From Candidatus Eiseniibacteriota bacterium (lineage in GTDB: Bacteria > Eisenbacteria > RBG-16-71-46), in assembly GCA_031370785.1 (NCBI GenBank), contig JANMQY010000090.1:1-64000 (forward strand): a DNA stretch of 64,000 bases, in the 5' to 3' direction. This document shows positions 1-64,000 of this stretch, piece after piece (within the stretch, counting starts at the first letter, position 1; the number at the start of each line of letters is the position of its first letter). The notes beneath the pieces are model-generated. The model was not told the DNA's origin. It searched no databases and worked only from the letters and a program-made list of their open reading frames with translations. Both the position numbers and the translations under genes were made by a program.

Positions 1-977
1 TCGCTTCGCGAGCGCTGCCCGCGGCGCGGCACTACGCCGAAATCGCGCCTCACGTGCCGCACGCACTCCACATGCCATCCCACATCTTCACGCGCCTCGG
101 AATGTGGGACGAGTCCATCGGCTCGAACCTGGCTGCCGCCCAGGCCAGCCGGGAGTATTCCGCCACCCACTATGGTGGGGCCGTGTACTACGACGCCGTG
201 CACGCGTGGGATTACCTCGAGTACGCCTACCTGCAGAAGGCCCAGGATCAGAAGGCGCGCGCGATTCGCGACAGCATCGTGGCCATCCGACGCGTCAGCC
301 AACAGACGCAGTCGTTCTACTATGCGCTCACCGCGGTGCCGGCTCGCTACGCGCTCGAGCACCACGCGTGGAGTGACGCGGCCGCGCTCGAGCTCCCCTC
401 GGGCTGGACCTGGAAGCGCTATCCGTGGACCGAGGCAACCACGCAGTTCGCTCGAGCGCTCGGCGGCGCGCGCTCGGGTCGGCCTGAGATTGCGCGCGAG
501 GCGATCGCGCGCCTCGCGGCAATTCGCGACGGCATCGTCAATCCCGGTCTTTTCCATTGGGCCGCGCAGGTGGAGGCGCAGCGCCGCACCGCCGAGGCAT
601 GGCTCTTCCTGGCCGAGGGTCATCAAGCCGTGGCACTGGACGGCATGCGCGCTGCCGCAGCGCTCGAGGACTCGACCGAGAAGCGACCCGTGACGCCTGG
701 GGCGGTGTTGCCCGCGCGCGAACTCCTCGGAGACATGCTGCTCGAGACGGATCACCCAACGGAGGCGCTGGCTTCATACGAAGCGGTGCTGCGCGATTCG
801 CCCGGGCGATTCAATGCGCTCTCGGGAGCGTCACGCGCCGCCCTGGCATGTCGACGCCGTGCGGTGGCCAGGCGATACGCCGCCGCGCTGCTCGCGCTCG
901 CGAAGGATGGGGACGGTGATCGTCCCGAGGTCGCGGAAGCGCGGCGTATCGCCAGGGGCGAGACGAGCGCGCGCTAA
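1..977 (+). CDS. TPR-repeat protein, 5'-truncated by the window edge
   Basis: Frame is open from position 3 (ASRALPAARHYAEIAPHVPHALHMPSHIF). Helical TPR-like repeats, e.g. ARELLGDMLLETDHPTEALASYEAVL. Confidence 0.75.
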   Translation, partial: ASRALPAARHYAEIAPHVPHALHMPSHIFTRLGMWDESIGSNLAAAQASREYSATHYGGAVYYDAVHAWDYLEYAYLQKAQDQKARAIRDSIVAIRRVSQQTQSFYYALTAVPARYALEHHAWSDAAALELPSGWTWKRYPWTEATTQFARALGGARSGRPEIAREAIARLAAIRDGIVNPGLFHWAAQVEAQRRTAEAWLFLAEGHQAVALDGMRAAAALEDSTEKRPVTPGAVLPARELLGDMLLETDHPTEALASYEAVLRDSPGRFNALSGASRAALACRRRAVARRYAAALLALAKDGDGDRPEVAEARRIARGETSAR

Positions 978-1078
978 GGGGCCGACGCCACCACATCCTT
1001 TCCAACCATCTGTCGGACCGCGCCGTCCAAAGCACGGGTCGTTCACTCGTGGAGGCCGCCCTGTCCTATCGCACGCTC

Positions 1079-2698
1079 ATGCACCTGACGCTCGTCCTCG
1101 CCATCGCGCTCGCGCTTCCGGCCGCGGCACGGGCCGATCGCATCTCGCCCGACTGGGTGCCGAAGTGGCGCGCCGATCTGGCCTTCGCGGCCGACAGTCT
1201 GCCCCGTTCCCACCCGAACTTCTTCCACGCCGTCACGCGCGAAACCTACCTCGGCGCTCTCGACTCCTTGAGCGCACGGGTTCCCACTCTCGATCATCAT
1301 CAGATCGTGGTCGAGCTTGCCCGCATCATGGCGCTCGTCCACGACGGCCACACGCGCCTGAGCTTCCCCTTCGACAGCGCGGCCGGGTTCTTCATGGGCC
1401 ACACGAAGACCGCGGCGCCCAGGGTCCCCGGCCTCGTCTTTCGCCACTATCCGGTTCGCTTCGGCCTGTTTGCCGACACCCTGTTCGTGATCCGCGCCGA
1501 CTCCGCACACCGCGAGCTGCTCGGCGGACGCGTCGTGAGCCTGGGGGCCATGACCGCCGCTGAGGCCATGACGGCCGTCGAGCCCACGGTCCAACGCGAC
1601 AACGAGAGTCAGGTCCGCGACCTGTTGCCCACGTGGCTCGTCTGCCCCGAGATCCTCCACGCACGCGGCGTCAACGCCGACATGGAGCACATGCCTATCG
1701 TGGTCGAGCACGACGGCGTCCAGATGACCGCGAGCCTCGCGCCCGTGCCGCCGAAGGCAAGCCTCCGCTGGCTCGAAGGTCGAGCGGCAGGTCCGCCGCC
1801 GCTGCGCGATCGCTACCCGGGGCGCAACCACTGGTTCACGGCCCTCCCCGGGACGCACACGATCTATGCGCGCTACCGCGAGGTGGTGGACGATCCCAGA
1901 GAATCGGTGGCCGAGTTTGCGGATTCGCTGTTCGCGGTGATCGAGCGATCGCATGCGGACCGGCTCGTCCTCGATCTGCGCGGCAACGTCGGCGGCAACG
2001 GATTCCTCAATCGACCTTTGGTCCAGCACCTGATCCGCGCCCAGTGGCTCTGGCGACCCGGCGGCCTGTGGGCGCTGATCGATCGCGCCACGTTCTCCGC
2101 GGCGGTGATGATGACTGCGGACCTCGAAATGAGAACGCCGACCCTGCTGGTCGGCGAGATGACGGGCGGGCACCCGAACTCCTACGGCGACTCTCGCAAG
2201 GTGATGTTGCCGAACAGTGGCATTACGGTGCGCGTGTCGAGCCTCTACTGGCAGCTCACCGGTCCGCAGGATCCGCGCGAAGGGATCACGCCGCACGTTC
2301 CGGTCACGATGCACTTCAGCGACTGGCGCTCGAACCGCGATCCGGCGCTCGACGCCGCGCTTTCGCGCAGTGGAACGGCGACGAGCCTCACTGGCTCGTG
2401 GAGCGGCGAGATTGGCTATCAATCCGCGCGGCTGCCGCTGCGGCTCGACCTCGTACAGAAGGGGGTGAAGTGGGAGGGACGCGTGAACCTGCCCGACGCG
2501 GAGCTCACAAACGCGCCGCTAGCGGAGGTGCGCGTGATGGGCGACAGGATCGCCGCGCGCTGGATGACCGGCGATGAGGCCTGGACGCTCTCGGCACGGC
2601 CCGCAGGTGAGCGCCTGGTGGGGATCGTGCACTACCACGGCCTGGACTTCCCGGTCGTGCTCGAGCGGAGCCGGGCCATTCAGGCGACCGCACCCTAG
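1079..2698 (+). CDS. Secreted S41-family peptidase-like protein
   Basis: Signal peptide MHLTLVLAIALALPAAARA; S41-type motifs DGHT, LVLDLRGNVGG, TFSAA, LVGEMTGG and GITPHV. Alternative GTG start at 1049. Confidence 0.7.
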   Translation: MHLTLVLAIALALPAAARADRISPDWVPKWRADLAFAADSLPRSHPNFFHAVTRETYLGALDSLSARVPTLDHHQIVVELARIMALVHDGHTRLSFPFDSAAGFFMGHTKTAAPRVPGLVFRHYPVRFGLFADTLFVIRADSAHRELLGGRVVSLGAMTAAEAMTAVEPTVQRDNESQVRDLLPTWLVCPEILHARGVNADMEHMPIVVEHDGVQMTASLAPVPPKASLRWLEGRAAGPPPLRDRYPGRNHWFTALPGTHTIYARYREVVDDPRESVAEFADSLFAVIERSHADRLVLDLRGNVGGNGFLNRPLVQHLIRAQWLWRPGGLWALIDRATFSAAVMMTADLEMRTPTLLVGEMTGGHPNSYGDSRKVMLPNSGITVRVSSLYWQLTGPQDPREGITPHVPVTMHFSDWRSNRDPALDAALSRSGTATSLTGSWSGEIGYQSARLPLRLDLVQKGVKWEGRVNLPDAELTNAPLAEVRVMGDRIAARWMTGDEAWTLSARPAGERLVGIVHYHGLDFPVVLERSRAIQATAP

Positions 2699-2746
2699 GC
2701 CCGGCGCTGCCGAAGGCAAGTGCTACGGCCTGGCGTCAGGTGCAGA

Positions 2747-3223
2747 TCACTTCTTGGCCCAGAACCCGATTGCGACCCCACCCGGCGCGGCGACGATCGC
2801 GATCCATCCCATGCCGCCCGGAAGCTGATCCGGAGGAAACATCCCGGTTGCGCCGGCCGCGAGCGCCTTTGAATACGTCGCTTGAATGTTCGCGACCTCG
2901 CAATAGGGAATTGTTCCTGGGACCTCGGGCGGATTGTTGGCTCGAATCCCTCCTCCGGTGCCATTTGCAAACTGCCACATGTGGTAAGGACCTGCCGGCG
3001 TCGGCATGGCCTCTCCAAACTTCCAGCCAAGCACCTTCTGGCACCACGCTCGAGTCGCAAGCGGGTCCGCGCTCGCGAGCTCCGTGTGCGTGATGACTCC
3101 AGGGCGGAGTTTGGGTGCGGCGGCCTTCCGAGACGATGCCACCACACGCTTCGAACGCCGCGTCGTCGACCGCTTCTTTGCGACTTTCTTCGCTCTCTTC
3201 TTTACAGCCTTTCGCTTGGCCAT
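2747..3223 (-). CDS. VOC/glyoxalase family protein with Lys/Arg-rich N-terminal tail
   Basis: ITHTELASADP...GWKF, PYCEVANIQATYSKALAAGA and GMGWIAIVAAPGGVAIGFW. AAGGAGG RBS just upstream of ATG at 3223. Confidence 0.8.
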   Translation of the reverse strand: MAKRKAVKKRAKKVAKKRSTTRRSKRVVASSRKAAAPKLRPGVITHTELASADPLATRAWCQKVLGWKFGEAMPTPAGPYHMWQFANGTGGGIRANNPPEVPGTIPYCEVANIQATYSKALAAGATGMFPPDQLPGGMGWIAIVAAPGGVAIGFWAKK

Positions 3224-3239
3224 ACGATCCTCCTTGTCT

Positions 3240-3394
3240 GAATGCGGAAACTTCGAGAACAAGCACAATTCAAGCACAGTCAGCGGCTGAGAGCGCCGAT
3301 GCGCGACGCGCCCCGAAGCCATAGCTGTTTGCGAGATTGGTGCCGAAGGTGGGGGTCGAACCCACACGAGGCTTGAGCCTCACGGGATTTTGAG
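3240..3394. repeat. Direct repeat copy 1 (att-like): 3' half of tRNA-Leu plus 98-bp downstream arm
   Basis: Aligns without gaps to 17013-17167 at offset 13773. The tRNA part (3338-3394) has 1 mismatch in 57; the arm part (3240-3337) has 14 mismatches in 98 by hand count. Confidence 0.95.
3338..3394 (-). pseudogene. tRNA-Leu(CAA) 3' fragment, anticodon loop to CCA
   Basis: Reverse complement is CTCAAAATCCCGTGAGGCTCAAGCCTCGTGTGGGTTCGACCCCCACCTTCGGCACCA. The 5' acceptor strand and D arm are absent. Confidence 0.92.
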
Positions 3395-3515
3395 AACGAG
3401 GTCCGAGGTGAGAGCACAGGCCAACATCGGGCACAACCGACCACACGCGGCCATCATAGCCGAATGCGATGGTGACCGGTCCGCCGCGTAGAAACCGATC
3501 AATTCATTTGGTTCG

Positions 3516-3532
3516 AGCACAGAAGAAGCACA
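3516..3532. repeat. AGCACA-N5-AGCACA tandem motif (putative integrase arm-type site)
   Basis: GAGCACAGAAGAAGCACAGTC. Same hexamer and 11-bp spacing as at 3262-3278 and 17035-17051. Confidence 0.6.
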
Positions 3533-3632
3533 GTCCACCACTGCACCGAGCCGCAAAGGCGACACCGCGGCTTTCACGGGTCCTCCCGGCCGCTTGCGAC
3601 GCGCGGTCCGGCGACCCCGACGCCTCGCTAGT

Positions 3633-3783
3633 GACAAGCCCATCGAGGTGGATGAAGAGGGCGTGATCCTGTGCGGGCACCGGTGCCTGGCTTGCAGCGC
3701 AGGTCCTCGGCATGGAGCGGGTGCCGGTCATCCAGCACGCGCACCTCGATGCGGCTCGGAAGCGCGAGTACCGGCTCGCCGAC
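3633..3783 (+). pseudogene. Frameshifted ParB/Srx N-terminal domain remnant
   Basis: Removing one C at about 3681 gives DKPIEVDEEGVILCGHGAWLAAQVLGMERVPVIQHAHLDAARKREYRLAD, which matches the ParB-N pattern PIxVDExGVIxxGHGRxxAAxxLG...VPV...YRLADN. Confidence 0.75.
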
Positions 3784-3836
3784 TTTGCGCATCACGCAAG
3801 ATCGCCTTCAGGCGTCTCATGCAGTAGATTTCCATC

Positions 3837-5084
3837 GTGGATCGGCAGACGGTCGAGTTGAGCGCGCTGGCTTTTCAGGCCTTGGTGACTGGGCTTCTCG
3901 CCCTTGTCTATTGGGGGCTCTGGCGGCAACAGCGGCGATCCTACTTTGCCACGTGGGCCGGAGCGTGGGCGGCATTCGTAGTACGCCTCGGGTTCATCTC
4001 AGCCTTCGTCGTCTCACGCCGAGAGATCTGGCTGTTCGCTCACCAGGTTGCCACTTCAGTCACCGCACTGCTCCTCCTGTGGGCGGCATTGCAGTTTTCG
4101 CGGGGTGCGCGCTGGCGTGCCCGCTACCTGTGGGTCGGGGTAGTGGCGATCGCGTGGGCCTATCTCGTCATCTTCGTGATCAGAGACATGCGCGTTGCCG
4201 GGATCTCGGCCTCGGTGCTACTCGCCGGGGTAACACTCTGGACGGGAAGCGTGTTCTGGAGGCATCGCCGGCAGGGGGATACAGTCGGCGCCACCGTGCT
4301 GTCATGGACCTTCATTCTATGGGGCCTGCACCACCTCGACTACCCGCTCCTGCGTCCACTGGGCAGTGGTGCACTGTACGGTGTCTTCGCGGATGTAGTG
4401 TTCATCGTCGCCGCGACTGTTGGCACATTGTTTCTCGTGCTGGGCGACGGGCGCAGGATGCTGGAAGCTCGCAGCCACCAGCTCGAACAGCTCACGCGCC
4501 TATTGTTGCGTGCGCAGGAGGATGAGCGGCGGGCGATTGCACGTGAACTCCATGACGAGGCGGGACAGGTGCTGACGGCAGTCAAGATCGAGCTTGACCT
4601 GGAGGGTCGCTCCAAGGCGGGCGAGATGGTCGGGCGGGCTCTGGCCCAGGTGCGTGATCTGAGCAACCTGCTTCGTCCGAGGGCGCTCGATGATCTTGGG
4701 CTGCTCCCGGCATTGCGTGGCCTGGTGGATGATTTCGCTCGCCGCACTCGCATCGACGCAAGCCTCGACTGCAGACATCCGCTTCACCCGCTGAGAGACG
4801 ACTTGCAGGTCGTAATCTATCGCGTGGTGCAAGAAGCGCTCACCAACGTGGCGCGCCACGCCGACGCTCATCAAGTACGGGTTCGGCTCGAGGTGGAGAA
4901 CGATTGCGTTCGTCTCTCGGTGCAGGACGACGGCCGCGGTGTTGCGGGTGAGCCCACGCCCCACCTCGGCCTCCTCGGTATTCGCGAGCGCGTCACTTCT
5001 CTGGGCGGAACCCTGGTGGTTGATGGAGCGGCGGGGCGGGGCTTCCTCATCGAGGCCGTGATCCCTGCGGAGGTCCTCGCATGA
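3837..5084 (+). CDS. Membrane sensor histidine kinase, HisKA_3 (NarX/UhpB type)
   Basis: About 7 TM segments; H-box QEDERRAIARELHDEAGQ; N-box YRVVQEALTNVARHA; G1 VQDDGRG; LGLLGIRER. Confidence 0.92.
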   Translation: MDRQTVELSALAFQALVTGLLALVYWGLWRQQRRSYFATWAGAWAAFVVRLGFISAFVVSRREIWLFAHQVATSVTALLLLWAALQFSRGARWRARYLWVGVVAIAWAYLVIFVIRDMRVAGISASVLLAGVTLWTGSVFWRHRRQGDTVGATVLSWTFILWGLHHLDYPLLRPLGSGALYGVFADVVFIVAATVGTLFLVLGDGRRMLEARSHQLEQLTRLLLRAQEDERRAIARELHDEAGQVLTAVKIELDLEGRSKAGEMVGRALAQVRDLSNLLRPRALDDLGLLPALRGLVDDFARRTRIDASLDCRHPLHPLRDDLQVVIYRVVQEALTNVARHADAHQVRVRLEVENDCVRLSVQDDGRGVAGEPTPHLGLLGIRERVTSLGGTLVVDGAAGRGFLIEAVIPAEVLA

Positions 5085-5737
5085 GCCAGGCGCACTCCAC
5101 TCGCGTGTTTCTCGCCGACGACCACAATCTGGTGCGGGCGGGAGTGAGAAGAATCCTCGAGGCTCAGCCAGGGATCGAGGTGGTCGGAGAGGCATGCGAC
5201 GGAAGAGAAGTTCTGCGTGCGCTCGGTCAAAGTCCCGTTGATGTTCTGGTGCTCGACCTCACGATGCCGGAAATGGACGGGTTCGAGACCCTCGCGCGCG
5301 CCAAGGCGCTTCGCCCATCGATCAAGGTTCTGGTGCTGACGATGCACACTAGCCCGGAGTACATCGCGCGCGCGCTACGCCTGGGCGCCGATGGGTACCT
5401 GCTCAAGGACTCCGCCGTGCTGGATCTGGTGGCCGGGATCGACGCAGTGATGGCGGGCCGCGCGTACTACAGCCCCGCGGTCCAGAGCGAGATCGGACAA
5501 TTTCTGCGTGTAGGCTCGACTCCGAGCCGCCCGCTCGACTTGCTCACCGAGCGCGAGCGCGAAGTGCTTCGGCTGGTGGCACAGGGGCTGCCTACCAAGG
5601 AGATCGCATCTCGGCTCAGCATCAGTCCCCGGACGGTGGACACGCACCGGGCCAATCTGATGAGGAAGCTCGATATCCGCTCCGTTGCCCTCCTCACGCA
5701 AGTCGCGCTTCGCGAAGGCATCCTCGAATCTCCGTAG
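5081..5737 (+). CDS. NarL/LuxR-family response regulator
   Basis: LADDHNLVR, VLDLTMP, YLLKD and HTH LTEREREVLRLVAQG...TVDTHRANLMRKL. ATGA overlap with the kinase. Confidence 0.95.
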   Translation: MSQAHSTRVFLADDHNLVRAGVRRILEAQPGIEVVGEACDGREVLRALGQSPVDVLVLDLTMPEMDGFETLARAKALRPSIKVLVLTMHTSPEYIARALRLGADGYLLKDSAVLDLVAGIDAVMAGRAYYSPAVQSEIGQFLRVGSTPSRPLDLLTEREREVLRLVAQGLPTKEIASRLSISPRTVDTHRANLMRKLDIRSVALLTQVALREGILESP

Positions 5738-5966
5738 TACTACCGATTCCGCCTAGGCATTCATGCGCATGGCGGCCGCGGCGCCGAAATTGTCATATCC
5801 ATTCGTGCGCCGGCGGGCTCGGGATTCGAGCCTCGTTTGTTGCGGCAGGCCGGCCGTGGTTCCGGCCGGGTGATCACTCCTCGCATCGGCGGGCAGCCAG
5901 TGTCCATGCGTCATGCCGTTTGCGAGCACGGTGCCGCTGATCCGGACCCTTTCGCGTGAGGTCGGC

Positions 5967-7238
5967 ATGGTCGGAATCGAATCGCTGCGCCTGTTGTCGA
6001 TCAGCCACCGCAGTGCGGCGCTGGCCGATCTCGAACGCATGGCGCTGCCGGCCACCATTCAGACGAAACTTTGCGGGACCATGCGGGAGCTCGAACTCCG
6101 GGCAGTGGTGCTCTGCACCTGCAACCGAACCGAGTTGTACTGGTGCTCTCGCGGACCGGAGAGCGACGCGTCGGCGCAAGCGGCGTTGATGGCATGCGCT
6201 TCGCTGCAAGTCGTGCCGCCCCCGGAAAGCTTCACCCAACGGACAGGTCTCGCGGTCGCCGCTCACTTGTTTCGCGTCGCTGCTGGGCTCGAATCCCTGG
6301 TCGTTGGCGAAGCCGAGATACTGGGGCAGGTTCGCGAGGCGATCGAGGCTGCTGAGGGTGAAGCCGGAGCGGGCCCCTTCCTGGCGGATCTTTTCCGCGC
6401 AGCGCTCCGCTGCGGTGGAAGGGTCCGAAGCGAAACCCAGATCGGAACCGGCGCGCTCTCGGTCGCCTCCGCCGCCGTGCAATTGCTCGCACGCGTACAC
6501 CAGGACTTCGCGAACCTCACCGTCGTCGTAATCGGGGCGGGTGTCACCGGTCTCAAGGTTGCCCGGCACCTGAATGCCATGCGCGTCGGCCGGCTGGTGA
6601 TCGTCAACCGGACTCTTCCGCGAGCCGAAGAAGCGGCCGCCGAATTTTCCGCTACGGCCGCCCGGCTGGAGGATCTTCCCCACTGGATGGCGCATGCCCA
6701 CGCGATGATCGCCGCTGCACAGGTCGAGCGCCCGGTCGTCACCCCCGAAATGCTGAGCGGCGTACGATCCGGCAATCGCGAACGCCCGCTTCTGCTGATC
6801 GATCTGTCGCTGCCACGCGCCATCGATTCCAGCTGCGCTGCGGTTCCAGGCGTGGCCCTGCACGATCTCTCCGGACTCGAACAGGTTGTCGAGCACAACC
6901 GCGCGCGACGTGAGTGTGAGGTTCCACACGTCGAGAAGGTGATCGAGCACGAGCTGGGGATTTTCCAACGGCAGGTACGCGAGTCGATGGCCCGCCCGTT
7001 GGTGGCCGAGCTACGCCGTCGCGCGGATGCGATTCGGCGGGAAGAAATCGCGCGCACGCTTCGCGAGGGCGAGTTCGATGCGCCAACCCTGGACCATCTG
7101 ACGCAGCGCCTGGTGGATCGGCTGCTCCATGCACCGAGCCTGGCGTTGCGAAGCGGTGAGCTCGCACTCGGCCCTCCGCAGACGCGGTACGTGAGGCTGC
7201 TGTTCGGCCTCGAAGACGACGAGGCGGGGGCCGGGTGA
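5967..7238 (+). CDS. hemA: Glutamyl-tRNA reductase
   Basis: LCTCNRTELY (catalytic Cys), HLFRVAAGLESLVVGEAEILGQV, GAG dinucleotide motif, LIDLSLPR. GAGG RBS before ATG 5967; the ORF track start is 5913. Confidence 0.95.
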   Translation: MVGIESLRLLSISHRSAALADLERMALPATIQTKLCGTMRELELRAVVLCTCNRTELYWCSRGPESDASAQAALMACASLQVVPPPESFTQRTGLAVAAHLFRVAAGLESLVVGEAEILGQVREAIEAAEGEAGAGPFLADLFRAALRCGGRVRSETQIGTGALSVASAAVQLLARVHQDFANLTVVVIGAGVTGLKVARHLNAMRVGRLVIVNRTLPRAEEAAAEFSATAARLEDLPHWMAHAHAMIAAAQVERPVVTPEMLSGVRSGNRERPLLLIDLSLPRAIDSSCAAVPGVALHDLSGLEQVVEHNRARRECEVPHVEKVIEHELGIFQRQVRESMARPLVAELRRRADAIRREEIARTLREGEFDAPTLDHLTQRLVDRLLHAPSLALRSGELALGPPQTRYVRLLFGLEDDEAGAG

Positions 7239-8173
7239 TCCGCATCGGGACGCGCTCCAGCGCGCTCGCGCGCTGGCAGACCGACGAGGTTCTTCGGCTG
7301 TGGCGCTTGCTGAGCCCCGGGCTCGAGTTCGAAGTCGTCGAGCTGAGCACCGCTGGCGACGAACAGCCCGAAGCTCCTCTGGAGCTCATGGAGGGGATCG
7401 GCTTCTTCACCTCGACGATCGAGCGCGCGCTGTTGGAGCATCGCATCGAGGTTGCGGTCCACAGTTACAAGGATCTGCCCGTGACGACAACCACCGGCCT
7501 CGTGGTTGCAGCAGTGCCAGCACGCGGTCCGGTGGAGGATGTGCTGTGCTCGCGCGACCACACCGCACTCGTAGCGTTGCCTCGTGGCGCACGCGTCGGC
7601 ACCTCGAGCCTGCGGCGGACCGCGCAGCTTCGGGCATCGCGCCCGGACCTCGAGTACCTGCCCTTGCGCGGCAACGTCGGAACGCGACTGTCGCGATTGA
7701 GGTGGGGGGATCTGGATGCGGTGGTCCTGGCCAGGGCGGGCCTCGAGCGGCTGGGCCTTGGCGACCGGGCCACCGAAGTGTTTTCGATCGAGCGAATGCT
7801 GACGGCACCGGCGCAGGGCGCGCTGGCGATTCAAGTCCGCGAGGACGACGAGCTGCTTCGTCGGGCGCTCGCCGGGATCGAGCACGAGCCCACCCGTCGC
7901 GCGGTCGAGGCCGAGCGATCTGTGCTGCACGCACTGCGCGGAGGCTGCTCGGTTCCGGTAGGCGCATTCGCGCAGGCGAACGACGCGCGGGTGTGTGTGG
8001 ATGCGGGCGTGTTCGCTCCGGCGGGTGACCGCCCGCTCCGCGTGCAGGTGGAAGGCGTTGACCCGGCCGCGACTGGCGCCGAGGCGGCGCGGCGACTTCT
8101 CGAGGACGGTGCGTGGGAGATCCTGGCCGAGCTCGAGCGCCAGCCACGCCTCCAATGGGAGAGGGGCGCATGA
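7235..8173 (+). CDS. hemC: Hydroxymethylbilane synthase
   Basis: IRIGTRSSALARWQ, AVHSYKD, VGTSSLRR, LRGNVGTRL and GGCSVP (cofactor Cys). Confidence 0.97.
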   Translation: MIRIGTRSSALARWQTDEVLRLWRLLSPGLEFEVVELSTAGDEQPEAPLELMEGIGFFTSTIERALLEHRIEVAVHSYKDLPVTTTTGLVVAAVPARGPVEDVLCSRDHTALVALPRGARVGTSSLRRTAQLRASRPDLEYLPLRGNVGTRLSRLRWGDLDAVVLARAGLERLGLGDRATEVFSIERMLTAPAQGALAIQVREDDELLRRALAGIEHEPTRRAVEAERSVLHALRGGCSVPVGAFAQANDARVCVDAGVFAPAGDRPLRVQVEGVDPAATGAEAARRLLEDGAWEILAELERQPRLQWERGA

Positions 8174-8937
8174 GATCGCAGCCGCTGCGCGTGGCGGTGA
8201 CTCGCGACGAGCCATCCGACGGAGCGCTCAGCGACGCGCTTCGGCGAGCGGGGCTCGAGCCCATCGGCTGCGCCGTGCTGTGCGAGGCTCCCGCGCCCGA
8301 GCCCGAGCGGCTCGCGCGCGCCGCGCGCGAGCTGGGGCGCTATGACTGGCTTGTGGTCGCGAGCGTGCGCGCAATCGTCGCGCTCAGCGCGGCACGAGAC
8401 GGCGAACCATGGCCGGCGGGCCCGCGGACCGCGGCAGTCGGAGCCAGAACTGCCGCGGCGCTCATTGCGCACGGCGCCGCCACGCCGCTGCTCGCACCAA
8501 GGGAGGGAGCACAGCCGCTGATCACCGCGTTGCGCGAAGCGGATGACTGGACGCAGCGGCGCGTGTTGCTCCCGCGCGCCCGGGAAGGCAGTCACGAATT
8601 GGGCATCGCGTTGCGGAACTTCGGCGCCAGGGTCGAGGAGGTGGTCGCCTACTGCACGGTCGAGCGCGCCGCGGACGAGATCCTCGCGGCCTGGAACTCC
8701 GCTTCGGCGGACGCCGTGGTCGTGGCCAGTCCATCGGCTGCGCGCTCGTTGGTTCGCGCCGTGGGCCCGGACACCCTGAGACGGCTCGATTCTGTCGTCG
8801 CGATCGGCTCAACGACGGCAATGGCGCTCGTGAGCCTCGGTGTTCAAGCGGTCGTACCGCCGCGAGCGGACTTCGAGTCCGTGGCTGAATTGCTTAGCGA
8901 AAGAACCCCCTCCACCAGAAGGACAGACCAGCCATGA
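8170..8937 (+). CDS. hemD: Uroporphyrinogen-III synthase
   Basis: [41 protein letters not shown]; lies between hemC and hemB with ATGA overlaps. Confidence 0.9.
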
Positions 8938-9935
8938 GCTTTCCCGTTCACCGCGGTCGCCGTCTGCGCCGCAGCGCAGGCCTAAGGGCGATGGCGCAGG
9001 AAGTCCACATCGTTCCGGCGCAACTCGTCGCTCCTCTCTTCGTGCACGAGGGCGATATCGCGCGGCAGCCCATTGCATCGCTTCCCGGCCATGCGCGGCT
9101 CACGCCCGATGCCGCGGCGGACGAGGCGGCTGCGCTGGCGTCCCTGGGTATCGGCTCGGTGCTGCTATTTGGCATTCCGCGTACGAAAACGTCGGACGGC
9201 AGCGCTGCGTGGCTCGACGACGGCATCGTTCCGCGCGCCATTCGCGCCATCAAGCGCCGAGTACCGGCAATGGTGGTGTGGGCGGACGTGTGCCTGTGCG
9301 AGTACACCGACCACGGGCACTGCGGCGTCTTCCATGACGGGGAAGTCGACAATGACGCGACATTGCCTTTGCTTGCCCGCGCTGCGGTCGCCTATGCACG
9401 CGCCGGCGCAGACGTGGTTGCGCCCTCCGACATGATGGACGGCAGAGTGGCCGCGATCCGAACCGGACTGAACCAGGCGAAATTCGCCGGCACGGCGATC
9501 GTGTCCTACGCCGTCAAGTACGCCTCCGCGTTCTATGGTCCATTCCGCGAAGCCGCCGGATCGACTCCGCAACACGGCGACCGGCGGGGCTACCAGATGG
9601 ATCCGCCCAATGTGCGCGAAGCGATACGCGAGGCGACGGCCGATGTCGAGGAGGGCGCCGACGCGCTGATCGTAAAACCCGCCATGCCCTATCTCGACGT
9701 GTTGCGTGCCGTGCGCGACGCGGTCAACGTGCCGATCGCGGCGTATCAGGTCTCGGGGGAGTATTCGATGATCCACGCCGCCGCCGAGCGCGGCTGGCTC
9801 GATCCCGAGCGCGCGATGTGGGAAACAACACTGGGAATCCGCCGCGCGGGAGCGGACCTCGTGATCAGCTACTTCGCGCGGGCGCTCGCCGAGCGCATGA
9901 GCGAGCGCGGCGCGGTCGCCGAGGCCCGGCGATGA
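8934..9935 (+). CDS. hemB: Porphobilinogen synthase
   Basis: [14 protein letters not shown]n site, [33 protein letters not shown]. Confidence 0.98.
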
Positions 9936-11245
9936 TGTTGCGCGCGACCAGGGTCGCGGGGGCAACTCACGCGGCGCTCTTCGAGCGCGCAGCGCGCGTC
10001 ACCCCCGGCGGCGTCCACTCGCCGGTCCGTGCGTTCCGCGCCGTGGGCGCGCCGCCGATCGCACTGGTCCGAGCCGCGGGCGCCCGTGTGTGGGACGCCG
10101 AGGGCCGTGAGTACGTGGACTGGATCGGCGCATGGGGGCCCGCGTTGCTCGGCCATGCCCATCCCGGCGTGACAGCCGCCGTGCGTGCCGCTGCGGAGCG
10201 CGGACTCCTGTTCGGCCTTGCGTCTCCGGGCGAAGTCGTCCTCGCCGAGCGCGTCACCGCGCGCACCCCGGGCTGCGAGATGGTGCGGTTTGTCGCCACC
10301 GGGACCGAGGCGGCGATGAGCGCGGTGCGCATTGCGCGCGCCGCGACCGGACGAGAGGCGATCCTCAAGTTTGCCGGGTGCTATCACGGCCATGGCGACG
10401 CGTTTCTCATCTGCGCTGGTTCGGGAGCGGCGACGTTCGGCGTGCCAGATTCCCCTGGTGTCACCCGGTCGGTCGCACATGACACGCTCGTCGCGCGTTA
10501 TGGCGACATCGACGATGTGGACCGGTGTCTGCGAGAGGCGAACGGCACGGTCGCGGCCATGATCGTCGAACCGGTGGCGGGAAACATGGGGTGCGTTCCA
10601 CCGCCGCCGGGATTCCTTGCGGCTTTGCGCGAGCGCTGCGACCGGGCAGGTGCAGTACTCATATTCGACGAAGTGATCAGCGGCCTTCGTCTGGGCCCTG
10701 GCGGCGCCGCGGAACGTTTCGGCGTCAAACCGGACCTGATTCTGCTGGGCAAGGTGCTGGGCGGTGGCATGCCGCTCGCCGCCTTTGGCGGAAGGCGCGC
10801 GCTGATGGAGCGCGTGGCCCCCTCGGGTCCGGTCTACCAGGCGGGCACCTATGCGGCGCATCCACTATCGGTGGCCGCGGGCCTCGCGGTGCTCGACGCA
10901 CTGGACGCCGACCCGGGCCTGTACGCGCGACTCGAAGCGGCCGGAGAGCGAATTGCTCAGGCGCTGAACGAGGCCGCGGTGCGCGCGCGTGTGCCGCTCC
11001 AGGTGCAACGCGTCGGCTCGATGTGGACGCCGTTCTTCAGCTCCACCCCGGTGCGGTCATGGGACGACGCAAAGGCGGTCGATACCCGGTGTCACGCAGC
11101 ATTCTTCCGCGGCATGCTCAGCCGCGGCATCCTGCTCCCGCCTTCGGCATTCGAGTGCGCGTTCCTGTCCGCCGCGCACGGCGAAGCGGAACTCTCACGA
11201 ACTCTCGAGGCCGCCCGCGCCGCGCTTGCGGAGGTGGACGCGTGA
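9932..11245 (+). CDS. hemL: Glutamate-1-semialdehyde 2,1-aminomutase
   Basis: [44 protein letters not shown] (PLP Lys), VYQAGT. Confidence 0.97.
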
Positions 11246-12270
11246 ACGATCGCTTTCTGCGCGCCTGCCGGCGTGAGCCCGTGGATCATCCGCCACTCTG
11301 GATCATGCGGCAGGCGGGGCGCTACCTGCCGGAGTATCGAGAGCTGCGCGCGCGAGTCGACTTCCTCACGCTGTGTAGGACTCCCGAGCTTGCGGTGGAG
11401 GCGAGCCTGCAGCCCATCCGCCGATTTGGGCTCGACGCGGCGATCATTTTCTCGGACATCCTGCTGCCGCTCGAAGCGCTCGGGGTGGAGCTCGCGTTCG
11501 ATCCAGGTCCGCGCCTTTCACGCGCGGTGCGAGATCGAGCTGGCGTCGAGGCGCTGCTGCGGCGGCCGATCGGGGAGGTGACGCCGTACGTCGGGGAGGC
11601 CGTGGCGCTGTTGCGACGCGAGCTCGACGGACGCGTCCCTGTGATCGGCTTCTGCGGCGCGCCGTTCACGCTCGCCGCCTATCTCGCCGAAGGCGAAAGT
11701 CGCGGCGGCTTCGGCGCGGTCAAGGCCATGATGTATCGCGAACCCGATACGCTGACGCGGCTGCTCGATCTGCTCGCGGACCTGCTCGCGGATTCGCTCA
11801 ACTTGCAGATCCGTTCAGGCGCCCAGGCGGTGCAGATCTTCGACTCGTGGGCGGGCATCCTGAGTCCCGCCGACTATCGTGCGTTCGCGCTACCGGCCGT
11901 TCAGCGCGTCGTGCGCGGGCTGAAGCGCGAAGGCGTGCCGGTGATCTACTTCGCGCTGGACGCCGGACACGTGCTCGAGGATGCCGCCTCGACGGGAGCC
12001 GACGTGCTCGGCGTGTGCTGGCGCACGCCACTCGACGAGGCGCGCCGCCGCACCGGGGGACGGGTGGCTCTTCAGGGCAATCTGGATCCGCATGCGCTCT
12101 TCGGCTCACCCGACACCGTTCGTCGGCGTGCGCTCGAGGTGCTCGACGCGGCGGGCGAGGTGCCCGGACACATCATGAATCTCGGCCACGGGATTCTTCC
12201 CGAGACTCCGATCGAGTCGGTGGAAGCGCTGGTCGAGTCGGTGGCGTCTCGCGCGGGACGTGTGGCATGA
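11242..12270 (+). CDS. hemE: Uroporphyrinogen decarboxylase
   Basis: WIMRQAGRYLPEYR, DAAIIFSDIL, GAPFTLAAY, QIFDSW, LQGNLDP, NLGHGI. GTG start overlaps the hemL stop. Confidence 0.97.
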   Translation: MNDRFLRACRREPVDHPPLWIMRQAGRYLPEYRELRARVDFLTLCRTPELAVEASLQPIRRFGLDAAIIFSDILLPLEALGVELAFDPGPRLSRAVRDRAGVEALLRRPIGEVTPYVGEAVALLRRELDGRVPVIGFCGAPFTLAAYLAEGESRGGFGAVKAMMYREPDTLTRLLDLLADLLADSLNLQIRSGAQAVQIFDSWAGILSPADYRAFALPAVQRVVRGLKREGVPVIYFALDAGHVLEDAASTGADVLGVCWRTPLDEARRRTGGRVALQGNLDPHALFGSPDTVRRRALEVLDAAGEVPGHIMNLGHGILPETPIESVEALVESVASRAGRVA

Positions 12271-13670
12271 GCTCCCGGACCCCCGAGCTTCGCACCGAGG
12301 AACTGCTCCGACGTTACGACCGGCCGGGCCCACGCTACACCTCGTACCCGACGGCAAACGAGTTTCACGATGGCTTCACCGAGACGCACTATCGCGAGCG
12401 ACTGGAGCAGGCGGACGCCAAGGCCGGCGCGCCGCTCTCGCTCTACGCGCACCTTCCATTCTGCGAGGAGCGATGTCTTTACTGTGCGTGTAACGTGATC
12501 ATCACGCCGCACCGCGAAGTGGCCACGCCATATCTCGACCATCTGCTTCTGGAGATTGATCTGCTCGCGCGTCAGTTGCCGAACCGGCGACGAGTCTCGC
12601 AGATGCACTGGGGTGGCGGCACGCCCACGTATTACGCGCCCGCCGAACTGGAGCGCCTGTTCCGCGCGTTCGCCGATCGCTTCACGTTCACACCCGACGC
12701 CGAGATTGGTATCGAGGTGGACCCGCGCGTGACGACGCCCGGGCACGTCCGGGCGCTCCGCCAGCTGGGCTTCAACCGCATCTCGATGGGCGTCCAGGAT
12801 TTCGCACCCGAGGTGCAGAAGGCGGTTCATCGGGAGCAGAGCTTTCAGCTCACACGCTCACTAGTGGACCTCGCTCGCGCGGAGGGCTACAGGTCGGTCA
12901 ATCTCGATCTCATCTATGGCCTGCCCTACCAGACCATCGCAGGCTTTACGCGAACGTTAAACCAGGTTCTCACCATCCGCCCGGATCGTGTGGCGGTGTA
13001 CTCGTTTGCCTACGTGCCCTGGATCAAGGCGCACATGAAGCACCTGCCCGAGGCCTCGCTCCCCGACGCGTCGCTCAAACTGCAGCTGCTGGGTGTCACC
13101 ATCGACGCGTTCACGGGCGCCGGTTATCGGCAGATCGGGATGGATCACTTCGCGCTTCCGGATGACGAACTCTCGCGCGCGGTGGAATCGCGCACGTTGC
13201 ACCGGAACTTCATGGGCTACACCGTGCAGAGCACTCGCGACATGCTGGGCGTCGGAATCTCGTCCATTGGCGACGTGCAGGGCGCGTTCGTTCAGAACGT
13301 GAAGAAGTTGCCGACATACTACGAGGCATTGAAGGCCGGGCGCTTTCCGGTGGAGCGAGGCTACGCCCTCGATGAGGACGATGTCGTGCGCCGCCACATC
13401 ATCACGCAGCTGATGTGCAACTTTCATCTCGACGTGCGAGAGGTCGAGGACCTGTTCGATCTCGATTTCTCCGAGGCATTCGCGACCGAGCTGGCCGAGC
13501 TGAGCGGCCCGGATTCTCCAGTCGGCCACGGACTGTTACGGATCACCCCCGATGCCCTGGAAGTCACTCTCGCCGGACGACTCTTCATCCGTAACGTGTG
13601 CATGGTGTTCGATCGCTACCTGCGCGCCAAGATCGGTCAGGGAAAGCCGATCTTCAGCCGAACGGTGTGA
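12267..13670 (+). CDS. hemN: Oxygen-independent coproporphyrinogen III oxidase (radical SAM)
   Basis: GPRYTSYPTA, HLPFCEERCLYCAC, HWGGGTP, IGMDHFA, LHRNFMGY, FSRTV. Confidence 0.97.
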   Translation: MSSRTPELRTEELLRRYDRPGPRYTSYPTANEFHDGFTETHYRERLEQADAKAGAPLSLYAHLPFCEERCLYCACNVIITPHREVATPYLDHLLLEIDLLARQLPNRRRVSQMHWGGGTPTYYAPAELERLFRAFADRFTFTPDAEIGIEVDPRVTTPGHVRALRQLGFNRISMGVQDFAPEVQKAVHREQSFQLTRSLVDLARAEGYRSVNLDLIYGLPYQTIAGFTRTLNQVLTIRPDRVAVYSFAYVPWIKAHMKHLPEASLPDASLKLQLLGVTIDAFTGAGYRQIGMDHFALPDDELSRAVESRTLHRNFMGYTVQSTRDMLGVGISSIGDVQGAFVQNVKKLPTYYEALKAGRFPVERGYALDEDDVVRRHIITQLMCNFHLDVREVEDLFDLDFSEAFATELAELSGPDSPVGHGLLRITPDALEVTLAGRLFIRNVCMVFDRYLRAKIGQGKPIFSRTV

Positions 13671-13674
13671 AGCG

Positions 13675-15087
13675 ATGAAAGTGGTCGTCCTCGGTGGTGG
13701 CATCACGGGGTTGAGCGCCGCTTTCCATATTCAGGAACACGCGCGTCGGACGGGTGCCGCAGTCGAGCTCACGGTGCTCGAGGGCGAGGAGCACGCGGGC
13801 GGCCACGTCCGGACGCTGCGCGACTCGGATTTCATCGTGGAGACTGGGCCCAACGGATTCCTCGATCGCGAGCGTGAATCTCATGCGCGGGATCTGGTGC
13901 ACCAGTTGGGACTTGGCCTGCACCTGCGCGAGTCGCGACCTGCGGCTCGTCGCCGCTTCGTATTTCATCGCGGGCGTCTGCGCCTCGTGCCGACTTCGCC
14001 GCTGTCCGTTCTCTGGTCCGATGCGCTCTCGATCCCGGCCAGGCTGCGGCTGCTGCTCGAGCCCTGGGCTCGCTCAGCCCCACAAGGCGTCGATGAGAGC
14101 GTCTTCGACTTTGCCAGGCGCCGGCTCGGTCGCGAGCCGGCCGAGGTACTTGTCGACACCGCGGTTTCCGGCATTTCAGCCGGGGACAGCCGGCGTCTTT
14201 CGCTGGCATCAGCGTTTCCGCTCATGTTGGAAATGGAGCGCGAGAGCGGTGGCCTGATCCGGGCGATGGTCGCGCGGCATCGGCAGCGTCCCGCACAGCT
14301 CGTGACGTTGGAAGGAGGCATGCAGACGCTGATCGACGAGTTGAGCGCACGCCTGGGTGACAGGCTGCGCACTGGATGCGCCGTCAGCGCCATCGGGCGC
14401 ATCGCCAATCAGTGGAGCCTCAGGCTTGTGGACGGCGGCCGTCTCGAAGCCGATCGCCTCGTCCTCGCAATCCCGGCTGCGCGCGCAGCGACACTGGTCG
14501 AAGCCTTCGATCCCGCGCTTGCCCGAGCCCTGGGCGCGATTCCCTTTGCCGGGCTCGCAATGGTGGCGCTTGCATTCCGTCAGGCCGACGCGGGTCCGCT
14601 CGATGGCTATGGCTATCTCGTCCCGCGCAGCGAAGACTTCGAGACACTCGGCGTCGTCTGGGAGTCCTCGCTGTTCGAAGGCCGCGCGCCTCGTGGCACC
14701 GTTCTGCTGCGCGCCATGCTCGGGGGCGCGCTTCGGCCCGAGGTCGTCGAGCGTTCGGAGTCCGCATTGATCGAGTGCGCGCGCCGCGAGATCGCGAAAG
14801 TGATGGGAGTCTCGACGGCTCCACTCAAGACCTGGGTCCGGCGCTTTCCCGGTGCGATCGCCCAGTATGAGCTTGGCCACGCGGCACGCATCGAGCGGGT
14901 GCGCGCGCTGGCTGCGGCGCATCCGCATCTGGTGCTGTGCGGCACATCTTATGATGGCGTGTCATTCAACAGCGCCGTGGCCTCCGCCGTGAATGCCGTC
15001 CGCAGCATCATGCAGGGGCCGCTTCATCCAACTGTTGGATATGCGCGCGAGGAGCCGCCACATGTCGCGTCATTCGACAGCAGGTGA
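13675..15087 (+). CDS. hemY: FAD-dependent protoporphyrinogen oxidase, HemY type
   Basis: VVLGGGITGLSAA, ETGPNGFL, GYGYLVPR, AIAQYELGH. Confidence 0.92.
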   Translation: MKVVVLGGGITGLSAAFHIQEHARRTGAAVELTVLEGEEHAGGHVRTLRDSDFIVETGPNGFLDRERESHARDLVHQLGLGLHLRESRPAARRRFVFHRGRLRLVPTSPLSVLWSDALSIPARLRLLLEPWARSAPQGVDESVFDFARRRLGREPAEVLVDTAVSGISAGDSRRLSLASAFPLMLEMERESGGLIRAMVARHRQRPAQLVTLEGGMQTLIDELSARLGDRLRTGCAVSAIGRIANQWSLRLVDGGRLEADRLVLAIPAARAATLVEAFDPALARALGAIPFAGLAMVALAFRQADAGPLDGYGYLVPRSEDFETLGVVWESSLFEGRAPRGTVLLRAMLGGALRPEVVERSESALIECARREIAKVMGVSTAPLKTWVRRFPGAIAQYELGHAARIERVRALAAAHPHLVLCGTSYDGVSFNSAVASAVNAVRSIMQGPLHPTVGYAREEPPHVASFDSR

Positions 15088-15091
15088 GCGC

Positions 15092-16087
15092 ATGACGACG
15101 CGCCACGTAGTCCTTCTGACCTACGGCGAGCCACCGACACCATCGTTCCTGGAGCAGCTGCGCTATTCGTGGCGCATCCTGCTCGGGCTCACGCGATCGG
15201 TGGCTCCGATTCCTCTTGCACTGCTTCCCATCGTCGCCCTGTCGCGCGCGCGGTTCCGTCGGCAGCTCTGGAGCAGGGAACGCTACGGCTCCCCGCTCGA
15301 GCGCATCACGTGCGATCAGGCCGAGGGCGTTCGACTAGCGCTCGTGACACGATCGCCGGATGTGATGTGGAAGTTGCACGTGGCCTATGAGTTTCGGGAT
15401 CCATTGCTCATCCCGAAGCTCGAGTCTCTGCCTTCGAACGCAGCCATCGACATCGTGCCCATGTACGTCGCGGATTCGGCGTTCACGCATGAAATCTCCC
15501 GCCGAACGATCGGGGAATGGAAGCGCCTGGCGCAGGGCCGATCCGGGCCCGTTCGGGTGCTCCCAGCCCTCGATGAGGACGCCCTCGTCGAAGCATCCGC
15601 TCGTCACATCGAGCGACAGCTGGATGCGCGAGGCATCCGCGGACGCGAATGGGCGTTGGTACTGGCGGCGCATGGCACGTTGCTCGATCCTCCGCGCCCC
15701 ATGGAGACCGGTCGCGCGGCCACCGAACGTATCTGTCACGGCATCGCGCGGCGCCTCGAGGATCGATTCGGCACCATTGCGAACGGGTGGCTCAACCACG
15801 TGTACGGAGGACGATGGACCGTGCCTCCCGTCGAGGAGGCGCTGCAGCGGGTCGCCGGCGCTGGCTACCGGCGAGTGGTCTACTACCCGTTCGGATTCCT
15901 CGCAGACAATGCGGAAAGCGAGCTCGAAGGACGGATCGCCCTGAGGACGCAGCCCTGCCTCGAGGCGATCCACCTGCCGTGCCTCAATGCCGATCCGGAT
16001 TTCCTGGATATGCTTGCTGCGCACATCGCTGACTCGGTTGACTCACTCGAACGCCGGGTCCCCGACCCAACGCTGAGGTTTTCATGA
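15092..16087 (+). CDS. hemH: Ferrochelatase (divergent)
   Basis: VVLLTYGEP, GSPLERIT, VLAAHGT, YPFGFLADNAESELE, LPCLNADPDF; last enzyme of the operon. Confidence 0.85.
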   Translation: MTTRHVVLLTYGEPPTPSFLEQLRYSWRILLGLTRSVAPIPLALLPIVALSRARFRRQLWSRERYGSPLERITCDQAEGVRLALVTRSPDVMWKLHVAYEFRDPLLIPKLESLPSNAAIDIVPMYVADSAFTHEISRRTIGEWKRLAQGRSGPVRVLPALDEDALVEASARHIERQLDARGIRGREWALVLAAHGTLLDPPRPMETGRAATERICHGIARRLEDRFGTIANGWLNHVYGGRWTVPPVEEALQRVAGAGYRRVVYYPFGFLADNAESELEGRIALRTQPCLEAIHLPCLNADPDFLDMLAAHIADSVDSLERRVPDPTLRFS

Positions 16088-16602
16088 ATCGAACGGTCGT
16101 GGACGAAAACGCCAAGGCACTGGCTTTCCTGCGCATCTGCGTGGGCGTTCTCTTCCTGCTCTTTGGTCAGTACAAGGTATTCGGCACGCAGTTCACGCTT
16201 GGCGGTGGCTTTCAGCACTGGATCGGTCGTTTTCTCGAAGACGGTGCCTATCCTTTCATGGTGCCGATCCTGCGCGGGTTCGTACTGCCGCATGGAACTA
16301 CAATCGCGTTTCTCGTGGCGTACGGCGAGCTGGCCATCGGCCTCGCGCTAGTGCTCGGGTTGCTCGTGCGTATGGCGAGCGCGAGTGGCTGCGCTTACAT
16401 GCTGGCGCTGCTCTTTTCAGCCAACTACCCCGGCCCCCACGCTCGGCTCTGGCAATACTTCGGCGCCTCCCTTGATCACCTGGTGCTGGCGCTCTGCTTT
16501 GTCGCGCTCGGGATCGGGCAGGCCGAGAGGATCTGGTCCGTGAGCGCCTGGGCCTCCCGTCCGCAGCCGACGATCGAGATTGTTCGGCGAGTTGGCCCGT
16601 GA
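16084..16602 (+). CDS. DoxX family membrane protein
   Basis: LRICVGVLFLLFGQYK and YGELAIGLALVLG with hydrophobic helices. ATGA overlap with hemH. Confidence 0.85.
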   Translation: MNRTVVDENAKALAFLRICVGVLFLLFGQYKVFGTQFTLGGGFQHWIGRFLEDGAYPFMVPILRGFVLPHGTTIAFLVAYGELAIGLALVLGLLVRMASASGCAYMLALLFSANYPGPHARLWQYFGASLDHLVLALCFVALGIGQAERIWSVSAWASRPQPTIEIVRRVGP

Positions 16603-16629
16603 CATCGTTCAGACTGCAGGTCAACGGGT

Positions 16630-16925
16630 TCAGCGGCGCTCGAGAGACGCAAAACCCAGATTGTTGAGCACGCCCTCGTCCACCACCATGAGCGAATCGG
16701 GAGTGCGTGCACTCAGTTGGCGATACTCCTTCGCCACGGTCGCGAAGCTCGCGATGCTCACGCGGCGTGCCAGCGAGTCGGCGGCAGCCGAGCCGTGCAT
16801 GAGAACGGAAACTCAACATCGCGAGTCACCCCGTGAATCGTGAGCGAGCCACGCATGCGGTAGCCGTCGCCACTTTTGACGATCGATTTGCTGCGAAAGA
16901 GTGCGGTCGGGAATTCCTCGACCTC
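16630..16925 (-). pseudogene. Remnant of a YceI-like (plus TPR-like) gene
   Basis: EEFPTALFRSKSIVKSGDGYRMRGSLTIHGVTRDVEFPF resembles the YceI core. In another frame it is followed by AKEYRQLSARTPDSLMVVDEGVLNNLGF, a TPR-like helix. No start codon. Confidence 0.6.
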
Positions 16926-17012
16926 GGACGCGGATCTCTCGGAAGGCGTGCGCAAGGTCGCAGCAATGCGAAGCGCTGATCCGGGCACGTCGCGCACCGT
17001 CGCGCGCGTCGC

Positions 17013-17167
17013 GAATGCAGAAGATTCGATAACAAGCACAATTCGAGCACAATCGGCGGCTGATAGCGCTGATGCGCGACGCATACCGAAGCCGTAACTG
17101 TTTGCGAGATTGGTGCCGAAGGTGGGGGTCGAACCCACACGAGGTTTGAGCCTCACGGGATTTTGAG
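17013..17167. repeat. Direct repeat copy 2 (att-like)
   Basis: Partner of 3240-3394; contains AGCACA-N5-AGCACA at 17035-17051. Confidence 0.95.
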
Positions 17168-17199
17168 TCCCGCGCGTCTGCCAGTTCCGCCACTTCGGC
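17111..17199 (-). tRNA. tRNA-Leu(CAA)
   Basis: GCCGAAG/CTTCGGC acceptor stem, CGGGA-CTCAAAA-TCCCG anticodon arm, long variable arm, GTTCGA T loop, encoded CCA. Confidence 0.97.
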
Positions 17200-17211
17200 G
17201 AGCGGGAGTCG

Positions 17212-17240
17212 AAACTAGCAAGAAGGTTGGACCCCAGCAA
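17212..17240 (-). promoter_or_regulatory. Putative sigma70 promoter of tRNA-Leu
   Basis: Minus strand TTGCTG-N17-TAGTTT with extended TG, 12 nt before the tRNA. Confidence 0.5.
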
Positions 17241-17477
17241 ACCCACCGCGCTTCTCACTCGGGGCGACGTTCGTCTACGAGCTCGGGACGTAGAAGATTC
17301 CCCATCGTGTACCTGCGAGGCTAGGCTCCTTCTCCGCCGCTCCTCAAGTGCTTTTCTGCTAGTGTCGCGCGCTGTTCTCGCTCGACGAGGAGGTGCCGTG
17401 ATGTGTCCCGCACAGAATGACCTGAGCGACCGTGCCCTAGGACCTCCACGGTTCCCGAATCCCTGGAGCCCGACGCC

Positions 17478-19607
17478 GTGAAGCGCACGAAATCCCCTTC
17501 CTCCACGACCGCTCGCCGCGCGGCGCGGCCCGCTCGGACTGCTGCCGCCGAGCCGCAGGCCGGCTCGGCAATCGGCGCGGCCGGCGCGCTCGCGCTGATC
17601 CTGGGCGCGGCGTTCTGGCTGCACCGCCCGGCGCTTCGCGCGCCATTCTTTGCCGACGATTACCTGTTTCTGGACCAGGTGCGCGGTCGGAACCTGATCG
17701 CGGCCCTGCTCGCTCCCGATCCGATCGGCAACTTCATGCGCCCGGTCGGGCGCGCGTTCGATTTCTGGGTGCTGTCGCACATGGGCGGGGAGTCGCCTTT
17801 CGTATTCCACGTCGCGAACCTCGTGCTGTTCCTGGGCGCAGTCGCGCTGCTGTTCGTGATCGTGCGCCGGCTGGCCGGAGGTCGCGCCGCGGCGGTCGCT
17901 GCCGCATTCCTCGCCCTCAGTCACGCCGCCGATGTGCCGCTGCGCTGGGCCTCGGGCGCACAGGATCTGCTCGCGTTGTTCTTCGCGCTGGCTGCGATCG
18001 CACTCCATCAGCGCGGGCGGGGTGGATGGGCTGCGATCTGCTTTGCGCTGGGAATGCTCTCCAAGGAGACGATCGTCTTCACGCCGTTCATCGCGGTGCT
18101 GGTCGACAGCTCGGGCGGGTGGATCGCGAGCCGGCTGCGCCGCGCATGGCCGCTGTTTGTCGCGCTGATCGCCTGGCTCGCGCTCTGGCTGGCGACCGCG
18201 CAACTGAGGCCGGCCGCGGCGGGCGTCGTGCACCTGGATCTGGTCGGCGCACCGGCGGCGTTCGCGCATCTGGTTCAGACCGCGATTGGCCTCGAGTGGG
18301 CGAAGGGCACACCTTCGTCACACATGACCATGCCGCCCTGGGGACCGATCGTGCTCGCGTTCGCGGCGATCGCGCTGGCGTGGTCGGTATTCCGCGCCAC
18401 TCGCGCACGCGGCGCCGCGCGCGATACCACCGATCGCCTCATGATCGCTCTGATCGGGCTCGCGTGGGCGGCGCTCGGCGCACTGCCGGTCGCCGCGGTG
18501 GCCTCGATCTGGAGCGCGTACTACTACCTGTTTGCGCTGTGCGGGGTCGCGCTCGTACTGGGCGCGGTCGTGGCGCGCTGGCCGCGCGCGCTCGCGCTGG
18601 CTCTGATCGGCGTGCTGGCGTGGAGTTCCGAGAGCGTCCGCCGTGCGCCCTCGTTTGCCACCGTGCCTGGCGTGTGGACGACCCGCTCGCACGTGAGCGT
18701 CGCTTATCTCGAGCGATCCGCCTCGCTGGTCAGCGGCTACCTCGCGCGATTGCGGGCGGCGCGTCCGACTTTGCCGCCGAACGCGACGCTGTTCTTCCGT
18801 GGCGTGCCGGCCTTCGCTGGGTGGCAGGCGGGGAACGGCGCGCTTCAGCGCTGGGCGTATCGCGACACCAGCGTGCGTTCGTATTACCTCGCCGAATTCA
18901 CCGCCGACCGCGCCCGTCGCGGTCCGTTGTACTTCTTCTCCTCCGAAGGTGACTCGCTCACGGAGATCTGGAAGAAAATCTCGCCCTATCAGCAGATCGC
19001 ATTCTCGATGACCGCCGAGGATCGCCCGCAGGCGGCACGCGATGCGATGCTGATCGCTCAGGAGCGCGGGGCGTTCGACAACGAGGCGGCCTACCTGTGG
19101 GCGTGGAACGAGTGGGCGCTCGGCCATCGCGACAGGGCGGCCGAGCTGCTGAGTGGGCTCGGCATGAAACCCGACGCCGAACCTTCGCCGCAGGCCGGAC
19201 GCGCGCAACGCATGCTCGCGCTCTACAGCGACACCGTGACCGCTCTCGACATGCTGCGGCAGGCGAGATACCACCACACGCTCAATCCAGCGATTCACGC
19301 CCGGCTCGCGGACCTGCTTCTGGCGCGCAGGGGAACCGATGCCGAGGCATACATCGAGGCGTACGCGGCCCACGTCCTCGAGCCCGACAGTCCATCCGCG
19401 CTCCGGCGCTGGGCGGGCGTGCAGCTCCGTCTCAAGCGCTACCGCCAGGCGCTCGCAACGCTGGAGCGCTACTTTGCTTTCGCCGGCGCGAGCGCGAACG
19501 AGGACGAGGAGGCGAAGGCATGGAGGCAGGAGCTGACTCGTCTGCTGCGAACGGATGTGGGGGTGATTCCGCAGAAAGCTGCCGGCGCGGGCCCGAATCG
19601 GCGGTGA
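17478..19607 (+). CDS. Polytopic membrane protein, GT-C (ArnT/PMT-like) glycosyltransferase-like, with TPR-like C-terminus
   Basis: FFADDYLFL...FMRPV first-loop motif, FHVANLVL, LSKET, about 11 TM segments, helical tail. Confidence 0.6.
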   Translation: MKRTKSPSSTTARRAARPARTAAAEPQAGSAIGAAGALALILGAAFWLHRPALRAPFFADDYLFLDQVRGRNLIAALLAPDPIGNFMRPVGRAFDFWVLSHMGGESPFVFHVANLVLFLGAVALLFVIVRRLAGGRAAAVAAAFLALSHAADVPLRWASGAQDLLALFFALAAIALHQRGRGGWAAICFALGMLSKETIVFTPFIAVLVDSSGGWIASRLRRAWPLFVALIAWLALWLATAQLRPAAAGVVHLDLVGAPAAFAHLVQTAIGLEWAKGTPSSHMTMPPWGPIVLAFAAIALAWSVFRATRARGAARDTTDRLMIALIGLAWAALGALPVAAVASIWSAYYYLFALCGVALVLGAVVARWPRALALALIGVLAWSSESVRRAPSFATVPGVWTTRSHVSVAYLERSASLVSGYLARLRAARPTLPPNATLFFRGVPAFAGWQAGNGALQRWAYRDTSVRSYYLAEFTADRARRGPLYFFSSEGDSLTEIWKKISPYQQIAFSMTAEDRPQAARDAMLIAQERGAFDNEAAYLWAWNEWALGHRDRAAELLSGLGMKPDAEPSPQAGRAQRMLALYSDTVTALDMLRQARYHHTLNPAIHARLADLLLARRGTDAEAYIEAYAAHVLEPDSPSALRRWAGVQLRLKRYRQALATLERYFAFAGASANEDEEAKAWRQELTRLLRTDVGVIPQKAAGAGPNRR

Positions 19608-19756
19608 AACGGGGGGGTGCGCCGCTCGTCGCCCGCGAGAATTCGAACTCCTGTCCCGTCCTCTCGGGCACTACAATCGCGACGGCGCCATCGTAGACGT
19701 CATCTCGCGGTTCAGCCTCGCGCGCAGAAGTCCACACCTCAGCCATCGGAGGTTCC

Positions 19757-20320
19757 GTGCGCCCTCAACCCGCAGGTGCTGTTGCATTCGTCACGCTGTT
19801 TTCCGCGCTGTGGTTCTCGGTGCGGGCGGAAGCAATTCCGTATCGCTGGCCGGTGAAGACCGGCACCGATGCGGGCGCAAAGCTCGCACATCCGAAGAAG
19901 ACGCCCTCGATCGCTCAACTCGCCAGGGTCAAGCGCCCGGCGGGAATCAAGACCACGACCCTGCGCCTGGCGCCGGTCGAACAGACGATCTACACCGTCA
20001 AGGCGAAGCTGCTGCTGTGTCGCCGCGAAGCGGACGGCGACTACCATCTGGTGCTGCAGGATCTCGCGACCGACTCCACGATCGTCGCCGAGATCCCGGA
20101 TCCGACCAGGGTCAGCACCGCGAGCCCGTGGAAGAGCCTGATCAGGAAGGCTCGCACGTCATTCGCCGCCCAGTTTCATCCGACCAGCGCGAGAAAGGAT
20201 GAAGGGCTCATGCTGATCACGGTGCGGGGCGTGGGCTTCTTCGACAAGAGACACGACTCGGAGGGCGCGGCGCTAAACGGGCTCGAGCTGCATCCGATCC
20301 TGAGCTACTCGACGCCTTAG
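19757..20320 (+). CDS. Secreted basic hypothetical protein, probable OB-fold
   Basis: Signal peptide; RWPVKTGTD, EADGDYHLVL, VAEIP, VRGVGFFD, GLELHP. Confidence 0.55.
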   Translation: MRPQPAGAVAFVTLFSALWFSVRAEAIPYRWPVKTGTDAGAKLAHPKKTPSIAQLARVKRPAGIKTTTLRLAPVEQTIYTVKAKLLLCRREADGDYHLVLQDLATDSTIVAEIPDPTRVSTASPWKSLIRKARTSFAAQFHPTSARKDEGLMLITVRGVGFFDKRHDSEGAALNGLELHPILSYSTP

Positions 20321-20341
20321 GACGGACCGGCACCGCACTTG

Positions 20342-20839
20342 ATGCCCGAATCTCTGCGCACTCGCGTTGCTCGATGGTCGTTCAACTGGTTTCCCGCCTA
20401 CCGCGGCACCGGCGGCGAGATCACCCACATCGCGGCGGACTGGAGCGAGGTGCGACTGCGGCTGCCGCTCAATCGGCGTACACGGAACTACGTCGGCACG
20501 ATCTTCGGCGGCAGTATGTACGGCGCGGTGGATCCCATCTATATGGTGATGCTGATCCAGCTGCTGGGCCCGACCTACGTGGTCTGGGACAAATCAGCCA
20601 CCATCCGCTTCTGGCGCCCCGGTCGTGAAACCCTGTACGCCACGTTCCGGATTCCGCCGGAAGAACTGGCCGCGCTGCGCGCAGAAGTGGACCGGACCGG
20701 CAAGCTCGAGAGGGAATTCGCCGTCGATCTGGTGAGCGCCTCGGGCGAAGTGCACGCGAGCTGCCAGAAGCTGCTGAGCGTCCGGCGGCGCGAGGGAGAA
20801 GGCGCTGCGAGGGAAGCCTCTGCGCCGCGCAGCGCCTGA
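20342..20839 (+). CDS. Hotdog-fold thioesterase-like protein (DUF4442/PaaI-like)
   Basis: RNYVGTIFGGSMYGAVDP and VVWDKSATIRF. Confidence 0.85.
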   Translation: MPESLRTRVARWSFNWFPAYRGTGGEITHIAADWSEVRLRLPLNRRTRNYVGTIFGGSMYGAVDPIYMVMLIQLLGPTYVVWDKSATIRFWRPGRETLYATFRIPPEELAALRAEVDRTGKLEREFAVDLVSASGEVHASCQKLLSVRRREGEGAAREASAPRSA

Positions 20840-20860
20840 GCGCACGCGGGGCTGCTCGCC

Positions 20861-20890
20861 TTGACCGACAGGGCGCGGGTCGGATATAAA
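20861..20890 (+). promoter_or_regulatory. Putative sigma70 promoter of tRNA-Ala
   Basis: TTGACC-N18-TATAAA, 36 nt upstream of the tRNA. Confidence 0.55.
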
Positions 20891-20926
20891 CGTTGCCGCG
20901 CAAACTCAGTGCGAAACTGCTTGCGT

Positions 20927-21002
<76 letters not shown>

Positions 21003-21073
21003 TTCCTGGTCGCAATCCGCTAGCTTCGACTCGCCCGTTCCGGTTGCCGGAGCGGGCGATCTCTTACAGGCGC

Positions 21074-21655
21074 TCAGCTCGGCGGTAATCGGGGCGGCTC
21101 GGCGACCGGCTCGCTCATGAGCCGCGCGAGCAGCTCCTGCGTGGCGGGAGCGAACCAGTCCACCTCGCCGGCCTGCGCGACGGCGATCCGGCCGCGCCGG
21201 TCGAGCACGTAGGTGTAAGGCAGGCTCGGGCAGGGGAGAGCCGCAGCCAGACGCCGGTCGCGGTCGAGCACGACATCGAGACGAAACCGCTGGCGTGCGA
21301 CGTAGCGCGCGACCGACGGGAAGGGATCGAAGCACACCACCTCGACTCGCAGGGGCGCAAAGGCCTCGAGTCGGCGCAGCGAGTCGAGCGCGGTCGCCTG
21401 GGCGAGCGCGCGTCGCTCCCACGGCGCCCAGAAGTGCACGATCATCACGCCTTCGCCGGCGCGCAGGCGCGTCGATCCGATCGGCACCGCGGGAAGCGTG
21501 ACGTCGAGCGCAACCGCGCGGCGCGACTCGGCCGGGATCGCATCCAGCGGGCGTGGCGATGCGCCCGGGCGACTCACCACAAAGAGCTGCGTGCGCCACC
21601 CCAGCAGTGCGATGACCACGACCAGCACCGCGGCGAGCCGCACGCGCAGGGTCAC
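21074..21655 (-). CDS. Membrane-anchored TlpA-like thioredoxin-fold protein lacking CxxC
   Basis: N-terminal TM; VMIVHFWAPWERRA; LPYTYVLDRRGRI. GTG start overlaps the cstA stop. Confidence 0.7.
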   Translation of the reverse strand: MTLRVRLAAVLVVVIALLGWRTQLFVVSRPGASPRPLDAIPAESRRAVALDVTLPAVPIGSTRLRAGEGVMIVHFWAPWERRALAQATALDSLRRLEAFAPLRVEVVCFDPFPSVARYVARQRFRLDVVLDRDRRLAAALPCPSLPYTYVLDRRGRIAVAQAGEVDWFAPATQELLARLMSEPVAEPPRLPPS

Positions 21656-23520
21656 GATCCGGGCGCACCTTCCAACGCCGGGCCGCCGGGGCGAACCTCG
21701 GCCACCACGCGCGGGCGACCGAGCACGCCGGTCCAGCGCAGAATGCTGTCGATCATCACCACGACCAGCAGCGCCATGAGCGCGAGCGTGACCACGCACT
21801 GGATCTGCGCGGCGGGCGGCGCGAGCTGGAACGCGCGCCACAGGGTCGGCGCGCCGGCCTTGATCTGCGGGCGAAGGTAGTTGACGGCAAGGTTCATCCA
21901 CCCGGCGGTGAGCGTGTTCACGCACATGAAGCCGAGCGGGACCAGCGTGCACGCGATGTAGCGCGCCTTGCCCATGTTGATGAGCACCGAAGTTCCGATC
22001 GCGAGCGCAAAGGCGGCGAGCAGCTGATTGCTCACGCCGAGCATGGGCCAGATGTTGCTGACCGTGCCGGTCCAGACGAAGTAGCCCCAGCCCGCGACCG
22101 CGAGCGCGCTGAACAGGACGGCAGGGGCGAGCCCGCTCCAGGTGCGCAGCGCGGGCACGGCCATGCCGCCGACCTCCTGCAGCATGTAGCGGGTGACGCG
22201 CGTGCCGGTATCGATCAGGGTGAGCACGAACATCGCTTCGAACATGATCGCGAAGTGGTACCAGAACGCCATCAGCCCGCGCAGCCACGGCAGGCTGCTG
22301 AAGATCTGCGCCATGCCGACCGCCAGCGACACCGCGCCGCCCGGCCGGCCGGTCAGGTGCTCGCCGACCTGCGCCTCGAGCGCGGGCAGGTGACGCACCG
22401 CCATGCCGAGCCCCGCGAACACTTCGGGCCTGGTGTTGATCGCGAAGTAGTCGCCGGGTTCGAGCGCGCAGGCCGCGATCAGCGCGATCACGCCGACGAA
22501 GCCCTCGAGAACCATCGCGCCATAGGAGATGGGGAGGATGTGGCGCTCGCGATCGATCATCTTGGGCGTGGTGCCGGAGGCGATCAGCGAGTGGAACCCC
22601 GAGATCGCGCCGCACGCGATGGTGATGAACACGAACGGAAACACCGGCCCGGGAATGATCGGGCCGCCGCCATGGATGAACGGGGTCAGCGCCGGCATGT
22701 GCAGGCGCGGATTCACCACGATCACGCCGACCGCGAGCAACAGGACCGCACCGATCTTCATGAATGAGGAGAGATAGTCGCGCGGACAGAGCAGAAGCCA
22801 TACCGGAAGCACCGAGGCGATGAAGCCGTAGGCCATCAGCGCCATCGAGATGTTCTGCTCCGGATGCACGAACAACGGCTGGAAGCGGGAATGCTGCACC
22901 CACGCTCCCGCGCCGACCGCGATCAACAACAGGATCACGCCCGCGATGGTCACGGTCCTGATCGCTCCCGGGCGGATGTAGCGCGTCCATAGGCCCATGC
23001 CAAGCGCGATCGGGATCGTGCAGCCGATGCTGAACACCCCCCACGCGCTCTCCTTGAGCGAGTTGACGACCACCAGCGCCATCGCCGCCAGCGCAACGGT
23101 CATTACGAACACGATCGCGATCGCGGTCGCCACGCCGGTCACGGGGCTCACCTGCTCGCGCGCGATGTTGGCGAGCGAGCGCCCGCCGCTGCGCACCGAG
23201 GCGGTGAGGATCACGAAGTCGTGGACGCCGCCTGCCAGCACCGAGCCGACCAGCAGCCACAGGAACCCGGGCAGATACCCGAACTGCGCGGCCAGCACCG
23301 GGCCGATCAGCGGGCCGGCGCCTGCGATCGCAGCGAAGTGGTGGCCGAACAGCACCAGCGGATGGGTCGGGACGTAATCGCGGCCGTCGGTCCGGGTGTG
23401 TGCAGGTGTGAGGCGCAGGTCATCGAGGGTCGCAACCCTGGCCGCGAGGAACGCGCCATAGGTGCGATACGCGATCAACGCGGCCAGCGCCGAAATGATG
23501 ACGAGATAGAGTGCGGGCAC
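21652..23520 (-). CDS. cstA: Carbon starvation protein A family peptide/pyruvate transporter
   Basis: DGRDYVPT, LFGHHFAAIAGAGPLIGP, PRDYLS, TIACGAISGFHSL. Confidence 0.95.
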   Translation of the reverse strand: MPALYLVIISALAALIAYRTYGAFLAARVATLDDLRLTPAHTRTDGRDYVPTHPLVLFGHHFAAIAGAGPLIGPVLAAQFGYLPGFLWLLVGSVLAGGVHDFVILTASVRSGGRSLANIAREQVSPVTGVATAIAIVFVMTVALAAMALVVVNSLKESAWGVFSIGCTIPIALGMGLWTRYIRPGAIRTVTIAGVILLLIAVGAGAWVQHSRFQPLFVHPEQNISMALMAYGFIASVLPVWLLLCPRDYLSSFMKIGAVLLLAVGVIVVNPRLHMPALTPFIHGGGPIIPGPVFPFVFITIACGAISGFHSLIASGTTPKMIDRERHILPISYGAMVLEGFVGVIALIAACALEPGDYFAINTRPEVFAGLGMAVRHLPALEAQVGEHLTGRPGGAVSLAVGMAQIFSSLPWLRGLMAFWYHFAIMFEAMFVLTLIDTGTRVTRYMLQEVGGMAVPALRTWSGLAPAVLFSALAVAGWGYFVWTGTVSNIWPMLGVSNQLLAAFALAIGTSVLINMGKARYIACTLVPLGFMCVNTLTAGWMNLAVNYLRPQIKAGAPTLWRAFQLAPPAAQIQCVVTLALMALLVVVMIDSILRWTGVLGRPRVVAEVRPGGPALEGAPGS

Positions 23521-23626
23521 GGGGAGATCTCCGAAGGCCTGGACGCGGACGGGACCGCGCGGAGTCTAGCGGGAGGCGCGCCCGGGAAACAAGACTTCGA
23601 AGTCGACAGGCTTTGGCCCCTACCGA

Positions 23627-24595
23627 TCAGGCGGCCCGGGTCGCCTCGTCGGTTGCGCTCTCGAGCGTCTCGCCGCCGTAGAGCCCGACGAACACGTCGA
23701 CCACCGCGGGATCGAACTGCGAGCCAGCCTCGTCGCGGATGATCTTGACCGCCTCCGCGTGGGTGCGGCCTTTGCGATACGCGCGGTCGATCACGATCGC
23801 ATCGTAGGTGTCGGCCACCGCGATGATGCGCGCGCCCATCGGAATCGCGGCGCCTTTGAGCCCCTTGTAGCCGGTGCCGTCCCAGCGCTCGTGATGGTAG
23901 GCCACCATCGGGATTACGTGCTTCAGGATGCCGCCCATCGAGCGCACCATGCTCTCGCCCTTGTCGACGTGGCCCTTCATCTCGTCCATCTCGGACTGGG
24001 TCAGCCCGGCCGCCTTGCGCAGCACATCGGTGCTGATGTCCACCTTGCCGATATCGTGTAGGTAGGCGCCGATCCGGATGTCTTCGATGTCGCTCTCGGC
24101 GAGATTCATGGTGCGCGCGATCTCGACCGAATAGTCGCCGACCCTGCGCGAGTGGTTCTCGGTGTAGCGATCGACCGAATCGATGAACTTGGACATGATC
24201 TGGATGATGCCCTGGTAGGCATCGCGAATCTCGCGCAGCTGCGATTCCTTCTGCTCGTAGAGCGAGCCGACCACGTAGGAGGTCAGCACCAGGAAACAGG
24301 CCCAGGTGCCGAGGTCGAGCCAGCGCATCCATTGCTCGGGGTCGTTGGCCACGAACTGGTGCGGGCTGACGAGTGCGATCCCGAAGACGATGGCGCACGA
24401 GAGCAGCGCCGAGTAGACGCCCTTGCGCAGCCCCATCGTGTAGGCGCCGAAGACGACCGGCAGGTAGTAGAAGTTCAGGAAGGCGCGCTGGTTGATCACG
24501 AAGAAATTGATGGTGCCGGTCACGAGCACGATGCTGAGCAGCACCAGCAGCCCACGGTTGACCCGCCACATATTGCGGAGGCGATGCGGCTTCAC
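23627..24595 (-). CDS. Membrane-bound HD-GYP phosphodiesterase-like protein
   Basis: About 4 TM; YTENHSRRV, LHDIGK, HHERWDGTGYKGL, RIIAVADTYDA, GSQFDP. Confidence 0.9.
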   Translation of the reverse strand: MKPHRLRNMWRVNRGLLVLLSIVLVTGTINFFVINQRAFLNFYYLPVVFGAYTMGLRKGVYSALLSCAIVFGIALVSPHQFVANDPEQWMRWLDLGTWACFLVLTSYVVGSLYEQKESQLREIRDAYQGIIQIMSKFIDSVDRYTENHSRRVGDYSVEIARTMNLAESDIEDIRIGAYLHDIGKVDISTDVLRKAAGLTQSEMDEMKGHVDKGESMVRSMGGILKHVIPMVAYHHERWDGTGYKGLKGAAIPMGARIIAVADTYDAIVIDRAYRKGRTHAEAVKIIRDEAGSQFDPAVVDVFVGLYGGETLESATDEATRAA

Positions 24596-26580
24596 GACGC
24601 TTTCCTCTGCGGCGCGACGCTCACCCGCCTGGAACGCGGGCGCACAACCGTGACCGGCTCGGGCTTGGTGTGGCCGTTCACCGGTGTCGCTTCATCTGAT
24701 CCCGCGGCGTCCTCGCCGCAGTGTGGGCAGAACGTCCATGACGGCTCCAGCCGGCGCTTGCAGCTCTCGCAGTGCTCGCCCACGAACTCGCCGCAGAGCG
24801 GGCAGTACTCGAACTCCTTGTTCACCACGTTCCGGCAGCCGGTGCACACCTTCATCGGTTGCTCCGCGAGGTATACGACGCGCGTGATCTCCTCGAGCGT
24901 GGTGAGCCCGTTCATCACCTTGCGCAGTCCATCCTCGCCGATCGAACGCATTCCACCCTCGACCGCGGCCTGACGGATGGCGGAGTCGGGGGAGTTGGCG
25001 ACGATCAGGCCACGGATGTTCTCGTTTACTTCCAGGGTCTCGAAGATTCCTGTTCGGCCGAGATAGCCGGTCTCGTGACAGTGCGCACATCCGCGACCGC
25101 GGTGCAGCGTGACCGAGCCACCCTCGGGCAGGGTCGCGCCCAGTCGGTTGAGGTTCGAGGCCGGCGCTTCGTACGGCTCGGTGCAGCGCGGGCACAGCGT
25201 GCGCACCAGCCGCATGCTCACCACTCCGAGCAGGGAGGAGGCAACCATGAACGGTTCGAGCCCGAGGTCGATCAGCCGGGTCACCGCGCTCGCGGCGTCG
25301 TTGGTGTGCACGGTGGTCAGTACCAGGTGGCCGGTGACCGAGGCACGGAATGCGATCTGCGCGGTCTCCTTGTCGCGGATCTCTCCGATCATGATCACGT
25401 CCGGATCCTGACGGAGGATGGCGCGCAGCGCGCTCGGGAAGGTCTTCTTCGCCTTCTCGTCGACCTGCACCTGATTGATGCCCGCCATCTGATACTCGAC
25501 CGGATCCTCGACGGTGACGATGTTCTTGGTCTCGTGCTGGATGTAGCGCAACGCGGAGTACAGGAGCGTCGACTTGCCCGAGCCGGTGGGCCCGGTCACG
25601 AGCAGGATGCCCTGCGGCCGTTCCAGGTAGCGCTTGAGGCGCGAGAGATCGTCCTCGTGGAAGCCGATCTCGGTCAACCCGATCGCATTGCGCTTCTGAT
25701 CGACGATACGGATCACGACCTTCTCGCCGTTGGTGATCGGCAGGGTCGAGACGCGCATGTCGACGCGCTGCCCGCGGATCTCGACCATGAGGCGCCCGTC
25801 CTGAGGCTGGCGCTTTTCTGCGATGTCGAGATTCGAAAGCACCTTGATGCGCGAGACGATCGCGCCCTGCGTCCACTTGGGCAGGCGCTGGACCTCCTGC
25901 AGCAGGCCGTCGATCCGGAAGCGCACCACCAGATCCTTGTCCTGGGGTTCGATGTGCACGTCGCTTGCGCGCTCCTCGAGCGCTCGATGGAGCAGCCAGT
26001 TGGTCAGGCGCACGATCGGGCGGCCCTCGGCCTCCTTGATGAGGTCGTCGATGGCCGCAACCTGCTCCTCGTCGTCGATGGTCGCGACCACCAGCTCATC
26101 CTCGGAGTGAATGATGTTCTGGATGACCTCGTTCATCGAGTTGTCGATGTGGTAGTAGCGCTCGATCGACTCGTGGATCTGCAGGGTCCGGGCCAGCACC
26201 GGCTTGATGAACATGCCGGCGTGGAAGCGCAGGTCCTCGAGCGCGGCGACGTTGAGCGGATCGGCCATGGCCACGACCAGCGTCGAGCGGCTCTCGACCT
26301 CGACCGGCATGGCGACGTACTTCTTCGCCACGTCCTCCTTGACCAGCGCCAGAACCGCCTCGTCGATCACCACGTCGTTCAGGTCCACCAGAGGGAGCCC
26401 AAGCTGCTGCTGGAGGTGCTTGAGCATGATCTCCTCTGTGATGGCGCCGAGCCGGATGAGCGTCGCCCCGAGAAGCTGCCCGGTGCGACGCTGTTCGGCG
26501 ACCGCGTCGGAGAGCTGCTGAGGCGTGATCAACTTCTCGTCGAGCAGAACGTCGCCCAGACGCTTGTGTTCCTTCGCCAT
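24592..26580 (-). CDS. PilB/GspE-family ATPase with MshEN N-terminus and C-terminal double zinc ribbon
   Basis: RLGDVLLDEKLIT...LLGATLIRLG; Walker A GPTGSGKS; TVEDPVE; LRQDPDVIMIGEIRD; four extra CxxC pairs at the C-terminus. Confidence 0.92.
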   Translation of the reverse strand: MAKEHKRLGDVLLDEKLITPQQLSDAVAEQRRTGQLLGATLIRLGAITEEIMLKHLQQQLGLPLVDLNDVVIDEAVLALVKEDVAKKYVAMPVEVESRSTLVVAMADPLNVAALEDLRFHAGMFIKPVLARTLQIHESIERYYHIDNSMNEVIQNIIHSEDELVVATIDDEEQVAAIDDLIKEAEGRPIVRLTNWLLHRALEERASDVHIEPQDKDLVVRFRIDGLLQEVQRLPKWTQGAIVSRIKVLSNLDIAEKRQPQDGRLMVEIRGQRVDMRVSTLPITNGEKVVIRIVDQKRNAIGLTEIGFHEDDLSRLKRYLERPQGILLVTGPTGSGKSTLLYSALRYIQHETKNIVTVEDPVEYQMAGINQVQVDEKAKKTFPSALRAILRQDPDVIMIGEIRDKETAQIAFRASVTGHLVLTTVHTNDAASAVTRLIDLGLEPFMVASSLLGVVSMRLVRTLCPRCTEPYEAPASNLNRLGATLPEGGSVTLHRGRGCAHCHETGYLGRTGIFETLEVNENIRGLIVANSPDSAIRQAAVEGGMRSIGEDGLRKVMNGLTTLEEITRVVYLAEQPMKVCTGCRNVVNKEFEYCPLCGEFVGEHCESCKRRLEPSWTFCPHCGEDAAGSDEATPVNGHTKPEPVTVVRPRSRRVSVAPQRKAS

Positions 26581-26744
26581 CCGTCGCTCCGTGGTGCGGG
26601 GGAAATCGGTGGGATCGGCCCGCACCATTTATCGGCAGCATCGACCCCGGAATTGACCGCGATTTGAGCGGGCAGAACCGCATGCGACAGCGGTTCCGCG
26701 CCCTCTTGGTTCCTCGCTCGCGGGCATGTTAGGTTGCCTCGGCC

Positions 26745-28526
26745 ATGACCGAACGCAGCGCGCCCGGACTCGAAGCCAATGCACACGAAGACGTGCTGCT
26801 GCGCACCATTTCGGCTCTCGGCACCCCCGCCAGCGAGCGATTCCACGCCGCCGACAACTTCAACGACCTGCTGCGCAACGCGACCCGCCACGTGCGACGG
26901 CTGGTCAACTGCGAGACGGTGCGGATCTGGCTCGTGCGCCGCGGCGGGCGGCGCCTGGTCGCGCTCGACTTCCTGGATGACGCCCCGGACAAGCCCGGGA
27001 CCGAGCGTCGCCAGAACCAGGGGGAAGGGCTGGCCGGCTGGGTGATCGAGAACGAGCGCTCGTTGCGCATCGATCCGGGCGATCCCCGGCCTCCGCTGCG
27101 TGGACCGGTGCCCGAGTTTCGCTCGGCGCTGGTCATCCCGCTATTCCGCCGGGGCGAGGTGTTTGCGGCGATCGAGTGCCTCGACCGGCGCGACCAGGAG
27201 GCGTTCACCGACGCCGACTTCGACCGCCTCGACGTCGCCTCCGAACACATCGCCTTCGCGCTCGACAACGCGCTGCTCTATCAGGAGACGGAGCGGCGTG
27301 CGCTCGAGAAGGAAGTGCTGCTCGAGATCTCCAAGACCCTGGCGACTCCGTTCGATCTGGAAGAGGTGATCGAGGTCATCCTGAAGTCCTTGCGCCAGGT
27401 GGTCTACTACGACGCCGCGGCGATCTACCTCGTTCACCGAAAGACGCTGGCGCTCGAGATGGTGAGCGCGGTGGGGTATCCCGAGGGCTCGGACGACGCG
27501 TTCGATCTTCAGGTCGGGCAGGGGATCGTTGGCTGGGTGGCGAAGACCGGGCAGGCGGTGATCGTGCCCGAAGTGAACAGCGATCCGCGCTATGTCGCCG
27601 CACGCCCGGGAACCCGAAGCGAGCTGGCCGCGCCGCTCGTCATCGAGGGTCGCACGCTCGGAGTGTTCAACCTCGAGAGCGATACCGATGACGCCTATCA
27701 CGAGGGCCACCTCGAGATCCTGGGCGCATTCGCGGCGCAGGCCGCGATCGCGATCGAGCGCGCCCGCACCACGCGCGAGCTGCTCGATCGCCGCCGGCTC
27801 GAGAAGGAGCTGGCGATCGCGCGCGAGATCCAGCTCTCGTTCCTTCCCAAGGCACCGCCGATCGTGCCGGGCTTCGACATCGTCGGCAGCATGAAGGCTC
27901 ACGACCAGGTTGGCGGCGACTACTTCGACTTCATCGGAGTCTCGGAAACCCGCCTCGGCCTCGCGATCGCCGATGTGTCGGGCAAGGGTATCCCCGCCGC
28001 GCTGATCATGGCCGGATTCCGGATGTGCCTGCTCGCCGAGATCCGCAACGAGTTCGCGATCCGCGCGGTGATGCACAAGGTGAACTCGCTGCTCTACGAG
28101 AGCACCGGCCGCGACAAGTTCGTGACCGCGTTCTACGGCGTGCTCGACTTCCAGAACCGGGTGCTGATTTCGTCGAATGCCGGGCACAATCCGCCGATCC
28201 TGTTCCGCGCCCGCGGGCCGATCGAGTACCTGGCAGACGGCGGTGTCGCGCTGGGCGTGCTGCCCGATGCGCGCTACGAAGAGAAGCCGGTGTTCCTCGA
28301 GCACGGCGACGTGCTGGTGCTGTACACCGACGGAGTGACCGAGGCCGAGTCGCCGAGCGGCGAACAGTTCGGCCACACCCGGCTCGAGGCCTGCGTGCGT
28401 CGTCTGCTCGGCGCGAGCAGCCAGCAGATCATGGACGGCATCGTCGAAGAGGTGCGCGCGTTCGGCGCCGAGCGGGGCCCGAGCGACGATCTGACGCTGA
28501 TGGTGGTTCGGGTCAAACCCGAATAG
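26745..28526 (+). CDS. GAF-GAF-PP2C (SpoIIE/RsbU-like) phosphatase
   Basis: Two GAF domains; VGGDYFD, ADVSGKG, NAGHNPP, LYTDGVTE, DDLTL. Confidence 0.93.
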   Translation: MTERSAPGLEANAHEDVLLRTISALGTPASERFHAADNFNDLLRNATRHVRRLVNCETVRIWLVRRGGRRLVALDFLDDAPDKPGTERRQNQGEGLAGWVIENERSLRIDPGDPRPPLRGPVPEFRSALVIPLFRRGEVFAAIECLDRRDQEAFTDADFDRLDVASEHIAFALDNALLYQETERRALEKEVLLEISKTLATPFDLEEVIEVILKSLRQVVYYDAAAIYLVHRKTLALEMVSAVGYPEGSDDAFDLQVGQGIVGWVAKTGQAVIVPEVNSDPRYVAARPGTRSELAAPLVIEGRTLGVFNLESDTDDAYHEGHLEILGAFAAQAAIAIERARTTRELLDRRRLEKELAIAREIQLSFLPKAPPIVPGFDIVGSMKAHDQVGGDYFDFIGVSETRLGLAIADVSGKGIPAALIMAGFRMCLLAEIRNEFAIRAVMHKVNSLLYESTGRDKFVTAFYGVLDFQNRVLISSNAGHNPPILFRARGPIEYLADGGVALGVLPDARYEEKPVFLEHGDVLVLYTDGVTEAESPSGEQFGHTRLEACVRRLLGASSQQIMDGIVEEVRAFGAERGPSDDLTLMVVRVKPE

Positions 28527-28599
28527 GGGTCTCATCCGGGACCGTCGCTGTCAGGGGTTCGGACTCCACACTTCATGCGACGCATGAAGTGCCGGAACC

Positions 28600-28628
28600 T
28601 TGACCATCGCCACCAATCCCGATAGTCT
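28600..28628 (+). promoter_or_regulatory. Putative sigma70 promoter of the M50-trpS-scpAB-rluB operon
   Basis: TTGACC-N17-TAGTCT. Confidence 0.55.
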
Positions 28629-28667
28629 GCGCCGACCGTCCGTTTGACCTCTTCCGGAGCCGCTCTC

Positions 28668-29321
28668 TTGAAATTCGATCCGCTGGTCATCCTGGCGTTG
28701 CCCGTGGTGCTGCTGAGCATCGTCGTGCACGAGTGCGCCCACGGGGTGATGGCGCTGTGGTGCGGCGACACCACCGCACGGGATCGCGGCCGGCTGACCC
28801 TGAACCCGCTCCCTCACGTGGATCCGATCGGATCCTTGCTCGTGCCCGGACTGCTGTTGCTGTTCCACGCCCCGTTCCTGTTCGGATGGGCGAAGCCTGT
28901 TCCCATCAACTGGGCGAACCTGCGCCACCCGCAGGACGATGCGGTCAAGGTCGCCCTCGCCGGCCCGGCTTCGAACCTGCTGCTGGCCGTGCTGTTCGCC
29001 GCTCTCGCGCGGCTCGCGCCCACGACCGGCTTCTGGTCGCTGCTCCAGACCATGGCCGTAGCCGGCGTGGTGTGGAACTGCGCGCTCGCGATGTTCAACC
29101 TGATTCCGATCCCGCCGCTCGACGGCTCGTGGGTGCTGATGCGCTTTCTCAAGATGCGCCACGTCATCGCGCTCCAGCAATTCCGGCTGGTCGGGATGGC
29201 GGTCATCGCGGTGCTGCTCGGCTCGCGCTTCTTCTCCGGCCTGTTCCTCGTGCCGCTGCGCGCGCTGGTCGTCGGACTGCTGCGCTTCTTCGGAGCGCCG
29301 GTCGAGGGCTACGCGCTGTGA
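28668..29321 (+). CDS. Site-2 protease, M50 family
   Basis: HECAH, LAGPASN, FNLIPIPPLDG. GGAG precedes TTG 28668; alternative start 28644. Confidence 0.92.
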   Translation: MKFDPLVILALPVVLLSIVVHECAHGVMALWCGDTTARDRGRLTLNPLPHVDPIGSLLVPGLLLLFHAPFLFGWAKPVPINWANLRHPQDDAVKVALAGPASNLLLAVLFAALARLAPTTGFWSLLQTMAVAGVVWNCALAMFNLIPIPPLDGSWVLMRFLKMRHVIALQQFRLVGMAVIAVLLGSRFFSGLFLVPLRALVVGLLRFFGAPVEGYAL

Positions 29322-30364
29322 AGACCGGCCGCATCCTGTCCGGCATGCGTCCCACCGGGCGCCTGCACCTGGGCAACTACGTCGGCGCGCTCGAGAACTG
29401 GGTGCGACTCCAGAACGAGGGCTGGGAAAATCTGCACATGGTGGCGGACTGGCACATGCTCACTACCGGCCACGAGGACACTTCGCGACTCCAGGCCGAC
29501 ACCTTCGACATGGTGCTCGACTGGCTGGCGGCCGGCCTCGACCCCGCGAAGAGCGTGATCTTCGTGCAGAGCCACGTGAAGGAGCATGCCGAGCTCCATC
29601 TGCTGCTCTCGATGCTGGTGAGCAAGGCGCGTCTCGAGCGCATCCCCACGCTCAAGGAGCAGATCCGCGATCTGCACCTCGACGAGCAGACGATCTCCTA
29701 CGGACACCTGGGCTACTCGGTGCTGCAGGCGGCCGACATCCTGCTCTATCGAGCCACTCACGTTCCGGTGGGCGAGGATCAGGTGCCGCACGTCGAGCTG
29801 ACGCGCGAGCTCGCGCGGCGCTTCAATTTCCTCTACTGCCAGAATCGTCCGCCGGTGTTCCCGGAACCCGAGGCAATGCTCACCGCCTTCGCGCGCCTGC
29901 GCGGCAACGACGGCGATCGCATGAGCAAGTCGGCGGGCAATGCGCTGATGCTCGCGGCCGAGCCCGCGGAGATCGGCACCTACGTGCACGCCGCGTACAC
30001 CGACCCGAAGAAGCTGCGCAAGAACGACCCCGGGCGTCCCGAGGCAGATCCGAGCGACGGACACGGCGGGTGCGTGGTGTGGGAATACCACCGCAAGTTC
30101 AATCCGACCGGCGCCGAAGAGATCGCACGTCTGTGCCGCGCCGGCGAGCTGGGCTGCGTCGACGACAAGAAGAACCTGACCAGGGTTCTGGTCGAGGCGC
30201 TGGCTCCGATCCGCGAGCGCCGCGCGCGCTGGGCGGCCGAACCGGATTCGGTGCGCGACGTGATCCAGGAAGGCGATCGCCGCGCGCGTCGAGTCGCGGA
30301 AGCCACCATGGAGCAGATTCGTAGCGCGATGGGCCTGGCTTCGGGCGCCGAGGTCATGCGATGA
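29318..30364 (+). CDS. trpS: Tryptophan--tRNA ligase
   Basis: SGMRPTGRLHLGNY, LQAADIL, VPVGEDQ, RMSKS. Confidence 0.97.
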   Translation: MKTGRILSGMRPTGRLHLGNYVGALENWVRLQNEGWENLHMVADWHMLTTGHEDTSRLQADTFDMVLDWLAAGLDPAKSVIFVQSHVKEHAELHLLLSMLVSKARLERIPTLKEQIRDLHLDEQTISYGHLGYSVLQAADILLYRATHVPVGEDQVPHVELTRELARRFNFLYCQNRPPVFPEPEAMLTAFARLRGNDGDRMSKSAGNALMLAAEPAEIGTYVHAAYTDPKKLRKNDPGRPEADPSDGHGGCVVWEYHRKFNPTGAEEIARLCRAGELGCVDDKKNLTRVLVEALAPIRERRARWAAEPDSVRDVIQEGDRRARRVAEATMEQIRSAMGLASGAEVMR

Positions 30365-31158
30365 GCGAGCGGAACGACGAGCGCGACAAGGAGCGCGCTG
30401 CTCAGGGCGCGCCGCGCCTCGGGCCGGCCAGCGTGACCGTCAAGCTCGAGCGCTTCGAGGGCCCGCTCGACCTGCTGCTCCACCTGATCAAGCGCGACGA
30501 GATCAACGTCCACGACATTCCGATCGCGCATATCACCCAGCAATACCTCGCCTACATCGAGCTGATGCGCTCGCTCGATCTCGAGGTCGCCGGCGAGTTC
30601 CTGGTCATGGCCGCGACCCTCATGCGCATCAAGGCCAAGATGCTGCTCCCGCTGCCGGCAGTGGGCGAGGAGGAGGACGAGGGCGATCCGCGCGAGGAGC
30701 TGGTGCAGCGTCTGCTCGAGTACCGCCAGTTCAAGGAGGCAGCCGGCACGCTCAAGCTGCGCGAAGCCGACCGCAGGCTGCTGTTCGAGCGCGGCATGCT
30801 GCCGGCCGAGGAGGATGCGGGACCGCTGCCGCTCGCGCCCGCGAGCCTGTTCGACCTGCTCGATGCGCTGAATCGCGTGATGTCGCGGGTGCCGGACACG
30901 GTTCCCTACGACGTGCAGACCGATACATACGATGTCGAGGACCAGATGTCCCTGATTGCGAGCACCGTCGCCGAGCGGGGCTCGGTCTCGTTCACCGAAT
31001 TGTTGCTGCGCTGCCGGGCACGCGGCGAGATGATCGTGGCGTTCATGGCGCTGCTCGAGCTCATCAAGCTCGGCGTGGTGGGCGTGATTCAGGGCGAGAA
31101 CTTCAGCGACATCCTGATCGTCGCACTCACGCGGGAAGGAACCGATGCCTCCACCTAA
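30361..31158 (+). CDS. scpA: Segregation and condensation protein A
   Basis: FEGPLDLLLHLI, EFLVMAATL, FMALLELIK. Confidence 0.95.
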   Translation: MSERNDERDKERAAQGAPRLGPASVTVKLERFEGPLDLLLHLIKRDEINVHDIPIAHITQQYLAYIELMRSLDLEVAGEFLVMAATLMRIKAKMLLPLPAVGEEEDEGDPREELVQRLLEYRQFKEAAGTLKLREADRRLLFERGMLPAEEDAGPLPLAPASLFDLLDALNRVMSRVPDTVPYDVQTDTYDVEDQMSLIASTVAERGSVSFTELLLRCRARGEMIVAFMALLELIKLGVVGVIQGENFSDILIVALTREGTDAST

Positions 31159-31911
31159 TCTGCAAGCCGCGATCGAAGCGCTGCTGTTCTCGAGCGATCA
31201 ACCCCTGCCCCTCACCCTGATCACCGAGTCGCTCGAGAGCGAGCCGCAGCGGGTCGCCGAGGCGCTGCGCACGCTGGGCGAGTCGTACGCCTCGCGCGAC
31301 GCCGGCGTCGAGCTGCGCGAGATCGCAGGCGGCTGGATGCTGGTCACCACGCAGGCGCAGGCGGAGTGGGTGGGACGCATGCTGCGCGGCAAGCGGCGCA
31401 TGCGCCTGTCGCGTCCCGCGCTCGAGACGCTCGCGATCATCGCGTACAAGCAGCCGGTGACCAAGTCCGAGGTCGAGGCGATTCGCGGCGTGGATGCAAG
31501 CGGGGTGCTCGCCACATTGCTCGAGCGCAACCTCGTGACCATCCGCGGCCGCTCCAAGGTGATCGGTCGCCCGCTCCTCTACGGAACCACGCCCGAGTTC
31601 CTCGACTACTTCGGGCTGCGCGATCTGCAGGAACTGCCTCGTCCCGAGGAGCTGCGCGCGCTGGTTGCAGCCCGCGAGCCGGAACAGCTCGAGATGATGG
31701 AGATCGAAGTGGTCTCGCAGGTCGCCACCGACCTCGCCACCAGCGAGGTCGCCTCGGAGATGGCCGAAGGCCGTCACGAGATCGAGCCACTCGACCGGGA
31801 CGAGACGCCGCGATCGGGCGGCGATATCGGTGTTGGATCTGACGAGGGCGACGAAGAGGAGCACTCCGAGCACGATCCGTCCGAAATGGCCGAGAGGGAA
31901 TCGGGCCGCTC

Positions 31912-31915
<4 letters not shown>
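31145..31915 (+). CDS. scpB: Segregation and condensation protein B
   Basis: IEALLF, LETLAIIAYKQPVT, IRGV, GRPLLYGTTPEFLDYFGL. Confidence 0.96.
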
Positions 31916-33750
<1,835 letters not shown>

Positions 33751-33950
33751 AGGCATTGCGGCGTACGCCCGTAGATCGATCTTTTGAGATTCTGCTGGAG
33801 TTAGGACTGCCTGGCGTGAAATCGTCATGTGGTTCGGAACGCTTCGTGCGGTGTACGGGGCGCTTCGACGCCATCCGCGGGCCAGGACGGACCGCATGCA
33901 GCGCCGCACGGACGCCGATCTTCCGTTTTCGCGACACCTCAGAGGCGTCC

Positions 33951-34511
33951 GTGCAGATCGATCGCATCCCGATTCCAGCCGCCGACCACGAACTTACTGG
34001 AACGGCGATGGCGCCCATCGGGGTAGAAGATGCCGACCGCCTCGGGGAGGCGGGGGTACGCCTGCGACTTTCGTGGCGCGGCGCGCTGGCGGTGATCGCC
34101 GGTGCACTCAGCCTGCTCGGTCAGGGCGAGCGCTATCGAGTCGATCCGCGATTCGTCTCGCCGAGCTCGACAATCGCGAACTACTGGGCGGCGCTGCGCC
34201 GGGATGACGAGCAGGCGGCATCGGAGTGTCTGGTGGCAGGAAATCCCGAGGTGCCCGAGCCGGGCACGCTGTGGTTCCTTCCGCCAACCACCGATCTGAC
34301 GCTGACCGCGTTTCACTCGCTTCCGATCACCGCGGGTCGCGTGCTGGTGCGATACGAGGTGCGCTATCGCCCGGTTGGCGTGCGCATCGAGCAGCGCTTC
34401 GTAACCGGGAGCGAGCTGGTGCGCGAGCGCGGCGAATGGCGAATCGTGCGCGCGCTGGGCGAGGCGAGCATGCCGGAGTGGAAGCCGATTCCCCGAACGG
34501 TTGACATCTGA
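33951..34511 (+). CDS. Hypothetical protein with a hydrophobic segment and possible NTF2-like tail
   Basis: AGAGG RBS before GTG 33951; SPSSTIANYWAAL and LVRERGEWRIV. Confidence 0.5.
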   Translation: MQIDRIPIPAADHELTGTAMAPIGVEDADRLGEAGVRLRLSWRGALAVIAGALSLLGQGERYRVDPRFVSPSSTIANYWAALRRDDEQAASECLVAGNPEVPEPGTLWFLPPTTDLTLTAFHSLPITAGRVLVRYEVRYRPVGVRIEQRFVTGSELVRERGEWRIVRALGEASMPEWKPIPRTVDI

Positions 34512-34569
34512 TCCGAGGCACACTTAGGCTCATTCTCGGCCGGGATTCGGTACCACTTTCGAGGGTCGA

Positions 34570-35685
34570 ATGACGCGCATGCTCCACCGCTCCTTGCTGC
34601 TGATCGCGCTTCTCTCCATCGCCGCGCCGGCCCACGCCACCAAGTACGCTGGCGAGTTCATGAAGATCCCGGTCGGCCCGCGCGCCATCGGCATGGGCGG
34701 TGCGTTCACCGGCGTGTGCGACGATGCGACCGCCGCGTTCTGGAATCCGGCGGGCATGGTCTATCTGCCCTACCGCGAGGCGTTGTTTCAGCACGCCGAG
34801 CAGTTCGGCAGCCTCGAGAACCACGACTACCTCGCGGCGGTGTTTCCGCTCGGCGGCGAGAAGGAAAAGCGCTCCGCGCTCGGCGTATCGCTGGTGCGCC
34901 TCGGAATCGACGAGATCCCGATCACGCCGCGCCCGGGCAGCCTGAGGGCCGGGATCGATTTCCTCGACTACGGCACCGACAACGATCCGACCACGCCCGG
35001 CAACGGCCAGGGCAATGGTATCTGGGATCCGGGCGAGCGCCTGCTGCTCACCACCGACAACCTGTTCATGGCCTCGAGCTCGGACATGGTGGGAACGATT
35101 TCCTACGCGCGCCAGCACGGCAAGCGCTGGACGTTCGGAGGGAACCTCAAGTTCGTGCGGCAGAGCCTTCCGGACACGGTGCCCGGGCATCACGTCACCT
35201 CATTCGGCGCCGGTTTGGACGTCGGCGCGAACTACATGCCGAGCGACGCGATCACCATCGGCGCGGTGGTGCACGATCTGACCACGACCTACCTCTCGTG
35301 GAGCAACGGCTCGCGCGAGCTGGTCGTCCCGACGCTCGAGACCGGCGCGGGCTTCAACTTCTTCCCGGCCGAGCGCCATGCGCTGACCTGGGGCCTGGAC
35401 ATGGGATGGACGTTCGACGGACGCAGACTCGACGGCCAGGTCGTGACCTCGCGCACCGGGGTGACGTTCCGTACCGGACTGGAATACTGGTACCGAAGCA
35501 TGTTCGCACTGCGCACCGGCGTGAACGGCAAGGACCTGACCTTCGGCGCGGGGCTGCGCTACAAGCAGGTCGGTGTGGACTACGCCGCCTCGCTCAATCG
35601 TTTCTTCGCCGGCGACGATCCGGCGTTCCCGTCGGACCAGAATCTCGATACCACCCACCTGGTTTCGCTCGGGCTCAACTGGTAG
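34570..35685 (+). CDS. PorV/PorQ (UPF0164)-like outer-membrane beta-barrel
   Basis: Signal peptide; GPRAIGMGGAF...DDATAAFWNPAG; FALRTG; C-terminal aromatic residue W. Confidence 0.85.
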   Translation: MTRMLHRSLLLIALLSIAAPAHATKYAGEFMKIPVGPRAIGMGGAFTGVCDDATAAFWNPAGMVYLPYREALFQHAEQFGSLENHDYLAAVFPLGGEKEKRSALGVSLVRLGIDEIPITPRPGSLRAGIDFLDYGTDNDPTTPGNGQGNGIWDPGERLLLTTDNLFMASSSDMVGTISYARQHGKRWTFGGNLKFVRQSLPDTVPGHHVTSFGAGLDVGANYMPSDAITIGAVVHDLTTTYLSWSNGSRELVVPTLETGAGFNFFPAERHALTWGLDMGWTFDGRRLDGQVVTSRTGVTFRTGLEYWYRSMFALRTGVNGKDLTFGAGLRYKQVGVDYAASLNRFFAGDDPAFPSDQNLDTTHLVSLGLNW

Positions 35686-35700
35686 ACACGAAGCCTCTCG

Positions 35701-35740
35701 AACCGCCGCGGCGAGACACGCGCCGCGGCGGTTCTGCTTT
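35701..35740 (+). terminator. Intrinsic terminator-like hairpin
   Basis: AACCGCCGCGGCG-N7-CGCCGCGGCGGTT followed by CTGCTTT. Confidence 0.7.
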
Positions 35741-35755
35741 GATGGGCGCGCGACC

Positions 35756-35784
35756 TTGACTTGGTCGGGGGCGGTTCCTAGTGT
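35756..35784 (+). promoter_or_regulatory. Putative sigma70 promoter of the glg pair
   Basis: TTGACT-N17-TAGTGT. Confidence 0.55.
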
Positions 35785-35827
35785 GCGCGATCTGTGTCAT
35801 TCGGTGTGATCAGGGCTCGGAGGACTC

Positions 35828-37087
35828 GTGCGGCAGGTCATGGCGCTGGTGCTGTCGGGCGGCGGGGGCGAGCGCCTGAGCGTCCTTTCGGCCGAGCGAG
35901 CGGTGAGCGCGATCCCGTTCGGCGGCAAGTACCGGATCGTGGACTTCGTGCTCAGCAACTGCTGCCATTCCGAGATCGAGCAGGTCGGCGTCATCACCCA
36001 GCACGCACCGACCTCGCTCCACGATCACATCGGCGCCGGCCGGCCGTGGGACCTCGACCGCCGCAGCGGCGGGGTGGTGGTGCTGCAGCCCTACCTCACG
36101 CGCAGCAACGCGGGCTGGTACCGCGGCACCGCCGACGCGATCGCCCAGAACCTCGACGTCGTCGAATCGCGTGGCTGCGATCGCATCCTGGTGCTGAGCG
36201 GCGACCATGTGTACCGCATGGACTACCGCGCTCTGATCCAGTCGCACGAGCAGCAGGGCGCCGCGGTGACCATCGGCGTGGTCCGGGTGCCGCCGGACCA
36301 GACACGACGCTTCGGCATGGCAACGATCGATGACGCGGGCCGTGTCACCGCGCTCATCGAGAAGCCGGAGCGGGCCGAGACGCCGTTCGCCTCGATGGGG
36401 ATCTACCTGTTCGAGACCAGCGTGCTGCGAGAGCTGCTGCGCGGGCGTCCGGTGGATCTGGTGATGGATGTGCTCCGCCCGCTGCTCGAGAGCGGTGGGC
36501 GTGTGGCGGCCCACGTCTTCAGTGGATACTGGGATGACGTCGGCACGGTCGGGTCCTACTACCGCGCGAATCAGGAGCTGGTGGCGACCGAGCCACGCCT
36601 GGTGCTGCACGACCGGCGCTGGCCGATCCTGACCCGCGACGAAGAGCGGCCCCCGGTGCTGATGCTCGATGGCGCGGAGATCGACGACAGCGTCATTGCC
36701 AACGGATGCCGGATCGCGGGCCGGGTGCGGCGCTCGGTGCTGTTCCCCGGAGTGAACGTGGAGCGCGGCGCCGAGATCGTCGACTCGATCGTGCTGGCCG
36801 ACGTGACGGTCGGTTCCGGAGCGCGGATCGAACGATCGATCCTCGACAAGTACGTGAAGGTGGGGGGCGGAGCGCGCGTCGGCTCGGCGCGCGGCGAGCC
36901 GGCTCCCGGAATGGAATGGCTCGAGGGGCTGACGCTGGTGGGGAAGGATGCGGTGCTGCCGGAGGGTCTGCGCGTCGCGGCCAGCGCGGTGATCGGCCAC
37001 GGCGCCGCGCCCGAGGATTTCACGTCGGGCTCGGTCGGGCCCGGCACGCTCACTCCGAATCGCACGTGGTACGGGGAGGGAGCGTGA
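35828..37087 (+). CDS. ADP-glucose pyrophosphorylase family subunit, divergent (GlgD-like)
   Basis: [43 protein letters not shown] is replaced by RAVSAI. Confidence 0.8.
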   Translation: MRQVMALVLSGGGGERLSVLSAERAVSAIPFGGKYRIVDFVLSNCCHSEIEQVGVITQHAPTSLHDHIGAGRPWDLDRRSGGVVVLQPYLTRSNAGWYRGTADAIAQNLDVVESRGCDRILVLSGDHVYRMDYRALIQSHEQQGAAVTIGVVRVPPDQTRRFGMATIDDAGRVTALIEKPERAETPFASMGIYLFETSVLRELLRGRPVDLVMDVLRPLLESGGRVAAHVFSGYWDDVGTVGSYYRANQELVATEPRLVLHDRRWPILTRDEERPPVLMLDGAEIDDSVIANGCRIAGRVRRSVLFPGVNVERGAEIVDSIVLADVTVGSGARIERSILDKYVKVGGGARVGSARGEPAPGMEWLEGLTLVGKDAVLPEGLRVAASAVIGHGAAPEDFTSGSVGPGTLTPNRTWYGEGA

Positions 37088-38361
37088 ACAGCTCGCGCTA
37101 TGCCTTCATCCTCGCCGGTGGCGTCGGAAGCCGGCTATGCCTGCTGAGCGAGCGGCGCGCCAAGCCGGCGGTGCCGTTCGGCGGCAAGTACCGGATCATC
37201 GACTTCACGCTTTCGAACTGCGTGAACTCGGGGCTGTTCGACATCGGCGTGCTCACCCAGTACCGGCCCACTTCGCTCAACCAGCACATCGGTACCGGCC
37301 GGCCGTGGGACCTGGATCGCGAGCGCGGCGGCGTGCAGATCCTGCAGCCCTCGCTCGGCTCGCTGCAGAGCGACTGGTACCAGGGCACGGCCGACGCGAT
37401 CTACCGGAACCTGATCCACCTGCGCCGGCGCAATTCGGACGAGGTGCTGGTGCTGTCCGGGGACCACGTCTACCGCATGGACTACAACGTGCTCTATGCG
37501 TTTCACGCGGCGCAGCGCGCGTCGGTGACGGTGGCGGTCACCGAGGTGCCGGCGGAGGCGGTCAATCAATTCGGGATCCTGGAGACCGAGCCCGGCGGGC
37601 GCGTGGTCGGCTTCCAGGAGAAGCCGAAGAGCGCGGCCTCGAGGCTGGCCTCGATGGGGGTGTACCTGTTCGATCGCAGGGCGCTGATCCGCTGGCTGGT
37701 CGAGGACGCGGCGATGGCGGAATCGAGCCACGATTTCGGCAAGGATCTGCTGCCGCGCCTGGTGGCACGCGGCGAGGCGGTCTACGCGTATCGCTTCCCT
37801 GACTACTGGCAGGACGTGGGGACGCTCGACTCGTACTACGAGTCGAACATGGCGTTCCTCTCGGACGCGCCGCCGCTCGCGCTCAACGACAGCGACTGGA
37901 CGCTGCACACCCAGAGCGCCGACCGCCCGGCGGTGCGCTTCGAGCATGGCTGCCGCGTGGAGCGAAGCGCGATCGCCAACGGCAGCCGCATCGCTGGTGA
38001 AGTGGTGCGTTCGGTGCTGTTCCCCGGCGTCTCGGTCGAGAAGGGCGCGGTGGTGCGCGACAGCATCGTCATGCACGACACGGTCGTCGGTGCGGGTGCG
38101 GCGCTGGATCGCGCCATCGTCGACAAGGAGGTGCACGTCGGCGCGGGGGCGCGGCTCGGACACGGAGACCCCAGCATTCCGAACCGCGCCTGCCCAGAAC
38201 ACCTGTGGAGCGGGCTGAGTGTGGTCGGCCGCGGCGCCGAGCTGCCGGAAGGGGTGACGGTCGGGCGCAACGCGCGCATCGGGGCGTTCGTCGAGCGCGA
38301 GGACATCACCGCCGACGTGCCCGACGGGGGCGTGGTCGACGGTCCGGAGTCGAGGCACTGA
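37084..38361 (+). CDS. glgC: Glucose-1-phosphate adenylyltransferase
   Basis: [48 protein letters not shown]. Confidence 0.92.
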
Positions 38362-38383
38362 GCCGAGCGTGCCGCCGGAAAAC

Positions 38384-38418
38384 GTTCGAGGCGTCCTGAG
38401 ATCCAGGACGCCTCGAAC
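38384..38418. terminator. Hairpin between convergent genes, probable bidirectional terminator
   Basis: Perfect 15-bp stem GTTCGAGGCGTCCTG / CAGGACGCCTCGAAC. Confidence 0.7.
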
Positions 38419-38442
38419 CATTTCGGTGCAGCGTGCAGCCGC

Positions 38443-40317
38443 TTAGCCGGTCGGCACCCTCAGGCGCTGTCCGGCGCGAATGACCGAGCCATTGAGCCCG
38501 TTGGCGCGCTTGAGCTGGGCGATCGTCACGCCGTGACGCTTCGCAATGCTCTCGAGCGTCTCGCCGCGCTGCACGACGATGGTGGTGTGCGGCCCGGTGT
38601 ACGTCACCGCCACCTGGCGATGCGACGTCGTGCGCCGTGTGGGGCGTAGCCTGATCTTCGCGAGCTGCGCGGTGGACGCGCTGTCCATGACCGCCGGCGC
38701 CTCGTTCATGCTGTCGCCGGTGCGGATCTTGAGCCGCGTGCCGCGACGTACCGTCCGGGTTGTGAGGTGATTCCAGCGCATGATGTCTTCGACCGTGCAA
38801 CCGTTCGCCTCCGCGATCGAGGCCAGCGTCATGCCGCGGCGCACCGTGACCTTGACCCGGCCGTCGGCGTTCGATTCGGCGTTGAGCGTTGCCGGCGGCC
38901 TGATGTCGCGCGTCGGAACGTAGGCGGTCGAGGCACGCGGGTCGGCGGCATCCAGCACCTCGGGGTGCCGGGCGCTGAGCGAAGCAGGGATGGTCAGCAC
39001 CACGCCACGGCGCAGCGGATGCTTCTGGCCGATTCCATTGGCCAGCGCCAGCTGACGCGCGTTGACTCCGTACTGGCTGGCGATGGACTGGATGGTCTCG
39101 CGGCTGCGCACCCGGTGCTGAAGCGCGAGGTTCACGCCCGGAAGCGGTGCGCCCTCGTCCAGCTTCTTCATCAGGATTTCGCCCTTGCCCCTCGGCAAGC
39201 GGATCGTGATCACGCCTTCGCGACCGGTCGCGGCGCCGCGCAGCACGGCAGGGTTCAGCTCGCGCAGCTGTTCGTAGGTACAGTCCGCCATCTTCGCGAT
39301 CACGTGCAGATCGACCGCGCCCTTGAAGGCGATCTGGTCGAATTCCATCGGCTCGTCGAGGTCCACCGAGTCGAAACCGTATTTCTCGGGATCGTGCGCG
39401 ATCGCAAGCACGGCCATGAACTGCGGGACGTAGTCTTCGGTCTGCCGCGGCAGACGCAGGTCCCAGTAGTTGGTGGTGCCCTGCCGCTTGATCGCGCGCA
39501 GCACGGTGCCCTCGCCCGCGTTGTACGAGGCGAGGGCCAGCGGCCAGTCACCGAAGATGGTGTAGAGGTGCTTGAGGTAGCGCGCGGCCGCGACCGTGGA
39601 CTTCTCCGGGTCCTTGCGCTCGTCGACCCACTTGTTGACGGTCAGGCCGAAAACCCGCGCGGTTCCGCCGAGGAACTGCCAGGGGCCGACGGCTGCCGAG
39701 ATCGAGCGCGCGTTGATGTTGAACCCGCTCTCGACGAACACGAGATGCACCAGATCCGGCGGAAGGCCTTCCTTCTGAAGCACGCCGCGGAACAGATCCA
39801 TGTATCGGCCCGAACGCTTGAGCCAGCGCTCGAACACCGAGCGGCCCGCACCCGTGAAGTACTCGATGTAGCGGAACACCTCGGCGTTGAACTGGGGCGT
39901 GATCTCTTCGGCCGCCGGTGTGTTGAGCACCCTGTCGTCGGCCTCGTTCCCGTTCGCCCGCGCCATCGACTGATTGGCCGCGTCGCGCTTGGCCGCGATA
40001 CGCAGGCCGGCAAGGCGCGCGCGCAGATCCACCAGCGCGCGACGGGAAGTGGCGTCGAGATCCGGCGTGATGGTCTTGTCGATCAGCTCGAGACCCTGTT
40101 CCGTGGAGCGAATCGCCCCTTCCAACTCGCCGGATTGTCGCTGCGCCCACGCCGCCTGATACGCAGCCTGAACGTCGCTGATGACGGAGTTCGAGGACTC
40201 GGAGCTGTCATATGACGCAGGCGTGGTGCGGGACTCTGCCCCGCGCACCGGACTGGCAGTGCAGTAGATGAACAGGGCAGCTGTCAGAGCCGCCAGGTGT
40301 GAGGGACGGACCGGCAT
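38443..40317 (-). CDS. mltD: MltD-like lytic transglycosylase with LysM domains
   Basis: VESGFN, AVGPWQF, DERKDP, ALASYNAGEG, three LysM repeats; AGGAGG RBS. Confidence 0.88.
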   Translation of the reverse strand: MPVRPSHLAALTAALFIYCTASPVRGAESRTTPASYDSSESSNSVISDVQAAYQAAWAQRQSGELEGAIRSTEQGLELIDKTITPDLDATSRRALVDLRARLAGLRIAAKRDAANQSMARANGNEADDRVLNTPAAEEITPQFNAEVFRYIEYFTGAGRSVFERWLKRSGRYMDLFRGVLQKEGLPPDLVHLVFVESGFNINARSISAAVGPWQFLGGTARVFGLTVNKWVDERKDPEKSTVAAARYLKHLYTIFGDWPLALASYNAGEGTVLRAIKRQGTTNYWDLRLPRQTEDYVPQFMAVLAIAHDPEKYGFDSVDLDEPMEFDQIAFKGAVDLHVIAKMADCTYEQLRELNPAVLRGAATGREGVITIRLPRGKGEILMKKLDEGAPLPGVNLALQHRVRSRETIQSIASQYGVNARQLALANGIGQKHPLRRGVVLTIPASLSARHPEVLDAADPRASTAYVPTRDIRPPATLNAESNADGRVKVTVRRGMTLASIAEANGCTVEDIMRWNHLTTRTVRRGTRLKIRTGDSMNEAPAVMDSASTAQLAKIRLRPTRRTTSHRQVAVTYTGPHTTIVVQRGETLESIAKRHGVTIAQLKRANGLNGSVIRAGQRLRVPTG

Positions 40318-40481
40318 CGCAACCTCCTGTCGGTGAGACTCCCTCCCTGGACAGTCCAGAGAACCGGGTCAACCTAGTCGGGCGGCATGCAAGATGCAAC
40401 CCGCTTCGTGAACTTTGCTACGGTACACGCCCTGAGGGACGGCACAACTCATGCCGCCGCGCGATGGGCAACTGAGTTAGC

Positions 40482-40496
40482 GCAAGTGCTGTGCCA
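40482..40496 (-). promoter_or_regulatory. Sigma54-type promoter facing mltD
   Basis: Minus strand TGGCAC-AGCAC-TTGC matches the -24/-12 consensus TGGCAC-N5-TTGC. Confidence 0.6.
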
Positions 40497-40511
40497 CAAC
40501 CCCATCGTGCA

Positions 40512-40540
40512 TTGACACTTAGTACATGACCAGATAGCTT
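40512..40540 (+). promoter_or_regulatory. Sigma70 promoter for the PEGA protein
   Basis: TTGACA-N17-TAGCTT, followed by a GGAGG RBS. Confidence 0.65.
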
Positions 40541-40600
40541 GCGGCAGCCCGACGGATCGCACCGGCTGCGCATTTCTGGCTCACGGAGGGAGCGAGCAGC

Positions 40601-43444
40601 ATGAATGTCGCAGTCTCCAAGCCTCCTCAGTGGTCGGTTTCCGCCCGCAGCCACGGCGAAGTTCTGACCGCCGGCACTGCCGGCGGGGGGTTGGAGCTGC
40701 TGGTGCTCTCCACGCCCGGCTCCTTTACCGTCCCTGAGTTCGAGGGCTGGCTGCGTGACCTCCTGGGCGTCACACGGGAGACGGCGTCCGGCGATCAGGG
40801 TCCGCGCCCGATTCCCGCGCTGCTCCATCACGCCCTGACCGGACTCCTCTTCTCTCATGCCGAGCTGTGGGAGCGCGCCGGTGCCCAGCCGCCCTGCTCG
40901 CTCGCCTTCGTGGTCGCGGGCGGCAGAGTCGCCTTCGGCTGGGTGGGCGATGCCCGGGTCGGCGTCTGGGTCAACGATCAACCGGTCGAGAACGGCTGGG
41001 TCAAGGTTCGGGACGACGAAGGCCGCGAGGCGTTTGCGATCGCGCTCGACTGGAGCCCGCCGGTGCGCGTGCGCCTGGTGTGGTCAGCGCCCAACGCCGG
41101 CGAAGAAGGACCGGGCGCGATCGTGGATGCGGAGTGGCCCGGCCTCGACCTGCACGCTCTGCCTGCGCCCTCTGCTTCCACGCTCGAGAGCGTCCCGGCA
41201 GACGCCGGTGTCAAAGTCGAGCGGGATGCGCTTCCGCTCGAAGTCGAAACCACGCGGGAATGGAATTCCGCCTCCGAGCGCGTCACTTCGTTCGAACACG
41301 CCGGACCCATCGAGCGGACCTCATCCTTCGAACGCGCCGCCGAACCGGTCGCACCCCTCGAACAGCGTGTGGAGCTCGCACACTCCGCGCACGCAGAGAG
41401 TGGCCTCGAGCAGGCGATCAACCAGGCGATCGAGTCCGCACGTCACGAGGCGGAGAGCGAAAAACCCTACGAGCTGGTGATCGAGACACCCGTCGAGTCG
41501 CCCGCGAGCGAGCCCGAGACTCACGAGCGCCCGCGCCGCCGTCCCGGCCGTCTCAGCCGGATGATGGCGCGCTTCTCATCGCTGTGGACGGCGGAGCCGA
41601 AGCGCGCTTCGCAAGCGTCTGTGCCGATCGTGCCGCCGGCCGAAGCGTTGGCCCCGCAACCCGAGGCTGAGCCGGCGTCCGAGGTCGCGTCCGAGCCCGA
41701 GCCAGTGATCGCTCCGCAGCCGCAGCCGCGCTCTCTGCACATCCTGCCGTCGATCGCGGACGCCGCGGCGCCCGCGGAAGGCGACGTCGTTCCGCGACGC
41801 GCGAGCCTCGCACCGCCGGTATTGCGAGTGGTGCCGCGAGTGCCCGCGCCTTCGAAGAGCGGGCCTGAGGTCGAGACGCGCTTCACGCATTCGTCGCTTT
41901 CGCCGGCCGCGCCCGCTCCGTCTCGCGAGCCGCGGCCGACCAGCCTCGATGAGCGCACGGCATCGCTCGCGCGCGAGGACATGGCCTCGCCGCCGCGACC
42001 CTCGCTGGCCGCTCCGCCCGAAGCCGAAGCCCAGGCGCGGCCGGTGTCGCTGTGGACGCCGCCCGCGATCGCGAACGCCGCTCCCGAGCCCGAGTCGCAT
42101 TCAGAAGAGGTGGTCGAAACTTCGACTGCGAGCATTTCGCCCGCGGCCACCGAATCTCCATCCATGCCGCACGACGCTGCGGGGGCCGACCCGTGGTCCG
42201 ATGAGCCGCCCGCGCCGCGGACCGTGTCGCGCCATCGCTCTCCGTTGCGCCCGCAGTGGCCGACCGACAGCGAGATGGAACGTCCGACGCCATTATGGAA
42301 GCGTCCGTGGGTGTGGGCCGCCATGCTGGTCGCGCTGTTCTTCGGCGGCTGGATGGTGGGTGGACTCCAGCACGATCGCACCCCGGGTGGCACGAGCGAC
42401 GGATTGCACCGCACGATGCGCTCGCTCGGTCTCGCCGGCGCACGCTTCGACGTTGCGATCAGCAGCCGCCCGCCGGGAGCGTGGATCACGGTCGACGGCA
42501 AGGACCTGATCCGGCGCACGCCGGCGAGCATCGATCTGCCGCCCGGGGACCATCAGGTGTCGCTCTCGATGTCCGATCTGGGCTCGGCCTCATTCCAGGT
42601 GCGCGGCCAGCGCGGCGATCGGGTTGCGCTCGATGCGCCACTGTGGGGATCGATCACGGTTGCCGAGTCGGACGCCAGCCTGCCGGTGACGGTCGCGCTC
42701 GATGGCACAGCGCTCGGCTTCGCGCCGGTCACCGTGGACAGCGTGATGCCCGGCGCTCACGAGCTGCGTTTCTCCGGACCCGGCATGGTGCCGTGGGGAC
42801 AGACCGTCGAGGTGCGCGTGCAACAGGTGGCCCAGGTGCTCGCGCGGCCCATGACCTCGCCCGCGACCGGAGTGCTCGTGGTGCAGGGCCATTTCGTGGA
42901 TGAGCAGGGCAGCCGTCCTCTGACCGGAGCCGAAGCGTACGTGGACGGCGCGCTGCGCGGTCGCACGCCGCTCACTCTCGAGCTGCCGCGCGGTCCGCAC
43001 AGCGTGCGGGTCTCGAAGGGCGGCGAGAATTCGCCGGTGCAGGTCATCGATCTTCCGGGTGGCAATCAGCGCTTCGCGAGCTTCGAGCTCGGACTCGGGA
43101 TCGAATCCCCGCGACTGGTCTCGATCGGAATCGGGGATCGCGTGGTCCAGGATCGGCCGACCATGGCCTCGGCGATGCTCGAAGGCGTCTCGGTCACCGA
43201 CGTGCGCGAGATGTGGCTCCACATACGCACCCCTGAGGGGCCGTGGCGGCGCTACCCGATGGATCTGCTCAAGTCCGCGACCGGCGCGGTCGGCGTCTCG
43301 GTGTTCCCGAACACGATGTTCGACGGGTCCGGCCGTGCGCCCTACTACATGAGCGCGCTCACCGGCACCGGCGACGAGTATTACACCGAGATCGTGACCG
43401 CACAGCTGGTCGGAGCCGGCAGACCTTCGGCACGCCAGCGCTGA
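40601..43444 (+). CDS. Bitopic PEGA-domain protein with PP2C-like N-terminus and Pro/Glu/Ala linker
   Basis: TM WVWAAMLVALFFGGW; PEGA repeats SRPPGAWITVDG...TP and AYVDG...GRTPL...GPHSVRV. Confidence 0.8.
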   Translation: MNVAVSKPPQWSVSARSHGEVLTAGTAGGGLELLVLSTPGSFTVPEFEGWLRDLLGVTRETASGDQGPRPIPALLHHALTGLLFSHAELWERAGAQPPCSLAFVVAGGRVAFGWVGDARVGVWVNDQPVENGWVKVRDDEGREAFAIALDWSPPVRVRLVWSAPNAGEEGPGAIVDAEWPGLDLHALPAPSASTLESVPADAGVKVERDALPLEVETTREWNSASERVTSFEHAGPIERTSSFERAAEPVAPLEQRVELAHSAHAESGLEQAINQAIESARHEAESEKPYELVIETPVESPASEPETHERPRRRPGRLSRMMARFSSLWTAEPKRASQASVPIVPPAEALAPQPEAEPASEVASEPEPVIAPQPQPRSLHILPSIADAAAPAEGDVVPRRASLAPPVLRVVPRVPAPSKSGPEVETRFTHSSLSPAAPAPSREPRPTSLDERTASLAREDMASPPRPSLAAPPEAEAQARPVSLWTPPAIANAAPEPESHSEEVVETSTASISPAATESPSMPHDAAGADPWSDEPPAPRTVSRHRSPLRPQWPTDSEMERPTPLWKRPWVWAAMLVALFFGGWMVGGLQHDRTPGGTSDGLHRTMRSLGLAGARFDVAISSRPPGAWITVDGKDLIRRTPASIDLPPGDHQVSLSMSDLGSASFQVRGQRGDRVALDAPLWGSITVAESDASLPVTVALDGTALGFAPVTVDSVMPGAHELRFSGPGMVPWGQTVEVRVQQVAQVLARPMTSPATGVLVVQGHFVDEQGSRPLTGAEAYVDGALRGRTPLTLELPRGPHSVRVSKGGENSPVQVIDLPGGNQRFASFELGLGIESPRLVSIGIGDRVVQDRPTMASAMLEGVSVTDVREMWLHIRTPEGPWRRYPMDLLKSATGAVGVSVFPNTMFDGSGRAPYYMSALTGTGDEYYTEIVTAQLVGAGRPSARQR

Positions 43445-43520
43445 TGCGCGTGGGCTGAACCGCGCCCACCGCGGCGCGCACCGGGAGCCACCGGGCACGC
43501 CGCGAACGACTCCACCGGAG

Positions 43521-43554
43521 ACGGGTCCGTCCACAGTGTGGGCGGGCCCGTTTT
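43521..43554 (+). terminator. Intrinsic terminator
   Basis: ACGGGTCCGTCCAC / GTGGGCGGGCCCGT stem with G:U pairs, then a T run. Confidence 0.65.
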
Positions 43555-43624
43555 CGCATCCTGCGCCCGGGCAGCGCCTGCGTGCGCCGCGCGGGTGGCC
43601 CGCGTCTCGCACCGTGCGTCCCTC

Positions 43625-46027
43625 ATGGGAGATCGGTGCGCGGTGCCCGCGGCCCTCGCGGTGTGGCTCGGGCTCCTGCTGGGCGCGCGGTTCTGCGTCG
43701 ACGCGGCGATTGGCTGCGCGGCGCTCGCGGTTGCGCTGCTCCTGCTCGCGCTCTCGCGCCGGGCGCCGCCGCGCGTGGCGACAGTTGCCGTGATCGCCGC
43801 GCTCGGATTTGCGGCGCTCTCACGCGGCGGTGCGCGCGATCTTGCGCTCGAGCGCTCGCGGCGCGCGGTGGAACGGGACGGCGCGTACTGGGTCGATGCG
43901 CGGGTCGTCGAGCCGCCGCTGCGCGAGAGCGGCGAGCCGATCGCGATCTGTGTGATCGAGGCCGCGCGGCCCGCGCTTCCGCGAGGCGCACGCTTGCGGC
44001 TGCGATTTCCGCAGGGCTGCGCGGCGGAGTGGGGCGACCGTTGCCGCACGTTCGTTCGGCTCGATGTACCCGGTGGGCCGCGAAATCCCGGAGGGTTCAA
44101 TGCGCGCTCGACCGCCGATGCCGCAGGGCTCGTCGCCACCGGAGTCGCACGATTCGCCGAGGTCTCGCCCGGGCGTGGCATTCACGCCTGGCCGCGCGCG
44201 AGCGTGATGAGATGGCGCCGCGCGTTCGAAGGCGAGGCACACGCCGGGCTCACCGATGCGGCGCGGACCCTCGCGCTGCCGCTCGTGCTCGGCGACCGGT
44301 CGGCCCTGCCACTCGAGCTGGACGCGGCGTTTCGCGCCTCTGGCCTGGTTCACCTGCTCGCGCTCTCCGGGCTCCACGTGGCGTGGCTCGCCGCGGTCGC
44401 CCGCGGCCTGGTCGCGACGCTCGGCGCGGGAGTGCCGGGACGCGCGATCGCGCGCCTGCTGTGCGCGACGCTCTACGTCGGGATCGCGGGGCCGCTGCCT
44501 TCGCTGATGAGGGCCGCCGCGACCGAGGCGCTCGCCGCCGCCGCGAAACTGACCGGGCGCGCGCTCGATCCGATCCAGGCTCTGGCGGTGGCGGCGCTCG
44601 CGCTGCTGGTGTGGCGTCCGGGCTGGGCGGAAGACCTCGGCTTCCAGCTCTCCTGCGTGGCGACGCTCGGGCTGGTCGCGATCGCGCCCTCGCTCACGCC
44701 GCAGCATGCTGGCTGGCGCGGCCTGTTCGCGCTGCTCGCGCCGACGCTCGGCGCGCAGCTGATGGCCACACCGCTGCTGCTCGCGCGCATGCATGCGGTT
44801 TCGTGGATCGCGCCGTTCGCGAATCTCGTCGCGGTGCCGCTCTCCGGCCTGCTGCTCGGCGCGGCGTGGCTCGGGCTCATCCTCGAAGCGGCGTTACCGG
44901 GCTCGGGCGCACTGCCGTTCGCGGCGTGCGATGCGCTCGCGATCGCGCTCGAGCACGCGGTGTCGATCGCGGCGCGCGCTCCGAGCGCGCTGCTGTCCGC
45001 GGGCGACTCGCCGGTGGCTGTGGTCTGCGCGGCGCTCGGCGCGACGTTGCTCGCAGGGTCGCTCGCCCGGGCCGGATCGCGACTCGCGCGGCAGGAGGCG
45101 CCCAGTTCGGCGCGAGTGGCATGTTGCTGGCTCGGGGCCGCGCTGTGCGGGATCTCGCTGGTGCTGGTCGCGACCGAGCCCGCGCTCCGACCTCGAGCGG
45201 GACACACCTGGCTCGTCGCGCTCGACGTCGGACAGGGCGACGCGCTCGCGATCGCGGGTCCGGACGGCTGGCGCGTGGTGGATGCCGGCGGGCGCTCGCC
45301 GCGATTCGACGCCGGCCAGAGCGTCGTGCTTCCATTCCTTCACTGGGCAGGAGTGCGGCGCGTGCGATTCCTCGCGCTCACGCACGACGATGGCGACCAT
45401 ACGGGTGGAGCAGCCGCGCTGCTGCACGGAATGCCGGTCGATCGCGTGCTCGCCGCACCGCCCTTCAGCGGCGCTCCGGGGCCGGGCGCACGCTTCGGCG
45501 CGATCCGGGTCGCGCGCGGCGACACGCTGTCGATCTCGCCGTGGATCCGCGTGCTGTGGCCACCGCGCGAGGGAGCCGGCGACCTGCTCGAACACCCGAG
45601 GACCAGCGCCGACAACGCGGTCGCGCTGGTGTTCGAGGTGGGAGAGGGGGAGGGTCGCGCGCTGCTTGCCGCGGACGTCGACAGCACGGTCGAAGAGTCG
45701 CTCGCGTTTCGCGCGCCGATCGCGCTGCTCAAGGTGGCGCATCACGGCTCCGGCAGTTCCACGGGCGCTCGATTCCTCGCGCGGACGAATCCCGGGCTTG
45801 CGGTGATCTCGGTCGGGGCGAGAAACCGATTCGGCCATCCGGCGCCCGCGGTGCTCGAACGCCTCTCGCGCACCTCGGCCCGGGTGCTGCGCACCGATCT
45901 CGAAGGCGCGCTGTGGTTCGATCTCTCGCCGCGAGGCGTGAGCCGTATCGAGTGGCAGCGCGGAATGAGTGCGATCCGCGACCGTGCCAGTCCCGGGCGC
46001 CTCGCCGCCGCCCCGCGCGCGCCGTGA
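43625..46027 (+). CDS. comEC: DNA uptake competence protein ComEC/Rec2
   Basis: RNPGGF, HLLALSGLHV, GFQLS, LDVGQGDA, THDDGDHTGG, KVAHHGS, SVGARNRFGHP. Confidence 0.93.
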   Translation: MGDRCAVPAALAVWLGLLLGARFCVDAAIGCAALAVALLLLALSRRAPPRVATVAVIAALGFAALSRGGARDLALERSRRAVERDGAYWVDARVVEPPLRESGEPIAICVIEAARPALPRGARLRLRFPQGCAAEWGDRCRTFVRLDVPGGPRNPGGFNARSTADAAGLVATGVARFAEVSPGRGIHAWPRASVMRWRRAFEGEAHAGLTDAARTLALPLVLGDRSALPLELDAAFRASGLVHLLALSGLHVAWLAAVARGLVATLGAGVPGRAIARLLCATLYVGIAGPLPSLMRAAATEALAAAAKLTGRALDPIQALAVAALALLVWRPGWAEDLGFQLSCVATLGLVAIAPSLTPQHAGWRGLFALLAPTLGAQLMATPLLLARMHAVSWIAPFANLVAVPLSGLLLGAAWLGLILEAALPGSGALPFAACDALAIALEHAVSIAARAPSALLSAGDSPVAVVCAALGATLLAGSLARAGSRLARQEAPSSARVACCWLGAALCGISLVLVATEPALRPRAGHTWLVALDVGQGDALAIAGPDGWRVVDAGGRSPRFDAGQSVVLPFLHWAGVRRVRFLALTHDDGDHTGGAAALLHGMPVDRVLAAPPFSGAPGPGARFGAIRVARGDTLSISPWIRVLWPPREGAGDLLEHPRTSADNAVALVFEVGEGEGRALLAADVDSTVEESLAFRAPIALLKVAHHGSGSSTGARFLARTNPGLAVISVGARNRFGHPAPAVLERLSRTSARVLRTDLEGALWFDLSPRGVSRIEWQRGMSAIRDRASPGRLAAAPRAP

Positions 46028-46051
46028 GCGACTTGCCCGCTTGCGGGACGG

Positions 46052-46708
46052 TTGGTAGATTGCGGCGTGCTCTCCAACTCCCAGCGCACCCTCGCAGTGT
46101 TCGCCTCGGGGAACGGCACCAACTTCGAGGCTCTGGTTCGCGCCGCCCGGCGGGGCGAGCTGGGAGGGCGCATCGCGGTCCTGATGAGCGATCGCCCCGA
46201 CGCCCCGGCGATCGAGCGCGCCAGGCGACTCGGAATCGAGGTCGTGTGTCCTCCGGTCGGCCGCTTTCGCACCCGCATCGAGGACGAGACCCCCTGGCTC
46301 GATGCGCTGCGCGCGCGCGGTGTGGATGCGGTGCTCCTTGCCGGCTTCCTGCGCCGCCTGCACTCGACGCTGCTCGACGCGTTTCGCGATCGGCTGCTCA
46401 ACATCCATCCGTCACTGCTGCCCGCCTATCCCGGACTCGATGCGATCGCGAGGGCATGGGAGCACGGGGCGCGCGTGACCGGGTGCACCGTCCACCTGGT
46501 CGAGGACGCGCTCGATGCGGGGCCGATCGTTGCGCAGCGCGCGGTCGAAGTCCGCGACGACGATACGCTCGAGAGCCTGACCGGACGCATCCACGCCGCG
46601 GAGCACGAGCTCTACCCAAAGGCCGCGCTCCGATTCCTGACCGAACCGTGGACGCGCGAAGGCGGCCGGATCGTGTTCGGTGGGGCGCGCGAGGTCACGC
46701 ATGACTGA
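46052..46708 (+). CDS. purN: Phosphoribosylglycinamide formyltransferase
   Basis: ASGNGTNFEAL, LAGF, NIHPSLLP, GCTVH, DAGPIV. Exact start uncertain. Confidence 0.95.
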   Translation: MVDCGVLSNSQRTLAVFASGNGTNFEALVRAARRGELGGRIAVLMSDRPDAPAIERARRLGIEVVCPPVGRFRTRIEDETPWLDALRARGVDAVLLAGFLRRLHSTLLDAFRDRLLNIHPSLLPAYPGLDAIARAWEHGARVTGCTVHLVEDALDAGPIVAQRAVEVRDDDTLESLTGRIHAAEHELYPKAALRFLTEPWTREGGRIVFGGAREVTHD

Positions 46709-47453
46709 CCGTCCGCCGCTCGATGCGGTGCTGTTCGACGCCGGCGGCACGCTGGTGCGACTCGACTTCGAATGGATGGCGGCGAAGGTGAGCGAGCTGG
46801 GGCACCCGCTCGAGGCCTCGGCCCTGCGCCGGGCCGAGATCGAGGGCCGCCGCGCGTACGACGCGAGCCGCGGGAAGGCGCCGCAACCGGGCGAAGCGCC
46901 GCCGGCGCTCGGCAGCTCGGGGGACACCCGCGCCTACTTCAGCGGCATGCTCGAGGCGCTGGCGGTGCCGGCCGAGGTGCACAAGCGCGCGCTCGTCGCG
47001 TTCTTCGAGCACCACGACCAGACCGGCCTGTGGACGCGGCCAATGGAAGGCGCACGAGCGGCGATCGATGGCGTGCGCGAGCTGGGCCTGCGCCGCGCGG
47101 TGGTCTCGAACTCCGATGGTCGCGCGCAGCAGCACCTCGAGGAATGCGGCGTGCTCGAGGGCGTCGAGTTCGTGCTGGATTCGCATCTGATCGGCATCGA
47201 GAAGCCCGATCCGCTCATCGTGAAGCTGGCGCTCGAGCGTTTCGGCGTCGCGCCCGATCGTGCGCTGTTCGTCGGCGACATCCGCTCGGTGGATGCCGCG
47301 GTCGCGCAGGCCGCCGGCACCCGCTTCGTGCTGGTCGATCCTTTCGGCGACTACGCGCTGCCCGGCACGCCGGCGATCGCGGGAATGCAGCTCCTGCCGG
47401 CTTGGATTGCGTTGCGGTTCACCACGCCCCGCAAGGCGGACGTGAGAGTCTGA
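46701..47453 (+). CDS. HAD-family hydrolase
   Basis: FDAGGTL, VVSN, EKPDP, FVGD. Confidence 0.9.
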   Translation: MTDRPPLDAVLFDAGGTLVRLDFEWMAAKVSELGHPLEASALRRAEIEGRRAYDASRGKAPQPGEAPPALGSSGDTRAYFSGMLEALAVPAEVHKRALVAFFEHHDQTGLWTRPMEGARAAIDGVRELGLRRAVVSNSDGRAQQHLEECGVLEGVEFVLDSHLIGIEKPDPLIVKLALERFGVAPDRALFVGDIRSVDAAVAQAAGTRFVLVDPFGDYALPGTPAIAGMQLLPAWIALRFTTPRKADVRV

Positions 47454-47497
47454 GACCCACCCGCCGCTTTCGTCCGTGAGCGGCGCAAGGAGGACAG

Positions 47498-48430
47498 ATG
47501 ACGAAGGTCGATCTCCACCGTCACCCCGCCGATGGCGCGACCCGTGCGCCCGCGGCCGACGAGAGCGCGCTGCCCGGACTCGTTCCGTGGCGTCGCGGCA
47601 AGGTGCGCTCGGTCTACGAAGCTGGCCCCACCCATCTGGTCATGGTGGCGAGCGACCGGCTGAGCGCGTACGACAGCGTGCTGCCCACTCCGATCCCCGA
47701 CAAGGGCCGCATCCTCACCCAGCTTTCCACGTGGTGGATGAGAACTCTGAAGAGCGCATCGCCCCATCATCTGATCTCGGACGACCCCGCGACCTACCCG
47801 AGCCCGTTTCGCGAGCACGCCGCGCGGCTCCAGGGTCGCAGCCAGTACGTCCGCCGCGCCGAGCGCGTCGACATCGAATGCGTGGTGCGGGGCTACCTGA
47901 CCGGCTCGGGGTGGAAGGAGTATCAGAAGCACGGCGTGGTGTGCGGCATCCGCCTGCCCGCGGGACTGCGCGACGGCTCGCGGCTCGATCCCGCGATCTT
48001 CACCCCCGCGACCAAGGAGGATCAGGGCCACGATGAGAACATCTCGTTCGAGCGCATGATCGAGCTGGTGGGGATGGAGAGGAGCGAAGCGCTGCGCGCG
48101 CGGAGTCTGGCGATCTATGAAGAGGCGCGCGCGATCGCCTGGGAGCGGGGACTGGTGCTCGCCGACACCAAGTTCGAGTTCGGGTACGTGGATGGCGCGC
48201 TGACCCTGATCGATGAAGTGCTCTCGCCCGACTCGTCTCGATACTGGGACCGGTCGGAGTACGAGGCCGGCAGGCTACTGTCGTTCGACAAACAGTACGT
48301 GCGCGACTGGCTCGATCGCAGCGGCTGGAATCACGAGCCGCCGGCGCCCGCGCTGCCCTCCGACGTCGTCGAGAAGACCCGCGAGCGCTACCAGGAGGCG
48401 CTCACCCGCCTGACCCGGACGCGCGCATGA
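47498..48430 (+). CDS. purC: SAICAR synthetase
   Basis: RGKVR, SDRLSAYD, ECVVRGYLTGSG, LADTKFEFG, DKQYVRD. Confidence 0.97.
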   Translation: MTKVDLHRHPADGATRAPAADESALPGLVPWRRGKVRSVYEAGPTHLVMVASDRLSAYDSVLPTPIPDKGRILTQLSTWWMRTLKSASPHHLISDDPATYPSPFREHAARLQGRSQYVRRAERVDIECVVRGYLTGSGWKEYQKHGVVCGIRLPAGLRDGSRLDPAIFTPATKEDQGHDENISFERMIELVGMERSEALRARSLAIYEEARAIAWERGLVLADTKFEFGYVDGALTLIDEVLSPDSSRYWDRSEYEAGRLLSFDKQYVRDWLDRSGWNHEPPAPALPSDVVEKTRERYQEALTRLTRTRA

Positions 48431-49962
48431 CATGGCCGCGCGCCGCGCTGTTTTCGCTGAGCGACAAGGCCGGCGCGGCCGAGTTCGCGCGTGCGCTCGC
48501 CGCACGGGGCACGCGCATCATTGCTTCGGGCGGGACCGCGAAGCACCTTGCGGAGGCGGGCGTGAAGGTGACGCCGGTCGAGGAATGGACAGGATTCGGC
48601 GAGATGCTCGGCGGCCGCGTGAAGACGCTGCATCCGCACGTGCACGCGCCGATCCTCGCACGTCGCCGGGTTGCCGCCGACATGGAAGAGCTGAAACAGC
48701 GCAGGCTCGAGCCGATCGATCTGGTGGCGGTGACGCTCTACCCGTTCGAGTCGCGCGCGGCCTCGCTCGATGAGGCGGGCGCAGTGGAGGAGATCGACAT
48801 CGGCGGCGTCGCGCTGCTGCGCGGCGCGGCCAAGAACTTCGTCGATGTGATCGTGATCCACGAACCGGCGCGCTACGCCGAAGTGCTGGCGGCGCTCGAG
48901 AGCGCCGGCCCGACTCTGGAGCAGCGCCGCACATGGGCGATGTCCACTTTCGCCCGCACCGCGCGCTACGACGCCGCGATCGCCGCGGACCTGGGCCGGC
49001 GCGCCGCGGCCCGAGACGCTGCGCCGCCGGTGCACGTCGTCGCGCTCGAGCGCGTCCGGCCATTGCGCTACGGCGAGAACCCGCATCAGAAGGCGGCACT
49101 CTACGCCCGGGCCGGGGAAGCTGCGGCGCTCGAAGCCTGGAAGGAAGGGAAGGAGCTCTCGTACAACAATCTGCTCGACCTGGAGGCCGCGGTCCGGCTG
49201 GTCTCGGAGTTCGAAGGCCCGGCATGCGTGATCGTGAAACACTGCCAGCCGTGTGGCGCGGCAAGCGCCGCCACGCTCGGCGAGGCATACGCCGCGGCGC
49301 TGCGAACCGATGAGCTCTCGGCGTTCGGCGGGATCGTCGCGTTCAATCGGGCGCTCGACGGCGCGACCGCGACCGAAGTGGCGAAGCAGTTTGTGGAATG
49401 TGTCGCAGCACCCGAGCTCTCGAACGGGGCCGCCGCGGCTTTCGCGCACAAGAAGAACGTGCGCCTGGTACGGCTTGCCGTGGATGCACTTGCGTCGCCA
49501 GACCCCTGGTCGGTGCGGCACGTCGGCAAGTGGGCGCTGCTGCAGCGCGAGGACCCGGCTCCTCCGCCTGCGTGGCGCAGCGTGACGAAGCGGGCGCCAG
49601 GCGAAGATGAGCTGCGCGCGCTGCGCTTCGCATGGTCGGTGGTGGGCGCGGCGAGATCGAATGCGATCGCGATCGCGCGTGGCACGGCGCTGATCGGCCT
49701 CGGCTCGGGGCAGACCAGCCGGGTGGATGCGGTGGACGTCGCGCTGATGAAAGCGAAGCGCGCCGGATACGAGGTCAAAGGCGGGGCGCTCGCGAGTGAC
49801 GGTTTCTTTCCGTTCGCCGACAATATCGAGCACGCCGCGGAAGCCGGCATCACCGCGATCGCGCAGCCGGGCGGCTCGATGCGCGACGCGGAAGTAGTCG
49901 AGGCCTGCGACCGGCACCGCATCGCGATGATGTTTACCGACCGAAGGGTGTTCAGGCACTGA
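48427..49962 (+). CDS. purH: AICAR transformylase/IMP cyclohydrolase
   Basis: SLSDK, GGRVKTLHP, IDIGG, LRYGENPHQ, LSYNN, ASDGFFPF, QPGGS. Confidence 0.97.
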   Translation: MTWPRAALFSLSDKAGAAEFARALAARGTRIIASGGTAKHLAEAGVKVTPVEEWTGFGEMLGGRVKTLHPHVHAPILARRRVAADMEELKQRRLEPIDLVAVTLYPFESRAASLDEAGAVEEIDIGGVALLRGAAKNFVDVIVIHEPARYAEVLAALESAGPTLEQRRTWAMSTFARTARYDAAIAADLGRRAAARDAAPPVHVVALERVRPLRYGENPHQKAALYARAGEAAALEAWKEGKELSYNNLLDLEAAVRLVSEFEGPACVIVKHCQPCGAASAATLGEAYAAALRTDELSAFGGIVAFNRALDGATATEVAKQFVECVAAPELSNGAAAAFAHKKNVRLVRLAVDALASPDPWSVRHVGKWALLQREDPAPPPAWRSVTKRAPGEDELRALRFAWSVVGAARSNAIAIARGTALIGLGSGQTSRVDAVDVALMKAKRAGYEVKGGALASDGFFPFADNIEHAAEAGITAIAQPGGSMRDAEVVEACDRHRIAMMFTDRRVFRH

Positions 49963-49966
49963 GACC

Positions 49967-51505
49967 ATGCCCCGCGAACTCGTCCTCATCCTCGATTTTG
50001 GCTCGCAGTATACGCAGCTGATCGCGCGTCGCGTGCGCGAGCTCGGCGTGTACTCGGAGGTCGTTCCCGGCAATACGCTGATCGACGAGATCCGCGCGAA
50101 GCGTCCGAGCGCGCTGATCCTCGGCGGCTCGCCGGCGTCGGGCTATCGCGCCGAGGCGCCCATGCCCGATCCCGCCATCTACGCCCTCGGGAAACCGCTG
50201 CTCGGGATCTGCTACGGCTTTCAGGCCACGCAGCAGCTCATGGGCGGAAAGGTGGCGAAGGCCGAGCGCGCGGAATACGGAACCGCGACGTTCGTGCAGG
50301 ACGGCCGCTCGCCGCTGTTCGCCGGAGTGCCGAAGCGGTTTCGTGCGTGGATGAGTCACGGCGACGAGGTGCAGGCGCTGGGGCCGGAATGGAAGAAGCG
50401 CGCGCACACTTCCAACAGCGCGTTCGCCGCGGCCCAGCACGTGAAGCTGCCCTTCTTCCTGATCCAGTTCCACGCCGAAGTCGAGCACTCGCCTTACGGC
50501 AGGAAGGTTTTGCACAACTTCCTCTTCAGGATTGCCCGCCTCAAGGGCGGCTGGAGCATGAAGAGCTTCCTCAGGCGAGCGCTCGCCGACATCCGCGCCC
50601 AGGTGGGCGAAGGACGCATCCTGTGCGGGCTTTCCGGCGGGGTCGACAGCACCGTGGTCGCGACACTGTGTCACCGCGCGGTTGGGACACGCCTTTACTG
50701 CGTGCTGGTCGACCACGGCCTCTTGAGGGAGGGCGAGGCCGAGCAGGTGGCGCTCGAGCTGGGCGCGAAGCGCCGTCTCAACGTCACCGTGGTCAATGCG
50801 CGCGAACGATTTCTTTCCAGGCTCGCGGGTGTCGTCGACCCGGAACAGAAACGCAGGATCATTGGCGCCGAATTCATCGCGGTGTTCGAGGAAGAGGCGA
50901 AGAAGATCGGTGCGGTCGAGTTCCTCGCGCAGGGCACGCTCTATCCCGACGTGATCGAGAGCGCATCGGCGGGCTGGGGCGCGCAGGTGATCAAGACCCA
51001 TCACAACGTCGGCGGCCTGCCCGAGCGCATGAACCTGAAGCTGGTCGAGCCGCTGCGCTGGCTGTTCAAGGACGAAGTGCGCGAGCTCGGGCGCGAGCTG
51101 GGCTTGCCGGATCACCTCGTGGACCGACATCCGTTTCCGGGGCCGGGGCTCGCGGTTCGCACGCTGGGTGCGGTCGAGCCGCGCGACCTCGAGATCCTGC
51201 GCAAGGCCGACGCGATCTTCATCGAGGAGTTGCGCCGCGCGAAATGGTACGGCCGCACCTGGCAGGCGTTCGCGGTGCTGCTGCCGATTCAGACGGTCGG
51301 GGTCAAGGGCGACGAGCGCTCCTACGAAAAAGTGATCGCGCTGCGTGCGGTCAACAGCTCGGACGGCATGACCGCGGACTGGACGCGCCTGCCGGCTTCG
51401 GTGCTGGCGCGCGCGGCGAGCCGCATCGCGAATGAAGTGCGCGGCGTCAATCGCGTGGTGTACGACTGCACCAGCAAGCCGCCGGCGACCATCGAGTGGG
51501 AGTGA
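49967..51505 (+). CDS. guaA: GMP synthase
   Basis: LDFGSQYTQLIARR, GICYG, SGGVDS, IKTHHNVGGLP, KPPATIEWE. Confidence 0.98.
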   Translation: MPRELVLILDFGSQYTQLIARRVRELGVYSEVVPGNTLIDEIRAKRPSALILGGSPASGYRAEAPMPDPAIYALGKPLLGICYGFQATQQLMGGKVAKAERAEYGTATFVQDGRSPLFAGVPKRFRAWMSHGDEVQALGPEWKKRAHTSNSAFAAAQHVKLPFFLIQFHAEVEHSPYGRKVLHNFLFRIARLKGGWSMKSFLRRALADIRAQVGEGRILCGLSGGVDSTVVATLCHRAVGTRLYCVLVDHGLLREGEAEQVALELGAKRRLNVTVVNARERFLSRLAGVVDPEQKRRIIGAEFIAVFEEEAKKIGAVEFLAQGTLYPDVIESASAGWGAQVIKTHHNVGGLPERMNLKLVEPLRWLFKDEVRELGRELGLPDHLVDRHPFPGPGLAVRTLGAVEPRDLEILRKADAIFIEELRRAKWYGRTWQAFAVLLPIQTVGVKGDERSYEKVIALRAVNSSDGMTADWTRLPASVLARAASRIANEVRGVNRVVYDCTSKPPATIEWE

Positions 51506-51510
51506 GCGGG

Positions 51511-53706
51511 ATGCGCATTCACGCGTGGCTTCTGGCGATTGCGCTGGCGCTCGCGTCGGCCTCGTGTGGCGGTACCGCGAAGCGCGGGCCGGCCCCGCTC
51601 GACGCCGCTCGGGACAGCGTGAGGCTGCGCGCGATCGCCGACAGCATCCAGACACGCGGGCGCGCCTCGCTTGCTGCGCGGCGCTTCGTCACCCGGCTCG
51701 GTGCCCCGCGCGCCGACCGCGGAACCGACCATCTGTTCTGGACGCCCGAGACGCTCGAGGTCGCGCCGCGCCTTCGCGCTTGGGCGATCGCGCTCGGGCC
51801 CTCGGCGACTCCGAGCGATCAGGACAGCGCGAGAGCCTGGCGCGCACTGGTGGCGGATCCGGCGCTGCGCCCGTTCGCGCTGCTGCGCTTCGCAGCCTCG
51901 GCGCTCGCGGCGCGCGACACGATCACCGCCGACTCGCTGTGGGGCGTACTCGCCTCGGAGGATGGGATCTGGACGTGGGAGGCGCTGCGCGCGCGCAGCA
52001 ATCTCGGGCTGGCGCGCGGGGACACCGCGCGCGCCGACAGCCTGCTGCGCGACGCCGACCGCGAGTCGTGGCCCGACGTCGAGCGCGCGGCGTGGCTGAT
52101 CCGGCGCACGGTGCTGCTCACCACGCTCGGCGACACCGCCGAGGCCGCGACGTTCGCGCGCCAGGCGCTGCGCCGCTATCCGGCGATCTCGGTCACGGTG
52201 CAGGCCACCAGCGCGCTCGAGCGCATCGCCGCGGCGCGCGGGGACTCGCTCGATCCTGAGGATCAGCGCCTGGCGGCCGAGGTCGACTACTACCGCCTCG
52301 ATCGCGCGTCTGCGATGCGGCGTCTGGCGCGCGCCTTCGCCGAGTGGCGTGGCGCGGATCGCTGGCGCGTGGCGCTGCGCCTCGGCGAGGTCGCGCGGCT
52401 CGCGAAGCGTTTCCCGGATGCGCTGGCCGCGCTCGACAGCGCGCGGCGCGTCGCGCCCGACGCCGAGGCGCGCGCGCGCTGTGCGCTCGAGCGCGGGCGC
52501 GTGCTGCGCGACTCGGGCGATCCGGAGGCTTCATTCCGGGCTTACGCGCTGGCCGCGACCCTGGCGACCGATCCGGACACGCGCGAGTCGGCGGTGTGGG
52601 AGAGGGCGCGCGAGGAGGAGGAGCAGCAGCGCTGGAAACCCGCGCGAACGCATTACGCGCAGGTAATCTCGTTCGGGCAACGTCGCGCCGACGAAGCCGC
52701 GCTGCGACTCGGCGTGCTCTGGTACCGGGAGGGCCGGCGGGAGCGCGCGCTTGCGAGCTGGACGCTCGGCGATTCCGAGGCGCTGCGCTTCTGGCGTGCG
52801 ATCGCGCGACGCGCGGCGCGCCCCGACTCGACCAGCGCCGCGCTCGAGTCGATCGCGGCCCTGCCCGGCTACGGCTTCTATCGTGCGTCGGCGCGCGAGT
52901 CGCTCGGAATCCACGCCGCCGCGGCGCTGCCCGATTCCGTCGCGCCGGCCACCATCGATTCGACGACTCCGGCCGCGTTGCGCCTGGCGGCGGATCTGGT
53001 CAGCGCCGGCCTCATCGACGGCGCGCTCTCGCTTCTCCAGCGCTTCACGGCCGGCGATCGACGGCTGGCGGGCCCGGTGCCGCCGCGGCGCGATGCGCTG
53101 CTCATCGCCTCGCGGCTCGCGTACCAGTGCGGCGCGATTCCGACCGGCATTCGTCTCGCGGAGCGCGCGCTCGGCATCGCCGGCCCGGACGTCGCGGTCG
53201 CGAGACGAATCGTCCCGTGGCTCTATCCGCCCGGAATCGAGTCGATCACGGACTCGCCAGCCGACTCGTTCGCGAAGGAGGTCGAGCCCGCGCTTCTGGA
53301 AGCGGTGGCGTGGAAGGAGAGCAAGTTCGATACGACCGCGCGCTCGAGAAGCGGCGCGCGCGGAGTGGTGCAGCTGATGCCGGCGACCGCGGCGACGCTC
53401 GCGCGGCGCCTCGGGCTCGCGGTGCCGGGCGACAGCTCGCTCGGAGATCCGCGCCTCGGGCTCCGGCTCGGCGCCGCCGAGCTCGCGCTTCAGATCGCGC
53501 GCTTCAACGGAAGCGTGCCGCTCGCGCTCGCCGCGTACAACGCCGGCCCCGACGCCGCGGCGCGCTGGGGCGATGCGGCGAAGGGCGTTGGCGATGCGCT
53601 GACCTGCGAGCTGATCGCCTACCCGGAGACGCAGGATTACGTGAAGGTCATCGTCGGCCTGCGCCAGGCGTACCGCGATTTCCGGCCGAGACTGGGGCCT
53701 GAGTAG
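51511..53706 (+). CDS. Slt70-like lytic transglycosylase (TPR-like plus SLT), probable lipoprotein
   Basis: Lipobox-like ASASC; KESKF, ARGVVQLMP, ALAAYNAGP, ETQDYV. Confidence 0.88.
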   Translation: MRIHAWLLAIALALASASCGGTAKRGPAPLDAARDSVRLRAIADSIQTRGRASLAARRFVTRLGAPRADRGTDHLFWTPETLEVAPRLRAWAIALGPSATPSDQDSARAWRALVADPALRPFALLRFAASALAARDTITADSLWGVLASEDGIWTWEALRARSNLGLARGDTARADSLLRDADRESWPDVERAAWLIRRTVLLTTLGDTAEAATFARQALRRYPAISVTVQATSALERIAAARGDSLDPEDQRLAAEVDYYRLDRASAMRRLARAFAEWRGADRWRVALRLGEVARLAKRFPDALAALDSARRVAPDAEARARCALERGRVLRDSGDPEASFRAYALAATLATDPDTRESAVWERAREEEEQQRWKPARTHYAQVISFGQRRADEAALRLGVLWYREGRRERALASWTLGDSEALRFWRAIARRAARPDSTSAALESIAALPGYGFYRASARESLGIHAAAALPDSVAPATIDSTTPAALRLAADLVSAGLIDGALSLLQRFTAGDRRLAGPVPPRRDALLIASRLAYQCGAIPTGIRLAERALGIAGPDVAVARRIVPWLYPPGIESITDSPADSFAKEVEPALLEAVAWKESKFDTTARSRSGARGVVQLMPATAATLARRLGLAVPGDSSLGDPRLGLRLGAAELALQIARFNGSVPLALAAYNAGPDAAARWGDAAKGVGDALTCELIAYPETQDYVKVIVGLRQAYRDFRPRLGPE

Positions 53707-53772
53707 GATGCGGACACGCCTCCCGACCAGTCCGCGCTCCCTGCCGGCCCCCGCCCCCTATAAGATGTAGAC

Positions 53773-54426
53773 GTGCCCGCCACCAGCCCCTCGCCTCCGG
53801 ACCCGCTCAAGCCGCTTCGCTCGCGAAGCTGGCTCACCGAGGCGCGCCGCAAGGCGATCCACCTCTCGTTCATCATCCTTCCACTGGAGCTGCTGTTCGA
53901 GACCCTGCCGTGGCCGCGTGGCAAGAGCCAGTGGAGACTGGCGCTGATCGTGGCCTGCGTTGGGGCGATCACGCTCGACCTGCTGCGCATCCACGAACGG
54001 AAGGTGAAGCAGTTCTTCAAGACCTTCTTCGGCGGTCTGATCCGCGAGCACGAACACTTCGGCCTGCTCGGCTCGACCTACCTGTTGATCGCCGCCCTGC
54101 TCGCGGTCGAGATCTTTCCGCGCGAGGTCGCGGCCGCAGCAATCGGGTTCACCGTGCTCGGAGATGCGTTCGCGGCCATGGTCGGCAAGGCGTGGGGGCG
54201 GACCCCGTTCTTTCGCAAGTCACTGGAAGGCACCGCGGGCGGACTGGTGGCGTGCCTGGCGTGGGCGGCGGCGCTGGCGCTCGAGGGGCGACTGCCCTGG
54301 CACGTCGCGATCGCCGGAGCTCTTGTCGCAAGTCTGGTCGAGCTCCTGCCGATACCACTGGACGACAACCTCGGCATGACGCTGATCGCCGGGTACACCA
54401 TGAAGCTCCTGATCGCACCCTCATGA
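53773..54426 (+). CDS. CTP-dependent polyprenol/diacylglycerol kinase family membrane protein
   Basis: RKAIH, GDAFAAMVG, KSLEG, LDDN. Confidence 0.85.
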   Translation: MPATSPSPPDPLKPLRSRSWLTEARRKAIHLSFIILPLELLFETLPWPRGKSQWRLALIVACVGAITLDLLRIHERKVKQFFKTFFGGLIREHEHFGLLGSTYLLIAALLAVEIFPREVAAAAIGFTVLGDAFAAMVGKAWGRTPFFRKSLEGTAGGLVACLAWAAALALEGRLPWHVAIAGALVASLVELLPIPLDDNLGMTLIAGYTMKLLIAPS

Positions 54427-55346
54427 GCCCACGACCGATCGAACCCGAGACACCCGACCTCGAACCCGCCCTCAGCCTGTCGCGCGACGGCCGACATGCC
54501 GAGGCGCTCGACTGGCTGAGCACGCGCGCCCGCGATGCCCGCGATAGCAGTCGCTGGGTCGGCGCCGCGGTGCAGGCCTACGCGCGCGTCGCGCGTTCCG
54601 CCGCGACCGCCGGGGACGCCGAGACCGCCGAGCGCGCGCTGCGCGAGGCGCTCCGCCTCAAGCCCGGCTACGCCGATCTGCACCTGCAGCTCGCGACCGT
54701 GCTGCTCGCGCGGCAGCGCCGTCCCGATGCGCGCCGTGCGCTGGAAGCGGCGCTCAGGATCCATCCGCGCTATCTGGCGGCGCGCGTCGAGATGGCATTG
54801 CTGGATGCAAGCGAAGGGCGCATCGGCGAGGCGCTCGCCTCGCTGCATGACGTGGAGCGCGACTCCAAGATCGACGAGCCGCTCGCCTTCCAGCAGGGAA
54901 TCAAGAGCCTCGAGCGTGCCGACTGGGATGGCGCGGGCACGCTGTTCCGCCGCGCGCTGCGCGGCTCCGATCCGGAGCTCGATCGGGCACTCGATCGGTT
55001 CCGCGTGCTGCTCGCCGATGGCGCGATCGAGCGCGCCGCCCAGGTGCTCCGCGAGATCCTGCCCCAGTACCAGAGCTACCCCGACCTGCACGCCATGCTC
55101 GGGGCGGCCGAATTGCGCCTGGGGCACGCCGACGACGCCCTGGCCTCGCTCGCTCGCGCTCTCGAGCTCAATCCGGACTATCACGACGCGCGCCTTCATT
55201 TCGCGCGCGCTCTCGATGCGCTCGGCTCCCGCGGCCAGGCCAGCGAGCAGGTTCAGCTGGTTCTGCAGCGCGATCCCGAGCACGGCGCGGCGCGCGAGCT
55301 GCTCGAACACTGGTCCGCGCGGGGGCGGAGCGCGGCGAGCCGCTGA
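54423..55346 (+). CDS. TPR protein
   Basis: ALRLKPGYADLH, YPDLHAMLG, ALELNPDY. Confidence 0.85.
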   Translation: MSPRPIEPETPDLEPALSLSRDGRHAEALDWLSTRARDARDSSRWVGAAVQAYARVARSAATAGDAETAERALREALRLKPGYADLHLQLATVLLARQRRPDARRALEAALRIHPRYLAARVEMALLDASEGRIGEALASLHDVERDSKIDEPLAFQQGIKSLERADWDGAGTLFRRALRGSDPELDRALDRFRVLLADGAIERAAQVLREILPQYQSYPDLHAMLGAAELRLGHADDALASLARALELNPDYHDARLHFARALDALGSRGQASEQVQLVLQRDPEHGAARELLEHWSARGRSAASR

Positions 55347-55451
55347 ATCCCGGAGCGTATTGGCTCTTGACCGCGGGCGCGCATCGTTTCACTCTGTGGT
55401 CGTTCTCGGGCGCGATTGAAAACCCTAGGCCAATACCAGGGAGGACCATTC

Positions 55452-55652
55452 ATGGCGATTGGCACCGTCAAGTGGTTCAATGATCATCGCGGATACGGAT
55501 TCATCACGGCGGAGGGCACGGAGGTGTTCGTGCATCACTCCGCGATCGAAGGCCACGGCTTTCGCACTCTTCATGAAGGTGAACAAGTAGAGTTCGAGCT
55601 GAAGACGAGCGAGCGAGGGGCCGAGGCCGCCCACGTCACCCGTATTTCTTGA
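55452..55652 (+). CDS. Cold-shock protein
   Basis: GTVKWFN..RGYGFI and VFVHHSAI; GGGAGG RBS. Confidence 0.96.
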   Translation: MAIGTVKWFNDHRGYGFITAEGTEVFVHHSAIEGHGFRTLHEGEQVEFELKTSERGAEAAHVTRIS

Positions 55653-55672
55653 GTTCCAGTCGCCCGAGACCT

Positions 55673-55707
55673 CGCGGCCCGATGCTTCGCATCGGGCCGC
55701 GTCGTTT
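55673..55707 (+). terminator. Terminator-like hairpin after csp
   Basis: CGCGGCCCGATGC-TTC-GCATCGGGCCGCG followed by TCGTTT. Confidence 0.7.
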
Positions 55708-55809
55708 GGCATCTGATAGGTCGCTGCCGGTCCGCCCCACCCGGAGTGAACCCTTCCCGCGGCGCCCCGCCGAACCCCTGCGCTTGACACAACCTCTATC
55801 CTGAGGCCC

Positions 55810-58772
<2,963 letters not shown>

Positions 58773-58776
<4 letters not shown>

Positions 58777-59232
58777 ACGAGAGGCGAACCGACGACGCGG
58801 TGGGCCGGATCCTGCGGCTGTTTGCCGAACGGCTCGAGAGCTATCTGGACGGTGACGAGCTGGCATTCGAGACGCTGGGCGAGTGCATCGAGGAAGGCCA
58901 GTTCAGCGCGGACGACGTGCAGAGCGCTCTGTGGGTGCTGCGCGGACTCGGCAACGAGGTGGCCGGCGGCGGCGAGGCAGCGGTCGAGAATGTGCCGGGC
59001 AAGTACGCCCAGCGCGTGCTCAGCGCCGAGGAGCGAGAATCGGTGAGTCCCGAAGCCTGGGGCTACCTCATCGATCTGAACCGCCGCGGCGCGCTCAACT
59101 CGGAGCAGTACGAGCGGGTTCTGGACCTGCTGGTCGGCAGCGGCGTGCGTCCGGTGGACGTCGACCTGGCGCGTGAAGTGGCCTCGCGTGTGGCCCTCGA
59201 AGGCAACGAATCGGACCGCGGAGAGATCGTGC

Positions 59233-59258
<26 letters not shown>
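58773..59258 (+). CDS. Smg/DUF494-like protein
   Basis: RVLSAEERE...EAWGYL, ends in IH, and lies directly upstream of topA. Confidence 0.75.
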
Positions 59259-61729
<2,471 letters not shown>

Positions 61730-61737
<8 letters not shown>

Positions 61738-62620
61738 CGCGCTCGATCGCTTCCTGAGCGAGTTCGCGGCCCAGCGCCGTGGCTCGCCGCATACGATCTC
61801 TGCGTACCGCCGTGACGTGACCCGCGTACTCGACGTGTGCGCGGGAACGGGCAACCCGGTCGCACCGGAAGAATGGACGCGCGAAGTTCTCGAACGTGCG
61901 CTGCGCGACCTGTATCGCACCGGCCACAGTGCCGCGAGCGCCGCCCGTGCCCTCGCCGCGTGGCGCAGCTTCTCGAAATTCTGCGTACGCCGCGGCGTGC
62001 TGAGCGTGGATCCCGCGCGCACCCTCGCGTTTCCGCGCCTGCCGCGCCGGCTTCCGCGCACGCTGCCGGTCCACGATCTCGAGAAGGCGCTCGATGAGTT
62101 GGCCAGATCTGGCGTGGGCCCGGGCGCACCGCGCGATCGCGCGCTGCTCGAGGTGGCGTATTCGTCCGGGCTGCGCGTCAGCGAGCTGACCGGGCTCAAT
62201 CGCGGCGATGTGGATCGTGGCGCTCGCCTGCTGCGCGTGCGCGGCAAGGGCCGCCGCGAGCGCATCGTGCCGATCGGAGTCTCGGCGCTCGGGGCGCTCG
62301 ACGCCTACCTCGCCTCGGACCGGCGGACCGCGGGGCGCGGCGATGAGCCGGTGTTCCTCGGAGCGCGAGGCGTCCGGCTCTCGAACCGCACCGTGCAGCG
62401 CGTGGTGCGCCTGCGCCTCGGCCAGGTGGCGGCCGGGCTCGGGGTCACGCCGCATGCGCTGCGCCATTCGTTCGCCAGCCATCTGCTCGATCGCGGCGCG
62501 GACCTGCGCGCCATCCAGGAGCTGCTCGGCCATCGCTCGCTGACCAGCACGCAGGTGTACACGCACGTCTCGACCGCGCGCCTGCGCAAGGCCTACCAGC
62601 AGGCGCATCCGCGCGCGTGA
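61730..62620 (+). CDS. xerC: Tyrosine recombinase XerC
   Basis: GLRVSEL, GKG, HALRHSFASH, LLGH, TQVY; follows topA in core context. Confidence 0.88.
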
Positions 62621-63672
62621 ACTCCCGGCGCCGCTTCGCTCTCGTCGCTATGAGCGCGCTCGCCGCGCTCGTGTCGGCAGGCTGCGCCAAGCGCGAGCCG
62701 CCCTCCGGGGGACCGCCCGACCTCGAGCCTCCGCGGGTCATTTCCTCGTTCCCGGATTCGGGCGCGGCCGGCGTGCCGCGCGATGCCCACTTGTCGCTGA
62801 CGTTCAGCGAAGGCATGGAGCCGCGCTCCACCGGAGATGCGGTGGCGCTCGCCCCGCGGGTCGAGATCCGGCAGCGCCGCTGGAGCGGTCGAACGCTCAC
62901 CGTGGTGCTGGCGGAGCCACTCAAGGTGCCGCAGACCTACACTCTCTTCCTCGGCTCGGGCGCGACCGACCGCCACGGCAATCGCATCGAGAACGGGCGC
63001 ACCCTGGTGTTCAGCACCGCCGACAGTTTTCCGCGCGGGGTGATCGCGGGTGAGGTCGAGGCGCGGGGCTTCACCGCCGGCGGCATCTACCTGTGGTGCT
63101 ATTCGGGCGAGCGAAAGCCCGATTCGACCGCGCGCGATTTCGACGCGCTCGGCGTGACCGATGTCAACGGCCACTTCCGGGTGGCCGGGCTTCCGGTGCC
63201 CGCGCGCTATCGGGTGTGGGCGTTCGCGGATCTCAATTACAACCGCTCGTTCGAGCCGCTGATCGACGTGCTCGCACCGGTCGACACGGTGTTCGATCTG
63301 ACCGAGGCGCATCCGCAGGCGAGCAGCATTCACGTGGTCGTGGTCAATCCGCGCGCGCCTGGGAGGGTCCGGGGCGCTGTGCTAGACTCGCTCGCGGACA
63401 CTCTCGGCGTGGTGCGCGTCACCGCAGCGGCTCGATCCGACAGCACTCGCACGCTGCTGTTCGACGTCGACTCAGGCCGCCTGTTCGACCTGCTCCTCGC
63501 GCCCGGAACCTGGCGGATTCGCGCATTCCGCGACCTCGACAAGAGCCGGAGCTGGCAGAGCGCACTCGAGCCGGCGAGCGACATGCTCGAGGTGGTCGTG
63601 CCGCCGGCCGGCGACGTCGTCGGCGTGAAGCTGATGCTGAAACGCCCGCCGGGGCGAGCGGAGCATCCATGA
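62617..63672 (+). CDS. Ig-like (Big_5) domain lipoprotein
   Basis: Lipobox SAGC; CAKREPPSGGPPD; LTFSEGM; FSTA. Confidence 0.75.
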   Translation: MNSRRRFALVAMSALAALVSAGCAKREPPSGGPPDLEPPRVISSFPDSGAAGVPRDAHLSLTFSEGMEPRSTGDAVALAPRVEIRQRRWSGRTLTVVLAEPLKVPQTYTLFLGSGATDRHGNRIENGRTLVFSTADSFPRGVIAGEVEARGFTAGGIYLWCYSGERKPDSTARDFDALGVTDVNGHFRVAGLPVPARYRVWAFADLNYNRSFEPLIDVLAPVDTVFDLTEAHPQASSIHVVVVNPRAPGRVRGAVLDSLADTLGVVRVTAAARSDSTRTLLFDVDSGRLFDLLLAPGTWRIRAFRDLDKSRSWQSALEPASDMLEVVVPPAGDVVGVKLMLKRPPGRAEHP

Positions 63673-64000
63673 GCCTCACGTTCCTCAAGATGCACGGCGC
63701 CGCGAACGACTTCATCGTGATCGACCGTCGTTCGGGGCAGCCCCTCGATGCGCCCGAAGTCCTGGTGCCGCGCCTTTGCGACCGGCGTCGCGGCATCGGA
63801 GCCGACGGCGTGCTGCTGCTGGAGCGCGACCCCGAGCTGGATTTCTCGATGCTCTACTACAACTCGGACGGCAAGACCGCCGAGTTCTGCGGCAACGGCG
63901 CTCGCTGCCTGGCCCGGCTCGCGCTGGACCTGGGATTGGGGCGAGGCGGCGAGGTGCGGTTCCGCACCGCGGCGGGGGTCAAGAGCGCGCGGCGAAGTGC
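63669..64000 (+). CDS. dapF: Diaminopimelate epimerase, 3'-truncated by the window edge
   Basis: Hand translation gives MSLTFLKMHGAANDF...CDRRRGIGADG...NSDGKTAEFCGNGARC. Confidence 0.95.
   Translation, partial: MSLTFLKMHGAANDFIVIDRRSGQPLDAPEVLVPRLCDRRRGIGADGVLLLERDPELDFSMLYYNSDGKTAEFCGNGARCLARLALDLGLGRGGEVRFRTAAGVKSARRS

Follow-up and report, generated by a model that had tools for sequence, protein, structure and literature searches.

The tRNA-Leu(CAA) gene of this Eisenbacteria contig is followed by about 100 bases that recur, in diverged form, behind a partial copy of the same tRNA on the far side of a 13.6 kb gene block, which raises the question of what this arm is and how it came to stand twice in one locus. 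The window, that is the whole stretch of DNA analysed, covers the leading 64 kb of a contig 81 kb long, and its start is the contig end. The sequence-only reading had described 98 gap-free bases with about 14 mismatches, as against one in the 57 bases of tRNA. When the copies were realigned pairwise, 3240-3337 and 17013-17110 differed at exactly 14 of 98 positions with zero gaps, and the tRNA cores (3338-3394 and 17111-17167) differed at 1 of 57. Outside these stretches, to the left of 3240 and 17013 and to the right of 3394 and 17167, similarity is at background level, and a within-genome blastn of the repeat (repeat family D1) gave an E value of 7e-27. The 57-bp core begins at the anticodon loop (CTCAAAA, 3394-3388), and tRNA fragments in relatives begin at the same place. 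From the tRNA outward, the locus is laid out as an attL-type end, 13.6 kb of cargo, an attI-like junction, and a seemingly older remnant whose far end lies off the contig:

17111-17199, minus strand: intact tRNA-Leu(CAA), the integration target, forming an attL-type end with the arm behind it (ARAGORN, Rfam)
17013-17110, minus strand: putative P'-type arm of the tRNA-proximal (heme) element, with an IHF-like CAA-N4-TTA at 17095-17104 and TGTGC-N6-TGTGC at 17036-17051 (roles assigned after the lambda att layout)
3395-3532, minus strand: putative P-type arm of the heme element, with five imperfect repeats of 10-bp period at 3410-3459 and a repeat pair at 3517-3532
3338-3394, minus strand: 57-bp copy of the 3' part of the tRNA, the core of an internal attI-like junction (alignment)
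3240-3337, minus strand: putative P'-type arm of the older, distal element, with a repeat pair at 3263-3278 and an IHF-like site with one change at 3322-3331 (alignment)

Considering that the assembly is metagenome-derived and consists of 147 contigs, the repeat could be an assembly artefact, a reading that we regard as almost inconceivable. One contig of metagenome run X2 covers 2233-4069 with 2 letters different, and with it the whole 3240-3532 junction, and one contig of run X1 covers 11683-17127; X1 is possibly the source sample, and both runs come from one study. Because these contigs span the junctions, the junctions are not a product of misassembly. The copies also differ at 15 positions, and the same junction type is present in other genomes, so that the earlier argument from divergence against misassembly holds.

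To identify the arm, 60 relatives were queried with the tRNA plus arm, followed by all 88 other genomes of the family, and 60 stretches were fetched. In intact relatives, the strand opposite tRNA-Leu(CAA) carries an integrase gene whose stop lies some 15-20 bases away from the CCA end, and the modules are ordered primase, excisionase, integrase, pointing at the tRNA. The integrase end was seen behind the tRNA in G073, G098, G096, G008, G004, G088, and G005, PF00589 was confirmed in the proteins of G073, G098, and G015, and the best PHROG for the family integrase is phrog_1. Both window copies carry the integrase frame, share its C-terminal words, and stop at the same place, and neither reaches the catalytic tyrosine region. 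Judged by frame and stop, the arm of 98 bases represents the terminal part of a tyrosine-integrase gene, namely its last 27 codons and the stop. The remnants and their immediate neighbors are as follows:

16925-17097, plus strand: integrase 3' remnant (copy 2), about 56 codons and a TAA at 17095-17097, starting just past the catalytic-tyrosine region (tblastn)
3241-3324, plus strand: shorter remnant of the same integrase family (copy 1), the last 27 codons and a TAG stop in open frame (frame comparison)
About 16794-16928, minus strand: YceI fragment (PF04264, model positions 71-111 of 150) adjoining the integrase remnant and marking the deletion point (Pfam)
2747-3223, minus strand: VOC/glyoxalase gene (PF00903), starting 16 bases behind arm 1 (Pfam)

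The copy 2 remnant extends over about 186 bases and matches residues 382-447 of a relative's PF00589 integrase by tblastn (46% over about 70 residues, E 4e-5), and its DNA is 70-73% identical to that of relatives over 185-197 bases. Copy 1 retains about 98 bases of the gene, short of the catalytic part, so its abrupt end is the deletion point of copy 1. The sharp stop of homology in the sequence-only reading is therefore real in copy 1, but in copy 2 the integrase sequence runs on. Likewise, a YceI fragment does follow copy 2, but about 90 further integrase bases lie between it and the 98, whereas the ribosome-binding site claimed directly behind copy 1 is in place (AAGGAGG behind arm 1, ATG of the VOC gene at 3223-3221).

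Taken with the layout, these remnants make it highly probable that the arm is an integrase tail overlapping a likely attachment arm, and that the two copies mark two islands serially integrated at tRNA-Leu(CAA), each of which has lost its integrase. We consider it extremely improbable that the 98 bases are instead the host's tRNA-Leu(CAA) trailer, or a non-coding RNA, copied into the attP of an element. Related sequence does stand behind the tRNA in 7 of the best 29 relatives' loci in the unselected search, as this alternative would expect. However, when all loci with at least 90 bases downstream were taken, a set of 41 full tRNA-Leu(CAA) genes enriched by a second search (motif chance rate 1.4%), the arm was present behind 19 and absent at 22; these 22 have unrelated trailers and no family integrase behind them (0/22), and where the arm is present it runs into the integrase. 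The arm therefore derives from the element, as had been proposed, and its reading as the ordinary trailer of island-free relatives fails. An RNA or hairpin role for the arm was rejected as well, since neither an Rfam match nor stable folding was found, folding being no better than that of shuffles (z +0.4 to +1.5, both strands, both arms). A promoter and terminator scan gave hits at chance level only.

The arm is likely to be the attachment arm of the element as well, as its arrangement of candidate arm-type sites suggests. Across 30 aligned arms, two motifs are constant in sequence and spacing amid otherwise variable positions, CAA-N4-TTR, which overlaps the stop codon at about +7 to +16, and TGTGC-N6-TGTGC at about +60 to +75. 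The exact TGTGC-N6-TGTGC occurs three times in the 64-kb window (3263, 3517, and 17036), one per arm, against a chance mean of 0.14, and none of 100 shuffles reached three; the zero mismatches in the 10 TGTGC bases between the window arms are not significant alone (about 1.4 expected). The pair at 3517 lies beyond the core copy, about 138 bases off, and an equal distance was found at 17 of 21 fragment sites with enough sequence. The layout and spacing of the P arm are identical in G012, G014, G017, G066, G088, and G096. Based on position, conservation, and consensus, the TGTGC pairs are likely Int arm-type sites and CAA-N4-TTR, which resembles the IHF consensus, a likely IHF site; three PF00216 genes are present in the genome. 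By the same analogy, the five 10-bp repeats at 3410-3459 are likely excisionase sites. Int would bind the TGTGC pairs, IHF the CAA-N4-TTR, and excisionase the 10-bp repeats, as at lambda att. The available text on lambda attL and attR (PMC4111918) describes a comparable anatomy, in which an attP of about 240 bp has Int at arm-type sites, IHF on its P' side, and Xis on the P arm, and here the P-core-P' span is 3263-3532; in contrast with lambda as described there, the target here is a tRNA anticodon loop, the duplication is 57 bp, and the sites are predicted from sequence. With the arm sites placed inside the tail of the integrase gene, about 100 bases would persist once the integrase is lost, which explains their survival. 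We also considered a shared breakpoint of cargo capture near +90, as several arm-only sites end at 78-123, but the idea was dropped because the tail past +90 is poorly conserved even in intact genes.

How two arms came to stand in one locus can be pictured as follows. Integrases that use a tRNA anticodon-loop target are a recognised class, and the crossover by Int would take place within the 7-base anticodon loop. A first element would have integrated at the tRNA, its arm now lying at 3240-3337. A close relative would then have integrated into the regenerated tRNA and displaced the first, leaving the hybrid P-core-P' junction at 3240-3532, and later deletions would have removed each integrase while sparing the arms. 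The left element appears to be the older, judged from its shorter remnant and the one change in its IHF-like site. The second, earlier related element of the sequence-only reading is thereby borne out, given that a related, more decayed element starts at 3337 and that stacks at tRNA-Leu(CAA) recur in relatives.

A single element is also conceivable. Imprecise excision or homologous recombination would then have carried along a second copy of the tRNA end with its arm as the heme block was inserted or duplicated, and the arms would have diverged where they stand. The window arms are indeed mutually closest (75 of 88 matches, with any relative's arm at 69 or fewer), and the assembly holds no third core copy. 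The duplicated core, however, has its start precisely at the anticodon loop, with a complete P-type arm ahead of it that keeps the spacing of the family, and a core with 1/57 mismatches stands beside an arm with 14/98 that lie mostly at third positions and lack indels, which makes a single element quite improbable. By codon position, 8 of the 14 mismatches fall on third, 4 on second, and 2 on first positions (p about 0.06 by hand), an excess that weakly favors divergence within active, coding elements.

Apart from the VOC gene, likely the first cargo of the older element, the left flank holds:

3-2698, plus strand: TPR-like gene (truncated at the contig start) and S41-type gene (Pfam; left boundary outside the assembly)

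The VOC gene is found in 15 of 89 family genomes and is absent from the same-genus G001, and S41-type matches occur in 32 of 89, none of them in G001. Given this patchy distribution, the S41 and TPR genes possibly belong to the cargo of the older element. Neither these nor the VOC gene were found near tRNA-Leu(CAA) in the relatives' loci, and all three appear to be accessory genes. No third tRNA-Leu(CAA) fragment or further P arm was found in the assembly, in which the contig ends at the window start, and extension of the left flank from metagenomes by exact 24-mer gave no match. Joining contig C83 to the left end was rejected, because their 522-bp match, 87.5% identical, stems from paralogy rather than from overlapping contigs, and no core copy was found on C83. 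The two TPR-like copies (window 3-524 and G000:C83:106224-106745, G000 being the genome under study) are 88% identical and each cut by a contig end, and G112 has a homologue some 5 kb away from its hem operon.

Comparable stacks were found elsewhere. A strict P arm-core-P' arm junction is present at 5 of 21 scorable tRNA-fragment sites (G000 itself, G001, G017, G107, and G111), and the same junction type was recognised by eye in G012, G088, and G104. The other stacks carry unrelated cargo, such as transposases, kinases, and secreted repeat proteins. Beside intact integrases, primase and excisionase (phrog_66) were found in G073, G098, and G026, a PF13814 relaxase in G005, and a terminase in G014. 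A metagenome scan for the arm pattern returned 65 loci with 66 sites, at which the integrase is full-length (20), partial (16), reduced to the arm (16), cut by the contig end (11), or on a contig too short (3); these counts are not independent, as some loci are near-duplicates and at least two belong to other tRNAs. Among the informative metagenome sites, an intact integrase stands at 17 of 29 with a full tRNA versus 2 of 15 with a fragment, eight sites being cut too close to class. The lower share at fragment sites fits the rule, given in the available text of PMC7563491, that in tandem accretion the members distal from the target gene are the most decayed. The arm pattern had no match in viral contigs.

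Several loci show further arrangements. The smallest unit seen is one of 630 bases between two core-plus-arm copies (L125). At L046 (G015:C80), about 935 bases with a SpoIIE-type gene separate the arm from an intact integrase that has its own earlier stop; this locus is possibly an intermediate, with cargo entering between arm and integrase. Kin of the integrase (51-63%) stand at tRNA-Leu(TAA), tRNA-Met, and tRNA-SeC (L097, L100, and L101, in G001, G034, and G105), and in G001 the arm repeat of the intact integrase is the same as that of its integrase-less tRNA-Leu(CAA) stack.

As for the kind of array, the earlier suggestion was an integron-like stack, in which short standard units would be shuffled by one nearby recombinase. 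Like integrons, the locus stacks cargo units between repeated recombination sites, core-arm-cargo units recur with some as small as the 630-bp one, and the genome does hold an IntI-like tyrosine recombinase gene elsewhere (G000:C18:371-937, on a 2.5-kb contig), with a stop inside the match. Integrons are marked by attI/attC sites and IntI. In contrast, the arms here form no attC-like hairpin, their folding being at the level of shuffles (the above z scores), and no integrase or IntI adjoins the array; the adjacent tyrosine integrase that the earlier reading suggested searching for was not found here. The core is tRNA-derived, and the cargo is not a mostly single-gene cassette but 13.6 kb with 12 genes and one gene fragment and with regulators of its own. 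The arms are no purpose-built cassette ends, each being the tail of the integrase that its unit has lost. We therefore consider the integron-like reading very improbable and abandon it.

The array is instead CIME-like tandem accretion, a known phenomenon. The heme element has att sites at both ends (17013-17199 and 3338-3532), and the older element has its near end only in the assembly. Of recombination genes, 3' tails only are left, so neither element has a functional integrase, and no conjugation or mobilisation module was found by Pfam in the long ORFs of 3395-17012, where regulators, hem genes, DoxX, and YceI were the sole matches. The reference list of PMC5812530 names Pavlovic (2004) and Bellanger (2011) on CIMEs and site-specific accretion in streptococci. 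The streptococcal CIMEs described in the available part of PMC7563491 likewise keep att sites, lose recombination genes, and carry 1.2-13 kb of metabolic cargo, and in their arrays decay is likewise greatest in the member most distant from the target gene, with a hybrid attI between members. In contrast with that description, the host here is of another phylum, the likely parents are mostly integrase-excisionase-primase elements and not ICEs, both visible members are without integrase, and no helper is present in the assembled array. The tycheposons of Prochlorococcus, as far as the available text describes them (10.1101/2020.12.28.424599), also have a tyrosine integrase at a tRNA, alongside modules for excisionase and primase and metabolic cargo, and their islands have neighbors split by partial tRNA copies, with integrase fragments remaining. 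Here, the integrase, excisionase, and primase at a tRNA are present in intact relatives but not in the window remnants; unlike in tycheposons as described there, the integrase gene runs toward the tRNA and into the arm, the host group is another, and the likeness is one of layout. No paper on Eisenbacteria islands or heme was among the matches listed, and publication elsewhere is possible. While stacking itself is known, the case makes modest additions, namely an att anatomy, well sampled, for integrases that target tRNA-Leu(CAA) in an uncultured group, and a full heme pathway, missing from most of the family, inside att sites.

The locus is notable chiefly for this cargo, as the heme-synthesis set inside the att sites is the only one found in the genome, and most of the family is without one:

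3837-5737, plus strand: histidine kinase and LuxR-type response regulator (Pfam)
5913-16087, plus strand: hemA, C, D, B, L, E, N, Y/G (flavin amine oxidoreductase), and H, the full glutamyl-tRNA-to-heme set (Pfam)
16084-16602, plus strand: DoxX-family membrane protein (Pfam)

A tblastn search of the assembly found no second hemA, C, D, B, E, Y, or H, and elsewhere in the genome hemL and hemN have only paralogues at 29-38%. Of the 89 family genomes, 19 carry HemA and 20 carry HemB (7 of the 44 of high quality); neither was found in the same-genus G001, which is 88% complete. A tree built from HemC+HemB of 8 genomes places G000 beside G107 (support 1.0), apart from the G107 congeners G104, G105, and G015. 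Considering that the GyrA of G000 is closer to that of G001 (92% identical) than to those of the three genomes tested of genus g15 (83-86%), the pairing indicates sideways transfer, by which the hem operon was probably acquired. Of 10 hem loci fetched from relatives, 6 have the kinase/regulator pair beside the operon. A tRNA-Leu core or arm was found near the operon in none of the 10, several of which are cut by contig ends, and this counts against a generally island-borne hem operon.

Since the heme element keeps both ends, it might still be excised, though only with an incoming cognate Int and Xis, supplied in cis by accretion or in trans. A cognate integrase was not found in G000 at E 1e-15, versus matches in 48 of 88 other family genomes, and the assembly gave no match to excisionase; islands are often missing from metagenome-type assemblies. 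The search of G000 turned up just the window remnant and, at tRNA-Arg on C25, a match of 25-31%. No PF00589 match was found in window 1-20000, and those in G000 are two Xer-like, one IntI-like, and integrases at tRNA-Arg, the labels being interpretive. Joints of excision or of an empty site were not among the 15 joints listed in contigs of four runs, which is neutral, as contigs drop rare forms. A speculative and rather unlikely reading is that the integrase-less units are live, non-autonomous cassettes with arms under selection, excised and re-stacked by visiting Int and Xis and here moving a whole heme pathway, so as to turn heme-requiring Eisenbacteria into heme makers in one step. If helpers did mobilise such remnants, heme prototrophy would be a one-step transferable trait here.

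Elsewhere in the genome, two att-like ends lie near contig ends, one with a tRNA-Glu 3' fragment (G000:C6:6780-6950) and one with a tRNA-Leu(GAG) 3' fragment (G000:C27:7690-7850), each with a GCACA repeat pair about 120-130 bases off. Among the relatives, RecA (G015 and G107) and GyrA (G105 and G015) match in two pieces (L115, L116, L119, and L121), for which inteins or other insertions are possible. In the window itself, a 63-base GC-rich unit stands in three tandem copies at 32796-32991, and two related genes 1259 bases apart at 35909-37686 are 74-85% alike in patches, with a motif that presumably resembles that of glucose-1-phosphate adenylyltransferase.
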